Assembly: GCA_051439465.1 (NCBI GenBank)
Contig: JBFRWF010000273.1
Span: forward strand, 46,666 to 110,665
Length of the DNA stretch: 64,000 nucleotides
From: Xenococcaceae cyanobacterium
GTDB taxonomy: Bacteria > Cyanobacteriota > Cyanobacteriia > Cyanobacteriales > JBFRWF01
Reading direction: 5' to 3'
The position numbers were made by a program, and so were the translations under genes. The notes beneath the pieces are model-generated. The model made no database searches. It was not told where the DNA came from and was given only the letters and a program-made list of their open reading frames with translations. This document shows positions 1-64,000 of the stretch, piece by piece (positions within the stretch are counted from its first letter, which is position 1; each line of letters begins with the position of its first letter).

Positions 1-2851
1 GATTAATCTCAAAACCACCCTCTAAATAGGTATGCTCATCAATTGCAACAAGCTGGGAAGGTGAATTAAGGGTTTCATGGATACGCAGCTTCTTCGCCAA
101 TCCTTCTTCTAGCTTCTGTATTAACATCTCTCGATCTTCTACAGAAAAGCCAGACCAATCAATCGATGAAAGAAGGTGCTTATGTTTGAGTTCTTCCTCA
201 ATACTACTTTTATCAACATCGGCAATACTTAACCCCGCGCGAACTCGTGGACTAAGTAAATCTAATAGTTCACTCGAAATAAATCGCCATTCTTGCTTTT
301 TTCCAATTAAATGTCGAAGCACTCGATACCATAAATCACTAATGCTGCTATCTCCTGCATAAAGTGTATCTTCACGGGAGAACTGTTTTGATTCTCCATG
401 TAGCAAATAACGAATAGCTTGTTTAGTTCTCAACCTGTCATCTAAATGTTGTTGAAGTTTTTCTAGAAGTTTTTTCCGTTGACTAACAGGCTTGAGTGGT
501 GGTTTTTGGCTTAGTAAGGCGATCGCCTTATCTGAATCACAAGTTGGTAAATTTTCTTTGATTGTTAGATACTGACCTATTGATGATTTTGCCATATAAA
601 TATCACGCTCTATAGCTTGCTCTATAGCTTGAGATAATATGTCTACAAATGGCTGGTTATTTTGAGAAAATAGCCGTTTTTTATCGAGATATTGTTGTAA
701 CTCAGCTAAAGAGCTAATGTAGATTTTATTTTCTTGCCCAACAACTTTGAGCCTAAATAAACTGAGATTTTTAATGTGCTGTAGTAACCTCCCATCTCGC
801 TGAGGAGTCCACTCTATTACTTTTAAAGCAAAGGATTCAACAAAAGAAAGATTCTTCTCTTGGGCAAACTGACTCAGTGTTTCCAGCAATATGCGTGCGT
901 CATTTGCTGATAGTGTTGTTGTTGTCAAGTCGTGATCATTTTTGGATTTCAGAGAAGATGCAGCAATCACACAAGTCGTAGTTTTTTGAAGTTCAAGCAG
1001 GGCTAAAAGCAAATCAGATGGACAGGCTTCCGGCACATATAGCACCTGCTCTGAAGGAATTATCTTGAGTAAATCACAGATATTCTGAGCAGGATGAAAT
1101 TCTGTCGAGGATAATGCCTGTTGAAGAAAACCTTGTAGTGCTTGGATCACTTCAGCGTCAGGTTTGCGAAAGGGAAATGGATCTTTGAGAAAATTAACTA
1201 AAGTGTTGACTTGCTCTGAATCAGCACAGATTCTGGGCGCAGAAGAGTAGGACTCGTACAGCAAATTTACGATCTCTGAGGATGGCAAAGAAGTCGTTTT
1301 TTGTAGTGATAAAACAGGCCAATTCTTATAAGTCAGTATATGATTTTGACTAAAATGTTTAAGCCCTGGTAAAACTTCAATCAGGTGGTTTGACTCAGGA
1401 ATCGAATATATTGTTACTTCTCCTTCTATAAAGTCCCACTGTGAGTTTTCACAGCCATCATCAAAACGCACAACATAAGCCCATGAGCCATTATAACAGA
1501 TAAATTTTTGGTAATTTTCCCATAATTCCGTTTTTTTGAATCTCTGGGTCAATTCCTTCATAACTTCAGGAGATTTTGCCTTAGCAAAGTCAGCTAAAGT
1601 GGGTAAAATAAGGGGTAATGTCCCTTGTTCTGCTAGGATTTTATTCCATTGTTGTAAAACTCCATTATTTTGGAATTCCGACCAATCCAGAATACGGCGG
1701 CGATCTGCTCTCAAAAAGAAGAAGCCGTGTAACGTCAGAACATAGTCCTCATCACTCTCAAGAGGTATTTTTTCAAAGTTGCCTCCTGTTGGAGGTTCTG
1801 CTGTAGGGAGAAAGACTGCCCAGCGAATCAATAATTTTCCTTGCCCTTCAGTCTTGGGACGGGATAGAATAACCGCAGCACAATGTTGTTCAGCTTTTTG
1901 TTTTTTTCGACATCCTTTAGCATCAGGAATTAGTGTTGGCCAATTTTCACGATCCTTAAGCGCATTCAATTCAACATTGTCAAGTATTTGCTGATAACCA
2001 AAATACTTCTGTTGTTTGGTCTTTACCCGAATATCTCCTTTCAAGGAGTGGGGGTTAGGACGAAGAGTCTTAAAATCAGGGAAACATTGATTAGATTCTG
2101 AACCAACTTGAATACGATCAATCGTTTTACCGTCATAAAGTTCAATAGTTTTTAAATTTTTGAGCAAAGGAAAAAAACCTGCTAACTCTCCCAACAAACT
2201 ATCGCTAAAATCATGGATAAACTGAGAACCATCACCGAAATACTGTGCCACAATAGGATTGAGATCTTCCCCCCTTTGGCAATGTTCTGGCTTACGGAGA
2301 GGTAACCACAATGTAAAACCATCTTCGAATCCCATCTTTTTCCGTTCTTCAGCAATGAGAGTTTGATCTGATTTTTCAAACTTTAGTTCATCCCAATTCG
2401 ATGTTGGTACATCATCGGGATCGTCCGTTGCCCACAAGTTAAGCATAGAACCTGAATCAACCTCTGGATCGGCTTTTGGTCCTTTCAAGAAAAAGAAAGC
2501 CTCACAGATGAGAAAAACTGTCTTAAGTCCTATTCCAAACTTACCAACTGCAGAACTATCATTCTCTTTAGCACTTGCTCCAATAGAACGAATACTTCTA
2601 GCATCTTTTTTAGAAAAATAGCCATCGTTGACTACTAATATAGCTGAACCTTGCAACAAAGGATGTTTCGCCTTGTTCAGACCATTAGACCACCCAATAC
2701 TCAATCGCTTAGAACAACAGTCATCAGCATTTTGCACAATTTCCTTGAGAATAAAAATTAAGGATGTTTGTTGATTTTGACCTTGAAACAACATATTTCT
2801 AATGTTGTTTATGTCACTTCTTGCTGTGTGAATAGCTCCATATCCCGCCAT
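1..2851 (-). CDS. Large GHKL-superfamily (sacsin/Hsp90-like) ATPase, >950 aa; C-terminus runs off the left edge of the window
   Basis: Absent from the ORF track because no stop lies in the window. ATG is at 2851-2849 on the minus strand. My translation begins MAGYGAIHTARSDINNIRNMLFQGQNQQTSLIFILKEIVQNADDCCSKRLSIGW...ILVVNDGYFSKKDARSIRSIGASAKENDSSAVGKFGIGLKTVF. EIVQNADD and GKFGIGLK match the sacsin-type Bergerat-fold N-box and G-box. No ORF of 60 aa or more is reported in any frame for 1-1535, which fits one long open frame. I checked the first codons at the window edge and they are open. Confidence 0.6.
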   Translation of the reverse strand, partial: MAGYGAIHTARSDINNIRNMLFQGQNQQTSLIFILKEIVQNADDCCSKRLSIGWSNGLNKAKHPLLQGSAILVVNDGYFSKKDARSIRSIGASAKENDSSAVGKFGIGLKTVFLICEAFFFLKGPKADPEVDSGSMLNLWATDDPDDVPTSNWDELKFEKSDQTLIAEERKKMGFEDGFTLWLPLRKPEHCQRGEDLNPIVAQYFGDGSQFIHDFSDSLLGELAGFFPLLKNLKTIELYDGKTIDRIQVGSESNQCFPDFKTLRPNPHSLKGDIRVKTKQQKYFGYQQILDNVELNALKDRENWPTLIPDAKGCRKKQKAEQHCAAVILSRPKTEGQGKLLIRWAVFLPTAEPPTGGNFEKIPLESDEDYVLTLHGFFFLRADRRRILDWSEFQNNGVLQQWNKILAEQGTLPLILPTLADFAKAKSPEVMKELTQRFKKTELWENYQKFICYNGSWAYVVRFDDGCENSQWDFIEGEVTIYSIPESNHLIEVLPGLKHFSQNHILTYKNWPVLSLQKTTSLPSSEIVNLLYESYSSAPRICADSEQVNTLVNFLKDPFPFRKPDAEVIQALQGFLQQALSSTEFHPAQNICDLLKIIPSEQVLYVPEACPSDLLLALLELQKTTTCVIAASSLKSKNDHDLTTTTLSANDARILLETLSQFAQEKNLSFVESFALKVIEWTPQRDGRLLQHIKNLSLFRLKVVGQENKIYISSLAELQQYLDKKRLFSQNNQPFVDILSQAIEQAIERDIYMAKSSIGQYLTIKENLPTCDSDKAIALLSQKPPLKPVSQRKKLLEKLQQHLDDRLRTKQAIRYLLHGESKQFSREDTLYAGDSSISDLWYRVLRHLIGKKQEWRFISSELLDLLSPRVRAGLSIADVDKSSIEEELKHKHLLSSIDWSGFSVEDREMLIQKLEEGLAKKLRIHETLNSPSQLVAIDEHTYLEGGFEIN

Positions 2852-3082
2852 AGAATTTTAATGACTCCACAATCGCTTAATACTGGTAAGTGTCTAAACA
2901 AAATATATGAATAAAAAAAAACACTTTTGTCTAAATATCTTAAGTCTACTTTCGATTAAACCGCAAAAATAACCGTCATTTTGCGTATTTTATGAGAATA
3001 GTTTTATTTTATTTGAGTGATATTGCGTAAACTCATATCTTGCACCTCGAAACCTGAATATCGATTCCCGGCTCAAGAGTTA

Positions 3083-4499
3083 CTAGTGCAGGGGTGGCAG
3101 AAATAAAGCAGCAGTTAGAGCTATCAAAATTTAGGCGGCCAACGGAGTTTTGTCATAGGTCCAATGGCAGGGCTTATATTTCCATTTGAAAGGCTTAGCC
3201 AGGGTTTGATTGAAATAGTTGATAAAATCCAAAATCCGCTGACTCAAATCCTCCACCGACTTGAAACTGCCCCGCTTGAGCAAGCGTCGCCCCAAAATAC
3301 TAAACCAAATTTCAATCTGATTGAGCCAGGAGGAGTGCTTGGGAGTGTAGACAAAGCGAATACGGTGGGTGGACTCAGAGAGAAAGTGAGCTCGAGTTTC
3401 CATCGACTTGAGGATGCCCGACTTTTCTTTAACCCCCAAGTCAGTTTGAATCCCGCAGCGTTGAGCTACTAAACGAACCAAAGATTCGGATTTGTGAGTA
3501 TTGAGCTGATCGACAAGAAAAATCCAGCCCCCTTCAGGATCGGTGTCGATGACCTGCTCGATATGGGCGGCAAAGTCAGCTTCGGTACGGGTAGGACCAA
3601 TAGTGGGAGGGAGAAGGGTTCGGTTGGCGACTTCCAGGCTGGCAATGAGAGAGCGGGTTCCGTGACGCTCGTACTCAAACTCTGGACGTTCTACTTGACC
3701 AGGTCGCAGCGGCAAGGTAGGATGGAGGCGTTCTAAAGCTTGAATTCCTGTCATTTCATCACTACTGACCAGATGAATCCCCCTTTTATAGAGCCAAGGG
3801 GCCTGCAGATACAACTGACTTTTCACAGAAGCCTGTTGACCAAAGACTACAGGGTCTTCACTTGGGTGATTGAGCCAGTAACGCACCCGATGGGGCTTCA
3901 AATCAGCCTCGGCTAAAAGGCGTCGGACACTGCGCTCGGAAATCTGCGATGGCTACCCCCGTTTGACGATCTCCGAAGCCAGTTCTTGGGGAGTCCAATG
4001 AGTCACAGGTCGTCCGGATTTTTCGGGGTCTTCACAAGCCAGAGCGATAACTTGCACCACCTGTTCCACACTGAAGCCAGCTGGGGTACCTGTTCTCGGC
4101 TCATCGCTGAGAATCTCAACAATCATTTTTCTCAAGAGCGCTTCGCTGGCTCCCCTGGCCTGGGCAGCCCTCAATCGCTGTTGGTTCGCTCTCCATCGCT
4201 CACACCACCGCCCGACTGTGCTGCGGTGGCAATTGACTTGACGGGCAATGTCACTGTGGTTTACTCCTCGCTCTGCTAACAAAATGATTTGACTCCGGTA
4301 AACCAGTTGATGCGGGCTTTGGCGACGACAAGATAGTTGCTTCAAGAGCACACGTTGTTTCCTTTTGAGTCCGAGCGGTTGGGGATGAGGCCCAGGCATA
4401 CTTACTTCTCCTTAATAGACTGACCTCACTCTAGGTCTGTTTAGTACCCTTGTACCCCCTGGGAAAACTGTCACATTACTTCTGCCACCCCTGCACTAG
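3083..4499 (-). mobile_element. IS630-family insertion sequence (~1.4 kb) with terminal inverted repeats
   Basis: CTAGTGCAGGGGTGGCAGAA (3083-3102) is the exact reverse complement of TTCTGCCACCCCTGCACTAG (4480-4499). TA dinucleotides sit at both junctions (3084-3085 and 4497-4498 if the IR starts at GTGCAGG), as expected for IS630/Tc1-mariner targets. The element encloses HTH and DDE transposase ORFs. Confidence 0.85.
3131..4399 (-). pseudogene. IS630-family transposase (HTH + DDE domain) interrupted by a single in-frame TAG
   Basis: ORFs 3953..4399 and 3131..3901 share a frame (4399-3901=498, divisible by 3). The only interruption is cta at 3953-3955. Read-through gives ...EIVKRG*PSQISERSVRRLLAEADLKPHRVRYWL..., a continuous IS630-like sequence. 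The C-terminal half contains SSWLNQIEIWFSIL, typical of DDE_3 transposases. Confidence 0.8.
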
Positions 4500-4567
4500 A
4501 GCGGCAGTCCAGTAGAAAGAGTTGACAAAAAAGGACTTGTCTGAATTGTGCCAACTCATCATCAAGT

Positions 4568-4891
4568 TTATCCAGAGGTGGACTTGACAATTGACTCTTC
4601 TATCCGTGCAATTACATGAAGATTATGAACCACGGCCATCCTTCGTAGGTCATAGAGATTCTTGCGTGTACCAAGGTAACGGGCACGGTGTCCTTGCCAC
4701 TGACCAACATGAGCCAGGGTATGCTCAACCCCAACTCGTTGGAGTAGCTTGGCTCTCCCAGCAGCTGTAGTTTGACGCTGACGCAACTCCTGCAAGAGTG
4801 CTTCTTCTGGATGAATAGAAACCCACATTCCGCACCCTAAAGTGTCACACCATCTCAATTGAAGTCTTGTCGAGGTCCAAGTGTGAGTCAA
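4568..4891 (-). pseudogene. C-terminal fragment of a DDE transposase (IS4/IS5/IS1182-like)
   Basis: The 107-aa ORF ends ...RVGVEHTLAHVGQWQGHRARYLGTRKNLYDLRRMAVVHNLHVIAR. This resembles the conserved C-terminal R..VE..F..K...G.R..RYRG..K......A.NL block of these transposases. There is no catalytic N-terminal part. Confidence 0.45.
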
Positions 4892-5116
4892 AATACTTAG
4901 TTAAGAATTTAGTTCGCGGCAAGTTGGACTTTGTTGGCGAAAGTAATCGTTGCTGAAATTAATTGTGCTACAAAGACGAGAAATCTTTACTCTGGCGATT
5001 AGTAATACTCTATGTAAGAAAATTTGTAGTACATTCGCCAACAGTATCAAGCAACACGCGAACTTGTCTCCCTCTCCTTCCTTAACCGAGCAGTATTGGG
5101 AACCTGGGTTACACTA

Positions 5117-6946
5117 TCAACCTCCCCAACTTGAAAACGCCTTAATCTCCATCTCAACAGGTATAGGTGCAATAAAATAATTACCCGCAGACACCATGCA
5201 GCGTCTAAGTTGAGAAATGACCCATTCAGTAACTTCCAGGGGACATTCGATGACAATCTCATCGTGAATCGCCGCAATTATCTGCACCTCTGTTCCCTCA
5301 AAACACTGCCAAGCCAATGCCAATGCCAGTTTAGTAATATCCGAGTTCGTTCCCTGCACCGGATTATTAATCAACTCATTCAATTTCGGCTTCTGATACT
5401 TCCCCCAAAGTCTTCGCCTACCCCCAAGCGTGCGACTTTCCCTGACTCCCCGACTCCACTCCCGACGCACCTTTTCGTGATACCCTTTAATCCCTGGATA
5501 AGACTCGAAGAACTTCTTACGAAATTCCGAAGCTTGCTCAATGGTCATCTCTACCCCATAATCCTTAGCCGCCGTACTTCGAAACTTCTTCGCACCCATC
5601 CCATACACCAACCCAAAATTAATAATCTTCCCTAACCGTCTTTCCTCCTCTGTAACCGCTATTATCGACTTGCCAAACACCAACGATGCCGTCAGTCGGT
5701 GCAAATCCTCTCTCTGGCGATAAGCCTGGCACATGCGCCTATCCCCACTCACCTTTGCCATAATCCTCAGTTCAATTTGGCTGTAGTCTGCCTTGATTAG
5801 CACCTTCCCCAGCGCAGCAGTAAAACACTGCCTTGTCTCCCTATCTCTGGGAATATTTTGTAAATTCGGCTCTCGACAGCTAAATCTGCCAGAACGCGCA
5901 CCAATCTGAAACCAATTTGGATGGATGCGTCCGGTGATTGGGTGAATGTGTTCTGGCAGTCCTTCGGTGAAGGTGCTGATGCGGGTGCTGAGGCTGCGGT
6001 AATCTAACAACGCCTGAATCACTGGATATTCCTTAGCCAGAGGAATCAGGACTTGGGCACTGGTGGATTGTACTGATATCCCCTTTGCCTGAAGTGCGGC
6101 TAATACCTGCTTGGAAGAGCGAGGATTAATCGTTTCCGTCAAATCTGGAAAGAGGGAAATTTGTTCGGTTGGGGGTCGTCTCAACTCTTGGTTGATTTGC
6201 GTTAACAGTCGAGTCCTTTGTTGAATTAGATTAATCCCCAAAGCTTCCCATTTGTCCCAGTCTAGGTACATGCCATTGAGTTCCATCATCGCCACCGCAC
6301 TCAGACAAGCAAACTCTAACTTGGCTGTGGCAAGCAAGTTTGCCTGTTTGAGTCGGCGTTTGAGTTCCGTTCGCAGGGGCAGTACAATGGCTGCATCCGT
6401 GGCGGCATATTCTAGTTGAGTCGGAGTGAGAGTCCCAGACCAATCACTGTGCTGCTGGGTCTTGTCGAGTTTAACCTTGAGCAACTTAGCACTAATCGCT
6501 TCCAGAGATAAGCTTTGCTTCAGTCCGGCTGTCAGTACCCGATAGCCTAAATAGGTATCAAAGAAGGGTGGCAAAAAGGGTAATTCTGCCATCCTGAGCA
6601 TCAACCACTCAAACTTTAAATTGTGACCCACTTTGACCGCTGAACTGGCAAGGAGCGATCGCAAGGGGGAAAGGTCAGCATCAGCAACGGCAAACAAATC
6701 GATAACAACTACCGGATGATTAGGAATAGCCAGTTGGATAGTACGAATTTTGGCTGTGTACGGGTCAAGTCCAGTGGTTTCGCAGTCTAAGCCGATGACT
6801 TTAGCGTCCTTTAGGGGTGCTAGCGTTGTTTCCAGTTCATCGGCACGATTGATAAGTTGATAGGAGGTCGTTACTGTATTAGATGTCTTGGCAGTGCGAG
6901 GTTTCCTGTAGCGTTTGAGACTATTTTTAGAGGTGAGGGGTTTCAT
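5117..6946 (-). CDS. polA: Family-A DNA polymerase (Pol I-like) with 3'-5' exonuclease domain and no 5' nuclease domain
   Basis: Exo I motif GLDCETTGLD. Polymerase motif A DYSQIELRIMA, motif B RRLGKIINFGLVYGMG, motif C IHDEIVIE. Length 609 aa. Confidence 0.9.
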   Translation of the reverse strand: MKPLTSKNSLKRYRKPRTAKTSNTVTTSYQLINRADELETTLAPLKDAKVIGLDCETTGLDPYTAKIRTIQLAIPNHPVVVIDLFAVADADLSPLRSLLASSAVKVGHNLKFEWLMLRMAELPFLPPFFDTYLGYRVLTAGLKQSLSLEAISAKLLKVKLDKTQQHSDWSGTLTPTQLEYAATDAAIVLPLRTELKRRLKQANLLATAKLEFACLSAVAMMELNGMYLDWDKWEALGINLIQQRTRLLTQINQELRRPPTEQISLFPDLTETINPRSSKQVLAALQAKGISVQSTSAQVLIPLAKEYPVIQALLDYRSLSTRISTFTEGLPEHIHPITGRIHPNWFQIGARSGRFSCREPNLQNIPRDRETRQCFTAALGKVLIKADYSQIELRIMAKVSGDRRMCQAYRQREDLHRLTASLVFGKSIIAVTEEERRLGKIINFGLVYGMGAKKFRSTAAKDYGVEMTIEQASEFRKKFFESYPGIKGYHEKVRREWSRGVRESRTLGGRRRLWGKYQKPKLNELINNPVQGTNSDITKLALALAWQCFEGTEVQIIAAIHDEIVIECPLEVTEWVISQLRRCMVSAGNYFIAPIPVEMEIKAFSSWGG

Positions 6947-7377
6947 GTTGAAGCACTTGGGTTTTGTGTTACCAACTGGTGAATGCGTTAGCGTGTGCCT
7001 TGTGCATTCGTAGTAAAAAAATACCTCCGCGTCTGCGAAGGTTAGTGCCTGTCATCGAGGACAGATTATCCAGAACTCCCGTGCATCAAGAATTGACTCT
7101 AGCTTAGGGGTACACTAAACCTAGGTAAATCTAGGTATGTGATAAAAATTGCTGTTATCTCCACAGACATGGGATTCAAGCGGGGGCAGTTTTCCCCCCT
7201 CAAGCCGATGCCAAGTTTCAGGCTTCCAGATATTTCCAGTTATCTCTAGCATGGGTGAATCTTTACCTTTGCTTCACACCCCAACAAGCGATCGCTCTCT
7301 AATTCTTCGGCATAGTTTTGTTCACCACCAGCAGCCTACTCTCCACAGTAACAGCTCTAGCCGTCCCCCAAAATGCT

Positions 7378-8013
7378 TCAGCTGAAAAGGCTGATTTGAG
7401 TGGAGATAGGTGTTTCGAGCGTTTCTGGGGCTTCAGTCGGGGATGGGGCAGAGTGTTTTTTCCATCTTGGTTTTGCCGTTTCGATGACCTTGCGCCTGAT
7501 GGTACGGGCAAGGGGATAGTAGTCCTGCTGGATTTGCTCGAATTCGATGGGTCGCATATTCAGCATCTCCCAACCATTGCTCAAGTTTTGGGGAAGGCGA
7601 TTATGCTCGATCAGGGTTTCGTTCCAACACCAGGCGTAGATTTGAAATAGGTAATGGGGAAGGGGTGCATCGTAAGTCGCAGGATAAAGAGCAGTCAGCA
7701 CTTCGGTAGGCGTTGCCAAAGAGCCTGGAGACTCGTTTGCTGCATATTCTTCGGAAATCCGTTCAATTCTGCTAGCAATGCAAGCATTAATCAGCCATCC
7801 GGGAACATCCTTAGCCCACTCAGACTGATGCATAATCACAGATCCTCCGACATAACAGACATACGCCAAGGGAAAGCCAGAGATTTGGAGCAGAGTAGCA
7901 AAAACAGCCCTATTACAACCCATCTGAGCCATCACCTTCATCATTTGCAAGCTATTGAGGATGGATTGGTTAGCACTCTTGAGGTCAGGTATTAATTCAA
8001 TTTGCGAGGACAT
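7378..8013 (-). CDS. Hypothetical protein (211 aa) ending in a clamp-binding-type peptide QISLFS
   Basis: Long ORF on the same strand as the polymerase gene and upstream of it. The C-terminal codons caaatcagccttttcagc (7381-7398, minus) read Q-I-S-L-F-S followed by the stop. I recognised no other family. Confidence 0.55.
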   Translation of the reverse strand: MSSQIELIPDLKSANQSILNSLQMMKVMAQMGCNRAVFATLLQISGFPLAYVCYVGGSVIMHQSEWAKDVPGWLINACIASRIERISEEYAANESPGSLATPTEVLTALYPATYDAPLPHYLFQIYAWCWNETLIEHNRLPQNLSNGWEMLNMRPIEFEQIQQDYYPLARTIRRKVIETAKPRWKKHSAPSPTEAPETLETPISTQISLFS

Positions 8014-8168
8014 AGCAATATCGGCACTCGTTGTTCAACAACACCCAGCCGACAGGCTGATAACCGAATCGGATCGATCCGATGTAACTAATCGAACTGC
8101 CAATCCGGGTGAAGTCTTTGCCGAGTCCAATCCCTTAGCTTGAATGGGAAAACAAATTGAGGTTGCCA

Positions 8169-8378
8169 ATGACACTTTCTAACGACCCGAATCAAACCAA
8201 TGGCTACGGAACTTATGGTTACGGGGTTGAGGAGGACGAAACAACCGGATACAGCTCCTCAGCAAATCAAGGTAACTACGATGACGGCTACCAGGAAAAT
8301 ATCTACGACCAGTCCAATTTAGCAGATTCAGCTTGGACAGATAGTGCTGCTAACCCTAACCCACAGTTGGAGCTGTAA
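8169..8378 (+). CDS. Small acidic Tyr/Gly/Asn/Asp-rich hypothetical protein
   Basis: ATG at 8169 lies inside track ORF 8157..8378, which starts at TTG. The ORF is low-complexity and sits just upstream of the 694-aa secreted-protein gene. Support is weak. Confidence 0.25.
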   Translation: MTLSNDPNQTNGYGTYGYGVEEDETTGYSSSANQGNYDDGYQENIYDQSNLADSAWTDSAANPNPQLEL

Positions 8379-8415
8379 TTATCCCCAAGTCTGTAAGCCT
8401 TCTCTTCCATAAACT

Positions 8416-10500
8416 ATGAACCATCAACCCAAACTCGGCAAATGCCCATTCGCTCTCCTCCCTCACTGGTTCGTTGTTGTCTGTTTAACAGTTGTCCTTG
8501 GGTTTCCCAGTAGTGCCAGTGCTAACACCCTACCGACGCGCATTTGGGATATCCCCAGTGTGGAGTCTGACACTTATACAACCCAGGTTTTACTCCCAGA
8601 TTGGGGTCAGATTACCTTTAAGAATTTCCCGCCTGCAAGTCGCGATGGTGCAATTGAAAGCTTGGGTCGAAGCTGGAAGGCAGGACAAACCCCAGATCAA
8701 TTCTTACAACTGGGGGACATCAGTTCTGCTCTCAATGCCCAAATCCTTTCTGTGGGGGCAATTGAACAATTAGCTTTAGAGAGTATCGACTTAGACAGCA
8801 TTCCCCTTTCCAGCTTTCCTTTAGTGGGAGAGCAACTCATCAGTCACTTGACCCAGATTGTTCCCCATTTGGGTCAATTTAAATTAGGTGATGTTGCCCC
8901 CTTGTCCAGCCTCGCCTCCCAAATCTTGGGCAATGTGGAAATCCCCGGTCTGGGCAGTATCTTTGAGCTGCCAATTGCCCAGGTAGTCTCTCACTTCCCT
9001 GCCTTTGCTGAGGCTCAACTAAATCAGATTGACCTGGCTCAGTTTGCCTTTACCGAGATTCCCAACTTAGAAAATGTCTCTTTGGAGAAATTCACAGGCT
9101 GGCAGGAACAGCCCCTGACTGAGATTCCCAACTTCAACACCGTTCCCCTGAGTAGCTTTCCCAATCCCGTTACCGAAGTTGGCAATGTGGTCATGCGAAT
9201 CGACATGATTTACAGTGCGGCGGATAGCAAGCGCAATAACACCGTTTCCGGTTCAGATGTTGAGGGCTTCGCTGTCGATTGTAATACTGATTGTGCCTAC
9301 ATCGAACTCGATAACTTAGAGAACGCTGGTCGCAAAGCAAGGACAGCTCTTGAGGGCAAGCAGTGGATTAGTGGCAAATACCAAGAAGTCCAGGGAGGAC
9401 ACGGCTGTCTGGCAGGCGCGAACGGTGGCAAAGAGCCAACGGGCAGGCATCCTTTTGGCAGTCTCTTCAAGGTGGTGCTGGAAGAGCCAGACGAAACCAC
9501 TGATACGGTGAATACGGCTCTCTATTTCCGCTTTAGTAACTTCTGCGGTCACGCGCCCTACTTTGTCGGTCCAATTCCCTTTTTCAGCTATCGCATCAAT
9601 TCCCCCATTTTCTTGGGTGCGCTCAATGACGACCCAATCCCCTCGTCTCCGGCGGTTTCTGAACCAACGGGGGCAACGCGAAACCGAGGTTCAACGCCAG
9701 AGGCAGTCAACTGTGAGCCAGCTTCTGCCTTTGAGCGGGTGCTGCCTGCCACCTATGTGGAAGGGGTTGATGTGGCTCGTTTAGGGAAAGCGATCGCTAC
9801 TTTAACTGGCAAGGGAAGCTACCAAGCAGTCGGCGCTTATGTTTGTACTGATGGGGGCAGCCATTGCGGCGCAGCCCTTGGCAAGTACCAATTGATGTCC
9901 TATCGCGATGATGTGAGGCAATCTATTGGTTCTGTCCCTGGTGGGGTCGAGTTTTTAGCTCGCATTGATAATGGCTACCAACCAACTCAGGCAGAGGTGT
10001 TTCAATACTTCCCCCCTGTTGCCCAGGATAAAGTGTTTCAGAACTCTTTAGCTAGGGATGTTGTTGCCACCCGCCAACAAATTGACCCCACAACAGGTCA
10101 ACCATTTACGGGGACTCGCTTGGTTGAGCGCGTGGCGCAAAAGCACTTTGGCGGAGTTGCGAGTAAGGTGGATGCCAGCTATTCTAACATCCTAGGTGAC
10201 TACTCTCTCAAAAGCTATGGGGAGCAAGTGCGTCAAATCTACAACAGTGGACGGGGGACTTCCTTGTCGGCGGACTCTTCTGGGGACAACTTTGCTGCTG
10301 GAACCTGCATTCCTACTTCTGGGAGTTCAGGTAATGTTAGTGCCATGCTTGGGTCTAGCTTCATTGTTCTCAAGATTTTCCTGTCCTTGGGTTTAGTGAG
10401 GGTGCCAAGCTGGTTGGGATGCAAGTTTAAGAAGTTTAAGTATTCAATCTTACTGGCTTTGAGTGCTGCTGTGGTGGCATTGGGTTCGTTCCTTTTCTAG
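8416..10500 (+). CDS. Secreted, membrane-anchored protein with a lambda-lysozyme-like (GH104-type lytic transglycosylase) region; candidate VirB1-type cell-wall hydrolase
   Basis: N-terminal signal-like helix (WFVVVCLTVVLGFPSSASA) and C-terminal hydrophobic helices. The segment GAALGKYQLMSYRDDV...QYFPPVAQDKVFQNSL parallels phage lambda R GAGRYQLLSRWWDAY...DFSPKSQDAVALQQI. Confidence 0.55.
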   Translation: MNHQPKLGKCPFALLPHWFVVVCLTVVLGFPSSASANTLPTRIWDIPSVESDTYTTQVLLPDWGQITFKNFPPASRDGAIESLGRSWKAGQTPDQFLQLGDISSALNAQILSVGAIEQLALESIDLDSIPLSSFPLVGEQLISHLTQIVPHLGQFKLGDVAPLSSLASQILGNVEIPGLGSIFELPIAQVVSHFPAFAEAQLNQIDLAQFAFTEIPNLENVSLEKFTGWQEQPLTEIPNFNTVPLSSFPNPVTEVGNVVMRIDMIYSAADSKRNNTVSGSDVEGFAVDCNTDCAYIELDNLENAGRKARTALEGKQWISGKYQEVQGGHGCLAGANGGKEPTGRHPFGSLFKVVLEEPDETTDTVNTALYFRFSNFCGHAPYFVGPIPFFSYRINSPIFLGALNDDPIPSSPAVSEPTGATRNRGSTPEAVNCEPASAFERVLPATYVEGVDVARLGKAIATLTGKGSYQAVGAYVCTDGGSHCGAALGKYQLMSYRDDVRQSIGSVPGGVEFLARIDNGYQPTQAEVFQYFPPVAQDKVFQNSLARDVVATRQQIDPTTGQPFTGTRLVERVAQKHFGGVASKVDASYSNILGDYSLKSYGEQVRQIYNSGRGTSLSADSSGDNFAAGTCIPTSGSSGNVSAMLGSSFIVLKIFLSLGLVRVPSWLGCKFKKFKYSILLALSAAVVALGSFLF

Positions 10501-10511
10501 AGGTAAAAAAG

Positions 10512-11114
10512 ATGACTAATTCAGTTAACCCTCGACCTCCTAGAAGGCTGAGTCACCTTGTCTATTGGTTTCGGCTGGGTCTAATCCTTTTTGTTGTTAT
10601 TTCCACAATGCTTGGGATTACAGGCTGTAGCCGTCCGACAGTTACCTCTGTTGCTTGGCAGAAAGCGACGCACTTAAGTGACCAAGAGACCTTGAAGCAA
10701 ATAGTAGAAAGTCATACCAGCGACTCGCCCGAACCGACTGAGGTGACGGTCAACCGCATGGGCGTTTGGACCCATCAAGGCGAGTTAGGTACGCTCAAAA
10801 TCTACGACTTCAACACTCCCAATCTTTGTGGTTCGTTAGGCTGTCTTTATGTTGGCTATTTAGAGCCAGCAGGAACAGATAGTCCCGGTTTTGGCAAGGA
10901 AGTCTTCACTGCTTATTTAGACCCTAACTTGGAGCCTGATACTCCCCTATTCCAAGTTAAGCAGGAGGATACAGCAATGTTGGATCGGGGTTTACCTTGT
11001 TTGCTGCTGAATCAGCTAGAAGGCGGTGGCGACCATCTCCGCAAGATTGAGTATTGCTTCAACGGTCGCTCTTACCAACTTACTGAAGAGCGCTTGTTTT
11101 CAAGGCAAAAGTAA
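10512..11114 (+). CDS. Putative lipoprotein, unknown function
   Basis: A signal helix is followed by the lipobox-like MLGITGCSRP. The gene follows the 694-aa gene after 11 nt. Confidence 0.55.
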   Translation: MTNSVNPRPPRRLSHLVYWFRLGLILFVVISTMLGITGCSRPTVTSVAWQKATHLSDQETLKQIVESHTSDSPEPTEVTVNRMGVWTHQGELGTLKIYDFNTPNLCGSLGCLYVGYLEPAGTDSPGFGKEVFTAYLDPNLEPDTPLFQVKQEDTAMLDRGLPCLLLNQLEGGGDHLRKIEYCFNGRSYQLTEERLFSRQK

Positions 11115-11121
11115 AAATGAC

Positions 11122-12120
11122 TTACTCTAAGTCTTCAAATGCTTCAAATTCTGAGTCAGTTTCAAACTCATTGAGTTCATCTAGTTCTTCGTCTGACTCT
11201 TCTTCAACCTGGGTGATTGTACGGGGTTGTTTTCCTTTTTTCGCAGGTGGTAACACGCTTACTTCCGGTTCAGCACCAGCAGCTAAAGCAGGTAATTGTG
11301 ACTCTCCGGCCTCGATAAACCCGGCGATGTTGTTGTGGAATTCCCAAATCTGCTTTTTCTTCTTGGGCTGTCCCAGGAATAATTTAGGCAGATTCCCTAG
11401 GGTTGGCTTAGTAATCTTATAGGTTTTGCAGCAGTAAGATTTGTTTTTGCCTTCTCCTTCCCGAATGGCTTTGAATTCGATGTTGAGGACACCTAAAGAA
11501 CGCCATTTATCATTTTTGCCCCTGTACTCTACCTCTAGTCCCTGTTCTTTGCAGTAGTCGTAGAAGACCTTTTCTAAGGTACGGTAAAATTCCTCGCGGG
11601 CGCTCTTGAATGACCACAGAGATACATTCTTGAAGCGGACAACAATTGGAACTTTATGTAGGGGTTTATTCTTGGCATCTAAGAAGATGAGTGCGTGTTC
11701 AGAACACACATCCATTGTCTTCTTATTGAGGCTATGTCGGTAATCTTCATATAGTCCGATGAAAGTACCCGCTTGTTCGCCGTTTTCTTCGCTAGGTTTA
11801 TAGCGGATATATTCCGGCACAAATGCCAGCACCAGCATCCGAGTTTTCGCAATTAGCAATCCTGTTACTTCCTCGGTTAGTTCTACGGTAGTTAACTTCT
11901 CTTCTGGGGGCATTTCCAGCCATTCACTTTTGACGATCTGGTCAGCAGGAATGAGGATACCTGCGGGTTGGTCGTTGATAATAATGCCGTAGGGCAGAGA
12001 GGGCTTACGGGTTTGGTTGTACTTCACATCTAACAATTCAGGGTCAATTTCGTAGACCTCGATAGCATCAGTATTGTCATGATTAGCACGGGATTTGTTG
12101 GGTGTTTTATTTTTGACCAT
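11122..12120 (-). CDS. Conserved hypothetical protein with a strongly acidic C-terminal tail (possibly the cyanobacterial plasmid family annotated DUF5895; from memory, unverified)
   Basis: 332-aa ORF ending SDEELDELNEFETDSEFEAFEDLE. It is divergent from the coupling-protein gene. Confidence 0.65.
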   Translation of the reverse strand: MVKNKTPNKSRANHDNTDAIEVYEIDPELLDVKYNQTRKPSLPYGIIINDQPAGILIPADQIVKSEWLEMPPEEKLTTVELTEEVTGLLIAKTRMLVLAFVPEYIRYKPSEENGEQAGTFIGLYEDYRHSLNKKTMDVCSEHALIFLDAKNKPLHKVPIVVRFKNVSLWSFKSAREEFYRTLEKVFYDYCKEQGLEVEYRGKNDKWRSLGVLNIEFKAIREGEGKNKSYCCKTYKITKPTLGNLPKLFLGQPKKKKQIWEFHNNIAGFIEAGESQLPALAAGAEPEVSVLPPAKKGKQPRTITQVEEESDEELDELNEFETDSEFEAFEDLE

Positions 12121-12200
12121 TTTCCTCTAGGTTTTGATTGCCCTTTGATGAGGCGTTAGCCTCTGAGACAAGTCAAAAGTCAAAAGTGTTATTTCTTGAT

Positions 12201-12209
12201 TGGTATAAT
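12201..12209 (+). promoter_or_regulatory. Extended -10-like box TGGTATAAT upstream of the coupling-protein ATG
   Basis: Exact TGnTATAAT match 20 nt upstream of ATG 12229. No convincing -35 at canonical spacing. Confidence 0.3.
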
Positions 12210-12228
12210 TATTGGATTGTTCAAGAAA

Positions 12229-14151
12229 ATGAAACCTTTTCGCCCTCTTTTAATTCAGACACAATCTACTACCCACCAACGTACCACAGGAATTGATTTT
12301 GGTGGCTTAATGGGTCAATTTATGAATGCCGAAGGTTTAACCATGTTGGGCATTCTTTTAGGTTTATTTATCCTTGCTAAATTTGCAGGCAATGGCAAAG
12401 GCAAGCTAACCTCTGGGCGTTTTGTCGGTTCCCTTGAGAAAATGAATGCCACTAGCATGGCTCTCAAACAAATGAAAGAGAAAAAACGCCAGCCTGTTAC
12501 TTTGTGGAGTGGTACGCCGCAGTATTGGTTTGGTGGTCAGTGGAAAGGGTTGAGTGCTAGATTACAAACGATGCTAGGAGCATCTCCCACAGTATGGTTC
12601 CCGAATGCTGAACGGGGAACGCTGGTAATTGGCGCACCGGGAAGTGGCAAGACCTTTAGCGTCATCGATAGAATGATTGAAAGCGCTTTTGGGCAAGGAT
12701 TTTCCCTCATTTGCTATGACAAGAAAGGCGACCAAATGAAGCTTCATGCCCCAATGGCAGTGCGTTATGGTTACGATGTCCAAGTCTTTGCCCCTGGCGA
12801 ACCCTATAGTGGGGTAATTAATCCTCTTGACTTTATGAGGGATGCTCAAGATGCTGTCATGGCTGGGGAAATTGGACAGGTGATTGCTCGCAATGCCAGT
12901 TCTGGAGAGGGTAAAGGGAACGAGTTCTTTCAAAAAGCTGGTGAAATGATGGCTAAGGGTTTGGTGCAGCTTGCCAAAGGCAGTGATTATCCAGATCTGG
13001 CAATGGTTTATGCCATCATCCAATTGCCCGATTTAGTCAAGCGAATTGAACATGCTGTACATCGCCCTGACGGTCATCCCCTGAAAATGGATCGCTGGAT
13101 TGCCTCTAGTTTTTCTCAGTTATTATCCTCGAAGGATGCGGAAAAAACAGTGGCAGGTATCAAAGCGACAGCCGAGGCTACTTACTCGGCATTCATTCAA
13201 AAAGACTTGCTGCGGGCTTTTATTGGGCGCAGTACGATTCCCCTGTGCCTAGAAGGGAAGCAGGCGATTTTCTTTAAGTTAGATGACGAGCGACGGGCAG
13301 TTCTTGGGCCATTGTTAGCCTCAGCAATTCATTTATGTGTGGTGGCGAATTTGTCTCGACCTCGGACTAGCCCTTTTGTCTACTCGTTAGATGAATTTCC
13401 TTCCCTCAAGCTAGACCGGATTGTGAATTGGGTCAACGAGTACCGCAGTAATGGTGGCGTGCCAATCATTGGCATTCAAAGTTTGAACCAGTTGTACGAC
13501 ACCTATGGGGATAAGCGAGGGGCGGCGATCGCTAGTGCTTTATCGACCCATGTGCTGTTCAATCCAGGGGATTACGACACCGCCGAAAAGTACTCCAAGC
13601 GTTACGGCGAGACTGAAGTCATGCTCAGAAATCGCTCTACGGGTAATTCTATGGGGCAGCAGTCAACTCGGTCTATCAATTGGAGCGAGCAAATTCAGAA
13701 AAAGCCCTTGATTAGTGCTGACGAGATTATGCGGTTTCCCCAAGGCAAGTGCGCGATTACTTCTCCGGCTTATGGTTCTGGGGGTGAAGCCCTATTTCCC
13801 TATCCGCTGAAGATTCCAGTTCCCAAACAGGATATCAAACGGCAAGAGGAGAGTATCGCGCTTTGGGATACTCAGATTAGACCCCAATTAGAGCGGCGAG
13901 CTAGATTCCATTTTGTTGACCGCAATACTGGTAAGGAAATCAATATTGATGAAGAGTTGGAACAGCGGATTAGAGCAGCTTTCAAACTGCTCCCCCATCC
14001 AGACGAATCGGACGATCCGGTAACGGCTTCTGTGCATCAGCCCCAGCGCAATCAAACCTCGACCTCTGCGGATGCAATTAACACGAACGCCGTCTATAGT
14101 TATCGTGAGCGTTTGGCTAAAGCTAAGGTGGGAAGTTTGAGTAGAAGTTGA
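12229..14151 (+). CDS. virD4: Type IV coupling protein (VirD4/TraG family)
   Basis: N-terminal TM helices, Walker A VIGAPGSGKTFS, Walker B-like FVYSLDEFPSL, and GIQSLNQL. The track ORF starts at TTG 12196. ATG 12229 (MKPFRPLL) is the more likely start. Confidence 0.85.
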   Translation: MKPFRPLLIQTQSTTHQRTTGIDFGGLMGQFMNAEGLTMLGILLGLFILAKFAGNGKGKLTSGRFVGSLEKMNATSMALKQMKEKKRQPVTLWSGTPQYWFGGQWKGLSARLQTMLGASPTVWFPNAERGTLVIGAPGSGKTFSVIDRMIESAFGQGFSLICYDKKGDQMKLHAPMAVRYGYDVQVFAPGEPYSGVINPLDFMRDAQDAVMAGEIGQVIARNASSGEGKGNEFFQKAGEMMAKGLVQLAKGSDYPDLAMVYAIIQLPDLVKRIEHAVHRPDGHPLKMDRWIASSFSQLLSSKDAEKTVAGIKATAEATYSAFIQKDLLRAFIGRSTIPLCLEGKQAIFFKLDDERRAVLGPLLASAIHLCVVANLSRPRTSPFVYSLDEFPSLKLDRIVNWVNEYRSNGGVPIIGIQSLNQLYDTYGDKRGAAIASALSTHVLFNPGDYDTAEKYSKRYGETEVMLRNRSTGNSMGQQSTRSINWSEQIQKKPLISADEIMRFPQGKCAITSPAYGSGGEALFPYPLKIPVPKQDIKRQEESIALWDTQIRPQLERRARFHFVDRNTGKEINIDEELEQRIRAAFKLLPHPDESDDPVTASVHQPQRNQTSTSADAINTNAVYSYRERLAKAKVGSLSRS

Positions 14152-14174
14152 TGTTCTGAAATCAGCGATGTGCC

Positions 14175-16064
14175 ATGAGCAATTCGAATCGGGATTTAGA
14201 GGCTGAAAATCAGCGTCTGCGACAAGAAATCAGACTGCTTAAGCAGAAAGAGGAATACCTGAGGAATCTGCGGTTGATTAAGTTCGCTTTGGATCGGTCT
14301 AGAGATTGCGTTTTGTTTATTAATCGAAGCGCTCTGATTTTCTATGCCAATAAGTCAGCTTCCTTGACTTTAGGTTATCCCCAAAAAGAGCTGTTGGGAA
14401 TGAGTTTAAATGATATTGATATCAACCTACTCCCTTCTGTTTGGTTTTCTCGTTATGCTGAACTGAAGCAAAAAAGTTATTTGACTTTTGATTCAGTTTG
14501 GCAGAGAAAAGATAGTTCTCATATTTTTGTTGAAATTGTCTTGAATTTTTTGGAGTACAAGGGTAAAAACTTCTGTTGCGCTACGGTTCGCGATATCGGC
14601 GAGCGCAAGCAGGCAGAGTCATCTTTACAGCAAGCCAAAGAAGCAGCAGAGACAGCTAATTTAGCCAAGAGCCAATTTTTAGCAAATATGAGTCACGAAT
14701 TGCGTACTCCTCTCAACACGATTTTAGGGTTTACTCAATTAATAGCCCGGACAAAAAATATTGACCGTCAGCAACAGGAATATTTGAGAATCATCAATCG
14801 GAGCGGCGAGCATTTACTTTTGTTAATTAACGACATTCTCCAAATGTCCAAAATTGAAGCAGGTAAAGAGGTATTAGTTGAGAGTAGTTTTGATTTGTAT
14901 GTCCTGCTCAATTCAATGGAGGAGATGTGGAAATTAAAGGCCGAATCTAAAGATTTAGCGTTAAATGTTGAGTGGACAGCAGACATACCTCAGTATGTGC
15001 AGGCTGATGAGAGTAAATTGCGTCAGATTTTGATTAACCTGCTGGAAAATGCCATCAAATTTACGCCTGAGGGCAGTGTCACTTTGCGAGTTGCTCGCGG
15101 CAAAGAACAACCGACTGCTGAAGGCGGACAAATGACAATCCATTTTGAAGTAGAAGACACGGGTATTGGGATTGCACCAGAGGAAATTGAGAATTTGTTT
15201 GAGGCTTTTGTGCAAACAGAAGCGGGGCGTAAATCTCAGCAAGGTACAGGTTTAGGACTGCCCATTAGTCGTAATTTTGTCCAATTGATGGGGGGCAATC
15301 TTTCTGTTGACAGTGCGGTGGGTAGGGGAAGTTGTTTTGCCTTTGATGTGTTAGTCCGTCCGCTAGCATCGATAGACACAAGTTCTCAAGCTCGCGCTCG
15401 GGTTATTGCTCTTGCTCCAGAACAGCCCCAGTATCGGATTTTGGTAGTTGAAGATGTTAAGGAGAATCGTCTCCTGCTAACCCAGTTGTTGAGAGCAGTG
15501 GGGTTTGATGTTAGGTCGGCAAAAAATGGTCAAGAAGCAGTCGCTTTGTGGCAAAGTTGGCGTCCCCATCTCATCTGGATGGATATTCGCATGCCCTTGA
15601 TGGATGGTTATCAGGCGACTAGAGTGATTCGCGAGCTAGAGTCAGAGAGTCAGAGAACTGTCATTATTGCTCTGACTGCCAGTGCCTTTTCTGACAAGCG
15701 AGAAAGGGTGCTCAAAGCAGGGTGTGATGACTTTGTTGCCAAACCTTTCCGCTCAGACATAATTTTTGAAAAGATGGCTCAATATCTTGGGATTCGCTAT
15801 CTCCACAAGGAACCTGATTCAAGCTTTGAACTTTCCTTTGATTCATCTAGTCATCAGTTGACCCCAGCCGTATTTGATGGGTTACCGAAGCAGTTGTTAG
15901 TCGAACTTGAGCAAGCCGCAGCAATGGGAGATGCGAATTTGGTTAGGCAGATTATCGCCAATCTTCCAGAATCCCATGCCTCCTTAGCTGCTTCCTTGAG
16001 TGAATTGGTTGATAAATTTCGTTTAGATACGATTAGCGATTCTGTTGAAATTATGCTTTCTTAG
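14175..16064 (+). CDS. Hybrid sensor histidine kinase (coiled-coil/PAS-like, HisKA, HATPase, receiver, C-terminal helical HPt-like region)
   Basis: H-box MSHELRTPLN; N and G boxes LINLLENAIKFT, DTGIGI, GTGLGLPIS; receiver ILVVEDVKENR...WMDIRMPLMDG...ALTASA. Confidence 0.9.
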   Translation: MSNSNRDLEAENQRLRQEIRLLKQKEEYLRNLRLIKFALDRSRDCVLFINRSALIFYANKSASLTLGYPQKELLGMSLNDIDINLLPSVWFSRYAELKQKSYLTFDSVWQRKDSSHIFVEIVLNFLEYKGKNFCCATVRDIGERKQAESSLQQAKEAAETANLAKSQFLANMSHELRTPLNTILGFTQLIARTKNIDRQQQEYLRIINRSGEHLLLLINDILQMSKIEAGKEVLVESSFDLYVLLNSMEEMWKLKAESKDLALNVEWTADIPQYVQADESKLRQILINLLENAIKFTPEGSVTLRVARGKEQPTAEGGQMTIHFEVEDTGIGIAPEEIENLFEAFVQTEAGRKSQQGTGLGLPISRNFVQLMGGNLSVDSAVGRGSCFAFDVLVRPLASIDTSSQARARVIALAPEQPQYRILVVEDVKENRLLLTQLLRAVGFDVRSAKNGQEAVALWQSWRPHLIWMDIRMPLMDGYQATRVIRELESESQRTVIIALTASAFSDKRERVLKAGCDDFVAKPFRSDIIFEKMAQYLGIRYLHKEPDSSFELSFDSSSHQLTPAVFDGLPKQLLVELEQAAAMGDANLVRQIIANLPESHASLAASLSELVDKFRLDTISDSVEIMLS

Positions 16065-16068
16065 TAAG

Positions 16069-17211
16069 ATGAATGCAGATATTTTGATTGTTGATGATAC
16101 GCCGGAAAATCTTCATATTTTGTCGTCAATATTGACTGAAAAAGGTTATCGAGTCAGGAATGCGATTAATGGTCAGCGAGCCTTCAAAGCTATACAAAGG
16201 CAAGTCCCCGATTTAATTTTATTAGATATCAAAATGCCATACATGGATGGTTATGAGGTCTGTCGTCGCCTTAAACAATCAGAAAATAATCGCAAGATTC
16301 CGATTATTTTTATTAGTGCTTTAGATGATGTATTTGATAAAGTGAAAGCCTTTGAAGTGGGGGGAATTGACTATATCACTAAACCCTTTCAAGTCTTTGA
16401 AGTGATGGCGAGAGTTGGCGCTCAACTGGAGATTAGCCGTCTGCAACAGCAATTGGCAGAGCAAAATGAGCGATTAGCCCAGCAAAATAAGCAATTGAGT
16501 CAAGAAATTGCCGAACGGGAAAAGGCAGAATCAGGACTACGAGTTCTGTTGCACGCTGTTTCCCACGATTTGCGCAATCCCGTTACAGGCATGTCCCTGA
16601 CTTTGCAGAGTTTTCTGACTGATGGGCAGCAGGAAGTGGCAATTGATCGGCCAACATTGGAGAGAATGGTACAAAGTTGCGCTCGCCAGCTCAAGTTGAT
16701 TAATTCTCTAGTGGAGACGAGTCAGGGACAGGTTTGGGGGGTATCCCTTGAGTGCCAGTTAACCTCTCTCCATGCCTTGACAACTGACCTCCTCGCCGAG
16801 TGGAAGCCGATATTGTTCAAACATCAAGTCCTGCTTCAACATCAGGTTTCGTCGGATTTACCGTTAGTCAGTGTGGATGCGCACAAACTTTGGCGAGTAT
16901 TTGAGAATTTAATTGGCAACGCTATCAAATACAACCCCCCCGGATTTACTCTGACTTTGGCTGCTATTCATGAGGAGGACCGTATTTGCTGCAAGGTTGT
17001 AGATGATGGGGTAGGGATTCCTGCCCAGCAATGTCAGGGTTTGTTCGACCTTTACACAAGGGGAGCTGAGGTTAAGCCTACTGTTGGGTTGGGATTAGGA
17101 CTTTACTTGTGTCGTCAAATCATTAATGCTCACGGAGGACAGATTGGTGTGGAGAGTGCGTTAGGTAGGGGAACTACTTTCTGGTTTACTTTGCCGCTAA
17201 ACAAGTCCTAA
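16069..17211 (+). CDS. Response-regulator/histidine-kinase fusion (N-terminal receiver, coiled coil, HisKA, HATPase)
   Basis: Receiver ILIVDDTPENL...LDIKMPYMDG; H-box AVSHDLRNPV; GNAIKYN, DDGVGIP, GLGLGLYLCRQI. ATG 16069 lies 5 nt after the upstream stop. The track start is TTG 16045. Confidence 0.85.
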   Translation: MNADILIVDDTPENLHILSSILTEKGYRVRNAINGQRAFKAIQRQVPDLILLDIKMPYMDGYEVCRRLKQSENNRKIPIIFISALDDVFDKVKAFEVGGIDYITKPFQVFEVMARVGAQLEISRLQQQLAEQNERLAQQNKQLSQEIAEREKAESGLRVLLHAVSHDLRNPVTGMSLTLQSFLTDGQQEVAIDRPTLERMVQSCARQLKLINSLVETSQGQVWGVSLECQLTSLHALTTDLLAEWKPILFKHQVLLQHQVSSDLPLVSVDAHKLWRVFENLIGNAIKYNPPGFTLTLAAIHEEDRICCKVVDDGVGIPAQQCQGLFDLYTRGAEVKPTVGLGLGLYLCRQIINAHGGQIGVESALGRGTTFWFTLPLNKS

Positions 17212-17868
17212 TTGTAAGGCTTTAACAGCAGCCTTAACTCGGTCGCTAACCGACATTTTCAAAAGAATTCTGCGAATATGACCTTTGATGGTATTAGGGC
17301 TCAGGTGCAGTGCTTCACCAATTTCGGTGTTGCTTTTACCTTCTGCTAAGAGCCTGAGAACTTGTATTTCCCGTTCTGAAAATCCAAAGTCTTCACTGCT
17401 ATTAGCGTCGTTTTTAGTCGGAGTGGGAGTTTTTGGCACAACATTTTTGACGACATAATCAGCAATTTTGGCATCGAGATAAACAGAACCTTCAGCCACA
17501 GTGGTAATGGCAGCGCATAGTTGAGCAATGCTAGTTCCTTTCACGCAGTAAGCATCAGCACCACTTGAGATAGCGGCTAGCACTTTATCCTCATCAGCAT
17601 AAGAGGTGAGGATAACGATGCGGACATCAGGCAGTACTGCTTTGATTCTTTGCATCGCCCCAATGCCATCAAGACCGGGCAAGCCAATATCCATCAAGAC
17701 GATATCCGGCTTCAGTTTGAGGGCAGTGTCTACGGCTAAATTACCATCCTCTACCTGTCCAGCAATGGTGATGCCTTGGGTACTCAGCATTCGAGATAAC
17801 CCGATTTGCATCATGGGATCGTCTTCGACAATCAGGATGCTAAGGCTTGGGGTGATGGTCATTGACAA
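17197..17868 (-). CDS. NarL/LuxR-family response regulator
   Basis: Receiver ILIVEDDPMMQ...MDIGLPGLDG and LuxR HTH SEREIQVLRLLAEGKSNTEIGEALHLSPNTIKGHIRRIL. Confidence 0.9.
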   Translation of the reverse strand: MSMTITPSLSILIVEDDPMMQIGLSRMLSTQGITIAGQVEDGNLAVDTALKLKPDIVLMDIGLPGLDGIGAMQRIKAVLPDVRIVILTSYADEDKVLAAISSGADAYCVKGTSIAQLCAAITTVAEGSVYLDAKIADYVVKNVVPKTPTPTKNDANSSEDFGFSEREIQVLRLLAEGKSNTEIGEALHLSPNTIKGHIRRILLKMSVSDRVKAAVKALQLGLV

Positions 17869-18067
17869 TTATGTAGGAATGTTAACTTTTTCAGTTAAGG
17901 TAATTCAATATGACTATTTGATGGTCTTGTATGTTCCCGCTTTGTCCAATTTTGCTCTGAGTTTTGCAAGGCAAGGGATAGACTTTCCAGACCCCGTCAA
18001 CAATTTGGCTATGGGACACGCACCTTTGAAGGGAGTCTTCCAGGTAAAACTGAGTTGTAGTGGTTAT

Positions 18068-18709
18068 CTAAAGCACAACTTCTTCAATTTCATCAATGTT
18101 GAGTAAGTTTTCCTGGTCTGAATAGGTTTTAGGTGTTGATTGTCGGTTCAGTTTATTAGTCAGCAAATTAACTAGCCATTGTTGAGTTTGTTGATGTTGT
18201 TTTTGATTCCACTGCGCGATAATTTTTTCTGCTTGCTTAGTGGGATGGAGTGCCAAAATGACCATCTTCAGTTCGCTTTTTTTGAGACCAAAGTATTGGG
18301 TAGCAACCCAGAGCTTAACTCGGTCTTGCCAGCTAATGACTGGATGCCTCACTGCCCACTCGAATAGTCGTGGTTTACCTTTGACAATCCCTACGTTGGC
18401 GCGGATGTCTATGAATTTGTCTTGGTTGGGTAGGTTTAACTTGGCGACCAGGGGAACATCAATGAATAGCTTTTTTTGAGGTTTAAATAGGTTTGATGAG
18501 AGGTCTTGAAGTTGGTCAACCCATTGTTGAAGGAGTGGGTTATTATCCAAAATTGGCTGCACGGATAGTCCCATGTGCATTTGTTTGATGATTAGCTGCA
18601 AATGGGACTGGAGATACTCAGGAATCAGTGGTTCTTTATCTGAAGTGAGTCGTTCTCTTGATTGTTCTCGGTTAATTTGGGATAATTCCAATAAGTTGAT
18701 TAATTGCAT
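18068..18709 (-). CDS. Hypothetical protein (213 aa)
   Basis: Long ORF with no competing frame. No motif I can assign with confidence. Confidence 0.5.
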   Translation of the reverse strand: MQLINLLELSQINREQSRERLTSDKEPLIPEYLQSHLQLIIKQMHMGLSVQPILDNNPLLQQWVDQLQDLSSNLFKPQKKLFIDVPLVAKLNLPNQDKFIDIRANVGIVKGKPRLFEWAVRHPVISWQDRVKLWVATQYFGLKKSELKMVILALHPTKQAEKIIAQWNQKQHQQTQQWLVNLLTNKLNRQSTPKTYSDQENLLNIDEIEEVVL

Positions 18710-18902
18710 GGTTCAGACCTAAATCTGTCTGAGCCGGGTGGCGACCGCCACGCGGAGTTGCCTATTCTTCGAGAAGGCTTCGCCTACGGCAGCACGCCAC
18801 AATCAGTAGAGCACAAACTTATTGACCATTAACTTTTCGCTCTACTGACAACATCAGGTTTTTGTACTAATGGAAGCGACTTCTAAAGCTTGGATGTAAT
18901 TT

Positions 18903-20174
18903 TTATTTTTCCTCATCCCAGTCTTCCTCGTCCCAGTCTTCCTCATCCCAACTTGGATATTGTTCAGGTGCTTCCCCATTACAAGCTAAAATTGTCGGTT
19001 CATTGATGTCAAAATTATCTGCCTCAATCCGTTCCAATTGCACATTAAACTCCCAATTGTCGCCAAAATCAAACAAGTAAGTCAGGCTTTGTCCTGACTG
19101 AAGAGATAAAGATAAATCGCTGATGATGAATTCATGAGTAAAAGGCGGTTCATTGCTATAGGGATGATTCACCTGCACCCTCCAACCATAACGACTCCTG
19201 TAGTCAAATTGATGCAGGTGGTCATCATCAAAATTGACCGATTCTAAAATAATACTGCTCAAATCATAGAGACTATAATCAGAGGGAATGGCAATACGCC
19301 GCCAAATTTTTCCTAAAGAAACCTTGAAAATATAAACACCTTCCTGTTTTTCTGGCTCGGGAATAGTAATATTCTGCTGCCATTCAGGGAAAAAAGGTTT
19401 TACAGCAGATTGCCAGCTGCCAAAGGGTTCTGTCTCTTCTTCCTCTTCTTGATGCTTTTGCTGATAAGAGATGCTCAAAATTAAAGCAAGCAGTGCATCT
19501 CCCCAAGGAGTTTTCTTAAGTTTTGTAAACCGCCATCCTTTGCCAGCTTGAGGTTTGACATGCTTAATCTCTAGAAGTCCAAACATCTCTAAAAGTGCCA
19601 GGTGATGAACTCCTGGGGAATAATTGTAATCTTGCTGCATCCCATAGCTCTTCACCTTTTTCCCTTGTGGGGGAATTTGCAGCCAAAACATTAAACATTT
19701 CTGAAAGCCGCTAATCCAATCGCGCTCTCCTAAAATCTCTTCAGTTCCCCAAATCCACCAAGCTTCTAAAAGGTTGAAATAGCGTTCAGTTGGATTGAGG
19801 TGGTCCCAAGAATCTAGGACCTTGTGCTCAAGAGAGAGGAAAAATTTTTTGCCTTTTGGTTGAATGTAGGAAAGGGTAGATGCTCTTAATAACAGATAGA
19901 GTCCGTGAAGATGAGGATATGACTTTTGTTGAGGACGTTTAAGGTCTATCTGAAGGGGATGAGTTAAACGACTATTGAGTTCTGCTAAAGACTTTATGGA
20001 TAAGAAATTTTGTCTTTGGCTCACTTCAATTCCTTTTGTGCCAATGAAATCCAGCAGCATTTGGAAATCGGAGAGAATTGTTCCTGGACTAGATTCCGAA
20101 ATCTGTTGTTGGTGAAGGAGTTGCTCAGTAAAAGTAGAGAGGGTGGGAACTTCTGGCTCCATAGGATAGAACAT
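18903..20174 (-). CDS. pRiA4b ORF-3-like family protein (PF07929-type domain)
   Basis: The C-terminal half YIFKVSLGKIWRRIAIPSDYSLYDLSSIILESVNFDDDHLHQFDY matches the family signature (F.V.L....WRRI.vP....L.dLh..Iq.a.gW.d.HLh.F). It ends in WDEEDWDEEDWDEEK, encoded by a 15-bp tandem repeat. Confidence 0.8.
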   Translation of the reverse strand: MFYPMEPEVPTLSTFTEQLLHQQQISESSPGTILSDFQMLLDFIGTKGIEVSQRQNFLSIKSLAELNSRLTHPLQIDLKRPQQKSYPHLHGLYLLLRASTLSYIQPKGKKFFLSLEHKVLDSWDHLNPTERYFNLLEAWWIWGTEEILGERDWISGFQKCLMFWLQIPPQGKKVKSYGMQQDYNYSPGVHHLALLEMFGLLEIKHVKPQAGKGWRFTKLKKTPWGDALLALILSISYQQKHQEEEEETEPFGSWQSAVKPFFPEWQQNITIPEPEKQEGVYIFKVSLGKIWRRIAIPSDYSLYDLSSIILESVNFDDDHLHQFDYRSRYGWRVQVNHPYSNEPPFTHEFIISDLSLSLQSGQSLTYLFDFGDNWEFNVQLERIEADNFDINEPTILACNGEAPEQYPSWDEEDWDEEDWDEEK

Positions 20175-20282
20175 TGGTGGAATTAGTCATCAAACTAGCA
20201 ACACTTCATCGTATCGCTTCAGCGGCTTATCCGGTTCTCGCCGAGAAGACCCCTTCGTTCAGGGAGGGGATGAGAGGCGAGA

Positions 20283-20699
20283 TTAAGATGTAGGCGTTCT
20301 CTGCTGTTCGACGTACTGCTTGATGATGGAGATTAGCGCACCACCGCAAGAGCCAGCAAAATAGCTAGGTGACCAGAGGACACCTTTGTAGAAACGGTCA
20401 TGCAATTGGGAAAATTCCTTTCTCAGTAACCTACTTGAAACCCCTTTAAGACTATTGACCAGCTTGGATACTGCCACCTTGGGGGGGTAGTTGACGAGTA
20501 AATGTACGTGATCGTCCTCTCCGTTCATCTCTACTAACTCAGCTTCAAAGTTGTTGCATACATCATCGAATATAGTCCTAAGTCTGTTGATAGCATTGGC
20601 GTTTAATACTTTTCTTCTATACTTGGTAACAAAGACCAAATGAACATGAAGATTAAAAGTACAGTGCCTACCAGTTCTTAGCTCTTGCATTCTCTTCAT
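20283..20699 (-). CDS. tnpA: IS200/IS605 Y1 (HUH) transposase TnpA
   Basis: HVHLVFVTKYRRKVL, HUH motif DHVHLLV, and the catalytic Tyr region WSPSYFAGSCGGA. Confidence 0.9.
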   Translation of the reverse strand: MKRMQELRTGRHCTFNLHVHLVFVTKYRRKVLNANAINRLRTIFDDVCNNFEAELVEMNGEDDHVHLLVNYPPKVAVSKLVNSLKGVSSRLLRKEFSQLHDRFYKGVLWSPSYFAGSCGGALISIIKQYVEQQRTPTS

Positions 20700-20719
20700 A
20701 GACCAAGTATAATCAGACT

Positions 20720-21928
20720 ATGATATTAAGGCAAGCATTCAAATTTAGACTAGAACCCAAAGCCAGAGAGCGACAACTGTTCGCTCAGTTTGCAGGCTGC
20801 TGTCGTTTGGTCTGGAACAAAGCCCTTGCTATTCAAAAAGAATTGCTAGAGGAAGGGGAATTGTGCTTGTCCTATAGCAAGCTGGCAGCAGAATTGAAGG
20901 ATTGGAAGCACGAAGAGGGCTTAACTTTTCTGGGAGAGTGTCACTCTCAACCACTGCAACAGACATTAATGAACCTAGATCGAGCATTAAAGGAAGCCTT
21001 CAATAAGACAAACCCAAAACAATTTCCTCGCTTCAAGAAGAAGGGACAGCGCGATTCATTTCGCTATCCGCAAGGATTCAAGATAGACGAACCAAATAGC
21101 AGGGTGTATCTGCCTAAAATTGGTTGGGTGAGATACCGCAAGAGTCAGTCAATTGTTGGAAGTCCTAAAAATGTTACGGTCTCGAAACGAGGAGATCATT
21201 GGTATGTCTCAATCCAGACCGAAGCAGAGGTAGAACAGCCGAAAACCGAAGCTACCTCAATGGTAGGATGTGATTTAGGTATTGCTCGATTCCTCACTCT
21301 TTCAACGGGTGAATATTTTGAGCCTCTTAACAGCTTTAAAAAGCTAGAGAAGAAGCTTGCCAGACTACAGCGAACCTTAGCCAGAAGGATTAAGGGGTCG
21401 GAAAACTGGAAGAAGACCAAGGGCAAAATCACCAATCTCCATATCCGCATAGCTAATGCTCGAAAGGACTACCTACATAAACTCTCGCACACTTTGAGCA
21501 AAAACCACGCTGTAGTAGTGCTAGAGGATTTAAAGGTAGCCAACATGAGCAAGTCAGCTAAGGGAACGGTGGAAGAACCAGGAACAAACGTTAAAGCCAA
21601 GTCAGGACTAAACAAGTCCATCCTCGATCAAGGGTGGTACGAGTTTAAACGTCAGCTTGGCTATAAACTAGAATGGCTTGGGGGAATGCTGGTATTGGTC
21701 AACCCCAAAAACACTTCTCGGTGCTGTCCTCACTGTGGGCATACGTCGGGAGAAAACCGCAAGACTCAAGCGAGTTTTGTCTGTGTTGAGTGTGGCTACA
21801 AGGAAAATGCAGACTTTGTAGGCGCACTTAATGTGCTAAGGGCGGGACACGCCCGGTTAGCCTGTGGAGATATAGACCTCGTTGTCGGGCTAGCCCAGGA
21901 ATCTGCTCAAATGACTATGCTTGCATAG
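20720..21928 (+). CDS. tnpB: TnpB (IS605 OrfB) RNA-guided endonuclease
   Basis: 402 aa. RuvC-like blocks (GCDLGI, VVVLEDLKV) and zinc ribbon CPHCGH...CVECGY. C-terminal ALNVLRAGHARLACG. Confidence 0.9.
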   Translation: MILRQAFKFRLEPKARERQLFAQFAGCCRLVWNKALAIQKELLEEGELCLSYSKLAAELKDWKHEEGLTFLGECHSQPLQQTLMNLDRALKEAFNKTNPKQFPRFKKKGQRDSFRYPQGFKIDEPNSRVYLPKIGWVRYRKSQSIVGSPKNVTVSKRGDHWYVSIQTEAEVEQPKTEATSMVGCDLGIARFLTLSTGEYFEPLNSFKKLEKKLARLQRTLARRIKGSENWKKTKGKITNLHIRIANARKDYLHKLSHTLSKNHAVVVLEDLKVANMSKSAKGTVEEPGTNVKAKSGLNKSILDQGWYEFKRQLGYKLEWLGGMLVLVNPKNTSRCCPHCGHTSGENRKTQASFVCVECGYKENADFVGALNVLRAGHARLACGDIDLVVGLAQESAQMTMLA

Positions 21929-21973
21929 TTAGAATTGAGAATCGCCTTCCTTTAGGTAGGTGAGAATGTCAAG
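21800..21973 (+). ncRNA. Presumed omega-RNA (reRNA) of TnpB, overlapping the tnpB 3' end and the IS right end; the 5' limit is a guess
   Basis: Established architecture for IS200/IS605 TnpB. The terminal GAATC-hairpin-GAGAATGTCAAG is visible in the sequence. No expression data. Confidence 0.4.
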
Positions 21974-22001
21974 ATTAACTGGATCTGTGGCGTTCTGAGC
22001 A

Positions 22002-22904
22002 GTGGAAGTGGAAGAAGCAACAGCGGTTTGGCTGACACTTGGCGACAGTAAAATTCAGGCATACCAGCTTACCCAAAACAACCAGCGGCTCATTGTGTTC
22101 ACCCACAGGCTGATGGCGGACCCCGTGGGAAGAAGCAAAGGCACGGCGCAAAAGTTTTGTAAGACCCACGAACAAGAATTGCCGCCCACCATCACAGCCA
22201 TCGTCCCAGACAAGCCGCGCCCCGTAGCTCTCTCCTCCTGGGAAGCAGCCCAGGCTTACTGGCAATCTCAAGCCGCAAAGGGCAATGCTCAAGCCCAAGC
22301 CCTGGCAGAAGCCGCCGCTGTTACTGCTTCGAGCTCTCTCCACCTCCAGGTAATAACTGAAGCTTCCGCATCCGACACGCCCTATCCCAAGAATATCGAA
22401 GCTGCACTCGCCGCTCTGCCTTCCGGAGAAAGCCTGCCGGGCACCGCAGAAGTCAAGGCGCTCGAAGAGGGTCTAAACCTCATTTCCCGCTGGCTCATCG
22501 AAGCCGGACTGGATAAAACATCCATTGCTCAATGGAAGCTGAACTGCCTTGGAAAGCGCTTCCCTGCTTTGGAAGTGGAAGTAGGAGAGGCCCAGAAACT
22601 CCTGGGTCAGCACGACACCTCTCCCAGCGGCATGATTGTCTCCCAGGTAGCCGAGAAAGTATCGGAAGAATTAGACCGGGCAATATCTCCTGCCCAGGTC
22701 AACTCGGCCCTACACGACCTCTCACTCCAGGAATTTGCCAAATCAGGCTCCAGGGAAAGACGCTTGACCCCCAAAGGTCAAGCCTACGGCAGGGCAGTTT
22801 TAGTCACGAGCCGGAGTAATGCCTGGAGTGGAGCACAAATTCGTTGGTTCGATAATGTCGTGCCACTGTTATGTGATTATTTTCTTGACATCTCCCCCGC
22901 TTGA
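22002..22904 (+). CDS. Hypothetical protein (GTG start; alternative ATG about 37 codons in)
   Basis: 300-aa ORF starting right after the IS605 right end. Ala/Gln-rich and visibly more GC-rich than its neighbours. Its last codons overlap a truncated IS right-end copy. Confidence 0.4.
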   Translation: MEVEEATAVWLTLGDSKIQAYQLTQNNQRLIVFTHRLMADPVGRSKGTAQKFCKTHEQELPPTITAIVPDKPRPVALSSWEAAQAYWQSQAAKGNAQAQALAEAAAVTASSSLHLQVITEASASDTPYPKNIEAALAALPSGESLPGTAEVKALEEGLNLISRWLIEAGLDKTSIAQWKLNCLGKRFPALEVEVGEAQKLLGQHDTSPSGMIVSQVAEKVSEELDRAISPAQVNSALHDLSLQEFAKSGSRERRLTPKGQAYGRAVLVTSRSNAWSGAQIRWFDNVVPLLCDYFLDISPA

Positions 22905-22910
22905 AAGACA
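22886..22910 (-). repeat. Truncated copy of an IS200/IS605 right end (TTGACATCTCCCCCGCTTGAAAGAC)
   Basis: The 25-nt string is identical to 33900-33924 and lacks the 3' stem half. Confidence 0.6.
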
Positions 22911-23035
22911 CAGTACCCTGGTGGCCCTGGAAGCCTATCTGGGGGTTTCTGAGAAGCACAAGGAACGGGCGATCGCCAGTCTGGATTTTTAGGAATAGAT
23001 CCTCGATGCTAAATGGTCTACCTACAATAAGAAGC

Positions 23036-24142
23036 ATGAGTGAATACCAGTACTACGAATTCCAAACCATTGATAGACCACTAACTGAGGATGAACAAGC
23101 GGCTGTGAGCCAATTATCCAGTCGCGTTCTACTCAGTTCGACTAAAGCCGTATTTACCTATAGTTACGGAGATTTTCGGGGTGACCCAAAACAAGTGTTA
23201 GCGAAATACTTTGATGCTATGTTTTACATAGCCAATTGGGGAACCCAACAACTGATGTTTCGTTTCCCAAAACCCCTCATCGATTTCGAGTCTATTCAAA
23301 AGTATTGCGTTGAAGATTGTATTACTCTCTCTGAAATCGGGAATTACTTAATCTTGGATATTCTCTTTGATAACGAAGAAGGATTTGGGTGGATAGAAGG
23401 AGAGGGTTATCTAGAGTCATTGATAGGTCTGCGTGATGAAATTTTGCAGCAAGACTATCGCGCTCTTTATCTGGCATGGCTAAAAGCCATTACCTGGCAA
23501 GATGTAGATGAAGAAGAATATGAGCCTCCTGTCCCTTCAGGATTAAGGAAATTATCTCGACCGTTGAGAGGTTTTGTGGAGATATTTGAAGTAGATGAAT
23601 ATCTGCTGAAAGTTGCTGCTATTTCGAGTGGTACTCAAACATCAATCTCTGATGAAATATTGCTGCAAGCCATCACCAAACTTTCGGGCTCCGAAGGCAA
23701 CACATTTTTACTGCGGTTAGCAAAAGGAGAATCCAATCTTTCCGTAGAACTCAACAAAAGATTGTCAGAAATAATCGCTATTCCTCAACCAGAAAGTCAG
23801 CGGCGACGCACTATCAAACAGCTATTGTCAGAGTCCGAGAAGGAACGAAAACAAGAAAAAATTAGACAACAGCAAGAAGCAGAAGCACAACACATTAAAG
23901 AGTTAGAGGCATTAGCTAAACGGGAAGCTTTTACCTGGAAAGATGTGGATGCTCTAATCCAAAGAGGGCAAGCCAAGCCCTATGATGAAGCCGTACAGCT
24001 ACTTTTAAAACTCCGAGACTTAGCCGCCTACCAAAACCAAAAGCCTGCTTTTCAGGAACGCCTCAACCAAATTCATGAACAATATAGTAGACGCTCTGCT
24101 TTCATCAAACGTTTACGCAAGGTTGGTTTATATCAGCAATAA
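23036..24142 (+). CDS. Conserved hypothetical protein of the MSEYQYYEFQ..IDRPLT family
   Basis: ATG 23036 gives MSEYQYYEFQTIDRPLTEDEQAAVSQLSSRV.... From memory (unverified), this N-terminus recurs in bacterial operons next to SWIM-zinc-finger proteins. The track ORF starts earlier, at 22901. Confidence 0.65.
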   Translation: MSEYQYYEFQTIDRPLTEDEQAAVSQLSSRVLLSSTKAVFTYSYGDFRGDPKQVLAKYFDAMFYIANWGTQQLMFRFPKPLIDFESIQKYCVEDCITLSEIGNYLILDILFDNEEGFGWIEGEGYLESLIGLRDEILQQDYRALYLAWLKAITWQDVDEEEYEPPVPSGLRKLSRPLRGFVEIFEVDEYLLKVAAISSGTQTSISDEILLQAITKLSGSEGNTFLLRLAKGESNLSVELNKRLSEIIAIPQPESQRRRTIKQLLSESEKERKQEKIRQQQEAEAQHIKELEALAKREAFTWKDVDALIQRGQAKPYDEAVQLLLKLRDLAAYQNQKPAFQERLNQIHEQYSRRSAFIKRLRKVGLYQQ

Positions 24143-24158
24143 AATCCAAAATATAAGT

Positions 24159-24332
24159 ATGGTTAAAGAAAATATTATTGACCAAATTACCCCGGAGGAG
24201 GCGCTGGCAATTCTCAAGACTTTGGCTCAGGAAGATGAAAAAATGCTCCCATGGAAGGATTTTCTATTGAAAGCATCTTCTGGAACAATGATAATTAATC
24301 TCCTTTGTCACTATGGTTATCCAAAACTTTGA
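24159..24332 (+). pseudogene. Probable 5' stub of a gene truncated by an insertion
   Basis: MVKENIIDQITPEEALAILKTLAQEDEKM... runs into the antisense TnpB-like fragment and terminates after 57 codons. Confidence 0.3.
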
Positions 24333-24653
24333 CGTTTTGAACTTAGATAGGAGAGGTTTGCGCTTCTTAATCTTTTTGTGTTGAAAGCGAACGCACTCAC
24401 TAGCCTGTTTGGCAAGAGCTTGGCCGGTGCGGGTTGTAATTCCAAACCTCTGTCTTGCCCTGTGGACGGTAGGCAAGTCCGCCAGCTTCCCAGAGAAATC
24501 TTTTCGTTGCCAAAACAGGTCAATAAAATACTGGATGACATCGTGGCATTGTTTCAAGAATTGACGCACAATCTCGGATTTACCCGCATTCAGGTCATTG
24601 AGGTAAACTCTTGCCGTGCGTTTCATCAGATTCTGGGAACGCTTCGATGCCAT
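24264..24653 (-). pseudogene. N-terminal fragment of a TnpB-like / transposase-accessory protein (tentative)
   Basis: 129-aa ORF ...TARVYLNDLNAGKSEIVRQFLKQCHDVIQYFIDLFW...GQALAKQASECVR resembles the N-terminal helical region of some IS605-family OrfB proteins. No RuvC or zinc-finger part follows. Confidence 0.3.
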
Positions 24654-24745
24654 TACTGGGCCTCTTCAGTTATTTGGTGCTCTCTTTGCTCCACCATACA
24701 TAAAAGTATAGCCAAGAAAGTTAAAGTTTTGGAGAATTAGTTATC

Positions 24746-26242
24746 ATGCCCAAACAACTTCCCAGCCTCAACCAACTGCTCGAGCAACTCAACCATCAGC
24801 AAACCCAGCTCCTGCTACAAAACCTAGTGACAGAGCAGCCTGAGCTACTTGAGGCGATCGCTCGTCACACTCACCAAATCCTAAGCCAAACCGCACCCAC
24901 CCAACCATCTAAACCGACTCGACAGATCGCAGTAGACCCAGACCCCATTCGACGACGGGTAGCGTTCATTTTAGAGAATGCTGCGGGGTACTGGGACGAT
25001 GCACCCGCTCTGGATCAGATTCGTGATGTGATGCAACAGGCACAGGATTTCACCAACCAGGGAGATGGTAACAATGCCCTTGTCGTCTTGGAAGCGATGA
25101 CTGATGCCTACGTCGCGGACTGGATGAACCTTGATGGTTCTAGCGGCGAAAGTGGCATGATTTTTGAGGAGTTCGATGCCGCTTGGACTGAGGCGATTCT
25201 GAGTGCAGAACTCACCCCCACTGAACGGGAGGACATTCAGGCCCTTTTGGAAAAATGGCAGGATGAGGTAGATGAATACGGCATCGACAATGGATTTGAG
25301 ATGGGCCTTGCAGCGGGTGAGCAAGGCTGGGAATATCCACCCCTACAGCGAGTCCTTGAGGGTCACATCACTGAACAGGGTGCATGGGATGGTGAGCCAC
25401 CCCACTATGCCGACGAACTAGCTCGTATCCGTCTGGATATTTTAGAACGTCAGGGACGCTATCAGGAGTATTTGTATTTAGCTGAAGCCGAAGGTCAAAC
25501 AGCTCGCTACCTGACAGGACTAGCACGCCTGGGGCGCGTCTCCGAGGCTGTGGCACAAGCTCAAACGCTTCTGACAACAGTTGACCAAGCTTTAGCCCTA
25601 GCCCAAGCCTTGCAGGAGCAGGGGGCATTGGAACAGGCGCTCCACATTGCCCAAGCCGGTTTGCAACTGACAGGATACCACAAACACGAATTGGCAATCT
25701 GGACGAGTGAACTGGCTGAAAGGATGGATCGCCAGGAGTTAGCATTGGAAGCCAGAGTCGCTGCTTTCCAAGCTAGTCCCTCATTCACAGACTATCTCAA
25801 AGTCCAGGAACTCGCAGACGAAGAGCGGTGGTCTACTCTTCGCCCGGATTTGCTAGCTTCACTGAGCCAGAGTGACAGCTTTTTCTCGGCTGATGCCAAA
25901 GTAGATATTTTTCTCCACGAGAACTTGTCAGATCAGGCGATCGCTGCTGTCGATAACCTCAGTTCCTATCAGTCCGAACCAATCCATAGAGTGATGAATG
26001 CGGCAATAGCACAACATCCAGACTGGGTGATTGCCAATGCTTGCCGACGGGCGGAGTCGATTATGGATCAGGGCAAAGCCAAGTATTACCACCACGCCAT
26101 TGAATGGTTAAGCAAAGCAAGGGCGGCTTACCTTCAGTCTGGACGAAAAGAAGAGTGGCAAGCTTACCGGGCAAAGATAAGGCAGAAGCATGGGCGCAAA
26201 TACAAGCTGATGGGAATGCTCAAGCAACCCGATCTGGAATAG
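24746..26242 (+). CDS. Helical-repeat hypothetical protein (498 aa)
   Basis: Long ORF rich in Leu, Ala, Gln and Glu. C-terminus ...YYHHAIEWLSKARAAYLQSGRKEEWQAYRAKIRQKHGRKYKLMGML. No catalytic motif seen. Confidence 0.65.
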   Translation: MPKQLPSLNQLLEQLNHQQTQLLLQNLVTEQPELLEAIARHTHQILSQTAPTQPSKPTRQIAVDPDPIRRRVAFILENAAGYWDDAPALDQIRDVMQQAQDFTNQGDGNNALVVLEAMTDAYVADWMNLDGSSGESGMIFEEFDAAWTEAILSAELTPTEREDIQALLEKWQDEVDEYGIDNGFEMGLAAGEQGWEYPPLQRVLEGHITEQGAWDGEPPHYADELARIRLDILERQGRYQEYLYLAEAEGQTARYLTGLARLGRVSEAVAQAQTLLTTVDQALALAQALQEQGALEQALHIAQAGLQLTGYHKHELAIWTSELAERMDRQELALEARVAAFQASPSFTDYLKVQELADEERWSTLRPDLLASLSQSDSFFSADAKVDIFLHENLSDQAIAAVDNLSSYQSEPIHRVMNAAIAQHPDWVIANACRRAESIMDQGKAKYYHHAIEWLSKARAAYLQSGRKEEWQAYRAKIRQKHGRKYKLMGMLKQPDLE

Positions 26243-26261
26243 GAAAGATAAGCAGTGTGAA

Positions 26262-27257
26262 CTACCTACACTGCAGCCGCGACGGTTTCATCAATTGCAC
26301 AATCCTTAACAGAGCTGGTAGTATTGTTTCTGTTCTTGCTCCATTTTTGAGTGACACTTCCAAGTCGAGAAGTAAGGTCAGTGCAACACAGAGCGATCCG
26401 CTTGCGGATCTGCCTTCGGCAGCACGCACTGAAACATCCTTCACCTCACTCCGCAGAAAATACATGCGTTTGGGATTCCCCACCCCGCACAGTTGGGCAA
26501 TCTTTGAGTCCGATTTCAGTCCAGAAGCAATTGCCGCTTTAACCCACAGCCAAGTCCGGAACTGGGTAATCAAGGTAGCAACGATGACCAGAGGAAATTC
26601 AGCTTGTGCCAGCAATTCGTTAAGGAGACTGGCTACCAGCGCGGCTTTGCCTTGACGCACAGCTTCAGCCAATTGGAGATTGGTTTGGGTGGTGCAGGGA
26701 ACTAACGCCTCAGCTTGAGCCTGAGTAACTCGATTACCATTGGCGTAGACAGCCAGCTTGGTGAGTTCCCTGTAGCTGCGGGCGGTATCATTACCAATGG
26801 CTTCTGCCAGGTAATTCACCACCTCGGGGGTGAGTCGCAGATTCAATTCCTTAGCTTGAGCTTTAATCGAACCAGCAATCAAGTCCGTGCGCCAGGGAGG
26901 AATGAGAGTAAATTCCATTAGCTTGCCATGTTTGAGCAAGTGCTTGGATACCTTCAGGCGCTTTTCAATAGAAGGCGCAACAAAGACTAAATGGGTGGTT
27001 TCTGGCAGCCGGGAGAGGCATTGGAGGATAGATAGCCCAGTTTCTCCAAATTGCCTGAAGTCGCAGTTTTCCACAACCACCAGCTTTTGCCCATCCCCAA
27101 ACACCCCAGTCAAAGCACAAACCATTGCTGACTCTAGTTGTTCCGAAGGGAAGCGATGGAAATTGAAATCGCGCCACCGAGGGTTAGTTTTTGCCTTGAA
27201 AGCGGTGATTTCCCGTTCAATGGCATGTTGGTCATTGCCGACGAGTATGGTAATCAT
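26262..27257 (-). CDS. holA: DNA polymerase III delta subunit
   Basis: EFTLIPPWRTDLIAGSIKAQAKELNLRLTPEVVNYLAEAIGNDTARSYRELTKL closely parallels cyanobacterial HolA (EFSLIPPWKTD...LAEAVGNDTR). Its ATG overlaps the dnaX stop (ATGA at 27254-27257). Confidence 0.85.
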   Translation of the reverse strand: MITILVGNDQHAIEREITAFKAKTNPRWRDFNFHRFPSEQLESAMVCALTGVFGDGQKLVVVENCDFRQFGETGLSILQCLSRLPETTHLVFVAPSIEKRLKVSKHLLKHGKLMEFTLIPPWRTDLIAGSIKAQAKELNLRLTPEVVNYLAEAIGNDTARSYRELTKLAVYANGNRVTQAQAEALVPCTTQTNLQLAEAVRQGKAALVASLLNELLAQAEFPLVIVATLITQFRTWLWVKAAIASGLKSDSKIAQLCGVGNPKRMYFLRSEVKDVSVRAAEGRSASGSLCVALTLLLDLEVSLKNGARTETILPALLRIVQLMKPSRLQCR

Positions 27258-28633
27258 GGCTTCTGGGAGATAGCGACAGTAACGGAATAGCCCAAAGTCC
27301 GTGCCATCATCCGTCCGACTAATTTGCTATTGGCTTTAAACTTAGCAGCGTACTTGGGTTCGACACTCAGCACGGCTTGTTCTTGGTCGAGTGCTGTCAA
27401 TTTGGCACGAGAGAGCAAACCTCGGTTAGTCGGTTTTGCCGCTTCTACCACCGAGGTCCAAATGGCATTCAAATCTTTGCTAGTTTCAGGGGTTGAACCA
27501 TTGAGTGCCGGGTTACGACCGTTGCCCTGCTGTGGTTTGGGGATAACAGAAGTTTCGCTCATCAGGTTCAGCAAACACACTTCCATCCAAACAGCAGCAT
27601 TGATGGTTGTCCTCAATTGGGATTCTGACTTTTGCAGTTGGCTAAAGGCAGCATCAATGGTTTCAAACTCCATGCCGCTGGCAAGTTTACGCAAATGTTG
27701 GTAACTCACACCACCCCTTATCAGATTTTGGCTTTTGGGTGCCGACTTGACGATGAGTAAATCTCGATAAACCTGGAGGAGACTGCTGAGGATGAGTTTA
27801 GGAGTTTTGCCACTGTCTACCAGTCCCCGTGCTGATTGCAGCATTCCCAATACATCTTTGGCGCTAATCGCCTTGAAGATGTTAACCAGGTCAGATTCCG
27901 GTACAGCACCAGAGACCTCAATGACGTGCGCTGGTGTAATCTCTTCATTGAGCAGGGACAACTGAGACAGTAATTGCAGGGCATCCCGCAAACCCCCGTC
28001 AACAGTGCGGGCAATGGCGAAGAGGGCTTCATCGGTAATCGCAATGGACTCTTGTTCTGCCACCAACTGTAATTGGTTGACAATAGCATCGAGAGAAAGG
28101 GCTTTGAAGTTGAAGGTTTGACAGCGTGAGATAATCGTGGGCAGGACTTTGTGGAGTTCTGTGGTACAGAGAATGAAGACCACATGAGCCGGAGGTTCCT
28201 CGATAGCTTTGAGGAGGCAGTTCTGACTCGCCTTGGTCAATTGGTGACATTCGTCTACAATAAAGACTCGGTAGCGACTTTGGGTTGGGGCAAAGTTGCT
28301 GTGTTCAATCAGTTCGCGGGCATCGTCTACGCCATTGTGAGAGGCTGCGTCAATCTCGCTCACGTCCAAATTAGTGCTTTTCTCGATAGTTTTGCAGGAT
28401 TGACACTTGCCGCAGGGAGAGGCGGTGGGATGTTTGGACTCTAAGCAATTGAGGGATTTGGCGAGAATGCGGGCAGTGGAGGTTTTCCCCGTGCCTCTGG
28501 GTCCGGTAAAGAGGTATGCTGGAGCAATCTGCCCTTGAGTCACGGCATTGGTTAGGGCAGTTTGGATATAGTCTTGACCGACCAGTTCAGCGAAGGTTCG
28601 GGGTCGATATTTGAGATGTAAGGCTTGGTGCAT
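27254..28633 (-). CDS. dnaX: DNA polymerase III gamma/tau subunit (clamp loader ATPase)
   Basis: From ATG 28633: MHQALHLKYRPRTFAELVGQDYI, Walker A GPRGTGKTS, zinc module CGKCQSC, Walker B FIVDECHQL, SRC motif IISRCQ. Confidence 0.9.
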   Translation of the reverse strand: MHQALHLKYRPRTFAELVGQDYIQTALTNAVTQGQIAPAYLFTGPRGTGKTSTARILAKSLNCLESKHPTASPCGKCQSCKTIEKSTNLDVSEIDAASHNGVDDARELIEHSNFAPTQSRYRVFIVDECHQLTKASQNCLLKAIEEPPAHVVFILCTTELHKVLPTIISRCQTFNFKALSLDAIVNQLQLVAEQESIAITDEALFAIARTVDGGLRDALQLLSQLSLLNEEITPAHVIEVSGAVPESDLVNIFKAISAKDVLGMLQSARGLVDSGKTPKLILSSLLQVYRDLLIVKSAPKSQNLIRGGVSYQHLRKLASGMEFETIDAAFSQLQKSESQLRTTINAAVWMEVCLLNLMSETSVIPKPQQGNGRNPALNGSTPETSKDLNAIWTSVVEAAKPTNRGLLSRAKLTALDQEQAVLSVEPKYAAKFKANSKLVGRMMARTLGYSVTVAISQKP

Positions 28634-28734
28634 AATTGTTCGTGCTTTGTTCTCCCCTCCTCTCCCGTTAGGGAGAAACAGGAGATTTGCGCCTTGCCCT
28701 CTCCGATGGAGATAATCTAGCTCTCCCTCCCAAG

Positions 28735-28762
28735 CCAAAATCCAAAATCTACAATCTAAAAT
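28735..28762. repeat. Heptameric STRR-like tandem repeat (CCAAAAT CCAAAAT CTACAAT CTAAAAT)
   Basis: Read directly. It lies in the divergent region between dnaX and the Rpn-like gene. Confidence 0.7.
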
Positions 28763-28765
28763 TCC

Positions 28766-29710
28766 ATGGCCAATCAACGCGATGATTACGACAATCCTTG
28801 GAAAGTCGCGCTCGCTATCTATTTCAAATCCTCGATCGCCTTCTTTTTCCCGGATATTTATGAAGGAATTGACTGGACAAAACCCCACGAGTTTCTCGAT
28901 ACCGAACTCCAACAGGTGATGCGCTCTGATGAGATTGGGCAGCGAGAAGCGGATAAGTTAGTCAAGGTTTGGCTGCTAAATGGAGAGGAAACTTGGGTGT
29001 TAATTCATCTAGAAGTACAGAGCCAATACCAGTCCAATTTTGCGGAGCGTATGTATGTTTATAATAGCCGCATTTTTGGCATTTACCGGAAGAAGGTCGT
29101 CAGTTTAGCAATTTTAGCCGATTCCGAAAAGTCTTGGCGACCAACCGAGTATAGATATGAAATCTGGGGTTGTCGGGTCTTATTGCAGTTTCCAATGGTG
29201 AAATTGCTAGATTATCAAGATAAGTGGTCCGAACTGGAGAAAAGTACCAATCCCTTTGCGGCGATTGTCATGGCGCACTTGAAAACTCAGGCAACGCGCA
29301 AAGCCCCCGAACAGCGTTTAGAGTGGAAGGTGAGTATTGTCAAGAGTTTGTATCAAAAGGGATACAATCGAGGAGAAATTCGGGAGTTATTCCGAGTTAT
29401 TGACTGGATGATGACACTTCCTAGAAGTTGGTCGCGGGGATTTCGAGAAGAAATCAGGCGTTATGAGGAGGAAAATCAAATGCGTTATGTCACCAGTATT
29501 GAGAGTTTAGCTCGTGAAGATGATATCATCGACATCCTAGAAACTCGGTTTGAAGACGTACCTAGTGAGTTAGTGGAGATGCTCGATCGGATCAATGATG
29601 CCTCCCAATTGAAAATGCTTTTGAAGCGGGCGGTTACTATTGGCTCTTTGTCGGAGTTTCGGGAGTTAATTGAGCCGTTGAGTTCCGAATCGGGAGAGGA
29701 TGGTGTTTGA
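28766..29710 (+). CDS. Rpn-family recombination-promoting nuclease / putative transposase (PD-(D/E)XK, cyanobacterial type with DUF4351-like C-terminus)
   Basis: N-terminus MANQRDDYDNPWKVALAIYFKSSIAFFFPDIYEGIDW...LIHLEVQS is typical of this family. Confidence 0.8.
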   Translation: MANQRDDYDNPWKVALAIYFKSSIAFFFPDIYEGIDWTKPHEFLDTELQQVMRSDEIGQREADKLVKVWLLNGEETWVLIHLEVQSQYQSNFAERMYVYNSRIFGIYRKKVVSLAILADSEKSWRPTEYRYEIWGCRVLLQFPMVKLLDYQDKWSELEKSTNPFAAIVMAHLKTQATRKAPEQRLEWKVSIVKSLYQKGYNRGEIRELFRVIDWMMTLPRSWSRGFREEIRRYEEENQMRYVTSIESLAREDDIIDILETRFEDVPSELVEMLDRINDASQLKMLLKRAVTIGSLSEFRELIEPLSSESGEDGV

Positions 29711-29811
29711 ATTGGGTTTATGGAACGATCGCTTTTCATTGTCTATCAAAACTAAAAGTTAGCTCGTTACGCTCTGGCTCATGAATATAGAAGATTCCTT
29801 CAAGCCATTCC

Positions 29812-29866
29812 CCCACCCCACACCCATGGTTAGTTGTTTGTAGGCAAAGGTATGGGTTGGGGTGGG
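29812..29866. repeat. Long imperfect inverted repeat between the convergent Rpn-like and dnaN genes (possible bidirectional terminator)
   Basis: CCCACCCCACACCCAT (29812-29827) pairs with ATGGGTTGGGGTGGG (29852-29866), giving 15 bp with one bulge and a 24-nt loop. No U-tract follows. Confidence 0.35.
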
Positions 29867-29931
29867 TAGCTTTCCAATCCCTTCTTCACTACTGATCTGC
29901 GTCGCCATCAAGTCTATCGGGTCCGGCTGGG

Positions 29932-31275
29932 TTACTGAAGCGGTGCGAGGATATACTCAGCCTCAATCGGTGCTTCACCTTGGGCGGGCGTTCCGTAAGG
30001 GGTAATCAGAGTCGGCGTATGAGCAGAGGCGATTTGGACTCGGATATCGGAACTCGAAATGGCTCTAACCACATCGATAAAGTAACGCACATCGAATTTG
30101 AGGGTTAAGTCGTCACCGTTAATTTGAGCATCGAGGCTGACTTTGCCATTGCCAACCTCTTTATGCTCGATGGCTAGATGTATCTTTTGGTTAGTGCCAT
30201 CCAGTTCCACAGAAATAGCTTTCACTGATTTATCGCTCAGTACCGCCAATCGCTCTAATGCTTTGAGCAGTGTTAATCTCTCGGTAATCAGTTGTCGGCA
30301 ATATTGGTCAAACCAAGGCTGGATGAGGGCGGCACAATCGGGGTACTGTCCTTCAATCGTGCGCGTCACTAGGCACTTTTCATTCCACTCGAAGACAACT
30401 GTGCCACTGTTGTCGTCGCCTTTGTAGTAAAGGGTCACTTGGTCAGTGGGATTCAGATTCCTTTCTAGTTCCCGCAACACCTTGACGGGAACTGTAAACT
30501 GAGTGGCTTCTGCCAAGGATTGCTGTTTGCTCGTTTCTGAACTTGCCATCAACACCATGCGGTGACCATCCGTCGTCCAGGTTTTCAAGGTATCAAGTCC
30601 CCGTTCGACATCAGGTTCGAGCATGAAGTGAGAACTATTCAGGATGCGTTTGGTGTCATCGTTACTGGTAGCAAAGAGTGAACCTTTGAGTTGGGCGATG
30701 AGGAGAGAAGCAGGCAGGGTAATGAGTTTGCTTTTGACTGTCGGCAGTGAGGGAAACTCGTTAGCCACCATCCCCATGATTTCAAAGCGCTCTGTGTCGG
30801 CGGTAAAGAGGGCTGCGGTGAGGGCAGGTTCTCCGCCGTCGTCCTTCTCGTTAATTTGGCACTCAATAGTGAGTTGGCCGCGAGGGAACTTTCTGACCAT
30901 TTGTTGTAAGATAGCGGCGGGCAAGGTCATGCGTCCGCTTTGGGTTACGGTGCCCTCAAAGCTGGCTTGCATCCCAAATTCAAGATTGTAGGTGGAGAGG
31001 TGCAGTAGTTGTTGAGTTTCATCCGCGACTACCAGGACATTGTTGAGGATGGCATGGGTGGGATTGTGGGGAACTGCTTTGCTGATAAAGTCGAGATAAT
31101 CGTTGAGGGTAGTCTGGTCGCAAGTGACTTTGAGTTCTGGTCTGGATTGAGATTCTGGTTTTTGGGAAACCGTTTTTTGGGTTGCCTTAGACGTGCGCTT
31201 TGTGGTTGATTTGGTTGTCTTTTTCGAGGTTGTTTTGCGTTTGGTGGTTGTGGATGAGCTGATAGTTTTTGGCAT
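29932..31275 (-). CDS. dnaN: DNA polymerase III beta sliding clamp with a ~47-aa Lys/Thr/Ser-rich N-terminal extension
   Basis: After the extension: ELKVTCDQTTLNDYLDFISKAVPHNPTHAILNNVLVVADETQQLLHLSTYNLEFG..., the canonical DnaN N-terminus. There is no internal Met near the canonical start. Confidence 0.9.
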   Translation of the reverse strand: MPKTISSSTTTKRKTTSKKTTKSTTKRTSKATQKTVSQKPESQSRPELKVTCDQTTLNDYLDFISKAVPHNPTHAILNNVLVVADETQQLLHLSTYNLEFGMQASFEGTVTQSGRMTLPAAILQQMVRKFPRGQLTIECQINEKDDGGEPALTAALFTADTERFEIMGMVANEFPSLPTVKSKLITLPASLLIAQLKGSLFATSNDDTKRILNSSHFMLEPDVERGLDTLKTWTTDGHRMVLMASSETSKQQSLAEATQFTVPVKVLRELERNLNPTDQVTLYYKGDDNSGTVVFEWNEKCLVTRTIEGQYPDCAALIQPWFDQYCRQLITERLTLLKALERLAVLSDKSVKAISVELDGTNQKIHLAIEHKEVGNGKVSLDAQINGDDLTLKFDVRYFIDVVRAISSSDIRVQIASAHTPTLITPYGTPAQGEAPIEAEYILAPLQ

Positions 31276-31396
31276 TTGTCGTTTGACTTAATCAATCGCT
31301 ACGTTTGCGTGGGATGGGCGTTAGCCCAATTGCAGCCAGACATTATTAGAAACCTATCAGCGATCGCAGAGAGTTTTAAAACACGCCCTAGTCCAG

Positions 31397-31738
31397 TTAC
31401 ACTACAGCATACCCAGTGTATTGTCTAACCTCAGGTGAACGAAAACCCAAAACAATGTTGTCTTTAGGAATCCCCGCCTTTTCTAATTCCCCTGCAATGC
31501 CATCTTCTGTCCCATCCCGTTGAATCCACGCCTTGCCGTCAATCAGGTCAATGTGGACAATACAGCCGTGAACTCTCCGGTCGTCATCCCAACCAACATT
31601 GACCAGTAAATAGCGGTCATTTACCCGATCAAAAACAACTTCTGTCTCAATCTCGCCGTAGGCATAAGGAACTTGAGCATACTCAGTAAGGGTATTTTCA
31701 ATAATCTGCCGATAGGTATCAAGCTTCAAGGTATCCAT
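31397..31738 (-). CDS. xisI: XisI (fdxN-element excision controlling factor family)
   Basis: MDTLKLDTYRQIIENTLTEYAQVPYAYGEIETEVVFDRVNDRYLLVNVGWDDDRRVHGCIVHIDLIDGKAWIQRDGTE matches XisI along its length. Confidence 0.9.
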   Translation of the reverse strand: MDTLKLDTYRQIIENTLTEYAQVPYAYGEIETEVVFDRVNDRYLLVNVGWDDDRRVHGCIVHIDLIDGKAWIQRDGTEDGIAGELEKAGIPKDNIVLGFRSPEVRQYTGYAVV

Positions 31739-32160
31739 TTGACGATTACCTCCTTGCGCGGGTCAAACGCTATCAAATTAAGACGATCATTTTTCAAGAG
31801 TAGTTTTCCAATTGGTTCTTCAAACAAATCATTGTAAATACTCTTAGGAACAGCCAGATATAAAATCCGCTCTGGTTCTCGTTCAGCTAAAACATCGTGA
31901 TACAAAATATACTGACCCAAGGCTTTCTCCAGGTCATCGATATCCGATTTGCCAACAAAACTTTTGACTTCAACAGCTATCTTGCGTTCTTCTCTTTCAG
32001 CAGCAACAAGTTGCATTGCGCCCAAGTCAACATAGAGATCCTTCGCGCCCCACTCAAGTTTCAAAGGGTCATGGGTGATTGTCCATCCATCTTTAATCAG
32101 GGCATTCTTGACGCTGTTGTGATAAATATCTCTGGCTGGCACATCAGCTATTACAAACAT
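31726..32160 (-). CDS. xisH: XisH (endonuclease-fold, fdxN-element excision controlling factor family)
   Basis: PARDIYHNSVKNALIKDGWTITHDPLKLEWGAKDLYVDLGA...AAEREERKIAVEVKSF matches XisH. It overlaps xisI by 13 nt. Confidence 0.9.
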   Translation of the reverse strand: MFVIADVPARDIYHNSVKNALIKDGWTITHDPLKLEWGAKDLYVDLGAMQLVAAEREERKIAVEVKSFVGKSDIDDLEKALGQYILYHDVLAEREPERILYLAVPKSIYNDLFEEPIGKLLLKNDRLNLIAFDPRKEVIVKWIP

Positions 32161-32228
32161 CTACGCCCCTTAATTATACAATCGCAGGACAAAGAACGGG
32201 AGCAACGCGAAAAAGTGGGATCGTGGTG

Positions 32229-32348
32229 AAGAGAGCAGGGGAGGCTCTTGAGACAGGGGAAGCAGGGGAAGATTTTTGAGCAAGACATTGGTAAAGAGTT
32301 GCTTCTCTTCTAAACTGCTCCCCCTGCTCCCCCTGCTCTCCCTGCTTT
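32229..32348. repeat. Two inverted arrays of a 9-bp unit (GGGGA[A/G]GCAG / CTGCTCCCC) upstream of xisH
   Basis: The C-rich arm reads CTGCTCCCC CTGCTCCCC CTGCTCTCC CTGCTTT (32315-32348). The G-rich arm at 32229-32272 holds complementary units. This explains the spurious GEQGEQGEQ ORF. Confidence 0.6.
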
Positions 32349-32464
32349 AGCTCATCCCACAAAATCGCGTTGCTCCCCCCTCGACTCACTCGCTCTCATC
32401 CCCTCCCTAAAACACCGTGTTCTCAACAAACACTCGTTTTAAAGAAAGGGGTCTTCCCGCGAAT

Positions 32465-33853
32465 TCAGATAAACAAAACCCGTTTCCGAAAACGACTTGC
32501 CCCCACATACCAAAGTCGATTGTGTTCTTTGAGCTTCTGGAAGTAACTTTCATCATCCCCAACAAACAATCGAGTCAACAAATCATTCCCATCCACTGCC
32601 CCTTCATCAAAAGTACTGCCCTGTGAATTATGAATGGTGAGGGCAAAACAGTTCCACACCTCAGCAAAGACATCATCTTTGAACCAGTAGTATTTACGCC
32701 ACAAAAAAGCATTGCGTTTGGCACTTTGGAGCTTCCGTTCTAATTCCACCTCATATCGCTTTTGTTCCGAGGAATGCAGCACAAAGATTTGCCTGACTAA
32801 TCCCTCATCAGTGACCACTTTAAGTTGCCAGACTTGGTAGCCATAGTGTCGATTTAGTGCCACTTCCAGAACTGTTACTTCCGTCGAAGTTGGCAAAATC
32901 ACCGTCTTCCCATCCGGGGCAACGACAGGCTTTTTGGTAATCAGCCGTTCACTGGGGATAAAGCGAGGTGCATCTTTGCCGTAAACCAGTTGTCGAATCA
33001 CCTGGTTGTAATACTCCACTCGTTTGTTAGTCCAGCAGAGAATGCGGAAGCAATCAGGATTACTGGCAAACTGCTGTTTAATTTTCTTGGCCGCGTACTT
33101 GAGTAGGGTTGCCTCTTTGACCTTGAATGCCCCGTTAGACTTATCATTGGCTTGGTACTTAGAGCGAGGTTGAAAGAATTGGTTCTTGCTCTTAACCAAT
33201 TGACGTGCCTGGGTAACAAAGTTTAGCACCGGGCTTTCTCCCGTTTGTCTGACAACTTGGGTTAGGACGGCACGGTTTTTGACCTTAAAAGAAGGCGAAC
33301 GACCCTCTCCCACCGGATTAAGTTGTGCCGGGTCCCCCATGAGGATCAGCTTGCGTTGGCTCAATAGTGACCCCTCGAAACAGCGTTCAATCCATGCCCA
33401 GAGTTCAACCCCCACCATTGAGCATTCGTCTAGGAAGATAACGTCATACAGATGGATGCTGGTAGAACTGGTTTGTTTTAGGACTTTTTCTTGTCCTCTG
33501 GTGACCATCCCTAATCCTAAGAGTTGGTGAATGGTCATGCTCTGAACTGTATCAATGCCATTTTCGGCTGCCATTTTCTTCAAGATGCCGACAGCTTTAT
33601 TCGTAGGAGCAGTCAAAACAACTCGTTTGCCCTCAGCAATCAGTTCTTTAACAATCTGAAAGACTATGGTTGATTTGCCAGTTCCGGCATAGCCACAGAG
33701 TAGAAAGAAGGTTAAGGGCGAGAGCAGGAATGCCCTTAACTTATCAAGCGCTTTTTGTTGCTGAGGCTTGAGGGTGAAAGGCAGACCATCGATAACTTGA
33801 TTTACTGTTTTTTCGTTTCGGTCGAGGAAAGTTGTAATCATGGTTTTTGTCAA
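32465..33853 (-). CDS. SF1B DNA helicase (RecD/Dda/Pif1-like)
   Basis: Walker A CGYAGTGKST, TAPTNKA, Walker B IFLDECSMV, GDPAQLNPV, and C-terminal ALTIHNSQGSTFD ... YVGASR. Confidence 0.85.
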   Translation of the reverse strand: MTKTMITTFLDRNEKTVNQVIDGLPFTLKPQQQKALDKLRAFLLSPLTFFLLCGYAGTGKSTIVFQIVKELIAEGKRVVLTAPTNKAVGILKKMAAENGIDTVQSMTIHQLLGLGMVTRGQEKVLKQTSSTSIHLYDVIFLDECSMVGVELWAWIERCFEGSLLSQRKLILMGDPAQLNPVGEGRSPSFKVKNRAVLTQVVRQTGESPVLNFVTQARQLVKSKNQFFQPRSKYQANDKSNGAFKVKEATLLKYAAKKIKQQFASNPDCFRILCWTNKRVEYYNQVIRQLVYGKDAPRFIPSERLITKKPVVAPDGKTVILPTSTEVTVLEVALNRHYGYQVWQLKVVTDEGLVRQIFVLHSSEQKRYEVELERKLQSAKRNAFLWRKYYWFKDDVFAEVWNCFALTIHNSQGSTFDEGAVDGNDLLTRLFVGDDESYFQKLKEHNRLWYVGASRFRKRVLFI

Positions 33854-33899
33854 CCCATCAACCTATCCTTGAGCGATAGCGTTTTGACTTTGACATCTC

Positions 33900-33937
33900 C
33901 CCCGCTTGAAAGACGGGGGATTCTAAACGGATACTAC
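33900..33937 (-). repeat. Orphan IS200/IS605 right end / omega-RNA 3' terminus (no adjacent tnpB)
   Basis: The minus strand reads TTAGAATCCCCCGTCTTTCAAGCGGGGGAGATGTCAA. This has the same architecture as the bona fide right end at 21929-21973 (TTAGAAT..GAATC-hairpin-GAGAATGTCAAG). There is a perfect 7-bp stem (TCCCCCG / CGGGGGA). Confidence 0.55.
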
Positions 33938-34035
33938 GAGAGTGACTAGGCTTTGCCTCTGTCTTTTACAGCGCTGCCAGGAAACTTCCCAAGCCTCTTC
34001 TAAGTCTGATTCTGAAGACCAGAGCGTTCGCGTCC

Positions 34036-34713
34036 ATGGAACAAGAAACCGACTCACCCACAAAGGCTACCCTTGACTTGCCGAGGCTACGGATTTTGAT
34101 TGTCGAAGATGACCCTGTGATGCAGTTGGGTTTAGGGCAAGTCCTGGCGGCGTATCCCCAGTTCGAGATTGTTGACCAAGTCAAAGATGGCTCTGACGGG
34201 GTTCAAGCTACCCTCAGACTCAAACCCGATTTGGTCATCATGGATATTGGCTTGCCCAGTCTGGATGGCATTGCTGCTGCCCAACAGATTAAAGCGGCAT
34301 TGCCAGAAGTGCGGGTGGTGATGCTGACTTCTCATACCCAGCAGACTGAAGTGATTGCGGCTCTCTCCACTGGTGCTGAGGCTTATTGTATTAAGGGAGT
34401 CAGTGTGAAGCGGTTGCTGGCAGCGATAACGGCAGCTGCCGAGGGCGCTATCTATCTCGATCCGCAAATTGCACAACTGGTCGTCGATAAACTCAAACCC
34501 CTTACTCCCAAAGCGAATATCGGCGACCTCTCCGAGCGAGAGATGGAAGTGTTAAAACTGATTGTCTCTGGCAAAAGTAATGCCGAAATTGCTGCCGAAC
34601 TTTATCTGAGCCCCAACACAATCAAAACTCATATTCGCGGCATCATGAATAAACTGCTTGTTGATGACCGGGTGCAGGTGGCAGTGGTGGCACTCCGTTC
34701 TGGATTGATTTGA
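34036..34713 (+). CDS. NarL/LuxR-family response regulator (paralog of 17197..17868)
   Basis: ILIVEDDPVMQLGLGQ...MDIGLPSLDG and LuxR HTH SEREMEVLKLIVSGKSNAEIAAELYLSPNTIKTHIRGIM. Confidence 0.9.
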   Translation: MEQETDSPTKATLDLPRLRILIVEDDPVMQLGLGQVLAAYPQFEIVDQVKDGSDGVQATLRLKPDLVIMDIGLPSLDGIAAAQQIKAALPEVRVVMLTSHTQQTEVIAALSTGAEAYCIKGVSVKRLLAAITAAAEGAIYLDPQIAQLVVDKLKPLTPKANIGDLSEREMEVLKLIVSGKSNAEIAAELYLSPNTIKTHIRGIMNKLLVDDRVQVAVVALRSGLI

Positions 34714-34730
34714 CTGTTGGCAATCTAGTT

Positions 34731-35669
34731 CTAGCTCTCTTCTAGTAGCGCTTCCATTTCAGCCAGTAGCTTCTCTAACTTTTCCTGCTTTTTGGCATCA
34801 TTCCACACATTACCTTTACTCAAGCGACGGTAAGCAGAGTCCAGGCGGCTTTTGAGCGTCGGGGTCGGGTTTGGTGTTGCCTGTAGGGATTTAATCCGTT
34901 CCCTAATTTGTTTGAGAGAGAGGCTTTGCTCAATTGTCTCTGCCAGGAGTAACCTGCGGTCTTCTTCCTTCTTCAAGCGAGCGATCGCCTTAGCTTTGGT
35001 GTACTCGATTTGACCGCGACCCAAAGCTTCTAAAATCTCTCCCGGCAGCTTGAGCAGCGGCAAGCGATTGCGGGTAAAGGACATCCAGCTCATTGTTCCT
35101 AAACCAGCAAATATCGACTGAACCCGTTGTTCGGATTCAGAATCGGGGTTAGGGATAGCGTTATCCCTCAAGTCGATTCCCTGTCTTTCCCCAGCATTCT
35201 TCATCCGGTAGAGCAGGGATGGAATCTCGTTGCTCCTGAGATTGAGATTGAGGGCGAGTAGTTGCAAGATGCCCTCAGTTTCCTCAACGGGATTGAGGTT
35301 TTCTCGCTGTAAATTTTCGATGAGGCTAATCGCATAAGCCTCCTCCTCACTCAGTTCTTTGACCACCGCCGGGATTTCAGTTAGTCCGACGGCTTGCGCT
35401 GCTCGATAGCGCCTCTCTCCAGCAACTAGCTCATACTTGTTGTTAGGGAAGGGTCGCACCAAGAGCGGCTCTAAGATACCGTGCTGCTTAACAGACTGCA
35501 CCAATTGTTCTGATTTTTCAGAGTCAAAGAAACGTCGGGCCTGAGAGCGCGTCACAATATCCTCTATGGGAATAAACTCAGCTGCACTAGATGAATCTCC
35601 AAAGAGATTGTCCAGAGGATTAACAGGCGTGATATCAGCCCCGTAAGGTCGCTCTCGTTTCTTCGCCAT
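34731..35669 (-). CDS. parB: ParB partition protein
   Basis: ParB box HGILEPLLVRP...YELVAGERRYRAA and ENLQRENLNPVEE. The start overlaps the parA stop (TAATG). Confidence 0.9.
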   Translation of the reverse strand: MAKKRERPYGADITPVNPLDNLFGDSSSAAEFIPIEDIVTRSQARRFFDSEKSEQLVQSVKQHGILEPLLVRPFPNNKYELVAGERRYRAAQAVGLTEIPAVVKELSEEEAYAISLIENLQRENLNPVEETEGILQLLALNLNLRSNEIPSLLYRMKNAGERQGIDLRDNAIPNPDSESEQRVQSIFAGLGTMSWMSFTRNRLPLLKLPGEILEALGRGQIEYTKAKAIARLKKEEDRRLLLAETIEQSLSLKQIRERIKSLQATPNPTPTLKSRLDSAYRRLSKGNVWNDAKKQEKLEKLLAEMEALLEES

Positions 35670-36457
35670 TAAACCAACTCCTCCAAGCCTTTGACAATCT
35701 GGTTAAGGATAGTAACAGCTTTGTGTTTGCGGTCGTAGACAGAGAGCGGCACCCGTTCTTCTGCTGCATCGGCAAAGCTGGTAGACCAGGGGATAGGCGG
35801 ATAAATCGGACCCAGGCTGGCAAACCGCTCCTTGATGGCTTGAAGGGTTCGGTCGTCCTGGCTGCGACGGGCATCAAACAAAGTGGGGACAAAACCGGCG
35901 ATTTTCAGGTGACGATTGGCTCGGCGTTTGACCCGTGCCACTGTTGTGAGCAACAAATTGGTTCCTGTGAACGCTTTGAATTGAGTCTGAAGGGGAATGA
36001 GAATATGGGTCGCGGCAACAAGAGAGATATACGAGAGCAGTCCCAGACTGGGAGGACAGTCAATCAAAATGAAATCGTAATCTTCTTTGATTGGCTCTAA
36101 GGCATCTTTCAATCTGAGGTCTCGCATATCCGCATTGACCAGGGACAATTCAGCAGCGGATAAATTGATATTTGATGGGGCTAAATCTAAACCATGAATT
36201 CCTTTTTGGATCGGTAGGGAGACAATGACTTCCGAATCTTCCGAATCAATTAGCACCTGATAAATTGTTGAACTTAGTTCTTCTGGAGTCAAGCCCATAA
36301 AAGTCGTGAGTGAGGCTTGGGGATCCATATCGACCAAGAGGACACGATGACCCCGTGTTTGCAATTGGTAGCCCAAATTTTGGGTTAGGGTGCTTTTGCC
36401 TACTCCGCCGGCTTGATTGAATAGGGCTAATAAAACGCCGCTTCTTTGTTGTTCCAC
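35669..36457 (-). CDS. parA: ParA partition ATPase
   Basis: Deviant Walker A FNQAGGVGKST, VLLVDMDPQ, ILIDCPPS. GTG start. Confidence 0.9.
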   Translation of the reverse strand: MEQQRSGVLLALFNQAGGVGKSTLTQNLGYQLQTRGHRVLLVDMDPQASLTTFMGLTPEELSSTIYQVLIDSEDSEVIVSLPIQKGIHGLDLAPSNINLSAAELSLVNADMRDLRLKDALEPIKEDYDFILIDCPPSLGLLSYISLVAATHILIPLQTQFKAFTGTNLLLTTVARVKRRANRHLKIAGFVPTLFDARRSQDDRTLQAIKERFASLGPIYPPIPWSTSFADAAEERVPLSVYDRKHKAVTILNQIVKGLEELV

Positions 36458-36563
36458 AATAAACTCCTGAACTCAACAATAAAGTCAACCCTTATTTCTT
36501 GACCGATGCCCTAGCTCTAGAGATTCCGCTTCTGCCAGTTCACGACTTTATTGTTTGAGTACA

Positions 36564-36600
36564 TTCTTTGTCTTTCCATAATTTCTTTGTCTTTACATAA
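36564..36600. promoter_or_regulatory. Two tandem 18-bp direct repeats (TTCTTTGTCTTTCCATAA / TTCTTTGTCTTTACATAA) upstream of parA
   Basis: Read directly at 36564-36581 and 36583-36600, about 110-140 bp upstream of the parA start. Candidate par operator or centromere-like site. Confidence 0.45.
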
Positions 36601-36680
36601 TAAAGTTGTATCCTGAACATTTTTCGTTCCTTTTTTTGCGCTCACTGGGGGAAACGACTGTCTCCCCCCTGTCAGTAGGC

Positions 36681-37199
36681 TTAGGCAATCAGAGGAATCT
36701 GAGAGGTTTTTTCAAGCGTTTCAGGTGGCAGTTTTCCAGGGAGGCGCTCGCGAATAACAGCGATTACTCGTTCTGGGTCAGCTTTAAAAGCCTTACGTAT
36801 TGCTGCTCCCATCATTGGTCTAGTCTTTTCAACTCCGTGAGATTTCATCTGGATGCCCAGACCTCCCTTGTTGACTGGGCTACACAAGCGTCGGCAGTCC
36901 CGCTTGGTTAGGCGAGCAATGAGTTCTAGGGTTTGCTCATACAGGGCTGGTTGTATTTTAGTTTGAATGCTTCTATCTGTATCTGAGCAATCTGGAATTA
37001 ATTCAGTTTCTTCTTCTGGATCTGGGTCAAAGCTAGAAGAGACTGCCTCTTTGTAAGCTGTGAAGTTAGCACCAGGGGCGGTTTCAGGAAGCTGACTGGG
37101 ATTGTTGAGTAAGTAGCTAGCAAAGCTGAAGAAAGCTCCGAAGAGGACTGGGGGTAATAGTAATGCGTTGATTGTGTCAATATCTATGAACATTGTCAA
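36681..37199 (-). CDS. Hypothetical protein with an N-terminal TM helix
   Basis: 172-aa ORF with LLLPPVLFGAFFSFASYLL. No recognised domain. Confidence 0.45.
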   Translation of the reverse strand: MTMFIDIDTINALLLPPVLFGAFFSFASYLLNNPSQLPETAPGANFTAYKEAVSSSFDPDPEEETELIPDCSDTDRSIQTKIQPALYEQTLELIARLTKRDCRRLCSPVNKGGLGIQMKSHGVEKTRPMMGAAIRKAFKADPERVIAVIRERLPGKLPPETLEKTSQIPLIA

Positions 37200-37288
37200 T
37201 TTCTCCTAATTCCCGGCTTGTAGCGATTGCCGATACTTCTTTTCAAAAAGTAAGCGCGTCAGCGCAGCATTTCTCAGGTAAAGCGTTT

Positions 37289-38245
37289 TTAAACCATATC
37301 CGCCAGTAAATTTGAAATCTCCAACTGATCCTTTTTGCGATTATCGTCATACACCATCAGCGTATCAATCTGAGTATGGCGACTTAACTTCTGTACTTTG
37401 CGCACATTCCCATTGGTAGCATCCAGTGCCGCCGTAATGCTCGAATGGCGAATGCGGTGAGGAGACATCTGTTTCATCACTCCCGCTGCTTGAAAATACT
37501 GCTGCACAATCCAATAAATTCCCGCTCCCGTAATCCGGTTTCCCTTTTTAATCGGGTCAAGGGAAATAAACAATGGAGCATTTTGATTCAACTCCCGTCG
37601 AGAGAGCAACCAATCCCGAATCGCGGAGGAGGTGCGCCCAGAAAGGTCAATCACCTCATAGGCAGTCCCCTTCCCCTTACCCCTAATTTTGAGCGTATAA
37701 ACCTCAGCGTCAAAATCCCCAATATTCGCCTGTGCGATTTCCCCCCGACGCAGAGCATTATCCCAGAGTAACCTCAGCAAAGCATAGTCTCGCTTCCCCT
37801 TAAGGGACACTCGGTCAGGAATGGCTAACACCTTACGGTACACCTCCCGGCTAATGCCCGTGGTATCCCGATATACTTGCACCTTCTCCCCCTTTACCTC
37901 TTCTAAGGTATAGCTGCACTTCCCCGCAGAAAAAGCTAGCTTCACCAAAGATTTGATTGCCGATAGGCGACGGTTAATGGTAGCTTCTTTCAAACCCCGC
38001 CCCATCAACATCGCTTTGTAGCGCAACACCAGTGTCACCGCATCGCCTCTGGACAATAGCAAAAAGTAGGTCACCATCTCTGGAGTTGGGTCGCTATCGG
38101 CAATAGTTCTAAAAAAGTCCTTTATATCCTTCGCATAGGCGTGGCGGGTAGAAGGCGATCGCTTATCGGAGAGGAGTTGAGTCAACAAATCCCGGTTGGC
38201 GATCGCCGCTAAGGGGTTAGTCGTGGTGGGGACGATAGTGGTCAT
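37289..38245 (-). CDS. Tyrosine recombinase (XerC/D / phage-integrase family), likely multimer resolvase or integrase
   Basis: LLWDNALRRGEI (Arg I), SPHRIRHSSIT (H-x-x-R), LSRHTQIDTLMVYD (His/Tyr). ATG 38245 is preferred over the track TTG start at 38284. Confidence 0.85.
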   Translation of the reverse strand: MTTIVPTTTNPLAAIANRDLLTQLLSDKRSPSTRHAYAKDIKDFFRTIADSDPTPEMVTYFLLLSRGDAVTLVLRYKAMLMGRGLKEATINRRLSAIKSLVKLAFSAGKCSYTLEEVKGEKVQVYRDTTGISREVYRKVLAIPDRVSLKGKRDYALLRLLWDNALRRGEIAQANIGDFDAEVYTLKIRGKGKGTAYEVIDLSGRTSSAIRDWLLSRRELNQNAPLFISLDPIKKGNRITGAGIYWIVQQYFQAAGVMKQMSPHRIRHSSITAALDATNGNVRKVQKLSRHTQIDTLMVYDDNRKKDQLEISNLLADMV

Positions 38246-38379
38246 AGAAATCGCGCTTGCGAGAATTTTTATTTCCGCTAGCAAATCTTAGCATGAATGA
38301 ATGGCAAAATCTTGTGTCGGAGAGCAGATTGACTTAAAATAAAGGAAAGATTAGAGTCTGGCTAGGCTAGCAAAAACTG

Positions 38380-38757
38380 ATGGCTATTGCGAAAGCAAGG
38401 GAAGAGAAAGTGAACGCATCCACTCTAGTAGGAGTTGATTCAAAGAAAATTCTTACGCTTACCCAGCTTGCGACGATGGAACCGCAGACTCTCAAAGCCA
38501 TCATGAAACAGCGACTAACTCAAGAACTGAATTGGACAAACTATCAGCTCGCTAAGGAATACGGAAAACTTAAAGAGGGACACTCTGATATCAATCCCAA
38601 CCGCTATACCACCACAGTGACCCAGGTGTTGGAAAGACCAGAGACAGCTCGCTGGAATACGGTTTGCCTAGTCTTAGCAGCAATGGGTTTGCTGGTTCAG
38701 GTGGTCGCCATTAATCAACAGGTTTACTCATTGGCAACACCAGGAAGTAGTTCGTGA
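38380..38757 (+). CDS. Small hypothetical protein, possible HTH
   Basis: 125-aa ORF. The TQELNWTNYQLAKEYG stretch is loosely HTH-like. Support is weak. Confidence 0.4.
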   Translation: MAIAKAREEKVNASTLVGVDSKKILTLTQLATMEPQTLKAIMKQRLTQELNWTNYQLAKEYGKLKEGHSDINPNRYTTTVTQVLERPETARWNTVCLVLAAMGLLVQVVAINQQVYSLATPGSSS

Positions 38758-38804
38758 CGATGCTTGCATGCTGAGCAATGAAGCACTTTCAGGTTTGGGA
38801 TTCC

Positions 38805-38869
38805 GTAGTTACGATATAATGTAGTTACGGCATAAATTCAATATTAGTATAATAACAGTCGTAAATACG
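38805..38869. repeat. AT-rich region with GTAGTTACG direct repeats and three TATAAT-like boxes upstream of the initiator-like gene
   Basis: GTAGTTACG occurs at 38805-38813 and 38821-38829, with the variant GTCGTAAATACG at 38858-38869. GATATAAT, AGTATAAT and GCTATAAT are interleaved. Confidence 0.5.
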
Positions 38870-38951
38870 CTATAATTACTTGCATCATAACGGTGTATTC
38901 AAACCAAGCCGAAAACCCCCTGGTCGTCTACTAGACCTATGAGGTGTAGTA

Positions 38952-40220
38952 ATGCTCCCGCAAATACTAACAATTTCCCACCTTCCCGCCACGCCTTACA
39001 CCATACTGCGGCTCGATTACCTGATTATTTGCCAAGACGACTACTGTGCCGCCAAAATACTGTCCCTATTTGAAGCTTGGTCTGAGTCTAAGCGAGACGC
39101 AGTCGAACAAGCCAAATACCACAATAAAGCGGCTGCCAAAGAAGGGCTCGAGCCAACTCACGACGAAACAACTTGGCTTTACAACACCCTTGAGAACATC
39201 AGGCAACGGCTCTTGGAAGAATACAGTGTCAAAACTATCAACAAAGCCTTGAAAACCTTAGTAGACCTGGGTTTTCTCCAAACTCGATTTAACCCTAACC
39301 ACAAATGGGACAGGACGAAGCAGTACCAGTTTCAGACTGAAGCCGTCCAAACCGCTATTTACCAGATTACCCAAGAGCAGCTTGAGCGATATATTAGCCC
39401 GAAGGCTGAAACCCTTGATTTTCTGCATTTGGTAAATTTACCAAATGCATCTGGTAAAAATACCAAATCGAAAGCGCAAATTTACCAAATCGAAAGCGCA
39501 GATTTACCAAATCGATCTGGTAAAAATACCAAAGCAATACCAAAGAGTCATAACAAAGAGTCAATCAAAGAAAACACACCCATCGCTGCCCCTTCGCCCC
39601 AGCACCCCACCCAAAGTGTGTGTGTAGCAAAAAATGATGAAAAGGTTGAAAAGGTCAAAGCGATTGAAAGCAGCGAAGAAGAAGTTAGCCAAGATGAGTC
39701 ATTTACTGCCCAAGACGAAAAAACCAACTCAACACCTTTGGCTGAAGTCACAGCTTTAGATCGAAGTTCGGCTGTATCGCTAAATAACAATAAAACTTTA
39801 AAGTCTCAGAAAAGGCGACAACTCTCGGAGTTCCAGCAATGGAAGCAGCAGATAGAGCGAATCGAGTGGGAGGCTTTCATTAACTGGAAATCAGAGCAAG
39901 CCCCTGCTGATATCCGTGACCGACTGGGGTGGGCATACAACACCCTCAAGGCAGATTTAGAACGAGCCCAGCTTTCTTTGTCGAGTTTTCGACAAGAAAA
40001 AGCGCAGTCTAGGCAACCATCTGGCTCTCGCACGAAGCCCGATGGGACTCCCAACTTTGAAGCTTGGGAGATGGAGCAACACATTGAGGTGGCAAAGCAA
40101 TACCTGGCAAACAGTGTTGCTTTCCTGCGAGAGCAGTCCTGGCACAAAGACTGGGTGGAATTTGTGAACGTCACTTTCCCCAACTTATTTACCGAGGTTA
40201 ATCAGGAGGGACTGTCATGA
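38952..40220 (+). CDS. Putative replication initiator (winged-helix-like N-terminal domain, low-complexity linker, C-terminal domain), translationally coupled to dnaB
   Basis: ATGA overlap with dnaB at 40217-40220. The N-terminal ...SVKTINKALKTLVDLGFLQTRFNPNHKWDRTKQYQF looks like a wHTH. An iteron-like array lies inside the linker-coding region. I recognised no specific Rep family. Confidence 0.55.
   Translation: MLPQILTISHLPATPYTILRLDYLIICQDDYCAAKILSLFEAWSESKRDAVEQAKYHNKAAAKEGLEPTHDETTWLYNTLENIRQRLLEEYSVKTINKALKTLVDLGFLQTRFNPNHKWDRTKQYQFQTEAVQTAIYQITQEQLERYISPKAETLDFLHLVNLPNASGKNTKSKAQIYQIESADLPNRSGKNTKAIPKSHNKESIKENTPIAAPSPQHPTQSVCVAKNDEKVEKVKAIESSEEEVSQDESFTAQDEKTNSTPLAEVTALDRSSAVSLNNNKTLKSQKRRQLSEFQQWKQQIERIEWEAFINWKSEQAPADIRDRLGWAYNTLKADLERAQLSLSSFRQEKAQSRQPSGSRTKPDGTPNFEAWEMEQHIEVAKQYLANSVAFLREQSWHKDWVEFVNVTFPNLFTEVNQEGLS
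39424..39535. repeat. Dense array of direct and inverted repeats built on a TTTACCAAAT core, inside the initiator-like ORF
   Basis: Perfect 26-bp palindrome TGCATTTGGTAAATTTACCAAATGCA (39424-39449). Inverted repeat TTTACCA-N7-TGGTAAA occurs twice (39438-39458 and 39504-39524). 22-bp tandem A(A)T(T)TACCAAATCGAAAGCGCA lies at 39457-39500. A 34-bp repeat lies at 39436 and 39502. About 8 core copies fall within 112 bp. Confidence 0.8.
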
Positions 40221-42037
40221 TTAATAGCGATCGCCTTCCTCCTGAAAATATCGAGGCTGAAGCAGCCATCTTAGGGGGAATTTTACTCGACCCAAGAGCG
40301 ATGGAGGAGGTAGTTGACATCCTGACTCCAGACACATTTTATGTCAGCGCTCACGGAGAAATCTATCGAGCAGCTTTGACGTTGTTCCGTGAAGGGAAGC
40401 CAACGGATTTAATGATGGTCACCAGCTATCTAGCAGACCATGAGAAGCTCGAGGGAGTTGGAGGAACTAGCAGACTAGCCACTCTTGTACACCGAACGGT
40501 ATCTGCGATTAACATAGACCGTTATGCTGCCTTAGTCGTTGATAAGTATCTGCGGCGGCAGCTCATTAAAGAAGCCAATGAGATTGCGGCATCTGCTTAC
40601 GACAACTCCAGAGACTTTGAAGAAGTTATTGACGAAGCCGAACAGAGAATTTTTACAGTTGCCCAACATCGTCCGACTCAAGAAGTCGAACCCGTTGGAG
40701 ATATTTTGATTCGTAACTTCAACGAGATTGAGCAGTACGCTAACGGTGTTGTTCAGCCGGGACTAAATACCGGACTCACTGAAATTGACCGCATCACTGG
40801 CGGCTTGCAGCGGCAAGACCTGATTATCGTCGGTGGCAGACCGAGCACTGGAAAAACGGCTCTCTCGACTAATCTGGCATACAACATTGCGCTGCTGCAC
40901 AATCTTCCCGTGATTATCTTCAGTTTGGAGATGTCCAAGGAGCAGTTGACCTATCGTCTGCTATCTCCTTTGGCTCGAATTGAATATGAGCGACTCAAAG
41001 CCGGACGCATATCGCTAGGTGAGCTGACTCCCCTGACACTGGCGATTGGCCAACTCTCTGAGCTACCGATCTTCATAGACGACACTTCCAATCCTCCCGT
41101 GCTCGAAATCCGGGCTAAAGTGCGACGGATAGCAGCTCAGCACGGTCAGTTGGGATTAGTGCTGATTGATTATCTGCAACTGATGAGTGGTTCGGACTCA
41201 TCGAACCGAGTCCAAGAGTTAGATAGGATTAGCCGGGAGCTCAAACAACTGGCTAAAGACTTCAATGTGCCCGTAATGTGTTTATCGCAGCTCCATCGGG
41301 GGGTGGAGGGGAGGCAAGACAAACATCCCATGATGTCTGACCTCAGAGACTGCCTTGCGGGTGATGCTCTTGTTACCAATGCAGAAACAGGTGTTCGGGT
41401 CTCTGTTCGAGAAATAGTTGAAAAGGGGCTGCGTTTCAATGTATGGGCTATCAACAGTGAGTGGAAGTTAGTAAGCCGTCCGATTGTAGATGCGTGGGCA
41501 GTAGGCACTCAGACAGTCTACAAAGTGACGACGCGAACTGGTCGAACTCTTCGATGTTCTGGTGGACATCGCCTGATGACTCATGATGGATGGCGACAGC
41601 TACGCAATTTATGTGTGGGGGATGTTGTAGCTTTGCCACGGTGTTATCCTGCACCGAATCAGGGGCATGGGGTCACTTTTGCCTTTTGCCTTCCGCTCAG
41701 CGGTGACCCAATACTTCAGCGGCGGGCAAGCTCTGATTTGTTGTGGGATGAGATTACTTCCATTTCCGCAGACAGTGAAGAGATGGTATACGACCTGACC
41801 GTCGAAGAACTTCACAATTTCTGCGTTGACGGTTTTGTTACCCACAACAGCGGTGCCATTGAGCAAGCAGCAGATTTAATTGCGCTTTTGTATCGCGAAG
41901 ATTATTACAAACCTGACTCCCCAGAGCGAGGAATTGTTGAGGTTAACTTTGCCAAGCACCGAAATGGACGGACTGGCATCGTCAAGCTTTTGTTCGAGAA
42001 AGAATATTCCCGTTTTCTTGACTTGTACTACCGATAA
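40217..42037 (+). CDS. dnaB: Replicative DNA helicase DnaB containing a mini-intein
   Basis: N-terminal PPENIEAEAAILGGILLD, Walker A GGRPSTGKTAL, SLEMS, LIDYLQLM. The spliced junction would read MMSDLRD/SGAIEQAADL, the canonical DnaB motif. Confidence 0.9.
   Translation: MINSDRLPPENIEAEAAILGGILLDPRAMEEVVDILTPDTFYVSAHGEIYRAALTLFREGKPTDLMMVTSYLADHEKLEGVGGTSRLATLVHRTVSAINIDRYAALVVDKYLRRQLIKEANEIAASAYDNSRDFEEVIDEAEQRIFTVAQHRPTQEVEPVGDILIRNFNEIEQYANGVVQPGLNTGLTEIDRITGGLQRQDLIIVGGRPSTGKTALSTNLAYNIALLHNLPVIIFSLEMSKEQLTYRLLSPLARIEYERLKAGRISLGELTPLTLAIGQLSELPIFIDDTSNPPVLEIRAKVRRIAAQHGQLGLVLIDYLQLMSGSDSSNRVQELDRISRELKQLAKDFNVPVMCLSQLHRGVEGRQDKHPMMSDLRDCLAGDALVTNAETGVRVSVREIVEKGLRFNVWAINSEWKLVSRPIVDAWAVGTQTVYKVTTRTGRTLRCSGGHRLMTHDGWRQLRNLCVGDVVALPRCYPAPNQGHGVTFAFCLPLSGDPILQRRASSDLLWDEITSISADSEEMVYDLTVEELHNFCVDGFVTHNSGAIEQAADLIALLYREDYYKPDSPERGIVEVNFAKHRNGRTGIVKLLFEKEYSRFLDLYYR
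41351..41848 (+). other. Mini-intein (166 aa, no homing-endonuclease domain) within dnaB
   Basis: It starts CLAGDALV (block A; Cys at codon 379, tgc at 41351) and ends ...LHNFCVDGFVTHN, followed by a Ser +1 nucleophile. The flanks rebuild the SDLR(D/E)SG.IEQ.AD helicase motif. Confidence 0.85.
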
Positions 42038-42066
42038 CAACAAATTCAAAAAAGCCCTTAAAAACT

Positions 42067-42450
42067 ATGGAACTTAAAGAAGACCTAATCCTACCACCAA
42101 GACCCCAATTACTCGATAGAGAGGCTTGGAGCGGCGTTAGAGCGTATAAATCCTGTTACTGTTGTCATGGCACTGGTTATGTGGTGCGAGTAGAGCGAGT
42201 CTTAAAGTCACCTCATACTTTCACGCGCCCGATCCTGTGTAAGCGCATTGGCTGTACCGCCTCTTCTCGGGTGCAAGTTGATCTAAAAATTGTGGATGAC
42301 CGACTGACTCCTCAAGAATGTCAGGAACTCCATGAGCAAGGACTGGCTGATTGGCAGGCTGCTGACCGGGTTTGGCATGAGAGTCGGCAAAAGGCATTGC
42401 TCAAACAGATGAGTGAAGGCGCAACAAAAAGCTTGAAGGATGATGAATGA
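42067..42450 (+). CDS. Hypothetical protein with a DnaJ-type CxxCxGxG zinc-finger motif
   Basis: 127-aa ORF immediately after dnaB, containing CYCCHGTGYV. Confidence 0.55.
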   Translation: MELKEDLILPPRPQLLDREAWSGVRAYKSCYCCHGTGYVVRVERVLKSPHTFTRPILCKRIGCTASSRVQVDLKIVDDRLTPQECQELHEQGLADWQAADRVWHESRQKALLKQMSEGATKSLKDDE

Positions 42451-42510
42451 GCAGGTCTGAGTTAGGAATTGGGCTTTACTTACATGGGTGCGCCCAACAG
42501 GTTTTTTATC

Positions 42511-42540
42511 TGTCTTATGTACAGCGTTGTACATAAGACA
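42511..42540. repeat. Palindrome A: TGTCTTATGTACA-gcgt-TGTACATAAGACA
   Basis: Perfect 13-bp arms with a 4-nt spacer, 18 nt upstream of ATG 42558. Confidence 0.85.
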
Positions 42541-42557
42541 AAAATGGGGGACGAACG

Positions 42558-42908
42558 ATGGGGAATCTTGACTGGCTCAAACAGCAATTACAAATGCTCA
42601 CCCTTGAGGAGTTAGAAGTCGTAGAGGGGTGGATCCAGCAGCAAAAGCAGGTAATCTTTGAAGCCTCTTCCCAGTCAAAGAAAACCCAGCCCTTATCTAA
42701 ACGGCCTGTTGTGCGAACGTTGATGGGATTCACGCCTGATGGACAAGAGGCGTTGTGGCAGTTGGAGTATGTGCGGTGTGGCAAACAGCGATGTCACAAG
42801 TGTGCCAGAGGGGAGGGGCATGGCCCATATTGGTATTATTACTGGCGGGAGACAACCCATTCTAAGCTCAAGAGTCGGTATTGGGGAAAACGCAACCCTC
42901 TTCTGTAA
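42558..42908 (+). CDS. Small zinc-ribbon protein (C-terminal CGKxxCxKC...GHGPYWYYYWRE motif)
   Basis: 116-aa ORF. The C-terminal VRCGKQRCHKCARGEGHGPYWYYYWRETTHSKLKSRYWGK is a recurrent cyanobacterial zinc-ribbon signature. It is bracketed by the two identical palindromes. Confidence 0.6.
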   Translation: MGNLDWLKQQLQMLTLEELEVVEGWIQQQKQVIFEASSQSKKTQPLSKRPVVRTLMGFTPDGQEALWQLEYVRCGKQRCHKCARGEGHGPYWYYYWRETTHSKLKSRYWGKRNPLL

Positions 42909-42911
42909 GAG

Positions 42912-42943
42912 TGTCTTATGTACAAAACCATGTACATAAGACA
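42912..42943. repeat. Palindrome B: TGTCTTATGTACA-aaacca-TGTACATAAGACA
   Basis: Same 13-bp arms as palindrome A with a 6-nt spacer. It starts 4 nt after the stop of the zinc-ribbon ORF. Confidence 0.85.
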
Positions 42944-42973
42944 AGTGAGAGGCGTATGCGGCTTAACTGGTAA

Positions 42974-43237
42974 TCAGGGTCTCGCTCTTTCATTTAGCTC
43001 AAAGCTCGCTGTTGCAGGACGCATAACTTCAAACTGGTTAGGAGTGAGGATAACATTTTCATAGTCGAAGTCTCCAACTCATCTTTCATCAGGAATAGCG
43101 AGGTCTACGGCGTAACCTTCTGGCTCTTCATAGCATTCTACAATTGTCCCTTGCGTTCCTTTCGGAATGAGACGCTTGCCGAAGTCTACTTGGATATCTA
43201 CTAAAGTCTTAATGCCATCGTAGGGGTTTGCTTTCAT
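42974..43237 (-). pseudogene. DUF4926-like small antitoxin-type gene with an in-frame TGA, preceded by a toxin-gene remnant
   Basis: SD taggagga then ATG 43237: MKANPYDGIKTLVDIQVDFGKRLIPKGTQGTIVECYEEPEGYAVDLAIPDER*VGDFDYENVILTPNQFEVM... The stop is at 43079-43081. The upstream remnant at 43254-43350 reads ...SPNGQEENLVTKWQIDRGRTRPRLTTNWLKVRQL*. Confidence 0.45.
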
Positions 43238-43495
43238 AATTTTCCTCCTATAACTGACGGACTTTCAGCCAATTTGTTGTCAGCCTTGGTCTGGTCCGAC
43301 CCCGATCAATTTGCCATTTTGTGACGAGGTTTTCTTCTTGTCCATTGGGACTTTTAATGGGGGACTAGCCGTGGGGCGATCGCGGTCGGGGTGGCTATCC
43401 CAAGAGCTTCCCATATAGGGGTGAACTTTCACTCTGCATCCCCCTAGTCACCAATCACTGCGATGCTCGCGCATCAAAGATTTCTGCGCGTCGGA

Positions 43496-43517
43496 TCACC
43501 AGTCACCAGTCACCAGT
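43496..43517. repeat. Heptameric tandem repeat TCACCAG x3 (STRR-like)
   Basis: Read directly, immediately downstream of the VirB9-like gene stop. Confidence 0.7.
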
Positions 43518-43520
43518 TTC

Positions 43521-44360
43521 TTAGGAGTGCTGATGACTGATGGCTTGTTTTTCTTCTAGGTCGGTTGAGGGGACTTCCGGTTGTTTTGTAGGAAGAAGCT
43601 CGGCAGGGGAAGGGCGATATATTTCAAAGGCAATCTTAGCAAGTTCGATAATCACTGATAGCTCTACTCCAGCAAGTTTAGCGGCTGAGGCTAGGGTGGT
43701 TTCTTGGTTGCGTGCAATAGCGATAAATTCTCGCACGTTAAACACCACCGGATCGTCGGCGGTTGTATAGCCTTTTTGGATTGCTACTTGTAGTCCTGTT
43801 TCTACATCATCGAGGGAGGCACTGCGACCTTGACCAATGTTAATGACTGGAGAAATGGCAATTCCTGGAACAATCTGGACTCCTAAATGGGTGGGAGTGC
43901 CGACGCTGTGAAGAATCTGAAAGTTGTAGAGGCGTTGTGTTCTTTCTGGGTCAATGGTTTTGACCACTAAGTTGGTAATCGGCGCTGTGGTAGCACCGGG
44001 GAACGCCAGGGGTTGAATCGGTCGCAAGAATATGGTTTTAGCCGTTCCACTGTTTAATTCGGTGTCGGTGTTAAAAACCACTCTAGAGGCATCGCCGAGA
44101 CCGATGTAGGTAATGATTTCGTTGGTTTGGGAAAAGTCGATAGCAGTGGCACGCCCTGGATAGACCTCAACATCGATAGCCATTTGAGAGCCAATGCCAC
44201 GGTTAACTCTTTGATAGCTGAGATTGGTCAGTTGAGGTGTGAAGGTGGGGGTAATCTGTTGACCAAAAGCAGGGTTGATGTGAGTAATAGCCGCGAGCGC
44301 TGCTATGGTTGTGCCGAAGAGGAAGTGTTTGACGGTCTTTTGAAGAAAGTCGGGGGTCAT
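43521..44360 (-). CDS. VirB9/TrbG/CagX-like T4SS outer-membrane-complex protein
   Basis: Signal peptide (TTIAALAAITHINPAFG). The segment VEVYPGRATAIDFSQTNEIITYIGLGDASRVVF...IFLRPI...ITNLVVKTIDPERTQRLYNFQIL follows the VirB9 N-domain pattern (t.I.F...E.I..v..GD...w.v....l.vKP....TNL.V.T..R.Y.F.L). Confidence 0.65.
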   Translation of the reverse strand: MTPDFLQKTVKHFLFGTTIAALAAITHINPAFGQQITPTFTPQLTNLSYQRVNRGIGSQMAIDVEVYPGRATAIDFSQTNEIITYIGLGDASRVVFNTDTELNSGTAKTIFLRPIQPLAFPGATTAPITNLVVKTIDPERTQRLYNFQILHSVGTPTHLGVQIVPGIAISPVINIGQGRSASLDDVETGLQVAIQKGYTTADDPVVFNVREFIAIARNQETTLASAAKLAGVELSVIIELAKIAFEIYRPSPAELLPTKQPEVPSTDLEEKQAISHQHS

Positions 44361-44365
44361 GATGG

Positions 44366-45874
44366 TTATTGAGAAATGCGAACAAAGCCATTGATGGTAA
44401 TTGAGGTTTCAGTACCAACGGGGACAATGGCAACGTTAGGACGACTTAATAGTTGTTTGATTTGTTGGTCTGAGCGGTTTGAGATTCTCTGGGCTAAAGG
44501 ATTGAAAAAGCCATCCAGGACAGCCGACCAAATTTGAGGTTCTCGGCTGCGGATAACGGTAGAGCTGGAGGAGCCGCCGAAGGTACTGTTGGAAAAGGTT
44601 GAGGTTTGTTCGGGTTCAGTAAATACTTCACCGACCCGTCCGATGCCTGAAAGTACGCTAACCAGTAAGTCTTGGGAGGCAATGTCTGGACCAGAGTCAA
44701 AGTAGTCTTGGGCAATTAGGGGTTGTCCGTCTTTGCCTTGGATTAAAATTGTGCCGGGGGGAATTGCCTCTTGCTGGATTTCACCTTGACGATTGGGATA
44801 GACAAGGGCGATCGCTGTTGCTTGTACCAGGCGATTCCTTTCACCGACTATATTCGTTTCGGCAATGAGTACTGTCCCTGCTCTTAAGGCGACTGAACCA
44901 TCGGTGGCAGGAACATCAGCAGTTAGGGTGACCGCAAAGCGATTGTAGAGTTGTTCGCCGCTTCCAGAGTCCCAAATTAGGGGAACGGAAACCCGACTGG
45001 GTGCTGATGTGCCGAAGGCGATTTCTTTTTTGGTGTCGGTGGTTTGTTGTACTCTGGTACGATTTAAAATCCCTCTTGCACCTCTACTCAGTCGGTTAGG
45101 GGAATCGCTTTCATAACCAATATTGATGACAGGGATTGTCAGGGGTGTTGGTTGTAGTTGAGGGGTAGGTGTTGGTGAGGGGTTATCGGTGTTGGAAGTT
45201 TCTGCTTCCGTTTCTTCGATATCTGCTTTACCTCTGGTTTGACCTAATGCTGCCAGTTGACTCCATTGTTCAAAAGGGTCAACTTTTTCTACTTTTTCAA
45301 CAGGGGTAGAAGGAGTGGTGATAACAGGACGTGGTGCTTGTCGCACTGTGGTAGGGGGAGGAGAAGGATTGGAGGTTCTGGCTGGTCTGGGTGTTGGTTG
45401 TTTAGCTTCTGGTGCTTCTGGTTTTTCTGGCTCTTTTGGTTCTGGTCGTTTGGTGGTCCGAATAACTTCTGGCTGGTTTCTTCTTTGCTGATCTTGGAGT
45501 GCTAACTTAGCGCGAAAATCAGGCTTTTCTTCAGGGATTACCGGGTTTGGTTCAGGTGTAGGTTTTTCTGCTACTTGTTTTATTGGTTTAGGCTGAATCA
45601 TGAACCAGATTCCTAGTGCCAGTAGCATTAATCCTCCGGTTATAAACAGTACCGTGCCTGCTCTAAGCGTCCCTCGTTCTGAAGCAGGTTTCGGTTCGGG
45701 TTGCTCATAGTCTTGGACTATTTGGTATTCTTGGTCGAGTAGAAGTGGAGCGTCAGGGTTGTAGCCAGCGATTTCATTTTCTTCGATTGAGTCAAGGTTT
45801 TGTTGGGCACTTTCACGCTCATTAATGTGACCGTTAGCTTCGGTCGTGTCTGGTGTGATGGTAAGTTCTTCCAT
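44366..45874 (-). CDS. VirB10/TrbI-like T4SS protein
   Basis: Cytoplasmic N-terminus, one TM helix (VLFITGGLMLLALGIWFMI), a long Pro-rich linker (PEPKEPEKPEAPEAKQPTPRP), and a C-terminal beta-rich domain with AGTVLIAETNIVG...IPPGTILIQGKDGQPL. Confidence 0.6.
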   Translation of the reverse strand: MEELTITPDTTEANGHINERESAQQNLDSIEENEIAGYNPDAPLLLDQEYQIVQDYEQPEPKPASERGTLRAGTVLFITGGLMLLALGIWFMIQPKPIKQVAEKPTPEPNPVIPEEKPDFRAKLALQDQQRRNQPEVIRTTKRPEPKEPEKPEAPEAKQPTPRPARTSNPSPPPTTVRQAPRPVITTPSTPVEKVEKVDPFEQWSQLAALGQTRGKADIEETEAETSNTDNPSPTPTPQLQPTPLTIPVINIGYESDSPNRLSRGARGILNRTRVQQTTDTKKEIAFGTSAPSRVSVPLIWDSGSGEQLYNRFAVTLTADVPATDGSVALRAGTVLIAETNIVGERNRLVQATAIALVYPNRQGEIQQEAIPPGTILIQGKDGQPLIAQDYFDSGPDIASQDLLVSVLSGIGRVGEVFTEPEQTSTFSNSTFGGSSSSTVIRSREPQIWSAVLDGFFNPLAQRISNRSDQQIKQLLSRPNVAIVPVGTETSITINGFVRISQ

Positions 45875-45932
45875 GTTGTTTCTTGACGCTATTTAAATTT
45901 TGTCTGGGAAAATACCGAATTCAGAATTCGGT

Positions 45933-46646
45933 TTATTGGTTAGGGTCGAAATCAACAATAGATTGAATTTCTAATCCAGATATTCTCATTTGTTCAATTA
46001 CTTTTTCTACTTTATTGGCATCATCTTCTAGAGTTGATATGGGAACTTCAACCGCTTTGATGGTGAAGGTTTTATTGAAGTTAATTCTTTCTTCCCCTTT
46101 GTCGGTATCGAGCATAATTCGGGTGGCAATTACGTCTATTTCCCAAGTTGTTGGGCTAGTTTGTCTGGGTTCTGAGTAGTATTCAACATAGACGGCGGAT
46201 TCTAAGCGACCTGCGAAGACTTCACTAGGGACGAGTTTAGCTAGCTCTTTGAGGAAGGATTTGCCAAATTCAGCCTTCATTGCTAAAGAAGCTGCCCAGG
46301 CATTGACAGGAACTCTGCCGCCATCTTCGAGTTTAATTCCTGGATCTGGTGCTTCGGTTCCAGAGATTTTGCCATTCCAACTGAAGGTTAAACTGAGCCA
46401 ACTTCCAACAAAATTTTTGATGATTTTGGGTTCTCGATAATTGCCGTCTCTTTCTTCAATTCGCCTAGATGTGCCGTCAGCTAATTGCACAAATGTTACT
46501 TTTCTTTGAGAGAGATTTTTATTGCTAAATGACTGTTGGAGAAAGGCAAGGCTGAGGAGAAAAAAAGCCAAGGCGAGTCCTAATTGTCCGATAACTATTT
46601 TATTTTTTGTTTCTGGGATAATTTCTTTGGGTGTTTTCAGGTTCAT
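45933..46646 (-). CDS. VirB8-like bitopic T4SS protein (tentative)
   Basis: Single N-terminal TM helix (IVIGQLGLALAFFLLSLAFL) plus a ~190-aa periplasmic domain. Size and position fit VirB8. No strict motif. Confidence 0.45.
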   Translation of the reverse strand: MNLKTPKEIIPETKNKIVIGQLGLALAFFLLSLAFLQQSFSNKNLSQRKVTFVQLADGTSRRIEERDGNYREPKIIKNFVGSWLSLTFSWNGKISGTEAPDPGIKLEDGGRVPVNAWAASLAMKAEFGKSFLKELAKLVPSEVFAGRLESAVYVEYYSEPRQTSPTTWEIDVIATRIMLDTDKGEERINFNKTFTIKAVEVPISTLEDDANKVEKVIEQMRISGLEIQSIVDFDPNQ

Positions 46647-46668
46647 GGCTTTTCACAAAAGTCAGAAT

Positions 46669-47748
46669 TCAGATGAATTTACTGGCTGCTAAAACTGCGC
46701 TACTCAAAATGTCGGTCAGTTGTTTAGTGCTTGAAGAGATGCCTCTATACAGAGCGATTCCACCGCCTCCGGCGATTAAAGTTGCCAAGATGGGGGCAAA
46801 TACGGCTAGGAAAAAGAGGAAGGCGACATCGGTAATTAACTCAGCATTGGAGTTGACAATTACTACTGCGGTTAATCCCACCACAATGTTGTAGCCAAGC
46901 TGTAATCCGAATAGGGAGATAAATCCAGTCAACCAGGCAAAGATGGGTCGTCCTTGTAGCGGGAGTAAGGACAGTCCCATAGCGATTGGGGCAAAGGCGG
47001 CTGTTAGTAGGAGTGCAGCTTCGAGGATGTTGACAAATGCCCACTGTATGGCTCTGAGAATGAACCGGATGATGGGGAGAGCAATATTTCTAAAGACTTC
47101 TACACCAAATTCACCACTGACAATACTTTTAATGTTGGTTGCGTCTAATAAGGATTGACCGAATCTGCGCAGGGTTTCTAGAGGTCCTCCGTTTTGTGCT
47201 TCGGCTTCATCAATGATGGCTAAGGCTTGCTCTTTTTTGTCATTCCAGCAGTCAATTAGTTCTTGTCCTCTTTCGCCAAGACATTCGCTGTACAAAGTTT
47301 CAAGTTGTTCTTTGGCGGCACTGCTAATAGTAATGTCGCTGATGGCGGTTCTGAAGGTGAACTCTCCCATTTGAATTTCTGTAACTCCTTGGACTTGAGC
47401 GTAGCCAACAGAGCGTATGAACTTCACGCTCTCAGCTAATACAGCGCCATTACCACCGAGGAAAATAACTATGACGATGGGCCAGATAAACATTGATACC
47501 AGTTTTGACCAGGAGCGGTTTTCTATGGCATCTTTCCCTTCAGTTGCTGCCAGGTAGAGAACAGATATTCCTGCTAGTATCAGTCCAAGTCTAACTAGAG
47601 CCAGCCATAGACCTGATTCAGAGTATCTGAGTAGGGTAGTCCAGAGTGCATTCCAAGACTGTACAGTATTTTCGGACAATTCGATGGCATCTCTGAGTGT
47701 GTCTAGTGCCTGTCCTGATGTGTTGGTTGCTGCTTGTGCGAGTAGCAT
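46669..47748 (-). CDS. VirB6/TrbL-like polytopic inner-membrane T4SS protein
   Basis: 359 aa with at least 6 predicted TM helices and a central loop, located between the VirB4-like and VirB8-like genes. Confidence 0.55.
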   Translation of the reverse strand: MLLAQAATNTSGQALDTLRDAIELSENTVQSWNALWTTLLRYSESGLWLALVRLGLILAGISVLYLAATEGKDAIENRSWSKLVSMFIWPIVIVIFLGGNGAVLAESVKFIRSVGYAQVQGVTEIQMGEFTFRTAISDITISSAAKEQLETLYSECLGERGQELIDCWNDKKEQALAIIDEAEAQNGGPLETLRRFGQSLLDATNIKSIVSGEFGVEVFRNIALPIIRFILRAIQWAFVNILEAALLLTAAFAPIAMGLSLLPLQGRPIFAWLTGFISLFGLQLGYNIVVGLTAVVIVNSNAELITDVAFLFFLAVFAPILATLIAGGGGIALYRGISSSTKQLTDILSSAVLAASKFI

Positions 47749-47753
47749 TTGTT

Positions 47754-47802
47754 AGGAGGTGGTAGGTGGTAGGTATTGGGTGATAGGTGGTAGGTGGCAG
47801 GA
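47754..47802. repeat. Heptameric STRR-like repeat (GGTAGGT-type, ~7 units) inside the T4SS gene array
   Basis: GGAGGTG GTAGGTG GTAGGTA TTGGGTG ATAGGTG GTAGGTG GCAGGAG, read directly. It is intergenic between the 270-aa gene and the VirB6-like gene. Confidence 0.75.
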
Positions 47803-47827
47803 GTCGAAATTTCCTAACACCTAAGAC

Positions 47828-48640
47828 CTAAAAGTTGTCAAACAATTCTTCTGGAGAAACGCCTTCTGAGTTATTGTTTTCGCCGACTGAACCTAGTGTC
47901 ATACCTCCAGGCATTTGCAACAGTCCTGCTTGGGTTGTGGAAGCTCTTCCTGCTGCGGCGTTTTCACGACGTTGAGCGGTGTTTTCTTCAGACAGTTCTT
48001 CAGCTTGCTGGGCGTTGAGGAGATTGGCTAAGGCCCGATCTACCTGAGCCTGTTGGTTTTGTTGAATGATTGTGCCTTGTCTTTCTGCATTTAATGCTGC
48101 CTGCCTGGACAGGTTTTGCATAATCTGTTGCGTTACATCTAAGTTCTGGGATTCTTCTCCTAGCTGTACGCTTTCTATAACGTTGGCTTCAACTGCCTTG
48201 GCTGTAGTTTTCAGAGTTGTTTGTGCTTCTGGGCTGAGGGTGGCATCGTTAGCGATTTGAGTGGCTACGTCTTGTTCAGTTTTTTCTGCTAAATCTTCTT
48301 GGATGCTATAGGAATCTCCGGGTTTATTTTCTAGGATTCCAGAAAGTTCAGCTCCATTTTCATTGGTATTTTGCCCATTCCCAAAAATGTCGCTGAAAAT
48401 TTGGCCTAAATCTGGTATTTCAAGGTATTTTACAAAGGAGTTAAGCATTTCTTTGAGAGAATTCAAGAGATTGACCCCCTCTCCTTGAATTTGCTCGACT
48501 GTGCTTTCTATTGTCGTCTCTTGCTGATTTGATTGGTCTTGGTTTTGAGCTTGGGCAGGATTGGCTATTAACCCGATTAACAATATAGTTGCTGCCCAAA
48601 TTTTTGCCAGATTTTTTTGAGGTTTTAGCAGGTTTTTCAT
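47828..48640 (-). CDS. Secreted Gln/Asn/Glu-rich protein (possible VirB5-like minor pilus or periplasmic component)
   Basis: Signal peptide MKNLLKPQKNLAKIWAATILLIGLIANPAQA. 4-nt overlap with the upstream VirB4-like gene. Confidence 0.55.
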   Translation of the reverse strand: MKNLLKPQKNLAKIWAATILLIGLIANPAQAQNQDQSNQQETTIESTVEQIQGEGVNLLNSLKEMLNSFVKYLEIPDLGQIFSDIFGNGQNTNENGAELSGILENKPGDSYSIQEDLAEKTEQDVATQIANDATLSPEAQTTLKTTAKAVEANVIESVQLGEESQNLDVTQQIMQNLSRQAALNAERQGTIIQQNQQAQVDRALANLLNAQQAEELSEENTAQRRENAAAGRASTTQAGLLQMPGGMTLGSVGENNNSEGVSPEELFDNF

Positions 48641-51600
48641 GGGGTTACTCCTGTTTGAAAAATAAGGTTATCTGTTTTGGTCGGTGCAAGTTTTCTTGAA
48701 CTTGGCTGCTTTCTGCCTATTTTCTCTAAAGATTGCCCGTCTTTGATGGCTTTTACGTACTCCTCGGTAAACTGTTTTAGTGCTAGTAACTGACCTCGAA
48801 GAGTGTCAGGGTACTGAGCCATAATTCGTTCGCGAGCTTTTTGTTCAGCTTGATTGTTAGCCACAGTCGCTAATACCATTTCTCCTGGATAATAGCGACA
48901 TTGCCAAAATCTTCCACTTCGTTCAATCAGCCAATTGGAGTATAGTTCTGAAGAGCGAGGGAGGAAGTGTTCTGTGGAATTTTGGCTGATGATTTCCGGT
49001 AGGTATCCTAATCGTTTAACCCAGGAAGCTGCACCATTGGCGGTTAGTCGTCCTGTAATGCGGTAAACAGTATTCTGCATAATCTGCGCCCCAGCACTAC
49101 AGTCGCAAATACTGTCAATATCTTGAGCCAGCAAGAGTACGCCGATGCCGTTTTTTCTTCCGACGGCACAAAGTTCGCCAACCGCTTCGGCAAATCCGTT
49201 ACGCTTGAACAGGACGCTTAATTCATCTCCTACAAACAGGCTTCTAGGATGGGATAAGGCATTGCGAATGCAAGCAGCATGAGCGTTGATTGCCATTAGG
49301 TACTGGTCTTGTTCATTACTCAGTCCACTCAAGGCAAAAAATTTGATAGCTGGTTCTGGGGAAAATGTGCTAGGTCTGCCAATGGCTTTACCTAAGGATG
49401 AGGTTAGCAAAGCATTACATTTGCTGACAATTTGGTTAATAGCTATTCGGTCTATTTCTCCAAAGTTGCGCAGATTCAGTTGTTCTTTGGTGCAGAACTT
49501 TAGGAGGTCTTTTAGGGTAGGGATTTCCTGCCATTGGGGAGACTTCCATCCCTTTTCAAAGGCTGTATTATAGCGCTCGATAATGTCTGGGTCATTGAGA
49601 AAATTTTTCAGCGTCAAGAGGATGATACTGTCCACCCGCTGTGCTAGTTTTGGGTCGTTAATTTTGCCCATACTAATGCTGGTTAAAGCTTTACGAATGA
49701 ACTCTTTCCATTGCTCTAGGCGGGGGGCGCGGTCTTCTTTATCAAAACGTCTCAAATCGGGGGTTTCGAGTAAGTTTGAACTTCCTTTGGTAATGTCGTA
49801 GTATGCTCCTTTGTCCCCTAAAAGCTTGACTGCTGTTTCAAATGTGCTACCGTTTCCCGATGAAATATCCATGCCGACGACCGGGATATTGGCGGCTAGG
49901 GCATCGAGGACAAATCGCCAGCCAAGCACGCTTTTACCTGAGCCAGATTCTCCAGTAATAATTGCTCTGCTGGTCTGGTTGTGAATCAGGTCAATATAGA
50001 TGGGTTTGCCGCTTTGAGTTAGGAATTCAACTCCTCTTTGATCTAAATCGCGGGCTGCGGTTAGGGGTAGAATTCCAGAGGTGGTTTCAGTATCAAAAGT
50101 GAGGCGGCGTTCATTGATTAAAGAACTACTGTGGAGTAGCCAGCTAGTAGTAATTGGCAGACTCTCTAGCCAAATTGTCCAAGCAATGTTTCGTTCTCTG
50201 AGGACTTTAGCACTGCCGAAACTATTGGAGAGCATCATGCAAGCTAAGTCAAGCTTTTCAGAGGTCGGTCGATAGACGAAGAAGGTCACCGCTGCGTTAA
50301 TTGCCTTTGCACCTTTATATAGTTTTTTCTGGGCATCAAAGCTTTCTTCGGCTTTGACTTCTGCCCCAACATCTCGTCCCTGACCTTTAGTTAAGGCGCG
50401 CTGTCTGGCACTTTTGGACTGTTTTGCCTGTTTGGCTAGGTTGTCTTTGACGACAGTGTTGGGTGCAGCGCTAATTTCAACCACAGCTTCAGTGTCATAG
50501 ACATGGGTTTTACTCATGATTGTCCACAGCCACTTGAGCTGTTCGCGGGTGTTAATCCAGGCTTCTGGCTTTTCCTCCATTGTCAGCACGGCACATTTTT
50601 GTCTTTTTCCGGGGAGCAAGATAGAATCGTCAGTGCCGTGATGTTCTGGGCAGGATGAGCGACCTTTAAAGCCTTCGATTAAGACTGTGCAAGCGTGTTT
50701 TTCGCTCGTTTTATCGATTTTCAAGTCATAGCCTGATGGGGTTTGGAGCAGTTGCATCAGTTGGGGAATGGGGGGTGCGGCGGTGGCATTGAATTTTTGC
50801 CAAATCCACTGCCAGAGTTCGTCAGCGCTACAAGGTTTGATTTCTAAGCCAATTTTGGTATTCAGTAGTAGTTCCCACCGGATATAGCCTTCTTCAAAGG
50901 ACTTCACCAGTAATTGTTGGTAAAATTGTTCTCTGTAAATCCGTTTATTGCCTGTAAACCATTCCATGAAGCTGTTTAAGGCTTCGCAGCCACCGTTAAT
51001 GATTTTGCTGAGGAAATCGTTAGACTTAGCGCCTGATTTGTCATTGAATGTCCAGGTGCAAAAGACGATCTGGTTCCAGACTTGACGAGTGCCATTGAGG
51101 GTTAGTTCTTGGATTCGTTTTTGTTCGTTTCTAATTAGCACTGAGATTGGTTTCAGGTGGCAGTTGTCGGCGAGTTGGGTGAGTTGTTGTTGGCGATCGC
51201 TATCGTTGCTGTAGCAGCCGGTGTGGAAGGTCATTTTTTCGCCAGGGAGGATGTCTTTGAGTCCTTCTTCTAAGGCGCTAGCTGCATTACTAATTTCATC
51301 GCGGTATAGGATATTGTGAAGACCTTGAGTTAGAAATCCGAATACTACTTGGTACTGATTTCCTTGATTGAGGAGGTAGCCGGAGACTGTACGTCCATCT
51401 TTTTGAATGTTGACTAGACAAATGAGGTCTTGGTAATTCTGAAAAGGCATGAATCGTTTTTTCTGACCTGTTTGTGTCTGTTTGATGACTGGTTTGAGTT
51501 TGACGGTGACATCGGAGTCTTTATAGCGAGTGCGAAGGGGTTGGGGTCTGAGTTCTGGAAGAGGAGAGAGGAAGAGGAGGTTGCCATTACACCATTCATG

Positions 51601-51858
51601 ACCGGGTGGATGCCTGAATTTGTCGATGAATTGGTGGGGCTTGGTTCCTGTTAATAACCACCAACTGACGATTAGCCAAAAGCTAACTATCAAGAAGCAA
51701 GGCATTCCGAGACTAAACAAGCCGTTGGTGACGATGTAGGACAGGATGACAATTATTCCCCAAGGAATAATTTGGTCGGCAGGGATAAATCCAATACTGG
51801 CTTGTTTTCCCAGGATTTTATTGACGTAAACTATGTCCTTATCTGGGTCTTTGAGCAT
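48637..51858 (-). CDS. virB4: VirB3-VirB4 fusion-type T4SS ATPase (TrbE/VirB4 family)
   Basis: Two N-terminal TM helices (VirB3-like), Walker A ITGESGSGKSV, Walker B LFVGDELSVLF. Length 1073 aa. Confidence 0.85.
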   Translation of the reverse strand: MLKDPDKDIVYVNKILGKQASIGFIPADQIIPWGIIVILSYIVTNGLFSLGMPCFLIVSFWLIVSWWLLTGTKPHQFIDKFRHPPGHEWCNGNLLFLSPLPELRPQPLRTRYKDSDVTVKLKPVIKQTQTGQKKRFMPFQNYQDLICLVNIQKDGRTVSGYLLNQGNQYQVVFGFLTQGLHNILYRDEISNAASALEEGLKDILPGEKMTFHTGCYSNDSDRQQQLTQLADNCHLKPISVLIRNEQKRIQELTLNGTRQVWNQIVFCTWTFNDKSGAKSNDFLSKIINGGCEALNSFMEWFTGNKRIYREQFYQQLLVKSFEEGYIRWELLLNTKIGLEIKPCSADELWQWIWQKFNATAAPPIPQLMQLLQTPSGYDLKIDKTSEKHACTVLIEGFKGRSSCPEHHGTDDSILLPGKRQKCAVLTMEEKPEAWINTREQLKWLWTIMSKTHVYDTEAVVEISAAPNTVVKDNLAKQAKQSKSARQRALTKGQGRDVGAEVKAEESFDAQKKLYKGAKAINAAVTFFVYRPTSEKLDLACMMLSNSFGSAKVLRERNIAWTIWLESLPITTSWLLHSSSLINERRLTFDTETTSGILPLTAARDLDQRGVEFLTQSGKPIYIDLIHNQTSRAIITGESGSGKSVLGWRFVLDALAANIPVVGMDISSGNGSTFETAVKLLGDKGAYYDITKGSSNLLETPDLRRFDKEDRAPRLEQWKEFIRKALTSISMGKINDPKLAQRVDSIILLTLKNFLNDPDIIERYNTAFEKGWKSPQWQEIPTLKDLLKFCTKEQLNLRNFGEIDRIAINQIVSKCNALLTSSLGKAIGRPSTFSPEPAIKFFALSGLSNEQDQYLMAINAHAACIRNALSHPRSLFVGDELSVLFKRNGFAEAVGELCAVGRKNGIGVLLLAQDIDSICDCSAGAQIMQNTVYRITGRLTANGAASWVKRLGYLPEIISQNSTEHFLPRSSELYSNWLIERSGRFWQCRYYPGEMVLATVANNQAEQKARERIMAQYPDTLRGQLLALKQFTEEYVKAIKDGQSLEKIGRKQPSSRKLAPTKTDNLIFQTGVTP

Positions 51859-51882
51859 GGCGTCACCTTGAATTTTTAGTCC

Positions 51883-52470
51883 TTAACCAACGAAGAGGAA
51901 GGTGACAATATCGATGGCAATGACCATGCCGAAGGCGAGTCCAACTTGTACGACAATGGGTCGCCAGTCATTCCCTTGTTGTGCTTGGTTATAAGCGAAA
52001 AGTGAGGCTGCTGCTACTAAGAGGAGAAATACCCCGCGAATTAAGTTGAAAATGAGAGTAATTATCTGGGGATCAATAGCTTGTCCTCCAGTGCCAACGG
52101 CTGCCTGTGCTAATTGTTTAAAGAATTCTTCTAGTTCTGAAAGAAAAATGGCTTGAGCAGGGGTTTCCCATACTGACAGAATTCCAGTCAAGGAAATAAT
52201 CACAGAGATAACGTGCCAAGAGCGAATTTTGCTGCCTCCTATACGCTCTAGAATCGGCACGGCTTGTGCAATCTGCCACAGACCGAAGAAAAAGATACTG
52301 AAGCAGCCTAAAGCGGCGATTAGGATAGGCTCAGTAACGGTGAAGTAAACTAGGGCCGCTAAACAAAATCCGAGGAAGGGAAGGTCAGTTTTTCTGATTT
52401 TGTATTTGGTAAAAATGCTGTTGGTATTTGAATGGTTGCGCTGGTGTTCTCTTTTCGGGGGAATCTTCAT
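51883..52470 (-). CDS. Membrane protein, C-terminal half VirB2/TrbC pilin-like (tentative)
   Basis: Four hydrophobic helices. The last two (ITLIFNLIRGVFLLLVAAASLFAY...IVVQVGLAFGMVIAIDIVTFLF) form the hairpin typical of T4SS pilins. It is the first gene of the T4SS block. Confidence 0.45.
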   Translation of the reverse strand: MKIPPKREHQRNHSNTNSIFTKYKIRKTDLPFLGFCLAALVYFTVTEPILIAALGCFSIFFFGLWQIAQAVPILERIGGSKIRSWHVISVIISLTGILSVWETPAQAIFLSELEEFFKQLAQAAVGTGGQAIDPQIITLIFNLIRGVFLLLVAAASLFAYNQAQQGNDWRPIVVQVGLAFGMVIAIDIVTFLFVG

Positions 52471-52662
52471 TTTGAGGTCACTCAGTTCAATGCACCAAAT
52501 CTAATTTGAGTGACCTGGTAAAAACTTCATACGAAGTGGTAGTTGCGATAGTTAGGTCGGATCGATCCGTTTGGATTAATGTCCTAGACAAGATGAGGCT
52601 GGCGATTGCTATCATTCCAATCGAGATCGCTTTTCCGTTGGAAAATGCAAGCGTCACTCAGT

Positions 52663-53043
52663 TCAATCTTCTCCTAAAGTCAGCCAATCGGCTTTCCTGT
52701 CCACCACTAACCGCCGTGTTTCTAGCCACTGTAACCCTATCAAAACATCGGTGACTTGTTTCCCTCCTAAGACGGGAATCGTCAACTCTTGACCATCCCA
52801 AACAACAGTTCCTTCATAGAGATTAAACTGTGCATCTCCTCGTGCTGTATACATTTCCCGTTTCCCGACAATTGACCAGCCCAAACTCTCTACATCTTGG
52901 GCATCCATTGCCAGCCAGTCAGTAAACCCAGTATCTAGCAGTGCATTAATTGTAATTACATCTCTATCAGCTGCTATCAAATCAATCTCAAAATATAGTT
53001 CACCTTTATTGCCAAAAAAGCCTTGCATCATATTCTGCCGCAA
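52663..53043 (-). CDS. Retropepsin-like (clan AA) aspartic protease
   Basis: INALLDTGFTDWLAMD contains the D-T-G active-site motif. Size of 126 aa is typical. Confidence 0.75.
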   Translation of the reverse strand: MRQNMMQGFFGNKGELYFEIDLIAADRDVITINALLDTGFTDWLAMDAQDVESLGWSIVGKREMYTARGDAQFNLYEGTVVWDGQELTIPVLGGKQVTDVLIGLQWLETRRLVVDRKADWLTLGED

Positions 53044-53348
53044 GCCCCCGTTTCATTTAGGCGCATTGCTAGTAGCTGTGGTGTCGGGTATTTCACTTTG
53101 GCTTTTTGGAAGGCAACTTTTTCATCAGGGTCAATGAAATAGTCTCCACTATCAGGCTCAATCACAATGAACCAGTCGTAATGAGCGGGGACTAATTCTG
53201 GGTAAACTCGGTCGAAAATTACCCGACAACGCTGGGCAAATGCTTTATCGGATACCTCAAGTCTGGCTAGTTCTTCAGAAGAAAGGCGAGGTCTATCAGG
53301 GAATATCGGGCTGCCAAGAGGCACTTTTCTCCGGATTTTTTGGGTCAT
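53028..53348 (-). CDS. Hypothetical protein paired with the aspartic protease
   Basis: 106-aa ORF overlapping the protease gene by 16 nt. From memory, this two-gene cassette recurs in cyanobacteria. Confidence 0.55.
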   Translation of the reverse strand: MTQKIRRKVPLGSPIFPDRPRLSSEELARLEVSDKAFAQRCRVIFDRVYPELVPAHYDWFIVIEPDSGDYFIDPDEKVAFQKAKVKYPTPQLLAMRLNETGACGRI

Positions 53349-53431
53349 TTTTACAAGTTTACGAGCGGTCTCGACATGATTCTAACCGCTCGCGCAGAGC
53401 CCTGCGCGAGCGCAAAGCAGGATGGGCAAAC

Positions 53432-55171
53432 CTATATTTCGATTTCCTGTCGCTTTTTCGCCTTGCTGGGGGTTTCAGGTTCAGTATTTTGTTCTTCTGC
53501 ATCTTCTAGGCTTTGAGGCAGATTCGTAATTGTCCTCTTGTCTTCATCGCTGAGCAAGTCATTGGTGATTTGCCATTCTTCTTCTGTTTGTACGGCACAG
53601 AATAGTTCTTCACCACTATAAGTCTCAAGGCTGACTGTTATGGAATCGTCGTCTTTGGTGGCGTAGAGGACGGCTTCTTCGCCTAGAGCGACACCGTCTT
53701 CTACCGTTTCACCGGCTGCGAGCGCTTCTTCTTCGGCGCTGTCGTATAGATGAAGCAGGGTGTTGGCACATTCTACGGCTAAGTTCTCTTTTTGGGTTGT
53801 GGTTCCAGCTGGCATGGGTTTCTGCGGTGGCTCGGCGGGTTCGGGTTCGGTGGAAATGATGAAGGGTTCATCTTCAGTGGTTATCTCTTGGGGTTGGGGA
53901 GTCTGTGTTGCTTCTGTTTTGCTCTTTCCTTCGCTGACATGGGGTTCAGTGGTTTGGCTTTCCAGTAAGGCTCCCTCCAGTGCCTCGATTCGGCTTTCTA
54001 GGGCATTTAATCTTTGGTCGATACGGTCTAAGGCAGCAGTAATTTGGGCTAGTTGTTCTGGGAAGCTGGCATTTTTGTCAATTTCAATCTTGTCGCTTTG
54101 GCCTTCACTGATGCCTGTTTGATTGATTTTCTCATTGACTTGATTGACGGCTTGGGCTAAAGCTTCACCTGCGGATTCGGTTTCTTCAGTCTCTTTTGTT
54201 TCAGCTTCTTCAGCTTCTAAGATTGCGTCTTCAGTTGGTTCGGTCAGTTGGTCAGCTCGTTCAGCCAGTTGGTCAGCTCGTTCGCTTTGAGCCTTAAGCC
54301 TTGTAATTATCTTGGCAATTTGTCGTTTTTGTCCAGCTTCTTTGGCTGCTTTGAGAATTTTCTCTGCTGATTTTTTCCCGATGAGGGCGGCGAGAAAGGC
54401 AGTTTGGGCGCTGATTCCGCCGATAGTTGTCCCATCTACCTCACTGCTTTGGCTGGCAGCTTTGGCACTGATTTGTGCTGCGCCATCGAGGATGTCGTCA
54501 ATACTTGAGTTTTGTTTTTTCTGAGCAGGTGGTTTTTCAGTTCTTGATTGTCTGGTAGTAGATTGGGCATGGGCTGTTTTGCTAGTTTTCTGGCTTTTTT
54601 GGGGTTGATCGCCATCATGGGTGTCTAGTAATTCATCTAGTTGATTACCCGTTTTTTCACTTTCGTCGAGTTGGTCAAGTAAGTCGTCAATTTCTTCATT
54701 TTTCTGAGATGAAGATTGAGACTGAGATTTAGATTTTGGGACTGGTTCATCATCGTCTAAATCATCCAGGAAACTATTTAATCGTTGGGAGGTGGACTTG
54801 GACTTACTTTTTTCAGGATTGAGTATGCTTTCAATTGCGGCGACGGTGAATCTTTTTTGTTCTTCTTCATCAAATCCCAGGTGTTGCATCATATACTTTC
54901 CGGTAGTTGAGCCGAGTTCTGGGTGGTCAGTCATGGTTAAGGTTAATCCACCTCTGCTGACTTCGACACTGATTCCGGGTTTGCCATCGGCTTCAGTGAG
55001 TTGTTCTAAAGCTTCGGCAAAGTCTTCAACTGTTGTTAGTTGTTGGTCGATGCAGTAGGCGAGGGCTTTTTCGCAGCGTTTTTTCATGTAGTTGAGGATT
55101 TTCTTTCCAGCTTGGGTATCAGCAGTCAGATATTGTGTTTTTTTTCCTTTTCTCTTGGCGTAAGTGACCAT
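53432..55171 (-). CDS. Acidic, coiled-coil-rich 579-aa protein of unknown function
   Basis: Basic N-terminus MVTYAKRKGKKTQYLTADTQAGKK, then long Asp/Glu/Gln/Ser-rich and heptad-like stretches (LNALESRIEALEGALLE). It lies between the RdRP-like gene and the T4SS block on the same strand. Confidence 0.6.
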   Translation of the reverse strand: MVTYAKRKGKKTQYLTADTQAGKKILNYMKKRCEKALAYCIDQQLTTVEDFAEALEQLTEADGKPGISVEVSRGGLTLTMTDHPELGSTTGKYMMQHLGFDEEEQKRFTVAAIESILNPEKSKSKSTSQRLNSFLDDLDDDEPVPKSKSQSQSSSQKNEEIDDLLDQLDESEKTGNQLDELLDTHDGDQPQKSQKTSKTAHAQSTTRQSRTEKPPAQKKQNSSIDDILDGAAQISAKAASQSSEVDGTTIGGISAQTAFLAALIGKKSAEKILKAAKEAGQKRQIAKIITRLKAQSERADQLAERADQLTEPTEDAILEAEEAETKETEETESAGEALAQAVNQVNEKINQTGISEGQSDKIEIDKNASFPEQLAQITAALDRIDQRLNALESRIEALEGALLESQTTEPHVSEGKSKTEATQTPQPQEITTEDEPFIISTEPEPAEPPQKPMPAGTTTQKENLAVECANTLLHLYDSAEEEALAAGETVEDGVALGEEAVLYATKDDDSITVSLETYSGEELFCAVQTEEEWQITNDLLSDEDKRTITNLPQSLEDAEEQNTEPETPSKAKKRQEIEI

Positions 55172-55439
55172 AATTTAGCCAATTTCTGTGTTTATTTGTT
55201 GGTAATTTAGTCAAAGTATTTCTGTTCTGACTTCACCTAGTTGGTGAGTTTTAATAGTCCAAATGGGTTGTCTGTGGGGATGTGGGGGTGATCCCGCGGG
55301 GGCATCTGGGAAATTGATTGATAGAGTTTGAAATGAGCGCGCCTCTCCCACGCCAAGGTTTAACAATAGCTTCAACAAAAATTGGACTAATTGACCAAAT
55401 TTTTCGGGACGCCAGAAACTTTTTGGCTAATTGAGTCAG
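55171..55439. promoter_or_regulatory. Four copies of a TAATT(T/G)AG(Y)CA(A/G)-like box in the 560-bp intergenic region
   Basis: TAATTTAGCCAA 55171-55182, TAATTTAGTCAA 55203-55214, TAATTGACCAA 55388-55398, TAATTGAGTCAG 55428-55439. Confidence 0.4.
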
Positions 55440-55533
55440 ATTCTTGGGCAGAAAATTTAGAATTTTCTCTTACTTTAAAATCACCCCAACTTTCAGCCTC
55501 CAAATTAGCTTCTCAAATCAATTTGTGAGAAAT

Positions 55534-55770
55534 GCGGGTGCAGGATGCTACAGATGAGTATCCGAGGTTGGAACCAATCTTGCTAGAGGCATGGGAGCGT
55601 TATAAACAATCGGCGAATCAAGTAGGCGACGCCCTCATGTAGGTGACTCATCTCCCCTCAGAGCGGATCTCTAGCTACCTCGAAGGGGTGGCCATTCTGA
55701 CTCCGACATCTGCTGTGTTTTTGTATGTTCTAACTCGAGGCGTGATAGAGCTTGGGGATTCCCAGTAGAC
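55534..55770 (+). pseudogene. Possible small HTH (Cro/C1-like) gene with an in-frame TAG
   Basis: MRVQDATDEYPRLEPILLEAWERYKQSANQVGDALM*VTHLPSERISSYLEGVAILTPTSAVFLYVLTRG... Support is weak. Confidence 0.2.
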
Positions 55771-58700
55771 TACAGTTCTGCTTCCCGTTTGCCAACAGAA
55801 CTAGGAACTTTGAGAGAACGCGGTTTTTCAATCTGTCTAACCTTTTCTTCAAACTTAATTCTGTCTGCTGCCGATAACCCCTTGTTAACTTGATTAGTGC
55901 TTAAGTCAGAATGGAAGATGACCCTGCGGTCTTTGTCGCGCACGAAGCATTCTTGAGTTCTGGTGTTGATAAAGGCTGTCCAATCCCCCACTTTGATTTT
56001 GCGATTTCCGGTTTCGGCATACTTTTCGGCGATCGCCGCGTGTAACACTTTTGAGGCAAATTCTGCTGCATCTATCATATCTGGTTGAGCAGCAGGTTGA
56101 CCGAAGCTGAGGTTGAGTTGTTTAAGTCGTTTACTGATGGACAATGCTTTCTCCGTTTTGGCTTCAGCTTGCAGTTTCACGGATTCCGGGTCAATGTTGA
56201 GGGTCAGTGCCGAACCTTTGGGTGAGGGTGTGATCGTGGCTTCAAAGGTAGCTCCGATGGGCAATTTCGGGGAGTTGGTTGAGAACATCGCCAGTTGTTT
56301 GCCGTCGAGTTTGACAATGGGGCTGCCGTGACGGTAATCGTCAGGGTTATCCAAAGCCCCGACTTCGAGGGTTACAGCCTTACCTCGCCACTTGGCATCA
56401 CTAAAGTCCTCATCCTTGAAGTCATTGTACTTTTGACCGATGAGTTCAGCTTGGTGAAACCGGAAATTTTGCAGTTGCTGGCAGATTTCTTCCGCAAACA
56501 GGTTGAGGACGAGTGCTGACTTGGGGGTTTGGTTTTCGGAGGATTCAATCCAAGTGTAATTCACAGGTGGGACGATGCGGTGGCTCATGTTTTTCGTCTG
56601 ACCTAAATGGTCGCGATAGGTAAAATCGAGGTCATCGATGTCGTTAAAGTTGTCACCAAACTTTTGTTCGAGCAGTTCAACGAGTTTCTCGCTGGGTTTA
56701 AGGAGGGCAAAGTTGACCATTGGCAGCGCCGGGTGTAGGGTGGCTTCATACTGAATCCCTTTGCGGTCGAGTGCCGCTTTCCATTCCCCCGCTAAATCTT
56801 CGCCAACTGGCTGTCGCTTTTTGTCTGTGATAATTTTGCCATGCTCATCTCTAGCAAATTTCTCAAACGGGACGCTGAGGATGTAAGTGTCTTTAGGTAG
56901 GGCTTCGTGCAAGCGCTGGCAGTCCGGTTCGAGGTGAAGGGTTATCTCCAAGCTGCGCGATAATTTAGCACAGGCTTTTCGGGGTTGGTTTAAGTTGGGA
57001 TTGCTGGTTTCTACATGCCACATCGCCGTAGCAGCAAGATATCGTGATTCTGGGTCGGGGAATGCCTCGGCTACATTTGCTCTCAAGCTTTCGTAGAGCT
57101 TTCCCGCCGCTTCCTTGATTGCTTTGGTATCATCACCATGCAGTTTGTGGATTTCGCCCATCGCCTCTCGATAGCGCTCCTTCATCTCTTTAGCCCAGGT
57201 GACGTAATGCTTTTCCCAGTTTTCTCTTTCCTCTAAGTCTTCTGGAGGCGGAAACAGATAGCGGAACTCATCCCGGTGGCGAGAGCGAATGCGAGTGGGG
57301 TCCCAGGCTGGGTTGACGGCATCTCGGGCGATGGCATTGATGGCATTGCCCCCCTCTGCAGCCATGGGCATGGTTTTGTACAGTCGCTCGTCTTTTTTGA
57401 AGTCAAAGAGGTGACTGGGATAGCGCTCTGACCAATTCTTTGCTTCCTTGAGCAGGTTGGGGTGGTGGTCTTCTAGGCGAGTGGCGCTCTTGGGACTATC
57501 TACCTCGATTTGCAAGGCATCAAACAGTTTGTTGAGCAGCTTGCGCTTTCTTTGCTCAAACAGACTATGAGGTTGTCCGGGTTCGGGGACAGAGGACTGC
57601 ACCCGTCCAATCGAGGTTGCCACCCAGCCAATTTTGTTCTTGGCGATGGCAACGGCAATCTGACGCAGTTTGGTATATTTTAGTTTCCCTTTCTCGTCTT
57701 TGGCTTGGGTATAGTCAATTTTCTTTCGTTTCTTGACGGCATCGTACTCGTTTTCTTCATTGGCATGTCTGGTTTCTTTGGCGATATGGGGGAGTTTGTC
57801 GGCTGGGGTAATCACCAGTTGGTCGCCGTCGAAGTCGCACTGGTGGTGCTGCATGGCTTGGTCAGGGCGAATGAAGGCACAGCCTTTATACCTGAGAAGT
57901 TTAGGCTTTTGCTTGTTATCTACGGTGTAGCGGCGGATATTGTCTTTGGAGACAATTGGATAGCGGGTAACGATGACTTCAGTGCCGTGCTTCAGGTGGG
58001 GGGCAACAATCGTACCGGGTTTCAAGTCGTCGCAGGGTTGAGCCATTGCCGAACCGTGATGCACTGCTCCTTTGATGGCTAAATCGCGCCACTTTTTGGC
58101 AAGCTGGTCGCGCATGAAGCTGGCTACTTTGGGAAAGTCTAGGAGTTGTCCGTATTTGTCATGGCGAAGCAGGGAAATCGTGCGGGATTCGTTGCGTTGG
58201 TTTTCCTCGCTGTCTTCATCTAAGTCGGCTGCGTCACTTTCTTTCTGGACAGAGGTAAAGGCGGCTTTCTTGTCGTGTTGTTCGACGAGGTAGTTTTTTA
58301 GCTTGATGGGGTCGCTTTGGAGAGCGGCAAGTTTTCTGGCTTCGGCTTTGGTTGGCTCGACGATATCAGCCTTGATTGCCGCTTCGGAATACCAAATGGA
58401 GAATTGCCATGAATTTTCGTACTCTTGTACTTTAGCATTTCCCCGGTTTCCTAATACGGCTTGGGGAAATTCGTAGTCGCCACAGGGGAGCAAGTGGTCA
58501 ATTTGCTCTTTGGCGATGCCTTTGACGGAGCTGCGGTCTATAATCAGGTCGTAGCCTTGGTCATCGGTCAGTTCAGCGTCGGGGAGCAAAGTTCCTTTTG
58601 CCAGGAAGCTGGTGTCTGGGGTGTGGCTGTCTGCTTGGCTCCATTTGTTTATCCAGCTAAAGCGGAACTGGAAAGGTTGGTTATCAGTCCAACCCAGCTT

Positions 58701-59252
58701 TTTTCCCAGTCTGGGTGAGATTTTGCCGTGACAGTCTCCGGTGCGGTATTGGGCGGCTTCTTCTCTTTCAATGGGGTTGTCGCTTTCAAAGTTGACAATT
58801 TTGACCCGCAGCGGTTTTCCATCTTCTCTGCTATCGAGTAAGTGTGCGCCTTCGGTACAGGTGCTGACGAGGAGTGACCCATAGCGACAAGCGTGGTCGG
58901 CTTGAGTTTTGAAGGGTTCAAGCAGTTTTTTCGAGAGTTGGGCATCGGCGTAATAGATGTTATTGCCTGAACTAAAGGCGACTCGGCGAGCAATGCCATC
59001 GCCAAAATCAATGCCTTTTAAGGGGTCTAAACTGTCGTCATCTTTGTCAGGTTTGACAATAACTAGGGATTCCAATTCTTCAGGTCGAAATAGGAGTTCT
59101 AGCATGGAGTTGCGCAGGACTTCTGGTTCGGCTAGATATCGTCCTGGTTTCCCGTCTTCGTCGGTAATCGATATATCAATGACGGGAATTTTCAATCCTT
59201 CCCCTTCTAAAAATTCCGTTTTTTTCGGGGGGTGATTATTGTTGTTTGCCAC
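55770..59252 (-). CDS. Homolog of cellular (eukaryotic-type) RNA-dependent RNA polymerase / single-chain two-barrel RNA polymerase (RdRP PF05183-like; YonO/QDE-1 class)
   Basis: Collinear blocks: PFQFRFSW..FLAKGTLLPD..DLIIDRSSVKG (aa 193-245); EVIVTRYPIVSKDNIRRY (424-442); QCDFDGDQLVITP (471-483), where DFDGD is gacttcgacggcgac on the minus strand at 57822-57836; IGWVATSIGRV; LQIEVDSPKSA; YPSHLFDFKKDERLYKT. Confidence 0.7.
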   Translation of the reverse strand: MANNNNHPPKKTEFLEGEGLKIPVIDISITDEDGKPGRYLAEPEVLRNSMLELLFRPEELESLVIVKPDKDDDSLDPLKGIDFGDGIARRVAFSSGNNIYYADAQLSKKLLEPFKTQADHACRYGSLLVSTCTEGAHLLDSREDGKPLRVKIVNFESDNPIEREEAAQYRTGDCHGKISPRLGKKLGWTDNQPFQFRFSWINKWSQADSHTPDTSFLAKGTLLPDAELTDDQGYDLIIDRSSVKGIAKEQIDHLLPCGDYEFPQAVLGNRGNAKVQEYENSWQFSIWYSEAAIKADIVEPTKAEARKLAALQSDPIKLKNYLVEQHDKKAAFTSVQKESDAADLDEDSEENQRNESRTISLLRHDKYGQLLDFPKVASFMRDQLAKKWRDLAIKGAVHHGSAMAQPCDDLKPGTIVAPHLKHGTEVIVTRYPIVSKDNIRRYTVDNKQKPKLLRYKGCAFIRPDQAMQHHQCDFDGDQLVITPADKLPHIAKETRHANEENEYDAVKKRKKIDYTQAKDEKGKLKYTKLRQIAVAIAKNKIGWVATSIGRVQSSVPEPGQPHSLFEQRKRKLLNKLFDALQIEVDSPKSATRLEDHHPNLLKEAKNWSERYPSHLFDFKKDERLYKTMPMAAEGGNAINAIARDAVNPAWDPTRIRSRHRDEFRYLFPPPEDLEERENWEKHYVTWAKEMKERYREAMGEIHKLHGDDTKAIKEAAGKLYESLRANVAEAFPDPESRYLAATAMWHVETSNPNLNQPRKACAKLSRSLEITLHLEPDCQRLHEALPKDTYILSVPFEKFARDEHGKIITDKKRQPVGEDLAGEWKAALDRKGIQYEATLHPALPMVNFALLKPSEKLVELLEQKFGDNFNDIDDLDFTYRDHLGQTKNMSHRIVPPVNYTWIESSENQTPKSALVLNLFAEEICQQLQNFRFHQAELIGQKYNDFKDEDFSDAKWRGKAVTLEVGALDNPDDYRHGSPIVKLDGKQLAMFSTNSPKLPIGATFEATITPSPKGSALTLNIDPESVKLQAEAKTEKALSISKRLKQLNLSFGQPAAQPDMIDAAEFASKVLHAAIAEKYAETGNRKIKVGDWTAFINTRTQECFVRDKDRRVIFHSDLSTNQVNKGLSAADRIKFEEKVRQIEKPRSLKVPSSVGKREAEL

Positions 59253-59331
59253 AGTTACCGATCTACAATTGCGCGAATTACCGTGAGATTAACATTTGAA
59301 GCTCAACCAAACTTCACCTGTTAAGGTGATG

Positions 59332-59355
59332 GGAATAATCCAAGAGGATTATTCC
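59332..59355. promoter_or_regulatory. Perfect palindrome GGAATAATCC-aaga-GGATTATTCC in the divergent region upstream of the RdRP-like gene
   Basis: Read directly. A second small palindrome TCACCTgttaAGGTGA lies at 59314-59329. Confidence 0.45.
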
Positions 59356-59430
59356 TTGGGATTGATTGCTGAATGATTAGAAAAGTTTGTGTTATGATGG
59401 GAGGAAAAATTAATCTAAATAAGGTTAATT

Positions 59431-59643
59431 ATGTCTATTCCTCAAGGTTACGATCCAGCAAAAATTGGCGAATCAGATTGTCCTCAAGAGCGGTTAGATT
59501 ATTTCCTAGACTGGACTGATGATGAAGAGGATGAATCTGTTTTACCTCAGTCTAAATTACAACGTCAATCTAGACGTAATTCAAACTTGTTTAATGTCAC
59601 AGAAGAACAGGTTGATAATCCGAACTATTGGATTAATCTTTAA
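59431..59643 (+). CDS. Small acidic hypothetical protein
   Basis: 70-aa ORF with ATG preceded by aaggttaatt. Divergent from the RdRP-like gene. Confidence 0.4.
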   Translation: MSIPQGYDPAKIGESDCPQERLDYFLDWTDDEEDESVLPQSKLQRQSRRNSNLFNVTEEQVDNPNYWINL

Positions 59644-59667
59644 TTCGCTTTTAGAGCTGTACCTCCT

Positions 59668-60978
59668 CTAAGCTGTTCTGACGTGCTCTGAGGTCGCAAC
59701 CATCCGCAGGCTGCTGGGGGGAGCCATGGTCAGCGCCAGTTGCCAGCGCGACAGAATGGTCGCCAGTACCAGCTTCATTTCCAGCTGTGCCAATGCCATG
59801 CCAATACAGTGACGGTGACCGCCACCAAAGGGCAAATACTCATAAGGGGAGAATTGCCTCTCCAGAAAGCGCTCTGGTTTAAAACGCTTAGGCTCTGGGT
59901 AGAGTTCTTCTCGCTGATGGGTCAAATAAATACAGGGTAACAGCACCGTACCCGGTTCAAACTGGTAACCCATTAGCTCTAGCGGTGCTTTCAGAATCCG
60001 CATAGAGGCAGTCAAAGTAATGGGATAAATCCGCAGCGTTTCTTGGCAGACAGCGGTGAGGTAGGGAAGTCGGGCAATTTCGCTGGGTTCGGCATCATCA
60101 CCAAGCGTCTCAAGCTCATCGCGCAGCTTGTCGTGAACCTCTGGGAGATGATGAATCCAGTATAATGCCCAGGTTAGGGCTGAAGCCGTGGTTTCATGTC
60201 CGGCAATCAGGAGTGTCATCAACTCATCCCGTAACTCTTGCTCTGTCATTGGCTGACCCACTTCATCGCGAGCGGACATCAGCAAGGTCAGAATATCATT
60301 ACCAGAGAGGTTGCCTTGAGAGCGGCGTTCTCTCATCTCGTCGTAGATGAGTCGGTCAATTTGCTGCTTTTGGCGCACAAAGCGTCCCCACGGACTCCAG
60401 GGTCCCCAATCTTGTTGGAGTGAGCGAAAAAAGATTAGGATGGCACTAGCCGGAGAGCCTATCGAGTTCAGCAGTGAACTGAGGAGTTGCCGCAGTTGCT
60501 GGGAACGCTCTCCAGCGTGCAGGCCAAACACGGCTTGTAAAATTACCCGGAGGGTAATCTCTTGTATGGATGCGCGGACTAAGAAAGGCTCGCCAATCTT
60601 CCACTGCGACGACACCTGCTTGGTAATGTCACAGATTAGCTGACTGTAGGTTCGCATGCGCGAGCCGTGAAAGGGGTGCATCAGCAGCCGTCGCTGGCGC
60701 TGGTGGCGATCGCCGTCGAGTAAGACCAGTGAGTGTTCCCCCAGCAAGAATCGCAAAACCCCGCTTCCCCTGCCAGTTTCAAACAGGTCAAATTCAGCCG
60801 TAAAAATCTCCTGGATCGCCTTTGGGTGGCTGAAGTAGATGACAGGAGATTGGTCTGGACCCACTCTGAAGAAATCTCCATAGCGCTTGGCATAGGTCTC
60901 CAAGTAGTCCAAGGGGCGAGCAATCAGCTTGATTGTTCTGAGAAACCGTGGAGTTCGTGGACCAGGTGGCAGTTTCAT
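59668..60978 (-). CDS. Cytochrome P450
   Basis: Heme loop FGGGHRHCIGMALA (FxxGxRxCxG), I-helix LLIAGHETTA, ExxR ETLR. Confidence 0.9.
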   Translation of the reverse strand: MKLPPGPRTPRFLRTIKLIARPLDYLETYAKRYGDFFRVGPDQSPVIYFSHPKAIQEIFTAEFDLFETGRGSGVLRFLLGEHSLVLLDGDRHQRQRRLLMHPFHGSRMRTYSQLICDITKQVSSQWKIGEPFLVRASIQEITLRVILQAVFGLHAGERSQQLRQLLSSLLNSIGSPASAILIFFRSLQQDWGPWSPWGRFVRQKQQIDRLIYDEMRERRSQGNLSGNDILTLLMSARDEVGQPMTEQELRDELMTLLIAGHETTASALTWALYWIHHLPEVHDKLRDELETLGDDAEPSEIARLPYLTAVCQETLRIYPITLTASMRILKAPLELMGYQFEPGTVLLPCIYLTHQREELYPEPKRFKPERFLERQFSPYEYLPFGGGHRHCIGMALAQLEMKLVLATILSRWQLALTMAPPSSLRMVATSEHVRTA

Positions 60979-61065
60979 CGGAGCTTCCTGCGAGAGAAAT
61001 TCCCTTCTATGGTAAGCTCTCGCTATGCTGCTGGCTTCGGTTCATGAAGGCTTCAAAAACCTCGA

Positions 61066-61716
61066 CTATTTAGCGGTGCGGTGTTTTTTGCGTTTTGACT
61101 TGGCTTCGGTGCGTTTAGTTGGCGTTGCTGGTTCTATGAGTTGCTTGTTTGCCTGATATTCTGGCAGGTTGTTGCCAGGAAGCATTCCATAGACGACTTT
61201 GCGTTTGGAGTAGACATGGGTGCCTTCTACGGGAATGCCTTGAAACCAAGCGGCAGTGATGGCTTTTTTGTTAGCGGTTATGGTGGTTTTGGTTTGTTCT
61301 CGACGGTATTGTTCGGGCAGTTCCTCCGGTTTGACCTTGACTTCGCAGGTGGGCGGATTCTCCTTGATGGTGATTCGGCGTTGTTTGCCGATCACTTCAT
61401 TGTTGATAATGCTCCTTTCGTTGAAGTAGAGTACGGTTTGGTCAAGTCGTTCTCGCCATCCTTCCAGTTTGCGAATAGCAGCTTGGTGGAGAGTGACCAA
61501 GTGTTCCATCCTGGCTTTGACAGCAGCAATCTCAGCGTCAATTTGGTCAGCTAAATCGGCATGGGCATCGGCAGCGAGTTCTTGGTTTTCTTGGTTTTGC
61601 CAGATAGATTGGAGAACTTGGTCAATTTCGTCGGTGTCGGTTGCTAACTCAAGTTGTTGCCAGAGTTGGGCTGCCAAGAGTGAGGTTTTGGCTAGGGATT
61701 GGGACGCTAGTTGCAT
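61066..61716 (-). CDS. Siphovirus Gp157-like protein (PF05565-type)
   Basis: An N-terminal coiled coil with IDAEIAAVKARMEHL is followed by GKQRRITIKENPPTCEVKVKPEELPEQYRREQTKTTITANKKAITAAWFQGIPVEGTHV, matching the Gp157 pattern. Confidence 0.55.
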   Translation of the reverse strand: MQLASQSLAKTSLLAAQLWQQLELATDTDEIDQVLQSIWQNQENQELAADAHADLADQIDAEIAAVKARMEHLVTLHQAAIRKLEGWRERLDQTVLYFNERSIINNEVIGKQRRITIKENPPTCEVKVKPEELPEQYRREQTKTTITANKKAITAAWFQGIPVEGTHVYSKRKVVYGMLPGNNLPEYQANKQLIEPATPTKRTEAKSKRKKHRTAK

Positions 61717-61913
61717 TAATATTCTCCATTGGTGCAGGTGTGGTAGTAGTCTCGGCGCTGTTCAATTTCAGCGAGTGCTGCTAGGGTTTGGGCATCTGAG
61801 GGCTTGGGTTTTACTGGGGTGTGGGTAGTCTTTGAAGGGGTTGATTGAGGTTTTGGCATGATTTTAATGCTGTAAGGTTGATTGTAGGCGTGAGGATATG
61901 GGCGATAGCCCAA
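61716..61913 (-). CDS. Small hypothetical protein translationally coupled to the Gp157-like gene
   Basis: 65-aa ORF whose stop overlaps the next ATG (TAATG at 61716). Confidence 0.45.
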   Translation of the reverse strand: MGYRPYPHAYNQPYSIKIMPKPQSTPSKTTHTPVKPKPSDAQTLAALAEIEQRRDYYHTCTNGEY

Positions 61914-62164
61914 TTGCTTCTAACACATGCATTAATGTTTCGGTTAGAATGCCAGAGGATTTTGCTGCCAACCTCGATCTGTATGTAAGTAGCGATCGCT
62001 CTTCTTTACTTTTGCATTATCCAGACTTGCTAACTGTGGAAGCAAAACAACGAATTACCCCACATTCAAAGATGGAGGTATTCGAGAATGGAGAGAGAGT
62101 TCAGAAACATGAGTACTATCAAGGGTTTCAAGACCTAAAAGCATCTAGATATTTCAACTTATAA
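61898..62164 (+). CDS. Hypothetical protein
   Basis: 88-aa ORF with no recognised motif. Confidence 0.3.
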   Translation: MGDSPIASNTCINVSVRMPEDFAANLDLYVSSDRSSLLLHYPDLLTVEAKQRITPHSKMEVFENGERVQKHEYYQGFQDLKASRYFNL

Positions 62165-62177
62165 AGGATGGCTGAAT

Positions 62178-62480
62178 ATGTTAAAGAAAATAAGCATTTT
62201 AATTGAAAAAAAAGATTCACTATACTTTGCCTACTGTCCTGAATTAGAAGACTATCAAGTTCAAGATAATTCTCTAGATGTTGTTTTTGAACAGCTTAAA
62301 CTTGCTGTCCAAAAACATCTAAAAAATTCCGATGAATCAAAAAAAGAAACAGCAGGTCAATCCATTATAAAATTAGTGGCTAAGTTTACAGAAGATCTGA
62401 CTGAAGAGGAAATTAAAAAATTCCCTACGGATGCAGCAGCACAGCACGATCATTACCTATATGGGACGCAAAAAAAATAA
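62178..62480 (+). CDS. Antitoxin (HicB-like fold N-terminus) of the adjacent PIN toxin
   Basis: ISILIEKKDSLYFAYCPELEDYQVQDNSLDVVFEQLKLAVQKHL. It ends 2 nt before the vapC-like ATG. Confidence 0.65.
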   Translation: MLKKISILIEKKDSLYFAYCPELEDYQVQDNSLDVVFEQLKLAVQKHLKNSDESKKETAGQSIIKLVAKFTEDLTEEEIKKFPTDAAAQHDHYLYGTQKK

Positions 62481-62482
62481 AG

Positions 62483-62899
62483 ATGAAGCTGATATTTGCA
62501 GATACCTTCTATTGGGTTGCGCTGCTTAATCCAAGGGATGATTGGCACAAGAGAGCAATAATGCTCACCAATAGTCTTCAGCAAGTTCAACTTGTCACAA
62601 CAGATGAAGTATTGACCGAAGTGCTTAACTTCCTTTCTACCTATGGAATTCGAATGCGGCGGCGTACTACTCAGTTAATTAGAGATATCATGGATAATCC
62701 AAATATCCAAGTTATTCAACAAACCCGTGAATCTTTTCTCCAGGGTTTAGATTTGTACCAAAGTCGTCTTGATAAAGAATATAGCCTCACAGACTGTATT
62801 TCCATGCAAACGATGAAGCAATTAGGAATTACTGAGGTGCTAACCCATGACAAACACTTTACTCAAGAAGGCTTTACCATTTTGTTTCAGGACAAATAA
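62483..62899 (+). CDS. vapC: PIN-domain toxin (VapC family)
   Basis: The acidic quartet is placed as in PIN domains: IFADTFY, TTDEVLTE, SLTDCIS, LTHDKHF. Confidence 0.85.
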   Translation: MKLIFADTFYWVALLNPRDDWHKRAIMLTNSLQQVQLVTTDEVLTEVLNFLSTYGIRMRRRTTQLIRDIMDNPNIQVIQQTRESFLQGLDLYQSRLDKEYSLTDCISMQTMKQLGITEVLTHDKHFTQEGFTILFQDK

Positions 62900-62943
62900 C
62901 CAAAGCGATCGCTTGTCTGTCCTGAAGGGGCAAAAGCATTACA

Positions 62944-64000
62944 ATGAACTATCCAATGGTGTTTTATCCTGAGTCAATTCAGGATTTTTGTCGTCAGCAT
63001 CTATTACCGACCTTATCCACTATCTCAGATGAGCAGGTAGAAACTTTAACTGAGTCACACCTTTCTCCTAACCTCCCGGTTTCCCCAAGCTTTCCTAAAC
63101 AGTTGGCAGCTAAGTCAACCAAACTGCTATGGGCAATTTGGTTGTTTTGGTTAGTAGGTGTTGTTCTAGGAGTGCTGTTGGGGGTAACTTTAGGCTTACC
63201 ACCCTTGGCTACTGTATCTTTTATCGGCGCTTATTGCTGTCTTTTGGCTACTCTCTATCTTTGGGTGAAAACGGGTTATACAAGGGTGCAGTCACGATAC
63301 AAAACTAAACTCGCTGAGTACCGACAGAAGTTGTCAGAGTACCAAGCTGCTCAAGCTCTCCCCAAGCCTGAAAACCCTACAAACTCAGAACTTCTTCAGG
63401 TTTCAAAAGAGAGCTACCAACAGCAGATTGAACAGCGCATGACAGCTTTGAGCCAACTATTGCAGAACAAAGCTAAACCGATTGGAGTGAGTGAGGCGAG
63501 ACAGGGGGTAAGTGAGGAGCAATTTTTACATCATCTCCAACATTATTTTGAGCATGCGGTTCAAGGGGCTGAATTTAAGACACCCTGGAAGGGTCACAAT
63601 TACTCGGCAGACTATTTGATTATCCATCCCCCATCTGGGCTTGGTATCAATTGTGAGTGTGATGAACCCTATGCCCTACTCTCTAAGCAACCTACTCACT
63701 GCCTCGATCAAGATAGCGATCGCCATCGCAATCGGTTCTTTTTAGAGAGGAATTGGATTGTGGTTCGTTTCAGTGAGCGTCAGGTGGTCCAAGCTCCTTT
63801 AAGCTGCTGCAAAGTCATTGCTCAGGTAATTGCAGTGGTGACTGGGGATAGGAGTTACTTACACCAATTTGAGTCTGTCCCTGACTTGTTACCCCAAAAA
63901 CCTTGGACTAAGGCTGATGCCAAACGGATGGCGAAGAAAAATTACCGCCTATCTTACCTGCCAGAAGAGGTACAACCCCCACAACAACGGGGTCGCAGAC
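62944..64000 (+). CDS. Membrane-anchored protein with a C-terminal DUF559/Vsr-like (PD-(D/E)XK-type) endonuclease-fold domain; 3' end is off the window
   Basis: Absent from the track because there is no stop in the window. I translated it by hand from ATG 62944 with no stops. Two TM helices (LLWAIWLFWLVGVVLGVLLGV, VSFIGAYCCLLATLYLWV). ADYLIIHPPSGLGINCECDEPY...DRHRNRFFLERNWIVVRFSERQV fits D...E.D...H...D..R...L...GW.V.RF. Confidence 0.6.
   Translation, partial: MNYPMVFYPESIQDFCRQHLLPTLSTISDEQVETLTESHLSPNLPVSPSFPKQLAAKSTKLLWAIWLFWLVGVVLGVLLGVTLGLPPLATVSFIGAYCCLLATLYLWVKTGYTRVQSRYKTKLAEYRQKLSEYQAAQALPKPENPTNSELLQVSKESYQQQIEQRMTALSQLLQNKAKPIGVSEARQGVSEEQFLHHLQHYFEHAVQGAEFKTPWKGHNYSADYLIIHPPSGLGINCECDEPYALLSKQPTHCLDQDSDRHRNRFFLERNWIVVRFSERQVVQAPLSCCKVIAQVIAVVTGDRSYLHQFESVPDLLPQKPWTKADAKRMAKKNYRLSYLPEEVQPPQQRGRR

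Follow-up and report, generated by a model that had tools for sequence, protein, structure and literature searches.

Clamp and clamp-loader genes of a conjugative cyanobacterial plasmid-like element: a candidate PolA-based accessory replisome

The 64-kb stretch of DNA analyzed here (the window), part of a 120.5-kb MAG contig from a Xenococcaceae cyanobacterium, encodes a beta sliding clamp and a minimal clamp loader together with a proofreading family-A polymerase, a DnaB helicase and an SF1B helicase (Table 1), which confirms an earlier observation of element-borne clamp and clamp-loader genes. The window also carries a T4SS, T4CP and ParAB backbone and is regarded as a conjugative plasmid-like element. 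Given this gene content and a predicted clamp-docking peptide in its polymerase, the element is likely to supply a good part of the machinery for its own replication, and with moderate confidence we propose that the genes specify a plasmid-specific, PolA-based, clamp-dependent accessory replisome of a large family of conjugative cyanobacterial plasmids. We use the label “type A” for this close plasmid family with the window-type module. Gene identities were assigned from curated equivalog cut-offs (TIGR/NCBIfam) and Pfam domain matches, and gene content was read in 64 kb of the 120.5-kb contig, so that delta-prime, ssb and dnaG may lie beyond the window.

Table 1 Features of the window in and around the clamp and clamp-loader module.
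Feature	Position	Strand	Profile matches	Remarks
PolA, proofreading family-A DNA polymerase, 609 aa	5117..6946	-	NF011539, PF01612, PF00476	
QISLF, PolA aa 262-266, candidate beta-clamp-binding motif	6149..6163	-		exo-pol linker loop
211-aa protein ending ...TQISLFS	7378..8013	-		directly upstream of PolA; motif codons 7384-7398
tnpA + tnpB, IS200/IS605	20283-21928			IS elements near module
300-aa conserved companion ORF	22002..22904	+		matches in pMIC7113.01 and L004
holA, clamp-loader delta subunit, 331 aa	26262..27257	-	TIGR01128, PF06144, PF21694	
dnaX, short “mini-tau” clamp-loader ATPase, 459 aa	27254..28633	-	TIGR02397	
314-aa ORF	28766..29710	+		divergent from dnaX; conserved in place
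dnaN, beta sliding clamp, 447 aa	29932..31275	-	TIGR00663, PF00712, PF02767, PF02768	
xisI + xisH pair	31397..32160	-	PF08869 (4.7e-44), PF08814 (5e-56)	between dnaN and SF1B helicase
SF1B (RecD2/Pif1/Dda-like) helicase	32465..33853	-	PF13604, PF13245	partial RecD2, RecD matches
422-aa ORF	38952..40220	+		stop overlaps dnaB start
DnaB replicative helicase with mini-intein	40217..42037	+	TIGR00665 (548 bits), PF00772, PF03796, PF14890	

It is clear from the profile searches that the three accessory genes encode true homologs of the chromosomal beta clamp and Pol III loader (gamma/tau3-delta-delta'), passing the equivalog models. DnaN scored 208.3 bits against TIGR00663 (cut-off 137.65) with matches to all three beta-clamp Pfam domains, DnaX 408.7 bits against TIGR02397 (cut-off 250), and HolA 159.5 bits against TIGR01128 (cut-off 80) with matches to both Pfam delta domains. 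The DnaX score against NF011510 (540.7 bits) is under the cut-off of 593 because the match spans only profile positions 4-373 of 640. The true start of dnaX is the ATG at 28633, preceded by the Shine-Dalgarno-like stretch GGAGAGGAGGGGA; a TTG at 28912 was rejected as start in its favor. The holA ATG overlaps the dnaX stop codon TGA in an ATGA read at 27257-27254, and this 4-bp overlap is also present in relatives (L002, L020-22), in agreement with the translational coupling claimed in the preliminary description. The full-length dnaN had been placed 2.7 kb away, which is the distance to the dnaX/holA junction; it lies 1.3 kb upstream of the dnaX start.

Like its chromosomal counterpart, the plasmid DnaX has Walker A/B, an SRC motif, sensors and a zinc module, and Walker A/B, Zn Cys4, sensor 1, SRC and sensor 2 were approximately 100% conserved in 118 DnaX homologs. 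Domains I-III are followed by a C-terminal DnaA_N-like domain (aa ~385-458) with a faint match to PF23007, a domain common to chromosomal cyanobacterial tau, whereas neither the long linker nor the acidic tail seen in chromosomal tau is present in this mini-tau of ~460 aa. DnaN is built of three domains like the chromosomal beta clamps and has their conserved pocket segment, TDGHR; it differs from them by a K/S/T-rich N-terminal extension of 47 aa (codons 31135-31275), the alignment with solved clamps beginning at aa 48. Wherever the N-terminus of a plasmid-type DnaN ortholog is intact (L001-L004, L006-L011), it bears a basic low-complexity extension of 45-135 aa. The plasmid system is further set apart from the chromosomal one by being plasmid-borne, by delta-prime not being found, and by the coupling of dnaX to holA; the one chromosomal dnaX examined, from Microcoleus P0249, stands alone among housekeeping genes with no adjoining holA.

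A tblastn search with DnaX returned 226 records, many of them cyanobacterial plasmids, and the top 14 were matched with at least 50% identity. All 14 contain dnaN, and 11 of them encode a window-type PolA. Many cyanobacterial plasmids share the gene order SF1B helicase-dnaN-dnaX-holA, with holA orthologs of 49-69% identity immediately behind dnaX in L001-L009 and SF1B helicase orthologs of 66-85% identity adjoining dnaN in L001, L003, L004 and L006-L009. The arrangement had been described as unusual for plasmids; this does not hold, as dozens of completely sequenced plasmids of cyanobacteria have it. Database pipelines already label the genes dnaN, dnaX and holA, and we found no paper studying the cyanobacterial plasmid clamp/loader module. 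The best 120 DnaX homologs, often labelled plasmid, measure 439-512 aa except for two with inteins (616 and 693 aa) and are all cyanobacterial, bar those two at most. In a neighbor-joining tree, which is a sketch rather than a maximum-likelihood analysis, the short plasmid DnaX proteins form a clade of their own, separate from the long tau of cyanobacterial chromosomes, to which they are approximately 45-51% identical over domains I-III. Of the alternatives of plasmid clade and recent duplicate, raised earlier for DnaX among others, this tree favors the former, and the clamp and loader genes are element-borne, intact and not near-identical to chromosomal genes. As judged from these sequence comparisons, the module does not stand alone, nor did it arise by recent duplication.

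Some of the intervening genes had previously been taken as signs of recent mosaic assembly. The 314-aa ORF between dnaX and dnaN, labelled “Rpn-like” at that time, gave no Pfam or NCBIfam match even at E<=10, and orthologs of 70-72% identity, similar to that of the neighbors, occupy the same place and orientation in L005-L009 and L011; the ORF is missing from L001-L004. With retention in six related loci at ~71% identity, the reading as recent assembly fails for this ORF. The xisH and xisI genes are real and are alone peculiar to the window within the module region: xisH is absent at the equivalent position in all related loci compared, and the sole xisI match there, in L002, is weak (32%). 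By this comparison the pair is a variable insertion outside the conserved module. The SF1B helicase and the intein-containing DnaB (mini-intein at aa ~379-545) are likewise present as described, whereas for the “initiator-like protein” the ORF of 422 aa stands and the family assignment does not, since the Pfam/NCBIfam profile searches gave no match. The ORF, which has 15-nt direct repeats upstream of it (38805-38875), may encode an initiator or a helicase loader. The 300-aa companion ORF, also devoid of Pfam and NCBIfam matches, is 36% identical (9e-29) to an ORF between dnaX and PolA on Allocoleopsis pMIC7113.01 and has a 46% match just past holA in L004.

PolA has the exonuclease and polymerase domains of the proofreading family-A enzyme that had been reported, and passes NF011539 with 646.4 bits against a cut-off of 640. 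Its closest solved structure is the Plasmodium apicoplast (PREX) polymerase (299 bits, compared with 211 for Klenow). It belongs to an apicoplast/Aquificae-like subfamily and is a candidate clamp-tethered replicase. The “Hot Spring 1 / Aquificae-like” family-A polymerases form cluster #8 of Czernecki et al. 2023 (PMC10201439), a subfamily found mainly in Aquificae and Cyanobacteria and of “unknown role in prokaryotes” (PMC10201439). On small cyanobacterial plasmids of 12-17 kb, PolA of this subfamily and a DnaB-like helicase are nearly the sole replication genes, a pairing that echoes the primase-helicase-polymerase fusion of PREX. The relationship to the apicoplast replicative polymerase and this pairing suggest that the subfamily can act as a replicase.

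Unlike the apicoplast polymerase, window-type PolA is found on replicons encoding a clamp and a loader, and the large-plasmid cyanobacterial clade has an extra loop with a predicted motif of the clamp-binding type. In the window PolA this motif, QISLF, has the canonical beta-clamp-binding form and is situated in a flexible loop between domains; it falls at a gap position in the alignment with the apicoplast polymerase, and in the AF2 model (pLDDT 91, pTM 0.90) it lies in a coil at residues 255-277, the lowest-confidence internal block (pLDDT 60). Most of 120 homologs have it in the form Q[ILMV]SL[LF]P, and in PolA of Allocoleopsis pMIC7113.01 it reads QLPLF. A Pleurocapsales/Stanieria subclade of PolA has NTLL instead of the motif, though the Stanieria plasmid NC_019765 encodes both dnaN and dnaX. 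The adjacent 211-aa protein has no Pfam match and a poor, helical AF2 model with a disordered C-terminus. In all ten complete orthologs (10/10) a low-complexity linker leads to a terminal Q[IV][ST]LF, and those with sequenced flanks (L027, L030-L033, L035) all lie between an M23-peptidase-like gene and PolA; the protein is a candidate clamp-binding partner. Strict Q[LI][SD]LF occurs twice in the 15,942 aa encoded by the window, where 0.07 occurrences are expected (P=0.002), and of the two matches one falls in the linker loop of PolA and the other at the C-terminal end of the adjacent ORF, both conserved in orthologs. The predicted clamp-binding motifs are by this count more than chance; a clamp-binding motif is a short linear motif, which counts against our explanation. 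An earlier suggestion made a Pol I-type enzyme the processive replicase; its cooperation with a clamp is the part that gains from the conserved predicted motif in PolA, and the replicase role is kept as a candidate one.

Profile searches detected no delta-prime, dnaE or ssb in the 64-kb window, as had been noted before for holB and dnaE, and no primase or ligase was seen there either. With a delta-prime query dnaX was the only match in the window and none was found on the type A plasmids, while 25 other cyanobacterial plasmids gave matches; the DnaX search matches H1-H16 each lay in a single place and in a single piece. A host-independent machine, as once proposed, can therefore not be claimed from this window without primase, SSB, delta-prime and ligase, and some related plasmids retain the clamp module in the absence of PolA or DnaB.

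Phage T4 encodes its own gp45 clamp, a two-gene gp44/gp62 loader of 4:1 stoichiometry, which is also that of archaeal RFC, and a replicative polymerase that docks via a short peptide. By analogy, the element would be a mobile one with a clamp, a two-gene loader and a polymerase with a predicted clamp-docking peptide, and the lack of delta-prime would be accounted for if its loader, too, were of 4:1 stoichiometry. Unlike T4 and RFC, the proteins are of the bacterial DnaN, DnaX and HolA types rather than gp45, gp44 and gp62, and unlike T4 the polymerase belongs to family A instead of B and the element is a conjugative plasmid instead of a virus. In the mechanism that we propose for type A plasmids, the short DnaX ATPase and the coupled delta would alone make up a minimal, pentameric loader without plasmid delta-prime, whose position would be filled either by a fourth DnaX, as in the T4 and RFC loaders, or by borrowed host delta-prime. 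The loader would place the plasmid clamp, a beta-type clamp with a disordered basic N-terminal tail, onto primed plasmid DNA, and the clamp would tether PolA via its internal QISLF and the 211-aa protein via its C-terminal QISLF, both predicted to bind the plasmid clamp. Unwinding would fall to the DnaB of the plasmid, to the SF1B helicase or to both.

The plasmid clamp and loader could instead recruit host Pol III alpha (DnaE) through the C-terminal domain of the mini-tau, leaving PolA to Pol I-like gap filling, primer removal and repair. We find this rather unlikely, but it agrees with the retention of the DnaA_N-like domain (PF23007) that chromosomal cyanobacterial tau also has, with the PolA subclade devoid of a clamp motif, and with three close-family plasmids (pOSC7112.04, pNPM2 and the TIOX110 plasmid) that keep dnaN, dnaX and holA without PolA; the first of these also lacks DnaB and has a split holA. 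The same three observations count against the PolA-based replisome. On the other hand, coupling to host DnaE would leave the conserved PolA motif without explanation, and the plasmid DnaX is devoid of the linker and acidic tail of chromosomal tau. PolA accompanies the module on 11 of the 14 close plasmids, the strains with PolA-less plasmids also hold PolA-encoding sister plasmids (three in O. nigro-viridis PCC 7112), and on Allocoleopsis pMIC7113.01 dnaX, the companion ORF and PolA form an uninterrupted block close to holA, ssb, delta-prime and a helicase gene, a linkage that supports the pairing of polymerase and loader.

The machine may act in vegetative or in conjugative DNA synthesis. Synthesis of the donor replacement strand, or of the complementary strand after transfer, appears quite improbable as the function of the module, even though the genes around it make up a conserved transfer backbone (T4SS genes and T4CP, DUF5895, an M23-like protein, two-component regulators) and the adjoining SF1B helicase partly matches TraA/TraI relaxase-helicases. 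No relaxase domain is fused to that helicase, nothing points to protein transfer or early expression, the module also occurs on plasmids typed as non-mobilizable by MOB-suite and as decayed copies in two chromosomes (A. cylindrica and Phormidium R1S1), and the window has ParAB, DnaB and a putative initiator like a vegetative replicon. A conjugative role is compatible with the PolA-based replisome, and both could hold. Recently captured passenger duplicates of host replication genes with no dedicated function might be read from the IS200/IS605 and xisH/xisI genes nearby and from the decaying copies in the two chromosomes and on pOSC7112.04. This reading is hardly credible and already largely refuted by the divergence and different architecture of DnaX, the conserved synteny, the catalytic motifs invariant across >100 homologs, the conserved dnaX/holA overlap, and the plasmid-lineage features, namely the clamp tail and the clamp motifs in neighboring genes.

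The PolA-based replisome may finally be compared with a second group of plasmid modules, here “type B”, found for example on Gloeothece verrucosa Cy782202, Allocoleopsis pMIC7113.01 and Nostoc PCC 7120 pCC7120beta. These plasmids likewise have dnaN, dnaX and holA, their backbones are conjugative and include DUF5895, Gp157-like and Uma2 genes, and on pMIC7113.01 the PolA with QLPLF adjoins dnaX. Unlike the window they also encode delta-prime and SSB, and their proteins are distant from those of the window (DnaX 38-50% identical, DnaN ~25%). Single strains harbor modules of both types, A and B, which are divergent from each other; this argues for replicon-specific machinery rather than an extra dosage of host subunits.

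All three genes of the putative clamp and clamp-loader module, holA, dnaX and dnaN, are real at the places assigned to them in the preliminary description, and each passes the cut-off of its equivalog profile (see table). The window DnaN aligns end to end with solved clamps. The mechanical dnaX ORF begins at TTG 28912, and the start was placed at ATG 28633, behind a purine-rich Shine-Dalgarno-like stretch. The overlap described for dnaX and holA was read as ATGA at 27257-27254, where the dnaX TGA overlaps the holA ATG, and relatives are annotated with an identical 4-bp overlap. The DnaX protein contains the AAA+ motifs GPRGTGKTS, DECH, CTTE, SRC and GGLRD together with a Cys4 zinc module (C63/C74/C77/C80). 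Across 118 homologs the conservation of Walker A and B, the zinc module, sensors 1 and 2 and the SRC arginine finger is 96-100%, so that the ATPase is under purifying selection. A promoter and terminator scan of 26000-34200 gave fewer sites than shuffled sequence and was thus uninformative.

The family-A polymerase, the mini-intein DnaB, the SF1B helicase and the xisI/xisH pair were likewise confirmed in the window. Two other labels were not supported: neither the ORF between dnaN and dnaX, which had been called Rpn-like, nor the “initiator-like” ORF upstream of dnaB matched any Pfam or NCBIfam family, the former even at E<=10, which leaves the Rpn/YhgA-like nuclease label unsupported, and the latter even at permissive thresholds. 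The other family-less ORFs in the window also remained without a match when Pfam and NCBIfam were searched at permissive thresholds.

Features of the module and its surroundings, in window coordinates.
Feature	Position	Strand	Length	Remarks
IS630-like DDE_3 transposase + HTH ORF	3131-4399	-		
Proofreading family-A polymerase (PolA)	5117-6946			NF011539; PF01612, PF00476
ORF upstream of PolA	7378-8013	-	211 aa	no Pfam family
IS200/IS605 tnpA + tnpB	20283-21928			
Companion ORF	22002-22904	+	300 aa	no family match
holA	26262-27257	-	331 aa	TIGR01128 159.5 bits (cut-off 80); PF06144 and PF21694 above cut-offs
dnaX	27254-28633	-	459 aa	TIGR02397 (N-terminal equivalog) 408.7 bits (cut-off 250)
Intervening ORF	28766-29710			between dnaN and dnaX
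dnaN	29932-31275	-	447 aa	TIGR00663 208.3 bits (cut-off 137.65); PF00712, PF02767, PF02768
xisI + xisH	31397-32160	-		between dnaN and SF1B helicase
SF1B helicase	32465-33853			confirmed gene
Three 19-nt repeats	36442-36601			TTCTTTGTCTTTCCATAAT; upstream of parA
Three 15-nt direct repeats	38805-38875			GTAGTTACGATATAA; just upstream of the ORF preceding dnaB
ORF preceding dnaB	38952-40220			stop overlaps dnaB start (40217-40220)
dnaB with mini-intein	40217-42037	+		intein aa ~379-545, about 165 aa
Palindromic 13-14-nt pair, two copies	42511-42541 and 42912-42944			TGTCTTATGTACA / TGTACATAAGACAA; 401 bp apart, downstream of dnaB
P450, Gp157-like and PIN-domain cargo	within 59668-62899			

The window is 64 kb of a 120,549-bp source contig, for which proteins 100% identical to the window DnaX, PolA and the 211-aa product of 7378-8013 are on record, and the gene absences reported here hold within the window. 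Its backbone comprises a type IV coupling protein, DUF5895, ParA, ParB, a tyrosine recombinase, two-component regulators and IS elements. The coupling protein is clear (PF10412, PF12696, PF02534), while the matches to VirB4/TraC, TrbI and CagX are weak and below cut-offs, and no relaxase was identified within the 64 kb. The same backbone order is found on complete circular plasmids typed MPF_T by MOB-suite, several of which have a MOBP relaxase. No match to the region was obtained by megablast against PLSDB, so no close DNA relative has been deposited as a plasmid, and the best match in a scan of species-representative genomes was 66-75% identical. Besides the two IS elements in the table, the window carries genes for a cytochrome P450, a Siphovirus Gp157-like protein and a PIN-domain protein; a Gp157-like gene also lies near the module on Gloeothece Cy782202.

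When the DnaX protein was used as a tblastn query against 72,556 plasmids, many cyanobacterial plasmids were matched. On the 14 closest (at least 50% DnaX identity) dnaN was present without exception, and the same kind of PolA was found on 11. The order SF1B helicase-dnaN-dnaX-holA is kept in the loci fetched from genomes, with identities to the window of 62-66% for full-length DnaX matches (72-75% for the partial matches in loci L010 and L011), 49-69% for HolA, 35-82% for DnaN and 66-85% for the helicase. All but two of the 120 top-ranking DnaX homologs measure 439-512 aa, the exceptions (616 and 693 aa) containing inteins, and all those among them with a named organism are cyanobacterial. 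The companion ORF is a conserved neighbor of the module: on Allocoleopsis pMIC7113.01 a homolog is flanked by dnaX and PolA (L039 8688-9605; 36% identity, 9e-29), and another lies directly after holA in a Symploca contig (L004, around 12668). The module is widespread rather than a one-off and has already been labelled by annotation pipelines, yet in the literature searched we found neither an analysis of it nor any account of cyanobacterial plasmids with clamp or clamp-loader genes. Inteins also occur in some DnaX and PolA homologs of the plasmid type outside the window (P0100, P0102, P0209), and no homing-endonuclease domain was detected in the mini-intein of the window DnaB.

The suggestion that nuclease genes had interrupted the module in a recent mosaic assembly fails for the ORF between dnaN and dnaX. 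The intervening ORF occupies the same place and orientation in six related loci, with 70-72% identity, and is absent from four others; its conservation is about that of the neighboring genes, and this position and conservation mark it as a long-established feature that recurs at this place, not as one inserted recently. The xisH/xisI pair alone is peculiar to the window, no related locus having it between dnaN and the helicase gene; a mobile cassette of the toxin/nuclease type is its probable nature.

Could these genes simply be the host's own copies, either because the contig is chromosomal and carries the only dnaX, holA and dnaN of the genome, or because they are recent duplicates? The former was rejected in view of the plasmid-like backbone and of the different type of tau (the long chromosomal DnaX) encoded by cyanobacterial chromosomes. 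As to the latter, a search of cluster representatives separated two groups, short plasmid-type proteins that match along the whole DnaX query and long ones of 650-1240 aa, often intein-containing, whose match is confined to domains I-III, with about 45-51% identity; such a low identity and the different architecture reject a near-identical, recent duplicate of the host gene. Where an organism is named for a protein of the long group, it is a cyanobacterium, and one such protein, P0249 of Microcoleus (793 aa), is encoded among rpsO, ruvX, rnhA, bipA and hemF with no adjacent holA, a chromosomal setting. In a neighbor-joining tree of domains I-III, a sketch rather than a rigorous phylogeny, the short plasmid and long chromosomal types fall into separate clades. 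The two types share a C-terminal DnaA_N-like domain (PF23007), but the long linker and the acidic ..DDIPF-type tail of chromosomal tau are missing from the plasmid DnaX, and we have therefore named it mini-tau. It does not pass NF011510, the profile of full-length cyanobacterial tau (540.7 bits against 593, covering only 4-373 of 640 profile positions). An acidic SSB-like C-terminal tail (..DDDIPF, ..DDLPF, ..PDVPF, ..NDDF) was present in six of seven long chromosomal tau proteins examined (P0249, P0264, P0257, P0258, P0254 and P0275).

Chromosomal copies of the plasmid-type module do occur and are decaying. On the Anabaena cylindrica PCC 7122 chromosome (loci L020-L022, with relatives) an IS with a DDE transposase splits dnaN while dnaX and holA are intact, and Tn7-like tniQ/transposase and NACHT genes are neighbors. 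On the Phormidium R1S1 chromosome (L011) dnaX and the SF1B helicase gene are truncated and holA is missing.

The canonical bacterial clamp loader is DnaX3-delta-delta', whereas the 64-kb window has no holB beside the genes for the other subunits. This absence, already remarked upon in the preliminary description, was borne out with a plasmid-encoded delta-prime of Gloeothece verrucosa Cy782202 as query, for which dnaX was the sole match in the window; with SSB as query nothing matched there. Against all plasmids the same delta-prime query found delta-prime on 25 cyanobacterial plasmids, all belonging to a more distant family (type B) with dnaN-dnaX-holA-delta-prime and often ssb, as on Nostoc PCC 7120 pCC7120beta, and none on the plasmids of the close family of the window (type A), where the DnaX search had matched H1-H16 at one place and in one piece each. 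The clamp loaders of T4 (gp44/62) and of archaea (RFC) are 4:1 assemblies, and by analogy a loader devoid of delta-prime could consist of four DnaX and one delta; alternatively, delta-prime could be borrowed from the host. Plasmids of types A and B are co-resident in A. cylindrica PCC 7122 and Aulosira laxa NIES-50, which fits better with replicon-specific machinery than with an extra dosage of host subunits.

All the plasmid-type beta clamps (loci L001-L011) have a K-, S-, T- and P-rich low-complexity N-terminal extension of 45-135 aa that is not a feature of standard bacterial clamps. In the window DnaN it covers aa 1-47 (codons 31135-31275 on the minus strand), and DNA binding, localization or regulation are possible roles for this tail. 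The window DnaN also has a TDGHR pocket segment, which is circumstantial as to clamp binding.

The window PolA scores 646.4 bits against a threshold of 640 with NF011539, and residues D54 and E56 of its 3'-5' exonuclease DxE motif show no variation among 66 sequences. Of the solved structures, the replicative polymerase of the Plasmodium apicoplast is its best relative (299 bits, compared with 211 for Klenow). According to Czernecki et al. 2023 (PMC10201439), the subfamily of the apicoplast enzyme (cluster #8, cd08639) occurs “mainly in Aquificae and Cyanobacteria” and has an “unknown role in prokaryotes”.

A strict search for the pentapeptide Q[LI][SD]LF gave two hits in the 15,942 residues of the window, where shuffled sequences predicted 0.07 (P=0.002). 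PolA and the 211-aa protein encoded directly upstream of it both contain this candidate clamp-binding consensus in a loop or terminal region, conserved in their orthologs. In PolA it reads QISLF, occupies residues 262-266 where the exonuclease domain is joined to the polymerase domain, and belongs to a segment that falls into a gap when aligned with the apicoplast polymerase. The AF2 model is good overall (pLDDT 91, pTM 0.90) and places the motif in a coil (255-277) that is the lowest-confidence internal block (pLDDT 60). Most of 120 homologs have Q[ILM]SL[LF]P at this position, and QLPLF is found there in the PolA of Allocoleopsis pMIC7113.01, which is 46% identical to that of the window; on this plasmid dnaX, the homolog of the companion ORF and PolA are contiguous, with holA, helicase, ssb and delta-prime genes nearby. 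A similar sequence in DnaX, QLSLL (aa 224-228), was discarded as a clamp motif because it lies within the conserved, folded sensor-2 helix.

The 211-aa protein ends in ..TQISLFS. A word-indexed homolog search gave only three relatives; seven further loci came from a metagenome scan, and in six of these the ortholog is complete. In all 10 complete orthologs a variable low-complexity linker leads to a terminal Q[IV][ST]LF, and wherever the flanks were sequenced (L027, L030-L033 and L035) the gene is located between an M23-peptidase-like gene and PolA. The AF2 model, built on a three-sequence alignment, is poor (pLDDT 50), with a helical body and a disordered tail. From its sequence we regard this protein as a candidate clamp partner.

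Two observations speak against a coupling of PolA to the clamp. The motif is absent from a Pleurocapsales/Stanieria subclade of PolA, though a Stanieria plasmid carries dnaN and dnaX, and three of the close plasmids are without PolA. 

A PolA of this type directly follows a large DnaB-like helicase gene on two small plasmids, pAL20118a of Cyanobacterium aponinum (L037, 12.2 kb) and pGM04 of Geminocystis (L038, 17 kb), an arrangement of two genes that recalls the primase-helicase-polymerase fusion PREX of the apicoplast. No clamp genes were found on these 12- and 17-kb plasmids, where PolA presumably serves as the replicase, and their PolAs lack the canonical motif, the loop being deleted in C. 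aponinum and Geminocystis having only a weaker QLTLV.

With its direct repeats, the region around dnaB looks like an iteron or operator followed by an initiator-helicase operon and would be a candidate origin region. A role as partition site or operator is possible for the 19-nt repeats upstream of parA. The palindromic pair was noted downstream of dnaB.

Plasmids are usually described as borrowing the Pol III holoenzyme of the host, and the preliminary description had proposed a private replisome instead. This proposal is partly supported: the genes are real, they are not recent host copies, and the clamp motif in PolA sharpens the reading. In its full form, type A plasmids would have an orthogonal replisome with a loader devoid of delta-prime (DnaX4-delta1, like T4 gp44/62), a dedicated basic-tailed clamp and an apicoplast-type PolA made processive by the clamp through its QISLF loop. 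We put this forward tentatively and consider it rather doubtful as a whole, all that we say about function being drawn from sequence and gene context. That mobile elements encode their own clamp, loader and polymerase is a known theme of which the module is a variant, set apart by five features: the loader without delta-prime, the mini-tau, the basic tail of the clamp, the clamp-binding loop proposed for PolA and the candidate clamp partner.

Large cyanobacterial plasmids of an entire family thus encode a clamp of their own, a reduced loader and a polymerase with a candidate clamp-docking peptide, and different versions of this equipment reside together in one cell. Because genetically tractable strains such as A. 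cylindrica PCC 7122 and Nostoc PCC 7120 (type B, on pCC7120beta) have related modules, the question is directly testable. If the reading is true, the two-gene loader would be a minimal bacterial clamp loader for asking what delta-prime is needed for, the family of the 211-aa protein would be a new clamp partner, and the apicoplast/Aquificae-like PolA subfamily (cluster #8), whose prokaryotic role is listed as unknown, would gain a function as a natural Pol I-type, clamp-dependent replicase in bacteria. The plasmids would then represent a natural orthogonal replication system in bacteria, with bearing on plasmid incompatibility, on copy-number biology in polyploid cyanobacteria and on the engineering of orthogonal replicons.

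Follow-up and report, generated by a model that had tools for sequence, protein, structure and literature searches.

The type system of the mating-pair-formation class MPF_C is formed by genes alr7204-alr7213 on plasmid pCC7120alpha of Nostoc PCC 7120 (Guglielmini et al., 2011, 2013, 2014). The literature contains no experimental test of any such system, and MPF_C coupling proteins are described as going with three known relaxase types. The DNA analysed here, hereafter the window, is a 64-kb stretch of a 120.5-kb contig from a Xenococcaceae metagenome-assembled genome. Each of the ten type genes had a homologue in it: seven minus-strand ORFs at 43521-52470 (195, 1073, 270, 359, 237, 502, and 279 aa, with spacers of 24, -4, 79, 22, 58, and 5 nt) and two genes at 8.4-14.2 kb, and all T4SS genes were intact. 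Gene order matched that of pCC7120alpha, which likewise has no VirB11, and the coupling proteins belonged to one clade. The window VirB4 matched alr7206 (E 1e-171) and showed no match to MPF_T VirB4s (both phmmer). By gene content, homology, and synteny, the locus is thus another member of an already known class, itself experimentally unstudied. An earlier sequence-only reading had recognised the seven co-directional genes and proposed MPF_C membership correctly, but its description of the gene order as atypical was mistaken: the order is the MPF_C standard and recurred in each of the 12 further cyanobacterial loci examined. VirB10 does precede VirB9, and no VirB11-type ATPase was found in any window ORF of at least 116 aa, but both traits are typical of the class rather than unusual.

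Profile-profile comparison of the seven families against seven references (hhalign) returned the positional equivalent as the top reference for six of the seven. The first minus-strand gene (51883..52470) encodes a 195-aa polytopic membrane protein homologous to alr7204 (E 4e-7, tblastn), with a long hydrophobic leader, a possible PAQA|IF cleavage site, and then two hydrophobic helices. VirB2 was the top of 7 references for its family (prob 27.6%, E 6.5e-4, 79 columns), and the earlier pilin-like call is therefore kept as a candidate VirB2-like pilin with moderate to weak profile support. It is followed by a VirB3-VirB4 fusion ATPase of 1073 aa (48637..51858), residues 12-1049 of which were homologous to alr7205 plus alr7206 at only 34% identity (tblastn); in pCC7120alpha, by contrast, VirB3 is a separate gene (alr7205). 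The fusion protein starts with two hydrophobic helices, carries the Walker A (GESGSGKS, 636-643) and Walker B (SLFVGDE, 873-879) motifs, and gave weak family matches (TIGR02746 TraC, 1e-9; VirB4_CagE, 1e-5). The VirB5 position is taken by a 270-aa Q/N/E-rich protein (47828..48640) that is secreted and Q/N-rich, as had been read: it has a signal peptide and contains 12% Q and 10% N. Its family HMM matched alr7207 (E 7e-11), its alignment with VirB5 was weak (2.4%, hhalign), and its Pfam TrbC match was confined to the signal peptide.

A 359-aa polytopic membrane protein (46669..47748; alr7208, E 2e-18, tblastn) had at least five hydrophobic segments and a large loop; VirB6 was the top of 7 references for its family (prob 50%, E 1.6e-4, hhalign), and one relative matched Pfam TrbL at 0.011, so the VirB6-like call stands with moderate to weak support. 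The 237-aa bitopic protein (45933..46646) matched alr7209 (E 2e-24, tblastn) and has a single N-terminal TM segment. It had been called VirB8-like, but its family found no support in the VirB8 alignment (0.5%, hhalign) and there was no Pfam or PDB match; the VirB8 label follows from topology and position only. Conversely, the VirB10-like and VirB9-like calls held. The 502-aa protein (44366..45874; alr7210, E 6e-22, tblastn) combines a TM helix with a Pro-rich linker and a barrel domain at its C terminus, matched Pfam TrbI over residues 313-495 (5e-4; found in 8/12 VirB10 family members, best 1e-14), and its family had VirB10 as the top of 7 references. The secreted 279-aa protein (43521..44360; alr7211, E 1e-9, tblastn; Pfam CagX, 1e-3) belongs to a family matching VirB9 with prob 95.8% and E 8e-9 (hhalign). 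Sequence evidence supports the identities of VirB4, VirB10, VirB9, and the coupling protein well, those of VirB6 and the VirB2-like pilin moderately to weakly (the pilin towards the weak end), and those of VirB5 and VirB3 weakly. Two spacers had been said to bear STRRs. The 79-nt spacer separating the genes for the 270-aa and 359-aa proteins does contain heptamer, STRR-like arrays (47757..47831, no strand; AGGTGGT x6.4 at 47757-47801 and CCTAACA x2.7 at 47813-47831, TRF), whereas the 58-nt spacer contains a palindrome instead and no heptamer array.

Compared with the VirB/VirD4 systems of class MPF_T (R388 Trw, IncN pKM101-type), the block is nearly colinear (B2, B3-B4, B5, B6, B8, B9/B10), with VirB9, VirB10, and VirB6 homology visible in profile comparison and a homologous coupling protein. 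The window differs in lacking VirB11, the VirB7 lipoprotein, and a separate VirB1, in placing B10 ahead of B9, in a VirB4 without detectable similarity (phmmer), and in a pilin candidate whose leader is ~100 residues long and contains membrane segments.

The other class genes lie ~30 kb from the seven-gene cluster on the opposite strand, whereas alr7212 and the coupling protein gene directly follow the cluster in pCC7120alpha. This separation had been described correctly; the accompanying label of a cell-wall hydrolase for the alr7212 homologue (8416..10500, plus strand, 694 aa) was less secure. Residues 59-407 correspond to alr7212 (E 3e-54, tblastn), to which the window protein adds a C-terminal domain (about 445-612) and two C-terminal TM helices. 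Among its 549 relatives, Peptidase_M23 was found in 13/40 and CHAP in 1/40; the window protein itself had no direct family match and lacks the Glu-Ser motif common to most relatives (motif alignment). Foldseek matches of its AF2 model (pLDDT 82) to muramidases (Tse3, P1 Lyz, R21) were all non-significant. The added domain may be lysozyme-like, and the protein is a candidate VirB1 analogue. Directly after it, as in Allocoleopsis pMIC7113.01, comes a 200-aa membrane-anchored protein with an N-terminal hydrophobic segment (10512..11114, plus strand), which matched locus L014 at 18950-19441 (E 2e-19, tblastn). The type IV coupling protein of the VirD4/TrwB family (12196..14151, plus strand) matched alr7213 (E 3e-93, phmmer) and Pfam TrwB_AAD_bind (2e-29), TraG-D_C (4e-25), and T4SS-DNA_transf (4e-23), with Walker A at residue 146. 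The split between cluster and coupling protein, together with the missing experimental record of MPF_C, could be taken to suggest a non-conjugative role in effector secretion, DNA release, or DNA uptake. I consider this very improbable, as the coupling protein is present, relaxases are linked in relatives (see below), the element is a plasmid carrying its own partition and replication genes, and there is no evident effector-like cargo.

Pfam searches of all window ORFs of at least 116 aa found no relaxase family, motif scans of the window found no histidine triad, and an HMM trained on 119 PF03432 relaxases reached a best E of only 0.84 against all six-frame window ORFs. The sequence-only reading was right on these points, and the sole HUH protein in the window is an IS200 transposase (20283-20699). 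A conserved 360-aa gene (62944..64000, plus strand) runs off the window edge with about 6 codons left to its stop, and residues 1-354 were 79% identical to the Symploca homologue. In the four relatives with enough flanking sequence (Symploca SIO2E9, SIO3C6, pOSC7112.02, and the 98-kb metagenome contig ERZ1066120), a PF03432/MOBP-type relaxase lies 0.3-9 kb beyond the homologue of this gene. The apparent lack of a relaxase is thus most probably an artefact of where the window ends: a canonical MOBP-type (PF03432) relaxase most likely lies less than ~10 kb beyond the right window end, and by this analogy would be present on this particular contig. The earlier suggestion of a novel DNA-processing enzyme thus finds no support, and the canonical relaxase just outside the window that had been allowed for is probable from the relatives' synteny. 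In pCC7120alpha the relaxase is MOBV.

The closest relatives, O. nigro-viridis PCC 7112 pOSC7112.02 (VirB4 75% identical, polymerase 65%) and Symploca sp. SIO2E9 contig JAAHGS010000022 (polymerase 86%), share the order relaxase side, 360-aa gene, Gp157, polymerase, 579-aa-like gene, T4SS, and have the MOBP relaxase in view while the window has none. Relative to them, the window has extra insertions, namely a P450, a PIN toxin, and, ahead of the T4SS genes, ~0.7 kb containing two small ORFs. The insertions that set it apart from relatives (P450, PIN toxin, IS elements) indicate a region undergoing rearrangement. Such rearrangement would fit a plasmid with an MPF_C machine and coupling protein and no relaxase of its own, either decayed and non-transmissible or relying on a co-resident plasmid to supply one in trans. 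A recognised relaxase is absent from most cyanobacterial plasmids that have VirB4 or VirD4 (Popin et al., 2021), and among 134 cyanobacterial plasmids carrying the VirB4 homologue, 41 were typed non-mobilizable, as was the closely related Leptolyngbya BL0902 plasmid. Furthermore, none of the matches of the Symploca relaxase among 5.8 billion proteins was attributed to this genome, whose 1160-aa and 579-aa proteins are in the same database. I nevertheless regard a relaxase-less plasmid as unlikely, since every T4SS gene is intact, synteny with relaxase-bearing relatives runs to the window's last base, and 56 kb of the contig lie outside the 64 kb covered. Plasmids with a VirB4 53-75% identical to that of the window were typed MOBP and conjugative in 6/7 cases.

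Three large ORFs had been left unexplained, and none of them resembles a relaxase. The 422-aa ORF is a probable replication initiator. The 1160-aa protein (55770..59252, minus strand) is a single-chain two-barrel RNA polymerase resembling YonO of the Bacillus SPbeta prophage and QDE-1: it carries an invariant DFDGD (473-477) corresponding to their DxDGD metal-binding motif, 19/40 homologues matched PF05183 RdRP, and its AF2 model (pLDDT 84.5) matched the folds of RDR2/QDE-1 (E 1e-13) and phage P32 gp64 RNAP (E 2e-9) in Foldseek. Cyanobacterial YonO-like proteins were pointed out earlier (Ruprich-Robert and Thuriaux, 2010). Unlike YonO and QDE-1, this one is plasmid-borne and conserved beside conjugation genes, with a coiled-coil partner. 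That partner, of 579 aa (53432..55171, minus strand) and a constant neighbour of the polymerase gene by synteny, consists of a conserved N-domain, long charged disordered linkers, a coiled coil (DUF7310, in 24/28 homologues), a C-domain, and a conserved EIEI tail, with an RNase H insert in 5/28 homologues. Further upstream, a Siphovirus Gp157-like protein (61066..61716, minus strand; Pfam 1e-10; 60-67% identity in loci L001, L003, and L027) belongs to a conserved block between relaxase and polymerase of the relatives.

The polymerase and partner genes are kept directly upstream of the T4SS in 8/13 loci, although pCC7120alpha has no such pair within 14 kb either side of its VirB4 gene. Either protein, a tyrosine recombinase (37289-38284), or a RecD-like helicase (32465-33853) might be proposed as a non-canonical DNA-processing enzyme within the window. 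Some atypical relaxases of Firmicutes are related to recombinases, and an integrase is also found upstream of alr7204 in pCC7120alpha. This proposal is highly doubtful, however: the 1160-aa protein is a nucleotide polymerase and not a nuclease, the 579-aa protein consists largely of disordered and coiled-coil sequence and shows no catalytic motif, and relatives with both genes also have a canonical MOBP relaxase, so that no replacement enzyme is needed.

The locus thus likely encodes the MPF_C mating-pair-formation machinery of a large conjugative plasmid of cyanobacteria, with a canonical MOBP relaxase probably just outside the window. From first to last, its minus-strand genes would supply a candidate VirB2-like pilin and the VirB3-VirB4 ATPase, then a secreted protein occupying the VirB5 position, a channel protein resembling VirB6, a bitopic protein at the place of VirB8, and finally VirB10 and VirB9. 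The alr7212-like protein, the small membrane protein that accompanies it, and the coupling ATPase would have moved apart to the opposite strand at 8.4-14.2 kb. By analogy with VirB/D4, VirB9 and VirB10 would form the envelope-spanning core and VirB6, VirB8, VirB3, and VirB4 the inner-membrane platform, and transfer would proceed by the coupling protein passing the relaxase-bound single strand to the channel.

The seven minus-strand ORFs at 43521-52470, which encode proteins of 195, 1073, 270, 359, 237, 502 and 279 aa and are separated by spacers of 24, -4, 79, 22, 58 and 5 nt, were compared with alr7204-alr7213 of the Nostoc PCC 7120 plasmid pCC7120alpha, the type locus of the cyanobacteria-specific mating-pair-formation class MPF_C. 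Homologues of alr7204, alr7205+7206, alr7208, alr7209, alr7210 and alr7211 were found by tblastn within the block, with alr7205 and alr7206 fused in a single window protein (34% identity over 1,040 residues), and those of alr7212 and alr7213 on the plus strand at 8416-10500 and 12196-14151; a family HMM linked the 270-aa protein to alr7207 (E 7e-11). The class-specific accessory families (alr7204, 7205, 7207-7212) are all represented, seven of them contiguous and the alr7212-like gene 30 kb off. The coupling protein, which is the alr7213 homologue, matched Pfam TrwB_AAD_bind, TraG-D_C and T4SS-DNA_transf, each above cut-off. Homologues of the VirB4-like protein are carried by 134 PLSDB plasmids, every listed genus being cyanobacterial, and in phmmer searches it matched alr7206 at E 1e-171 while showing no significant match to four MPF_T VirB4s, which places it by sequence in the cyanobacteria-specific VirB4 clade. 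The host is cyanobacterial as well: the 1160- and 579-aa proteins encoded upstream are 100% identical to AB4426_19640 and AB4426_19635 on a 120,549-bp contig of a Xenococcaceae MAG. As judged from these comparisons, the T4SS is real, intact and an ordinary member of MPF_C, belonging to a sublineage in which VirB3 is fused to VirB4 and the relaxases are MOBP.

The sequence-only reading was right to take the locus for an MPF_C system, since homologues of alr7204-alr7213 are all present and the class gene order is shared, and the oddities it flagged are either typical of the class or probably produced by the window edge. The order it called atypical, with VirB10 before VirB9, is common to all 12 of the other cyanobacterial loci compared, and in some of these VirB9 is directly followed by the alr7212-like and 200-aa genes, so that the arrangement in the window is the class order, split in two. 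The missing VirB11 is no peculiarity either, VirB11 being rare outside MPF_T (Guglielmini et al.). The same authors defined the class by eight profiles specific to it, reported homologues of VirB3, VirB6, VirB8, VirB9 and VirB10, and described it as being without experimental data; a literature search for later experimental work on MPF_C found none. A PLSDB megablast with the T4SS region as query returned zero matches.

Family searches with the T4SS proteins of the window gave direct matches that were weak but mutually consistent. The 1073-aa protein matched TraC/VirB4 (TIGR02746 1e-9, VirB4_CagE 1e-5), carries Walker A GESGSGKS at 636-643 and Walker B SLFVGDE at 873-879, and begins with two hydrophobic helices. 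Component labels were evaluated by profile-profile comparison, for which each cyanobacterial family was aligned from 11-13 loci, reference alignments of VirB2, B3, B5, B6, B8, B9 and B10 were built from eight MPF_T plasmids, and all 49 pairs (7 families against 7 references) were run through hhalign. The top reference was the positionally expected one in six of the seven families. The 279-aa protein was the clearest case, with VirB9 at a probability of 95.8% (E 8e-9), a signal peptide and a CagX match at 1e-3. The polytopic 359-aa protein, with at least five hydrophobic segments, had VirB6 as its top reference (50%, E 1.6e-4), and one of its orthologues matched Pfam TrbL at 0.011. For the 502-aa protein the top reference was VirB10 (19.7%, E 1.2e-3); in it a membrane helix precedes a stretch rich in proline (Pro makes up 10.6% of the protein), and its own TrbI match of 5e-4 falls under the Pfam cut-off, while 8 of 12 VirB10 orthologues matched TrbI, down to 1e-14. 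Top references for the VirB4 N-terminus and for the Q/N-rich 270-aa protein, which has a signal peptide, were VirB3 (2.1%, E 0.023) and VirB5 (2.4%, E 0.02). A Pfam match of the 270-aa protein to TrbC/VirB2 was restricted to the signal peptide and was rejected.

For the 195-aa protein, VirB2 came out on top (27.6%, E 6.5e-4) in a weak alignment that spans nearly the whole VirB2 profile and in which the conserved PAQA|IF of the family falls on the pilin leader cleavage site of VirB2. According to the literature MPF_C has no VirB2 homologue, and these alignments point weakly to the alr7204 family as the missing VirB2-like pilin. The 237-aa protein, earlier labelled VirB8-like, did not live up to that label in the profile comparison: no reference rose above background, VirB8 itself reaching a probability of 0.5%, and no sequence similarity to the periplasmic NTF2-like domain of VirB8 was seen, Pfam and PDB searches giving no match of any kind. 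Only its bitopic topology, with a single membrane helix at the N-terminus, its gene position and the literature would agree with the label, a VirB8/TraE link having been reported for one MPF_C profile whose gene is unnamed (Guglielmini et al. 2014). Searches of PDB sequences with the VirB8-, VirB9- and VirB10-like family profiles found no matches.

Of the two spacers proposed to carry STRR, the 79-nt one does contain heptamer arrays, the only ones within the block, while the 58-nt spacer at 45875-45932, between the 237-aa and 502-aa genes, holds a perfect palindrome, CCGAATTCTGAATTCGG, instead. A further heptamer array, TCACCAG x3, lies at 43496-43517, directly past the last T4SS gene.

The 694-aa protein encoded at 8416-10500 (+) had been proposed as a cell-wall hydrolase, which fits its family better than the window copy. 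Residues 59-407 are alr7212-like, and the protein is extended by a further domain at the C-terminus. Relatives of the full-length protein are numerous, and among 40 sampled, Peptidase_M23 was found in 13 and CHAP in one; because of these fusions the alr7212 family looks like a cell-wall-remodelling component, and a role as VirB1 analogue is a reasonable reading of its sequences. Most relatives also carry a Glu-Ser ... GxYQxMSY motif, which I take to recall lytic transglycosylases. The window copy has neither the M23 nor the CHAP domain, and Thr-Gly replaces Glu-Ser; its structure was predicted confidently (pLDDT 82), but the muramidase matches returned by Foldseek were all non-significant, no catalytic Glu in a lysozyme-like fold was found, and there was no Pfam or PDB sequence match for the protein, nor any PDB match for its C-terminal domain. 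The activity of the window copy is doubtful. On the opposite strand at 11122-12120 (-), between the 200-aa and coupling-protein genes, lies a gene for a DUF5895 protein (Pfam 2e-44) for which the loci compared offer no homologue.

The window appears to belong to a large plasmid, with genes for ParA, ParB, a tyrosine recombinase and two-component regulators, as well as insertion sequences. An intein-bearing DnaB helicase (Pfam Intein_splicing 8e-23) is encoded at 40217-42037 (+), its start overlapped by 4 nt by a 422-aa ORF at 38952-40220 (+) whose match to phage replication initiators (PHROG 428, 4e-5) is weak. Minus-strand genes at 5117-6946, 26262-31275 and 32465-33853 provide much of a replisome of the plasmid's own, with a PolA-like polymerase, the clamp loader (pol III delta, tau/gamma), a beta clamp and a RecD-like helicase, and such a cluster adjoins the T4SS genes in a Leptolyngbya BL0902 plasmid too. 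At 14175-17868, 23 nt past the coupling-protein gene, a hybrid histidine kinase gene precedes those of a second kinase and a LuxR-type response regulator, and these may form a regulatory link to transfer; on pOSC7112.02 of O. nigro-viridis PCC 7112 a homologue of the hybrid kinase (53% identical) is found 2 kb downstream of VirB9 (21205-23580). An IS630-like element (HTH ORF and DDE_3 ORF) occupies 3131-4399, and an ORF of at least 952 aa at 2-2857 (-), with a GHKL-ATPase-like IVQNADD near its N-terminus, runs off the left end.

The earlier observation that no recognisable relaxase is encoded within the 64 kb was upheld by each search applied to the window: Pfam relaxase families were found in none of its ORFs of at least 116 aa, no histidine triad was present, the MOBV relaxase alr7199 had no match, and an HMM of 119 PF03432 relaxases gave a best E of 0.84, which is no match. 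The only HUH protein is the TnpA Y1 transposase of an IS200/IS605 element (with TnpB) at 20283-21928. In the closest relative, Symploca SIO2E9, a PF03432 relaxase gene is followed by DUF3768, a 360-aa gene on the opposite strand, Gp157, further genes, the polymerase, a 571-aa gene and the T4SS. The 360-aa gene lies at 62944-63999 in the window (79% identity to Symploca), which stops about six codons short of its end, and DNA similarity to Symploca continues to 63977. Relative to Symploca, the window has insertions of a cytochrome P450 gene at 59668-60978 (-), between the polymerase and Gp157, of a PIN-domain toxin gene preceded by a small ORF at 62200-62899 (+), between Gp157 and the 360-aa gene, and of ~0.7 kb harbouring small ORFs of 126 and 106 aa within 52471-53431, the stretch that separates the 579-aa gene from the first T4SS gene.

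The same arrangement of relaxase and 360-aa gene was found in Symploca SIO3C6, on the circular pOSC7112.02 (relaxase 255038-256621, 360-aa homologue 259178-260251, Gp157 225-848) and on a metagenome contig of 98 kb, with 9 kb between the 360-aa gene and the relaxase beyond it. With four syntenic relatives, a relaxase is predicted within 10 kb beyond the window end, and by synteny its gene would start ~0.7 kb past 64000. Plasmids with a VirB4 53-75% identical to that of the window were typed as MOBP and conjugative in six of seven cases, the remaining one as non-mobilizable. A protein search with the Symploca relaxase gave no match attributed to the Xenococcaceae genome, a scan of genome contigs with it gave Symploca matches only, and a viral-contig scan for the 360-aa gene found nothing; a 3-kb Logan contig was identical to 52483-55536. 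A 350-aa relaxase considered as a candidate sits on an unrelated contig and was rejected. On this sequence evidence a canonical relaxase probably lies just outside the window. The sequence-only reading had raised a DNA-processing enzyme of a novel type, naming the 1160- and 579-aa proteins among the unexplained ORFs; neither looks like a relaxase. The missing relaxase appears best explained by where the window ends.

Directly upstream of the conjugation genes, the minus strand encodes the 1160-aa protein at 55770-59252 and its coiled-coil partner of 579 aa at 53432-55171. DFDGD is invariant in the 1160-aa family, and 19 of 40 homologues matched PF05183 RdRP, though the window protein itself did not reach Pfam significance. 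Its structural model (pLDDT 84.5) matched plant RDR2 and Neurospora QDE-1 in Foldseek (E 1e-13, prob 1.0) and the phage P32 gp64 RNA polymerase (E 2e-9). With a DxDGD loop in a double-psi beta-barrel and a QDE-1/RDR2-like fold, as in the two-barrel RdRP/YonO branch, it is predicted from the model to be a YonO-like two-barrel RNA polymerase, a family noted earlier in cyanobacteria. The sole match of the polymerase profile among PDB sequences, an apolipoprotein coiled coil, was spurious. The partner comprises a conserved N-domain, long charged disordered linkers, a DUF7310 coiled coil, a C-domain and an EIEI tail, with an RNase H insert in 5 of 28 relatives. A partner of this type always accompanies the polymerase, and in 8 of 13 cyanobacterial loci the pair lies directly upstream of the T4SS genes. 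A plasmid-encoded polymerase could synthesise RNA on the single strand entering the recipient, to provide primers or early transcripts there. It is an attractive guess that the pair serves RNA synthesis on single-stranded DNA after its transfer; that the two form a conjugation-linked module acting in such a way is on balance unlikely, and less likely still is a variant in which the contig truly lacks a relaxase and an unknown nicking enzyme is used.

Conjugation machinery falls into eight classes, of which MPF_C is one that experiments have never addressed, and each well-annotated locus helps to define it. The analysis delineates a sublineage marked by fusion of VirB3 to VirB4, by MOBP relaxases and by a conserved pair of YonO-like polymerase and partner protein. 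That the window seems to lack a relaxase does not speak for a DNA-processing enzyme of a new kind. Among the by-products, the polymerase module holds the most interest: a role on transferred DNA, if true, would be one undescribed for the YonO-like polymerase family in the literature searched.

Follow-up and report, generated by a model that had tools for sequence, protein, structure and literature searches.

A predicted two-barrel RNA polymerase conserved in the transfer region of a cyanobacterial conjugative plasmid lineage

Introduction

Why should the conjugation genes of a cyanobacterial plasmid be headed by a protein that resembles the cellular RNA-dependent RNA polymerases of eukaryotes? 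The question arises from a 64,000-nucleotide stretch of DNA from a Xenococcaceae cyanobacterium (hereafter, the window), for which a preliminary description had read one large minus-strand gene as a relative of the QDE-1/RDR polymerases, placed it first on an array that continues into type IV secretion system (T4SS) genes and suggested that its product might act on the transferred strand. Here we examine what the protein is, how firmly it is linked to transfer genes and which roles are compatible with that linkage.

Identity of the encoded protein

The 1160-aa open reading frame was found as described, and its translation carries all of the motifs quoted for it (PFQFRFSW, FLAKGTLLPD, DLIIDRSSVKG, EVIVTRYPIVSKDNIRRY, QCDFDGDQLVITP, IGWVATSIGRV, LQIEVDSPKSA and YPSHLFDFKKDERLYKT); retranslation gives DFDGD at 57836-57822, within a segment, 57816-57845(-), that translates to HQCDFDGDQL. 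A homologue search found the protein to be 100% identical to a hypothetical protein from a Xenococcaceae MAG. The gene and its parts are as follows.

55770-59252, minus strand: predicted two-barrel RNA polymerase gene (RdRP-like/YonO-like), single-chain, 1160 aa, GTG start (ORF call)
57822-57836, minus strand: codons for D473-F-D475-G-D477, the predicted catalytic Mg-binding triad (translation; family conservation)
57336-58784, minus strand: polymerase core, residues 157-639, common to phage YonO-like families and all distant relatives (phrog_34895)
58398-58685, minus strand: approximate first barrel region, residues ~190-285 (strand pattern of the model; DPBB1 by analogy)
57798-58067, minus strand: second barrel region, residues ~396-485, with R430-x-P432 and the metal loop (core profile; Pfam RdRP)
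55773-56960, minus strand: C-terminal ~400 residues (765-1160), family-specific beta-rich domains (separate model)

As the query protein itself gave no PF05183 or RNAP match at E ≤ 1 in a Pfam scan, contrary to what had been anticipated, the two-barrel reading rests on homologues, PHROG profiles and fold. Among the PHROG profiles of phage YonO-like proteins, the protein matched phrog_34895 (1.1e-24, over residues 157-639), phrog_4291 'RNA-dependent RNA polymerase' (4.7e-8) and PHROG 8308 (1e-4). The RdRP-profile match held at the level of the homologues, 21 of 43 of which matched Pfam RdRP (best 1.5e-8) over the second-barrel segment (profile positions 380-539). An AlphaFold (AF2) model (pLDDT 84.9, pTM 0.76) agreed with the expected fold, the top Foldseek matches being RDR2 and QDE-1 at about 1e-15 to 1e-12 (RDR2 4.8e-15, QDE-1 5.6e-15); phage RNAP-like models were matched at 1e-13 to 1e-8 and the phage P32 gp64 RNAP (8f72) at 1e-8, and crAss-like models matched poorly (E 4e-3 or worse). 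The core profile aligns the RxP...DFDGD segment to QDE-1, RDR2, Pol IV/V and the P23-45 virion RNAP, with the family's 'VTRYP...QCDFDGD' set against 'VARSP...GGDYDGD' of QDE-1, and the best sequence-profile match in the PDB was a tape-measure virion RNAP (E 0.0076, on the catalytic segment). Taken together, PHROG matches, homologue matches, fold, core profile and aspartate triad agree with the polymerase identity first proposed from motifs, and the product of 55770-59252(-) is very probably an active two-barrel RNAP of the QDE-1/RDR/YonO class.

Beyond the barrels, the model contains a large helical region; with its 1160 aa, the protein in this respect looks closer to a transcriptase than to a minimal primase, which counts against priming. 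The C-terminal ~400 residues, modelled separately (pLDDT 80.7), had no significant PDB match in a structure search (best E 0.076) and are missing in distant relatives, which match only about profile positions 80-530.

Conservation and earlier records of the family

Homologues at E ≤ 1e-3 numbered 162, with identities from 100% down to ~36%, and an exhaustive profile search related 462 representative clusters to the polymerase; chance does not explain a family of this extent. The DFDGD aspartates proved to be conserved: D473, D475 and D477 are invariant in a 43-sequence alignment, and in a wider set of 212 diverse core segments the triad is found in 207, with gaps in the other five. Near-invariant residues of the first barrel are Q195, R197, K219-G220-T221, D235 and K244-G245 (K244 in 211/212, R197 in 206/212 and K219 in 199/212). 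Retention of the triad, the RxP motif and the first-barrel basic residues across 212 relatives, down to ~21% identity, bears, as judged from the alignments, the mark of selection for catalytic function. In one relative an RNase H is fused to the N terminus, which would imply RNA:DNA hybrid products.

All named or titled relatives are cyanobacterial and lie on plasmids or plasmid-sized contigs. A YonO-like family of cyanobacteria was already listed by Ruprich-Robert & Thuriaux in 2010 (PMC2919709) and its gene products were mentioned again by Forrest et al. in 2017 (PMC5467207), both papers assigning the proteins to 'main genomes' without context or role; Iyer & Aravind wrote of 'transposon relatives' and 'RNAPs of mobile elements', and some homologues are already named 'RNA dependent RNA polymerase' or 'RDRP core' in JGI and UniRef. 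The novelty claimed earlier therefore does not extend to the cyanobacterial YonO-like proteins themselves; the new element is the linkage of the polymerase to a T4SS.

Position in the transfer region

The surrounding genes of the same element are as follows.

61066-61716, minus strand: Sipho_Gp157 / Mu Gam-like gene, conserved upstream neighbour (PF05565 1e-10; phrog_253 'Mu Gam-like end protection' 1e-11)
59668-60978, minus strand: P450 gene, between the Gp157/Gam-like gene and the polymerase gene (ORF call)
53432-55171, minus strand: acidic coiled-coil partner gene, 579 aa, immediately 3' of the polymerase gene (homology; conserved position)
51883-52470, minus strand: 195-aa hydrophobic protein directly before VirB4 (VirB3-like placement from position only)
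48637-51858, minus strand: VirB4/TraC-like conjugative ATPase, cyanobacterial (MPF_C) type (TIGR02746 1.2e-9; CD1110-type VirB4 4e-7)
43521-48640, minus strand: remaining T4SS genes, including 270-aa, 359-aa and 237-aa proteins (order kept in related loci)
44366-45874, minus strand: TrbI/VirB10-like gene (Pfam TrbI 5e-4, weak, below the curated cut-off)
43521-44360, minus strand: CagX/VirB9-like gene (Pfam CagX 1e-3, weak, below the curated cut-off)
12196-14151, plus strand: type IV coupling protein (T4CP), VirD4/TrwB family (PF10412 1.9e-29; PF02534 4e-23)
8416-10500, plus strand: M23-peptidase homologue, probable transfer-apparatus cell-wall hydrolase (tblastn 3e-180 to the M23 peptidase of Nostoc C057 p057_B, whose gene lies in the same M23-DUF5895-T4CP arrangement)

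The array does run into T4SS genes, with VirB4/TraC-like, TrbI/VirB10-like and CagX/VirB9-like genes downstream. The polymerase gene is not literally its first, as the P450 and Gp157/Gam-like genes lie upstream, but among the conserved genes of the block leading into the T4SS it does come first. Of 62 related loci whose upstream flank spans 3 kb or more, none contains the P450 gene. The conserved order, on one strand, is mobC-relaxase, Gam-like Gp157, polymerase, acidic protein, VirB3-position membrane protein, VirB4 and VirB10, and across cyanobacterial orders the polymerase keeps its place ahead of the T4SS genes. Co-occurrence with the cyanobacterial T4SS, raised earlier as a survey, was found in all or most of the loci assessed: each of the 11 assessable complete plasmids has VirB4 downstream on the same strand (at 3.7-18.6 kb), as do 43 of 55 species loci within 10 kb, and VirB4 homologues occur in 134 cyanobacterial plasmid records. 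Upstream on the same strand are mobC and relaxase genes, at 5-8 kb in 21 loci and also present in complete plasmids, and Gp157 (39/50 species loci). The 579-aa partner, called acidic from the outset, has a pI of 4.5 (115 D+E against 63 K+R), is homologous to the post-polymerase genes of Oscillatoria (2e-61), Stanieria (6e-29) and Anabaena (2e-15) and follows the polymerase in 49 of 66 species loci; the 195-aa hydrophobic protein, which matched no family in a family scan, is downstream on the same strand in 44 of 57. No virion genes were found near the polymerase gene. The polymerase is thus a conserved transfer-region component of one widespread cyanobacterial MPF_C conjugative plasmid lineage.

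Possible roles of the polymerase

Conserved placement between DNA-nicking and DNA-transfer genes in dozens of species suggests, as far as gene order can, a role in conjugation that has not been described, and we lean towards a function tied to conjugative transfer or establishment. More tentatively, and with somewhat less than even confidence, we propose that the enzyme specifically primes or carries out early transcription on the transferred single-stranded DNA. The polymerase would be made in the donor alongside the transfer proteins and would synthesize RNA on the plasmid's single-stranded DNA; its likeliest job would be to prime complementary-strand synthesis during or just after conjugative transfer, possibly also giving the first round of transcription, and this job would equal that of the Toprim primases TraC (RP4) and Sog (ColIb/R64) in proteobacterial plasmids. 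De novo initiation on ssDNA is known for QDE-1 (PMC9508822). Priming is further favoured by the lack of a recognisable primase beside the replisome genes, in the searches given below, and by the RNase H fusion of one relative. Should the relaxase gene be the last to enter the recipient, as in RP4, the polymerase gene would be among the last DNA to arrive, so that an early role there would need the protein itself to cross the T4SS. The enzyme put forward in the preliminary description, one that primes or transcribes the incoming strand on an ssDNA template, has circumstantial support, though none that sets it apart from a plasmid-private transcriptase.

On the other side, a plasmid-encoded primase is dispensable to many conjugative plasmids, and the searches identified neither a conserved candidate promoter nor a conserved ssDNA hairpin. 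In the other MPF_C lineage (pCC7120alpha), the T4SS operon ends with a DUF3854 protein, a family suggested to be Toprim-related (PMC10079941). The full-length DUF3854 protein occurs in at least about 19 plasmids, and none of the 13 window-type plasmids is among the matches listed (best 60 of 210 records); pCC7120alpha carries both a polymerase paralogue and the DUF3854 protein, so the complementary distribution of the two may only mirror two plasmid lineages.

A plasmid-private transcriptase, the main rival, which we judge somewhat less likely, would act in the donor on element-specific dsDNA promoters, like YonO for the SPbeta late operon, and would read the long, co-directional transfer operon, or else other genes of the plasmid, with no need for the host's RNA polymerase or sigma factors. 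YonO, the best-studied bacterial relative, is not a primase but a processive, promoter-dependent dsDNA transcriptase serving one long late operon (PMC5467207), and the P32 gp64 and P23-45 RNAPs are among the structural or profile matches; the gene stands at the head of a long run of co-directional genes, between which no convincing minus-strand terminators were seen, the size of the protein and its helical region past the barrels recall processive enzymes, and the plasmids are phage-like in having their own replisome genes. Two full-length orthologues are, moreover, intact on plasmids whose T4SS cluster is broken by IS or Tn3 elements, so the function of the polymerase may not depend on transfer. 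However, a search for repeated promoter-like motifs gave none, either ahead of the transfer genes or in the rest of the window; diverged MPF_C plasmids, whose polymerase paralogues lack VirB4 linkage, operate homologous T4SS operons without a linked polymerase, and transcription of its own operon would still need another polymerase to start expression.

Intact orthologues beside decayed T4SS genes would also suit a vegetative replication primase, for leading- or lagging-strand priming by a plasmid replisome, with T4SS adjacency being historical. The window encodes PolA, DnaX, HolA, DnaN and an intein-DnaB, which adjoins an iteron-like array and a Rep-like ORF. Primase families had no match among window ORFs of at least 150 aa (Pfam/NCBIfam scans), no primase is annotated on the complete 155-kb plasmid p057_B, and neither E. 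coli DnaG nor the DUF3854 protein gave a match in six-frame searches of p057_B and the window; AEP primases are excluded only at the level of annotation and of these Pfam/NCBIfam scans (ORFs of 150 aa or more). The RNase H fusion in one relative fits as well. We nevertheless regard this role as improbable: the polymerase gene is never seen beside replication genes but lies between relaxosome and mating-pair genes (the 43/55 and 11/11 cases above), tight conserved gene order usually reflects co-function, and p057_B has no annotated DnaB, and host DnaG could serve.

An RNA-templated RNA polymerase in a regulatory, defence or anti-defence RNA circuit, comparable to the RdRPs of eukaryotic RNAi, is highly improbable. 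Cellular RdRPs are the nearest structural matches, RNA-mediated regulation was put forward as an option by Ruprich-Robert & Thuriaux (PMC2919709), and a type I-D CRISPR-Cas locus is inserted beside the polymerase gene on one related plasmid, but on that one only; the protein and its neighbours gave no PADLOC defence-family match beyond a weak coiled-coil match, a Dicer- or Argonaute-like partner was not found in the conserved block, the only characterised bacterial relative is DNA-dependent (PMC5467207) and the RNase H fusion would point to RNA:DNA hybrids. That the protein is a catalytically inert structural or scaffolding part of the T4SS that merely keeps a polymerase fold is scarcely credible, since only its conserved T4SS-operon position speaks for this and the catalytic and basic residues retained over the 212 relatives speak against it.

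Comparison with known systems

The best structural matches, QDE-1 of Neurospora and RDR2 of maize and Arabidopsis (Foldseek probability 1.0, ~860-910 aligned columns), are likewise single-chain and have the RxP...D-x-D-G-D segment in common with the query, and QDE-1 copies ssDNA as well as RNA (PMC9508822); identity, however, is 12-14%, with TM-scores of only 0.31-0.49, and the query differs in being bacterial, plasmid-borne and without RNAi partners, and in its extra ~400-residue C-terminal region without structural match. YonO of the Bacillus prophage SPbeta is, like the query, a single-chain two-barrel enzyme of a mobile element, but is a phage late-gene transcriptase, whereas the query gene lies in a transfer region with relaxase, T4CP and VirB4. 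Among phage enzymes, P32 gp64 (8f72), a structural match, is a non-virion RNAP, and similarity to the tape-measure-fused virion RNAP of P23-45 (8h2n/8h2m) is weak and confined to the catalytic segment. Phage virion RNAPs are delivered with the DNA and start early transcription, a parallel to the proposed co-transfer, in which delivery of the query through the T4SS is hypothetical.

TraC (RP4), Sog (R64/ColIb) and the DUF3854 protein of pCC7120alpha are, like the query, encoded within a conjugative transfer region. RNA synthesis on transferred ssDNA, the role of TraC and Sog (PMC5512222), would by analogy be the role of the query, which differs from all three in its predicted double-psi beta-barrels as against Toprim or AEP folds. 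The window-type plasmids examined have no Toprim or DUF3854 protein, whereas the T4SS operon of the other MPF_C lineage includes one.

The VirB4, VirB10 and VirB9 homologues beside the polymerase belong to MPF_C, the cyanobacteria-specific T4SS class of Guglielmini et al. 2014. The accessible text of that study mentions no polymerase among MPF_C components, and its eight published profiles rest on pCC7120alpha, where the polymerase paralogue lies 16 kb off on the other strand. In the lineage described here, the polymerase is both cyanobacteria-specific and associated with VirB4 in compact loci, which is the criterion by which the components of MPF_C were defined.

Identity of the polymerase

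The polymerase gene is a single reading frame:

55770-59252, minus strand: polymerase gene, 1160-aa ORF with a GTG start

Its translation contains every peptide quoted in the preliminary description, and the codons of the DFDGD loop lie where that description placed them (57836-57822), with 57816-57845 on the minus strand translating to HQCDFDGDQL. Homologues number 162; the closest, a hypothetical protein from a Xenococcaceae MAG, is 100% identical, and the most distant share ~36% identity. An exhaustive profile search recovered 462 representative clusters related to the polymerase (189 at E≤1e-30). By sequence comparison, this is a genuine gene on which selection acts.

The profile match to RdRPs that the preliminary description anticipated does not appear for the protein itself, with no Pfam RdRP or RNAP match (PF05183, E≤1; its gathering threshold of 23.8 bits is not reached by the query sequence) and no RdRP or RNAP match in an NCBIfam scan. 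PF05183 is matched individually by 21 of 43 aligned homologues (E≤0.01, best 1.5e-8; the five inspected singly score 24-34 bits), and each time it is the catalytic segment that matches (profile positions 380-539). At this level, homology to the cellular RdRP family is supported and formal PF05183 membership of the query sequence is not. The phage profiles phrog_34895 (1.1e-24, residues 157-639), phrog_4291 ('RNA-dependent RNA polymerase'; 4.7e-8, residues 405-524) and phrog_8308 (1e-4) match the query directly, which places the polymerase, by sequence profile, among the YonO-like phage families. Against the PDB, a direct phmmer search gave a chance match only, and a full-length family profile gave only apolipoprotein-type helical matches, which we rejected as false positives. 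By sequence, the two-barrel enzymes of the PDB were reached only with a diverse core-only profile (20 very diverse relatives), and weakly (E 0.008-0.3); bar one helical false positive, that profile found two-barrel enzymes exclusively (that is, the P23-45 tape-measure virion RNAP, QDE-1, RDR2 and the largest subunits of Pol IV/V), in every case aligning the same segment, 'VTRYP...QCDFDGD' on 'VARSP...GGDYDGD' of QDE-1.

The predicted fold bears out the kinship with QDE-1 and the RDR enzymes proposed at the outset. An AlphaFold2 model (pLDDT 84.9, pTM 0.76) finds its best PDB matches among cellular RdRPs (maize RDR2, 4.8e-15; QDE-1, 5.6e-15 to 1e-12; Arabidopsis RDR2), with probability 1.0 over ~860-910 aligned columns, followed by the two-barrel RNAP gp64 of phage P32 (1e-8); probability-1.0 matches overall span 700-910 columns. 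Predicted phage proteins, one named 'RNA dependent RNA polymerase', match the model at 1e-13 to 1e-8, and bacterial beta' subunits match it weakly. TM-scores to the structural matches are modest (0.31-0.49), as expected of large multi-domain proteins at 12-14% identity. The model thus has a predicted catalytic core of two double-psi beta-barrels. Modelled separately, the C-terminal 396 residues form confident domains, for which a fold search gave no significant structural match (best E 0.076), and we therefore assign no ssDNA-binding or translocation domain there.

The aspartates singled out in the preliminary description, D473, D475 and D477, are invariant in the alignment, and D473/D475/G476/D477 are present in 207 of 212 diverse core segments, the remainder being gaps. 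The R-x-P upstream of this loop is conserved almost as widely (R430 in 199 and P432 in 210 of the 212), so that both the D-x-D-x-D loop, a predicted metal-binding site, and the preceding R-x-P of the superfamily are in place. Other near-invariant residues are K244 (211 segments), R197 and Q195 (206 each) and K219 (199); R197, K219, D235 and K244 all lie in the first beta-rich region, for which D709, R738 and K743 of the QDE-1 beta-like barrel would be putative counterparts by analogy. As the conservation extends to ~21% identity, across proteins of 700-2700 residues, it argues for a working active site in the family. An inert scaffold, which would keep the fold and dispense with catalysis, is accordingly hard to credit at all. 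Taken together, the identity of the protein as a two-barrel polymerase is solid.

Conserved position in the transfer region

The surroundings of the gene in the window comprise the following features:

61066-61716, minus strand: Gp157/Gam-like gene
59668-60978, minus strand: cytochrome P450 gene (PF00067, 3e-81), between the Gam-like and polymerase genes
~59428-59640, plus strand: small divergent ORF of ~70 aa (MSIPQGYDPAKIGESDCPQERLDYFLDW...), directly upstream of the polymerase gene, between it and the P450 gene
53432-55171, minus strand: acidic partner, 579 aa
52663-53348, minus strand: two small overlapping ORFs (106 and 126 aa), between the acidic-partner and membrane-protein genes
51883-52470, minus strand: membrane protein, 195 aa
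48637-51858, minus strand: VirB4

The downstream product was correctly described as acidic (pI 4.5), and its matches to the corresponding genes of three plasmids (2e-61, 6e-29 and 2e-15) mark it, by sequence, as a true conserved partner. That type IV secretion system (T4SS) genes follow holds for a VirB4/TraC-like ATPase, the TrbI/VirB10 and CagX/VirB9 matches being weak and below cut-off. The polymerase gene had also been called the first on its strand; because the P450 and Gp157/Gam-like genes lie upstream on the same strand, this is not literally so. The P450 gene is found upstream of the polymerase in 0 of 62 related loci and hence reads as local cargo specific to this element. Likewise, the 106-aa and 126-aa ORFs, found by BLAST in 0 of 80 species loci, probably arrived by a local insertion; the second of them weakly resembles retropepsins (gag-asp_proteas, E 0.008). 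In Oscillatoria pOSC7112.02, Stanieria pSTA7437.01 and Nostoc p057_B, too, the annotation places small opposite-strand ORFs immediately upstream of the orthologue, a likeness in position.

Co-occurrence with T4SS genes, which the preliminary description had proposed to survey, is consistent: VirB4 lies downstream on the same strand in all 11 assessable full-length orthologues on complete plasmids, where the distance from the polymerase to VirB4, of the cyanobacterial T4SS class MPF_C, is 3.7-18.6 kb. The largest gap, in Stanieria pSTA7437.01, is due to an insertion, a complete type I-D CRISPR-Cas locus (25092-35582) that separates the polymerase and its acidic partner from the T4SS genes. Counts across species are as follows.

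Genes flanking the polymerase in related loci (denominators, those of the best species loci with enough flank)
VirB4, downstream within 10 kb, same strand: 43/55
195-aa membrane protein, downstream: 44/57
Acidic partner, downstream: 49/66
Gam-like Gp157, upstream, same strand: 39/50

Furthermore, mobC and a MOBP relaxase gene lie 5-8 kb upstream of the polymerase on the same strand in 21 loci, and likewise upstream in Nostoc C057 p057_B and Planktothrix p1. From these counts and positions, the module order in related loci is mobC, relaxase, Gam-like, polymerase, acidic protein, membrane protein and VirB4, on to VirB10. The polymerase of related plasmids and species loci is therefore a gene of the conjugative transfer region, with DNA-processing genes on one side and mating-pair genes on the other. 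Membership of compact, cyanobacteria-specific, VirB4-associated (that is, MPF_C) loci is confined to full-length orthologues. Two of these have no VirB4 listed; they belong to degenerate versions of the module that IS or Tn3 elements have broken up. Diverged paralogues (core only, 22-30% identity) occur on VirB4-bearing plasmids unlinked to VirB4; that of Nostoc PCC 7120 pCC7120alpha (1596 aa) lies 16 kb from virB4 on the opposite strand. A phage or prophage late-gene context was not found: there are relaxase (on related plasmids), T4CP (type IV coupling protein), VirB4, VirB10, ParAB and Rep/iterons instead, and no virion genes were seen. The context is that of a conjugative plasmid.

Distribution and earlier descriptions

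All 74 records with a polymerase relative in the plasmid collection are cyanobacterial (37 typed conjugative, 15 mobilizable), and among the matches listed the relatives are annotated 'hypothetical protein' or not at all. A scan of one genome per species gave 201 related loci, the best 80 of which come from several orders, on contigs of up to ~213 kb, and are cyanobacterial except for one MAG titled 'uncultured bacterium'.

As a set of related sequences, the polymerase family was known before, and some members already carry the label RdRP in JGI and UniRef. Iyer & Aravind reportedly write of 'transposon relatives' and 'RNAPs of mobile elements'. 'Cyanobacterial gene products' form one of the five YonO-like families of Ruprich-Robert & Thuriaux 2010, who called their role 'an enigma', a grouping repeated by Forrest et al. 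2017 (PMC5467207). For conjugative elements, a survey of polyvalent proteins lists Toprim and AEP primases only (PMC5512222). In the literature to 2026, taken apart from Iyer & Aravind 2012, we found no description of the conserved embedding in an MPF_C conjugation module, and the available portions of the paper defining MPF_C and of a cyanobacterial conjugative-plasmid survey mention no polymerase. What is new is this context, in which a YonO/QDE-1-class polymerase has been recruited to the conjugation apparatus; the family had been noticed before, the context is striking and testable, and the function is conjecture.

Proposed function and alternatives

One lineage of MPF_C plasmids keeps an intact two-barrel RNA polymerase at a fixed place in its transfer region. 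We infer that the enzyme would serve transfer by synthesising RNA on plasmid DNA, most likely to prime synthesis of the strand complementary to the transferred single strand, perhaps with early transcription in addition. We tentatively favour this reading, which by analogy would make the polymerase a functional counterpart of TraC/Sog. No Toprim (DnaG-like) or AEP catalytic domain was found in the protein with Pfam or NCBIfam, the fold being two-barrel instead, and it could work like a Sog/TraC-type primase without being a member of that family. QDE-1 uses ssDNA templates and initiates de novo (PMC9508822). The polymerase core is fused to RNase H in one relative, which suggests, at the level of domain architecture, RNA:DNA hybrid products, and to cpYpsA and DUF4326 in others. 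Giant relatives (P0244, P0181 and P0251; 1900-2686 aa) combine the same core with C-terminal circularly permuted YpsA/SLOG plus DUF4326, or with N-terminal RNase H/RVT_3, architectures that resemble 'polyvalent' proteins; the 2017 survey of such proteins, which it found scarce in cyanobacteria, mentions none of cpYpsA, DUF4326 and RNase H.

In RP4, the relaxase gene enters the recipient last. If the same order applied here, the polymerase gene itself would enter late, and an early role in the recipient would consequently need co-transfer of the protein. That the polymerase is a dedicated conjugation protein, made in the donor and delivered by the T4SS together with the DNA in order to prime and/or transcribe the incoming single strand, is a more demanding proposal that we regard as unlikely.

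Alternatively, the enzyme may be a private transcriptase of the transfer operon in the manner of YonO, the only characterised bacterial relative, which transcribes a single long operon processively from dsDNA (PMC5467207). Against this, a search of the window for repeated promoter-like or hairpin motifs gave only iterons near Rep/DnaB, a parS-like triplet and scattered chance pairs; scans for sigma-70 promoters and terminators were at background level. We consider such a transcriptase possible, if doubtful.

Less probable still is a primase for vegetative replication of the plasmid, a reading on which the replication genes of the window bear:

5117-6946, 26262-28912 and 29932-31275, all minus strand: replisome genes other than DnaB
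40217-42037, plus strand: intein-containing DnaB helicase
38952-40220, plus strand: 422-aa ORF
39414-39533: four ~22-bp iteron-like direct repeats (ATTTACCAAAT..GGTAAA) inside the 422-aa ORF
35669-36457, minus strand: ParA
34731-35669, minus strand: ParB
36442-36601: 19-bp repeat TTCTTTGTCTTTCCATAAT, three copies, at and just upstream of the parA 5' end
22885-22909 and 33890-33914: perfect 25-bp direct repeat TTGACATCTCCCCCGCTTGAAAGAC, two copies 11 kb apart, flanking clamp, clamp-loader and helicase genes

The replisome genes encode a family-A DNA polymerase with 3'-5' exonuclease, a HolA-like delta subunit, a DnaX-like clamp loader, a DnaN-like clamp and DnaB, and the window further encodes a RecD/Pif1-like helicase, ParAB, a Rep-like ORF with iterons, a T4 coupling protein and an M23 peptidase. 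For a plasmid, such a replisome set of its own is a level of replication autonomy reminiscent of phages. The 422-aa ORF, which overlaps the start of the DnaB gene and weakly matches phrog_428 ('replication initiation protein', 4e-5), probably forms a plasmid Rep/oriV module with the iterons, and the 19-bp triplet is probably a parS site or operator. No window ORF of at least 150 aa matches a primase family. The related plasmid p057_B (complete, 155 kb, syntenic with the window well past the T4SS) carries holA, dnaX, dnaN, a PolA-like gene and a 208-aa 'primosomal protein', and has no annotated primase; six-frame searches of p057_B and the window with E. coli DnaG and a DUF3854 protein found nothing. 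Thymidylate synthase and nucleotide kinase genes are also present on p057_B.

On pCC7120alpha, a 1227-aa DUF3854 protein (38047-41730) ends the MPF_C T4SS operon, directly after VirD4. A relation of DUF3854 to Toprim has been suggested (PMC10079941), and this protein could be a conjugative primase, a role in which it seems not to have been described. Among the matches listed, the full-length protein occurs on ~19 plasmids and on 0 of the 13 plasmids carrying a full-length orthologue of the polymerase, a split that may reflect two plasmid lineages only. Across 210 cyanobacterial plasmid records, a DUF3854 segment is also found in proteins that the annotation calls MobF relaxases and CyRepA1 replication proteins.

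An RNA-templated role, which the resemblance to cellular RdRPs might call to mind, is very unlikely, the conserved neighbourhood holding no RNAi-type partners. A reading as a defence system found no support, PADLOC giving no defence-family match beyond a weak coiled-coil one.

Significance and relation to known systems

To our knowledge, nothing is known experimentally about the mechanism of cyanobacterial (MPF_C) conjugation. A predicted, catalytically intact polymerase of 1,100-1,300 residues, which a large plasmid lineage keeps between its relaxosome genes and those for mating-pair formation, is an obvious candidate, and a testable one, for a step still missing (that is, priming of the transferred strand or its first transcription). 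Confirmation would give conjugation biology a new enzyme class, the YonO-like cyanobacterial proteins a function, and studies of the evolution of DNA- versus RNA-templated activity a tractable bacterial relative of QDE-1/RDR. Were the polymerase T4SS-delivered, it would be the first known case of an RNA polymerase exported by a secretion system instead of brought in by a virion and, if it also primes, the third structurally unrelated solution for a conjugative primase after Toprim and AEP; as a dedicated conjugation protein, it would be a two-barrel polymerase sister to the eukaryotic RNAi polymerases. If it is a private transcriptase instead, the YonO paradigm would extend from phages to plasmids. 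The enzyme may also bear on plasmid-vector engineering for cyanobacteria and on efforts to conjugate DNA into them.

Compared with the conjugative primases TraC and Sog, the polymerase has an analogous proposed role (PMC5512222) and a location in the transfer region, whereas its fold is two-barrel rather than Toprim or AEP. With YonO it shares profile families; YonO, however, is a phage late-gene transcriptase, and the gene described here resides on a conjugative plasmid.
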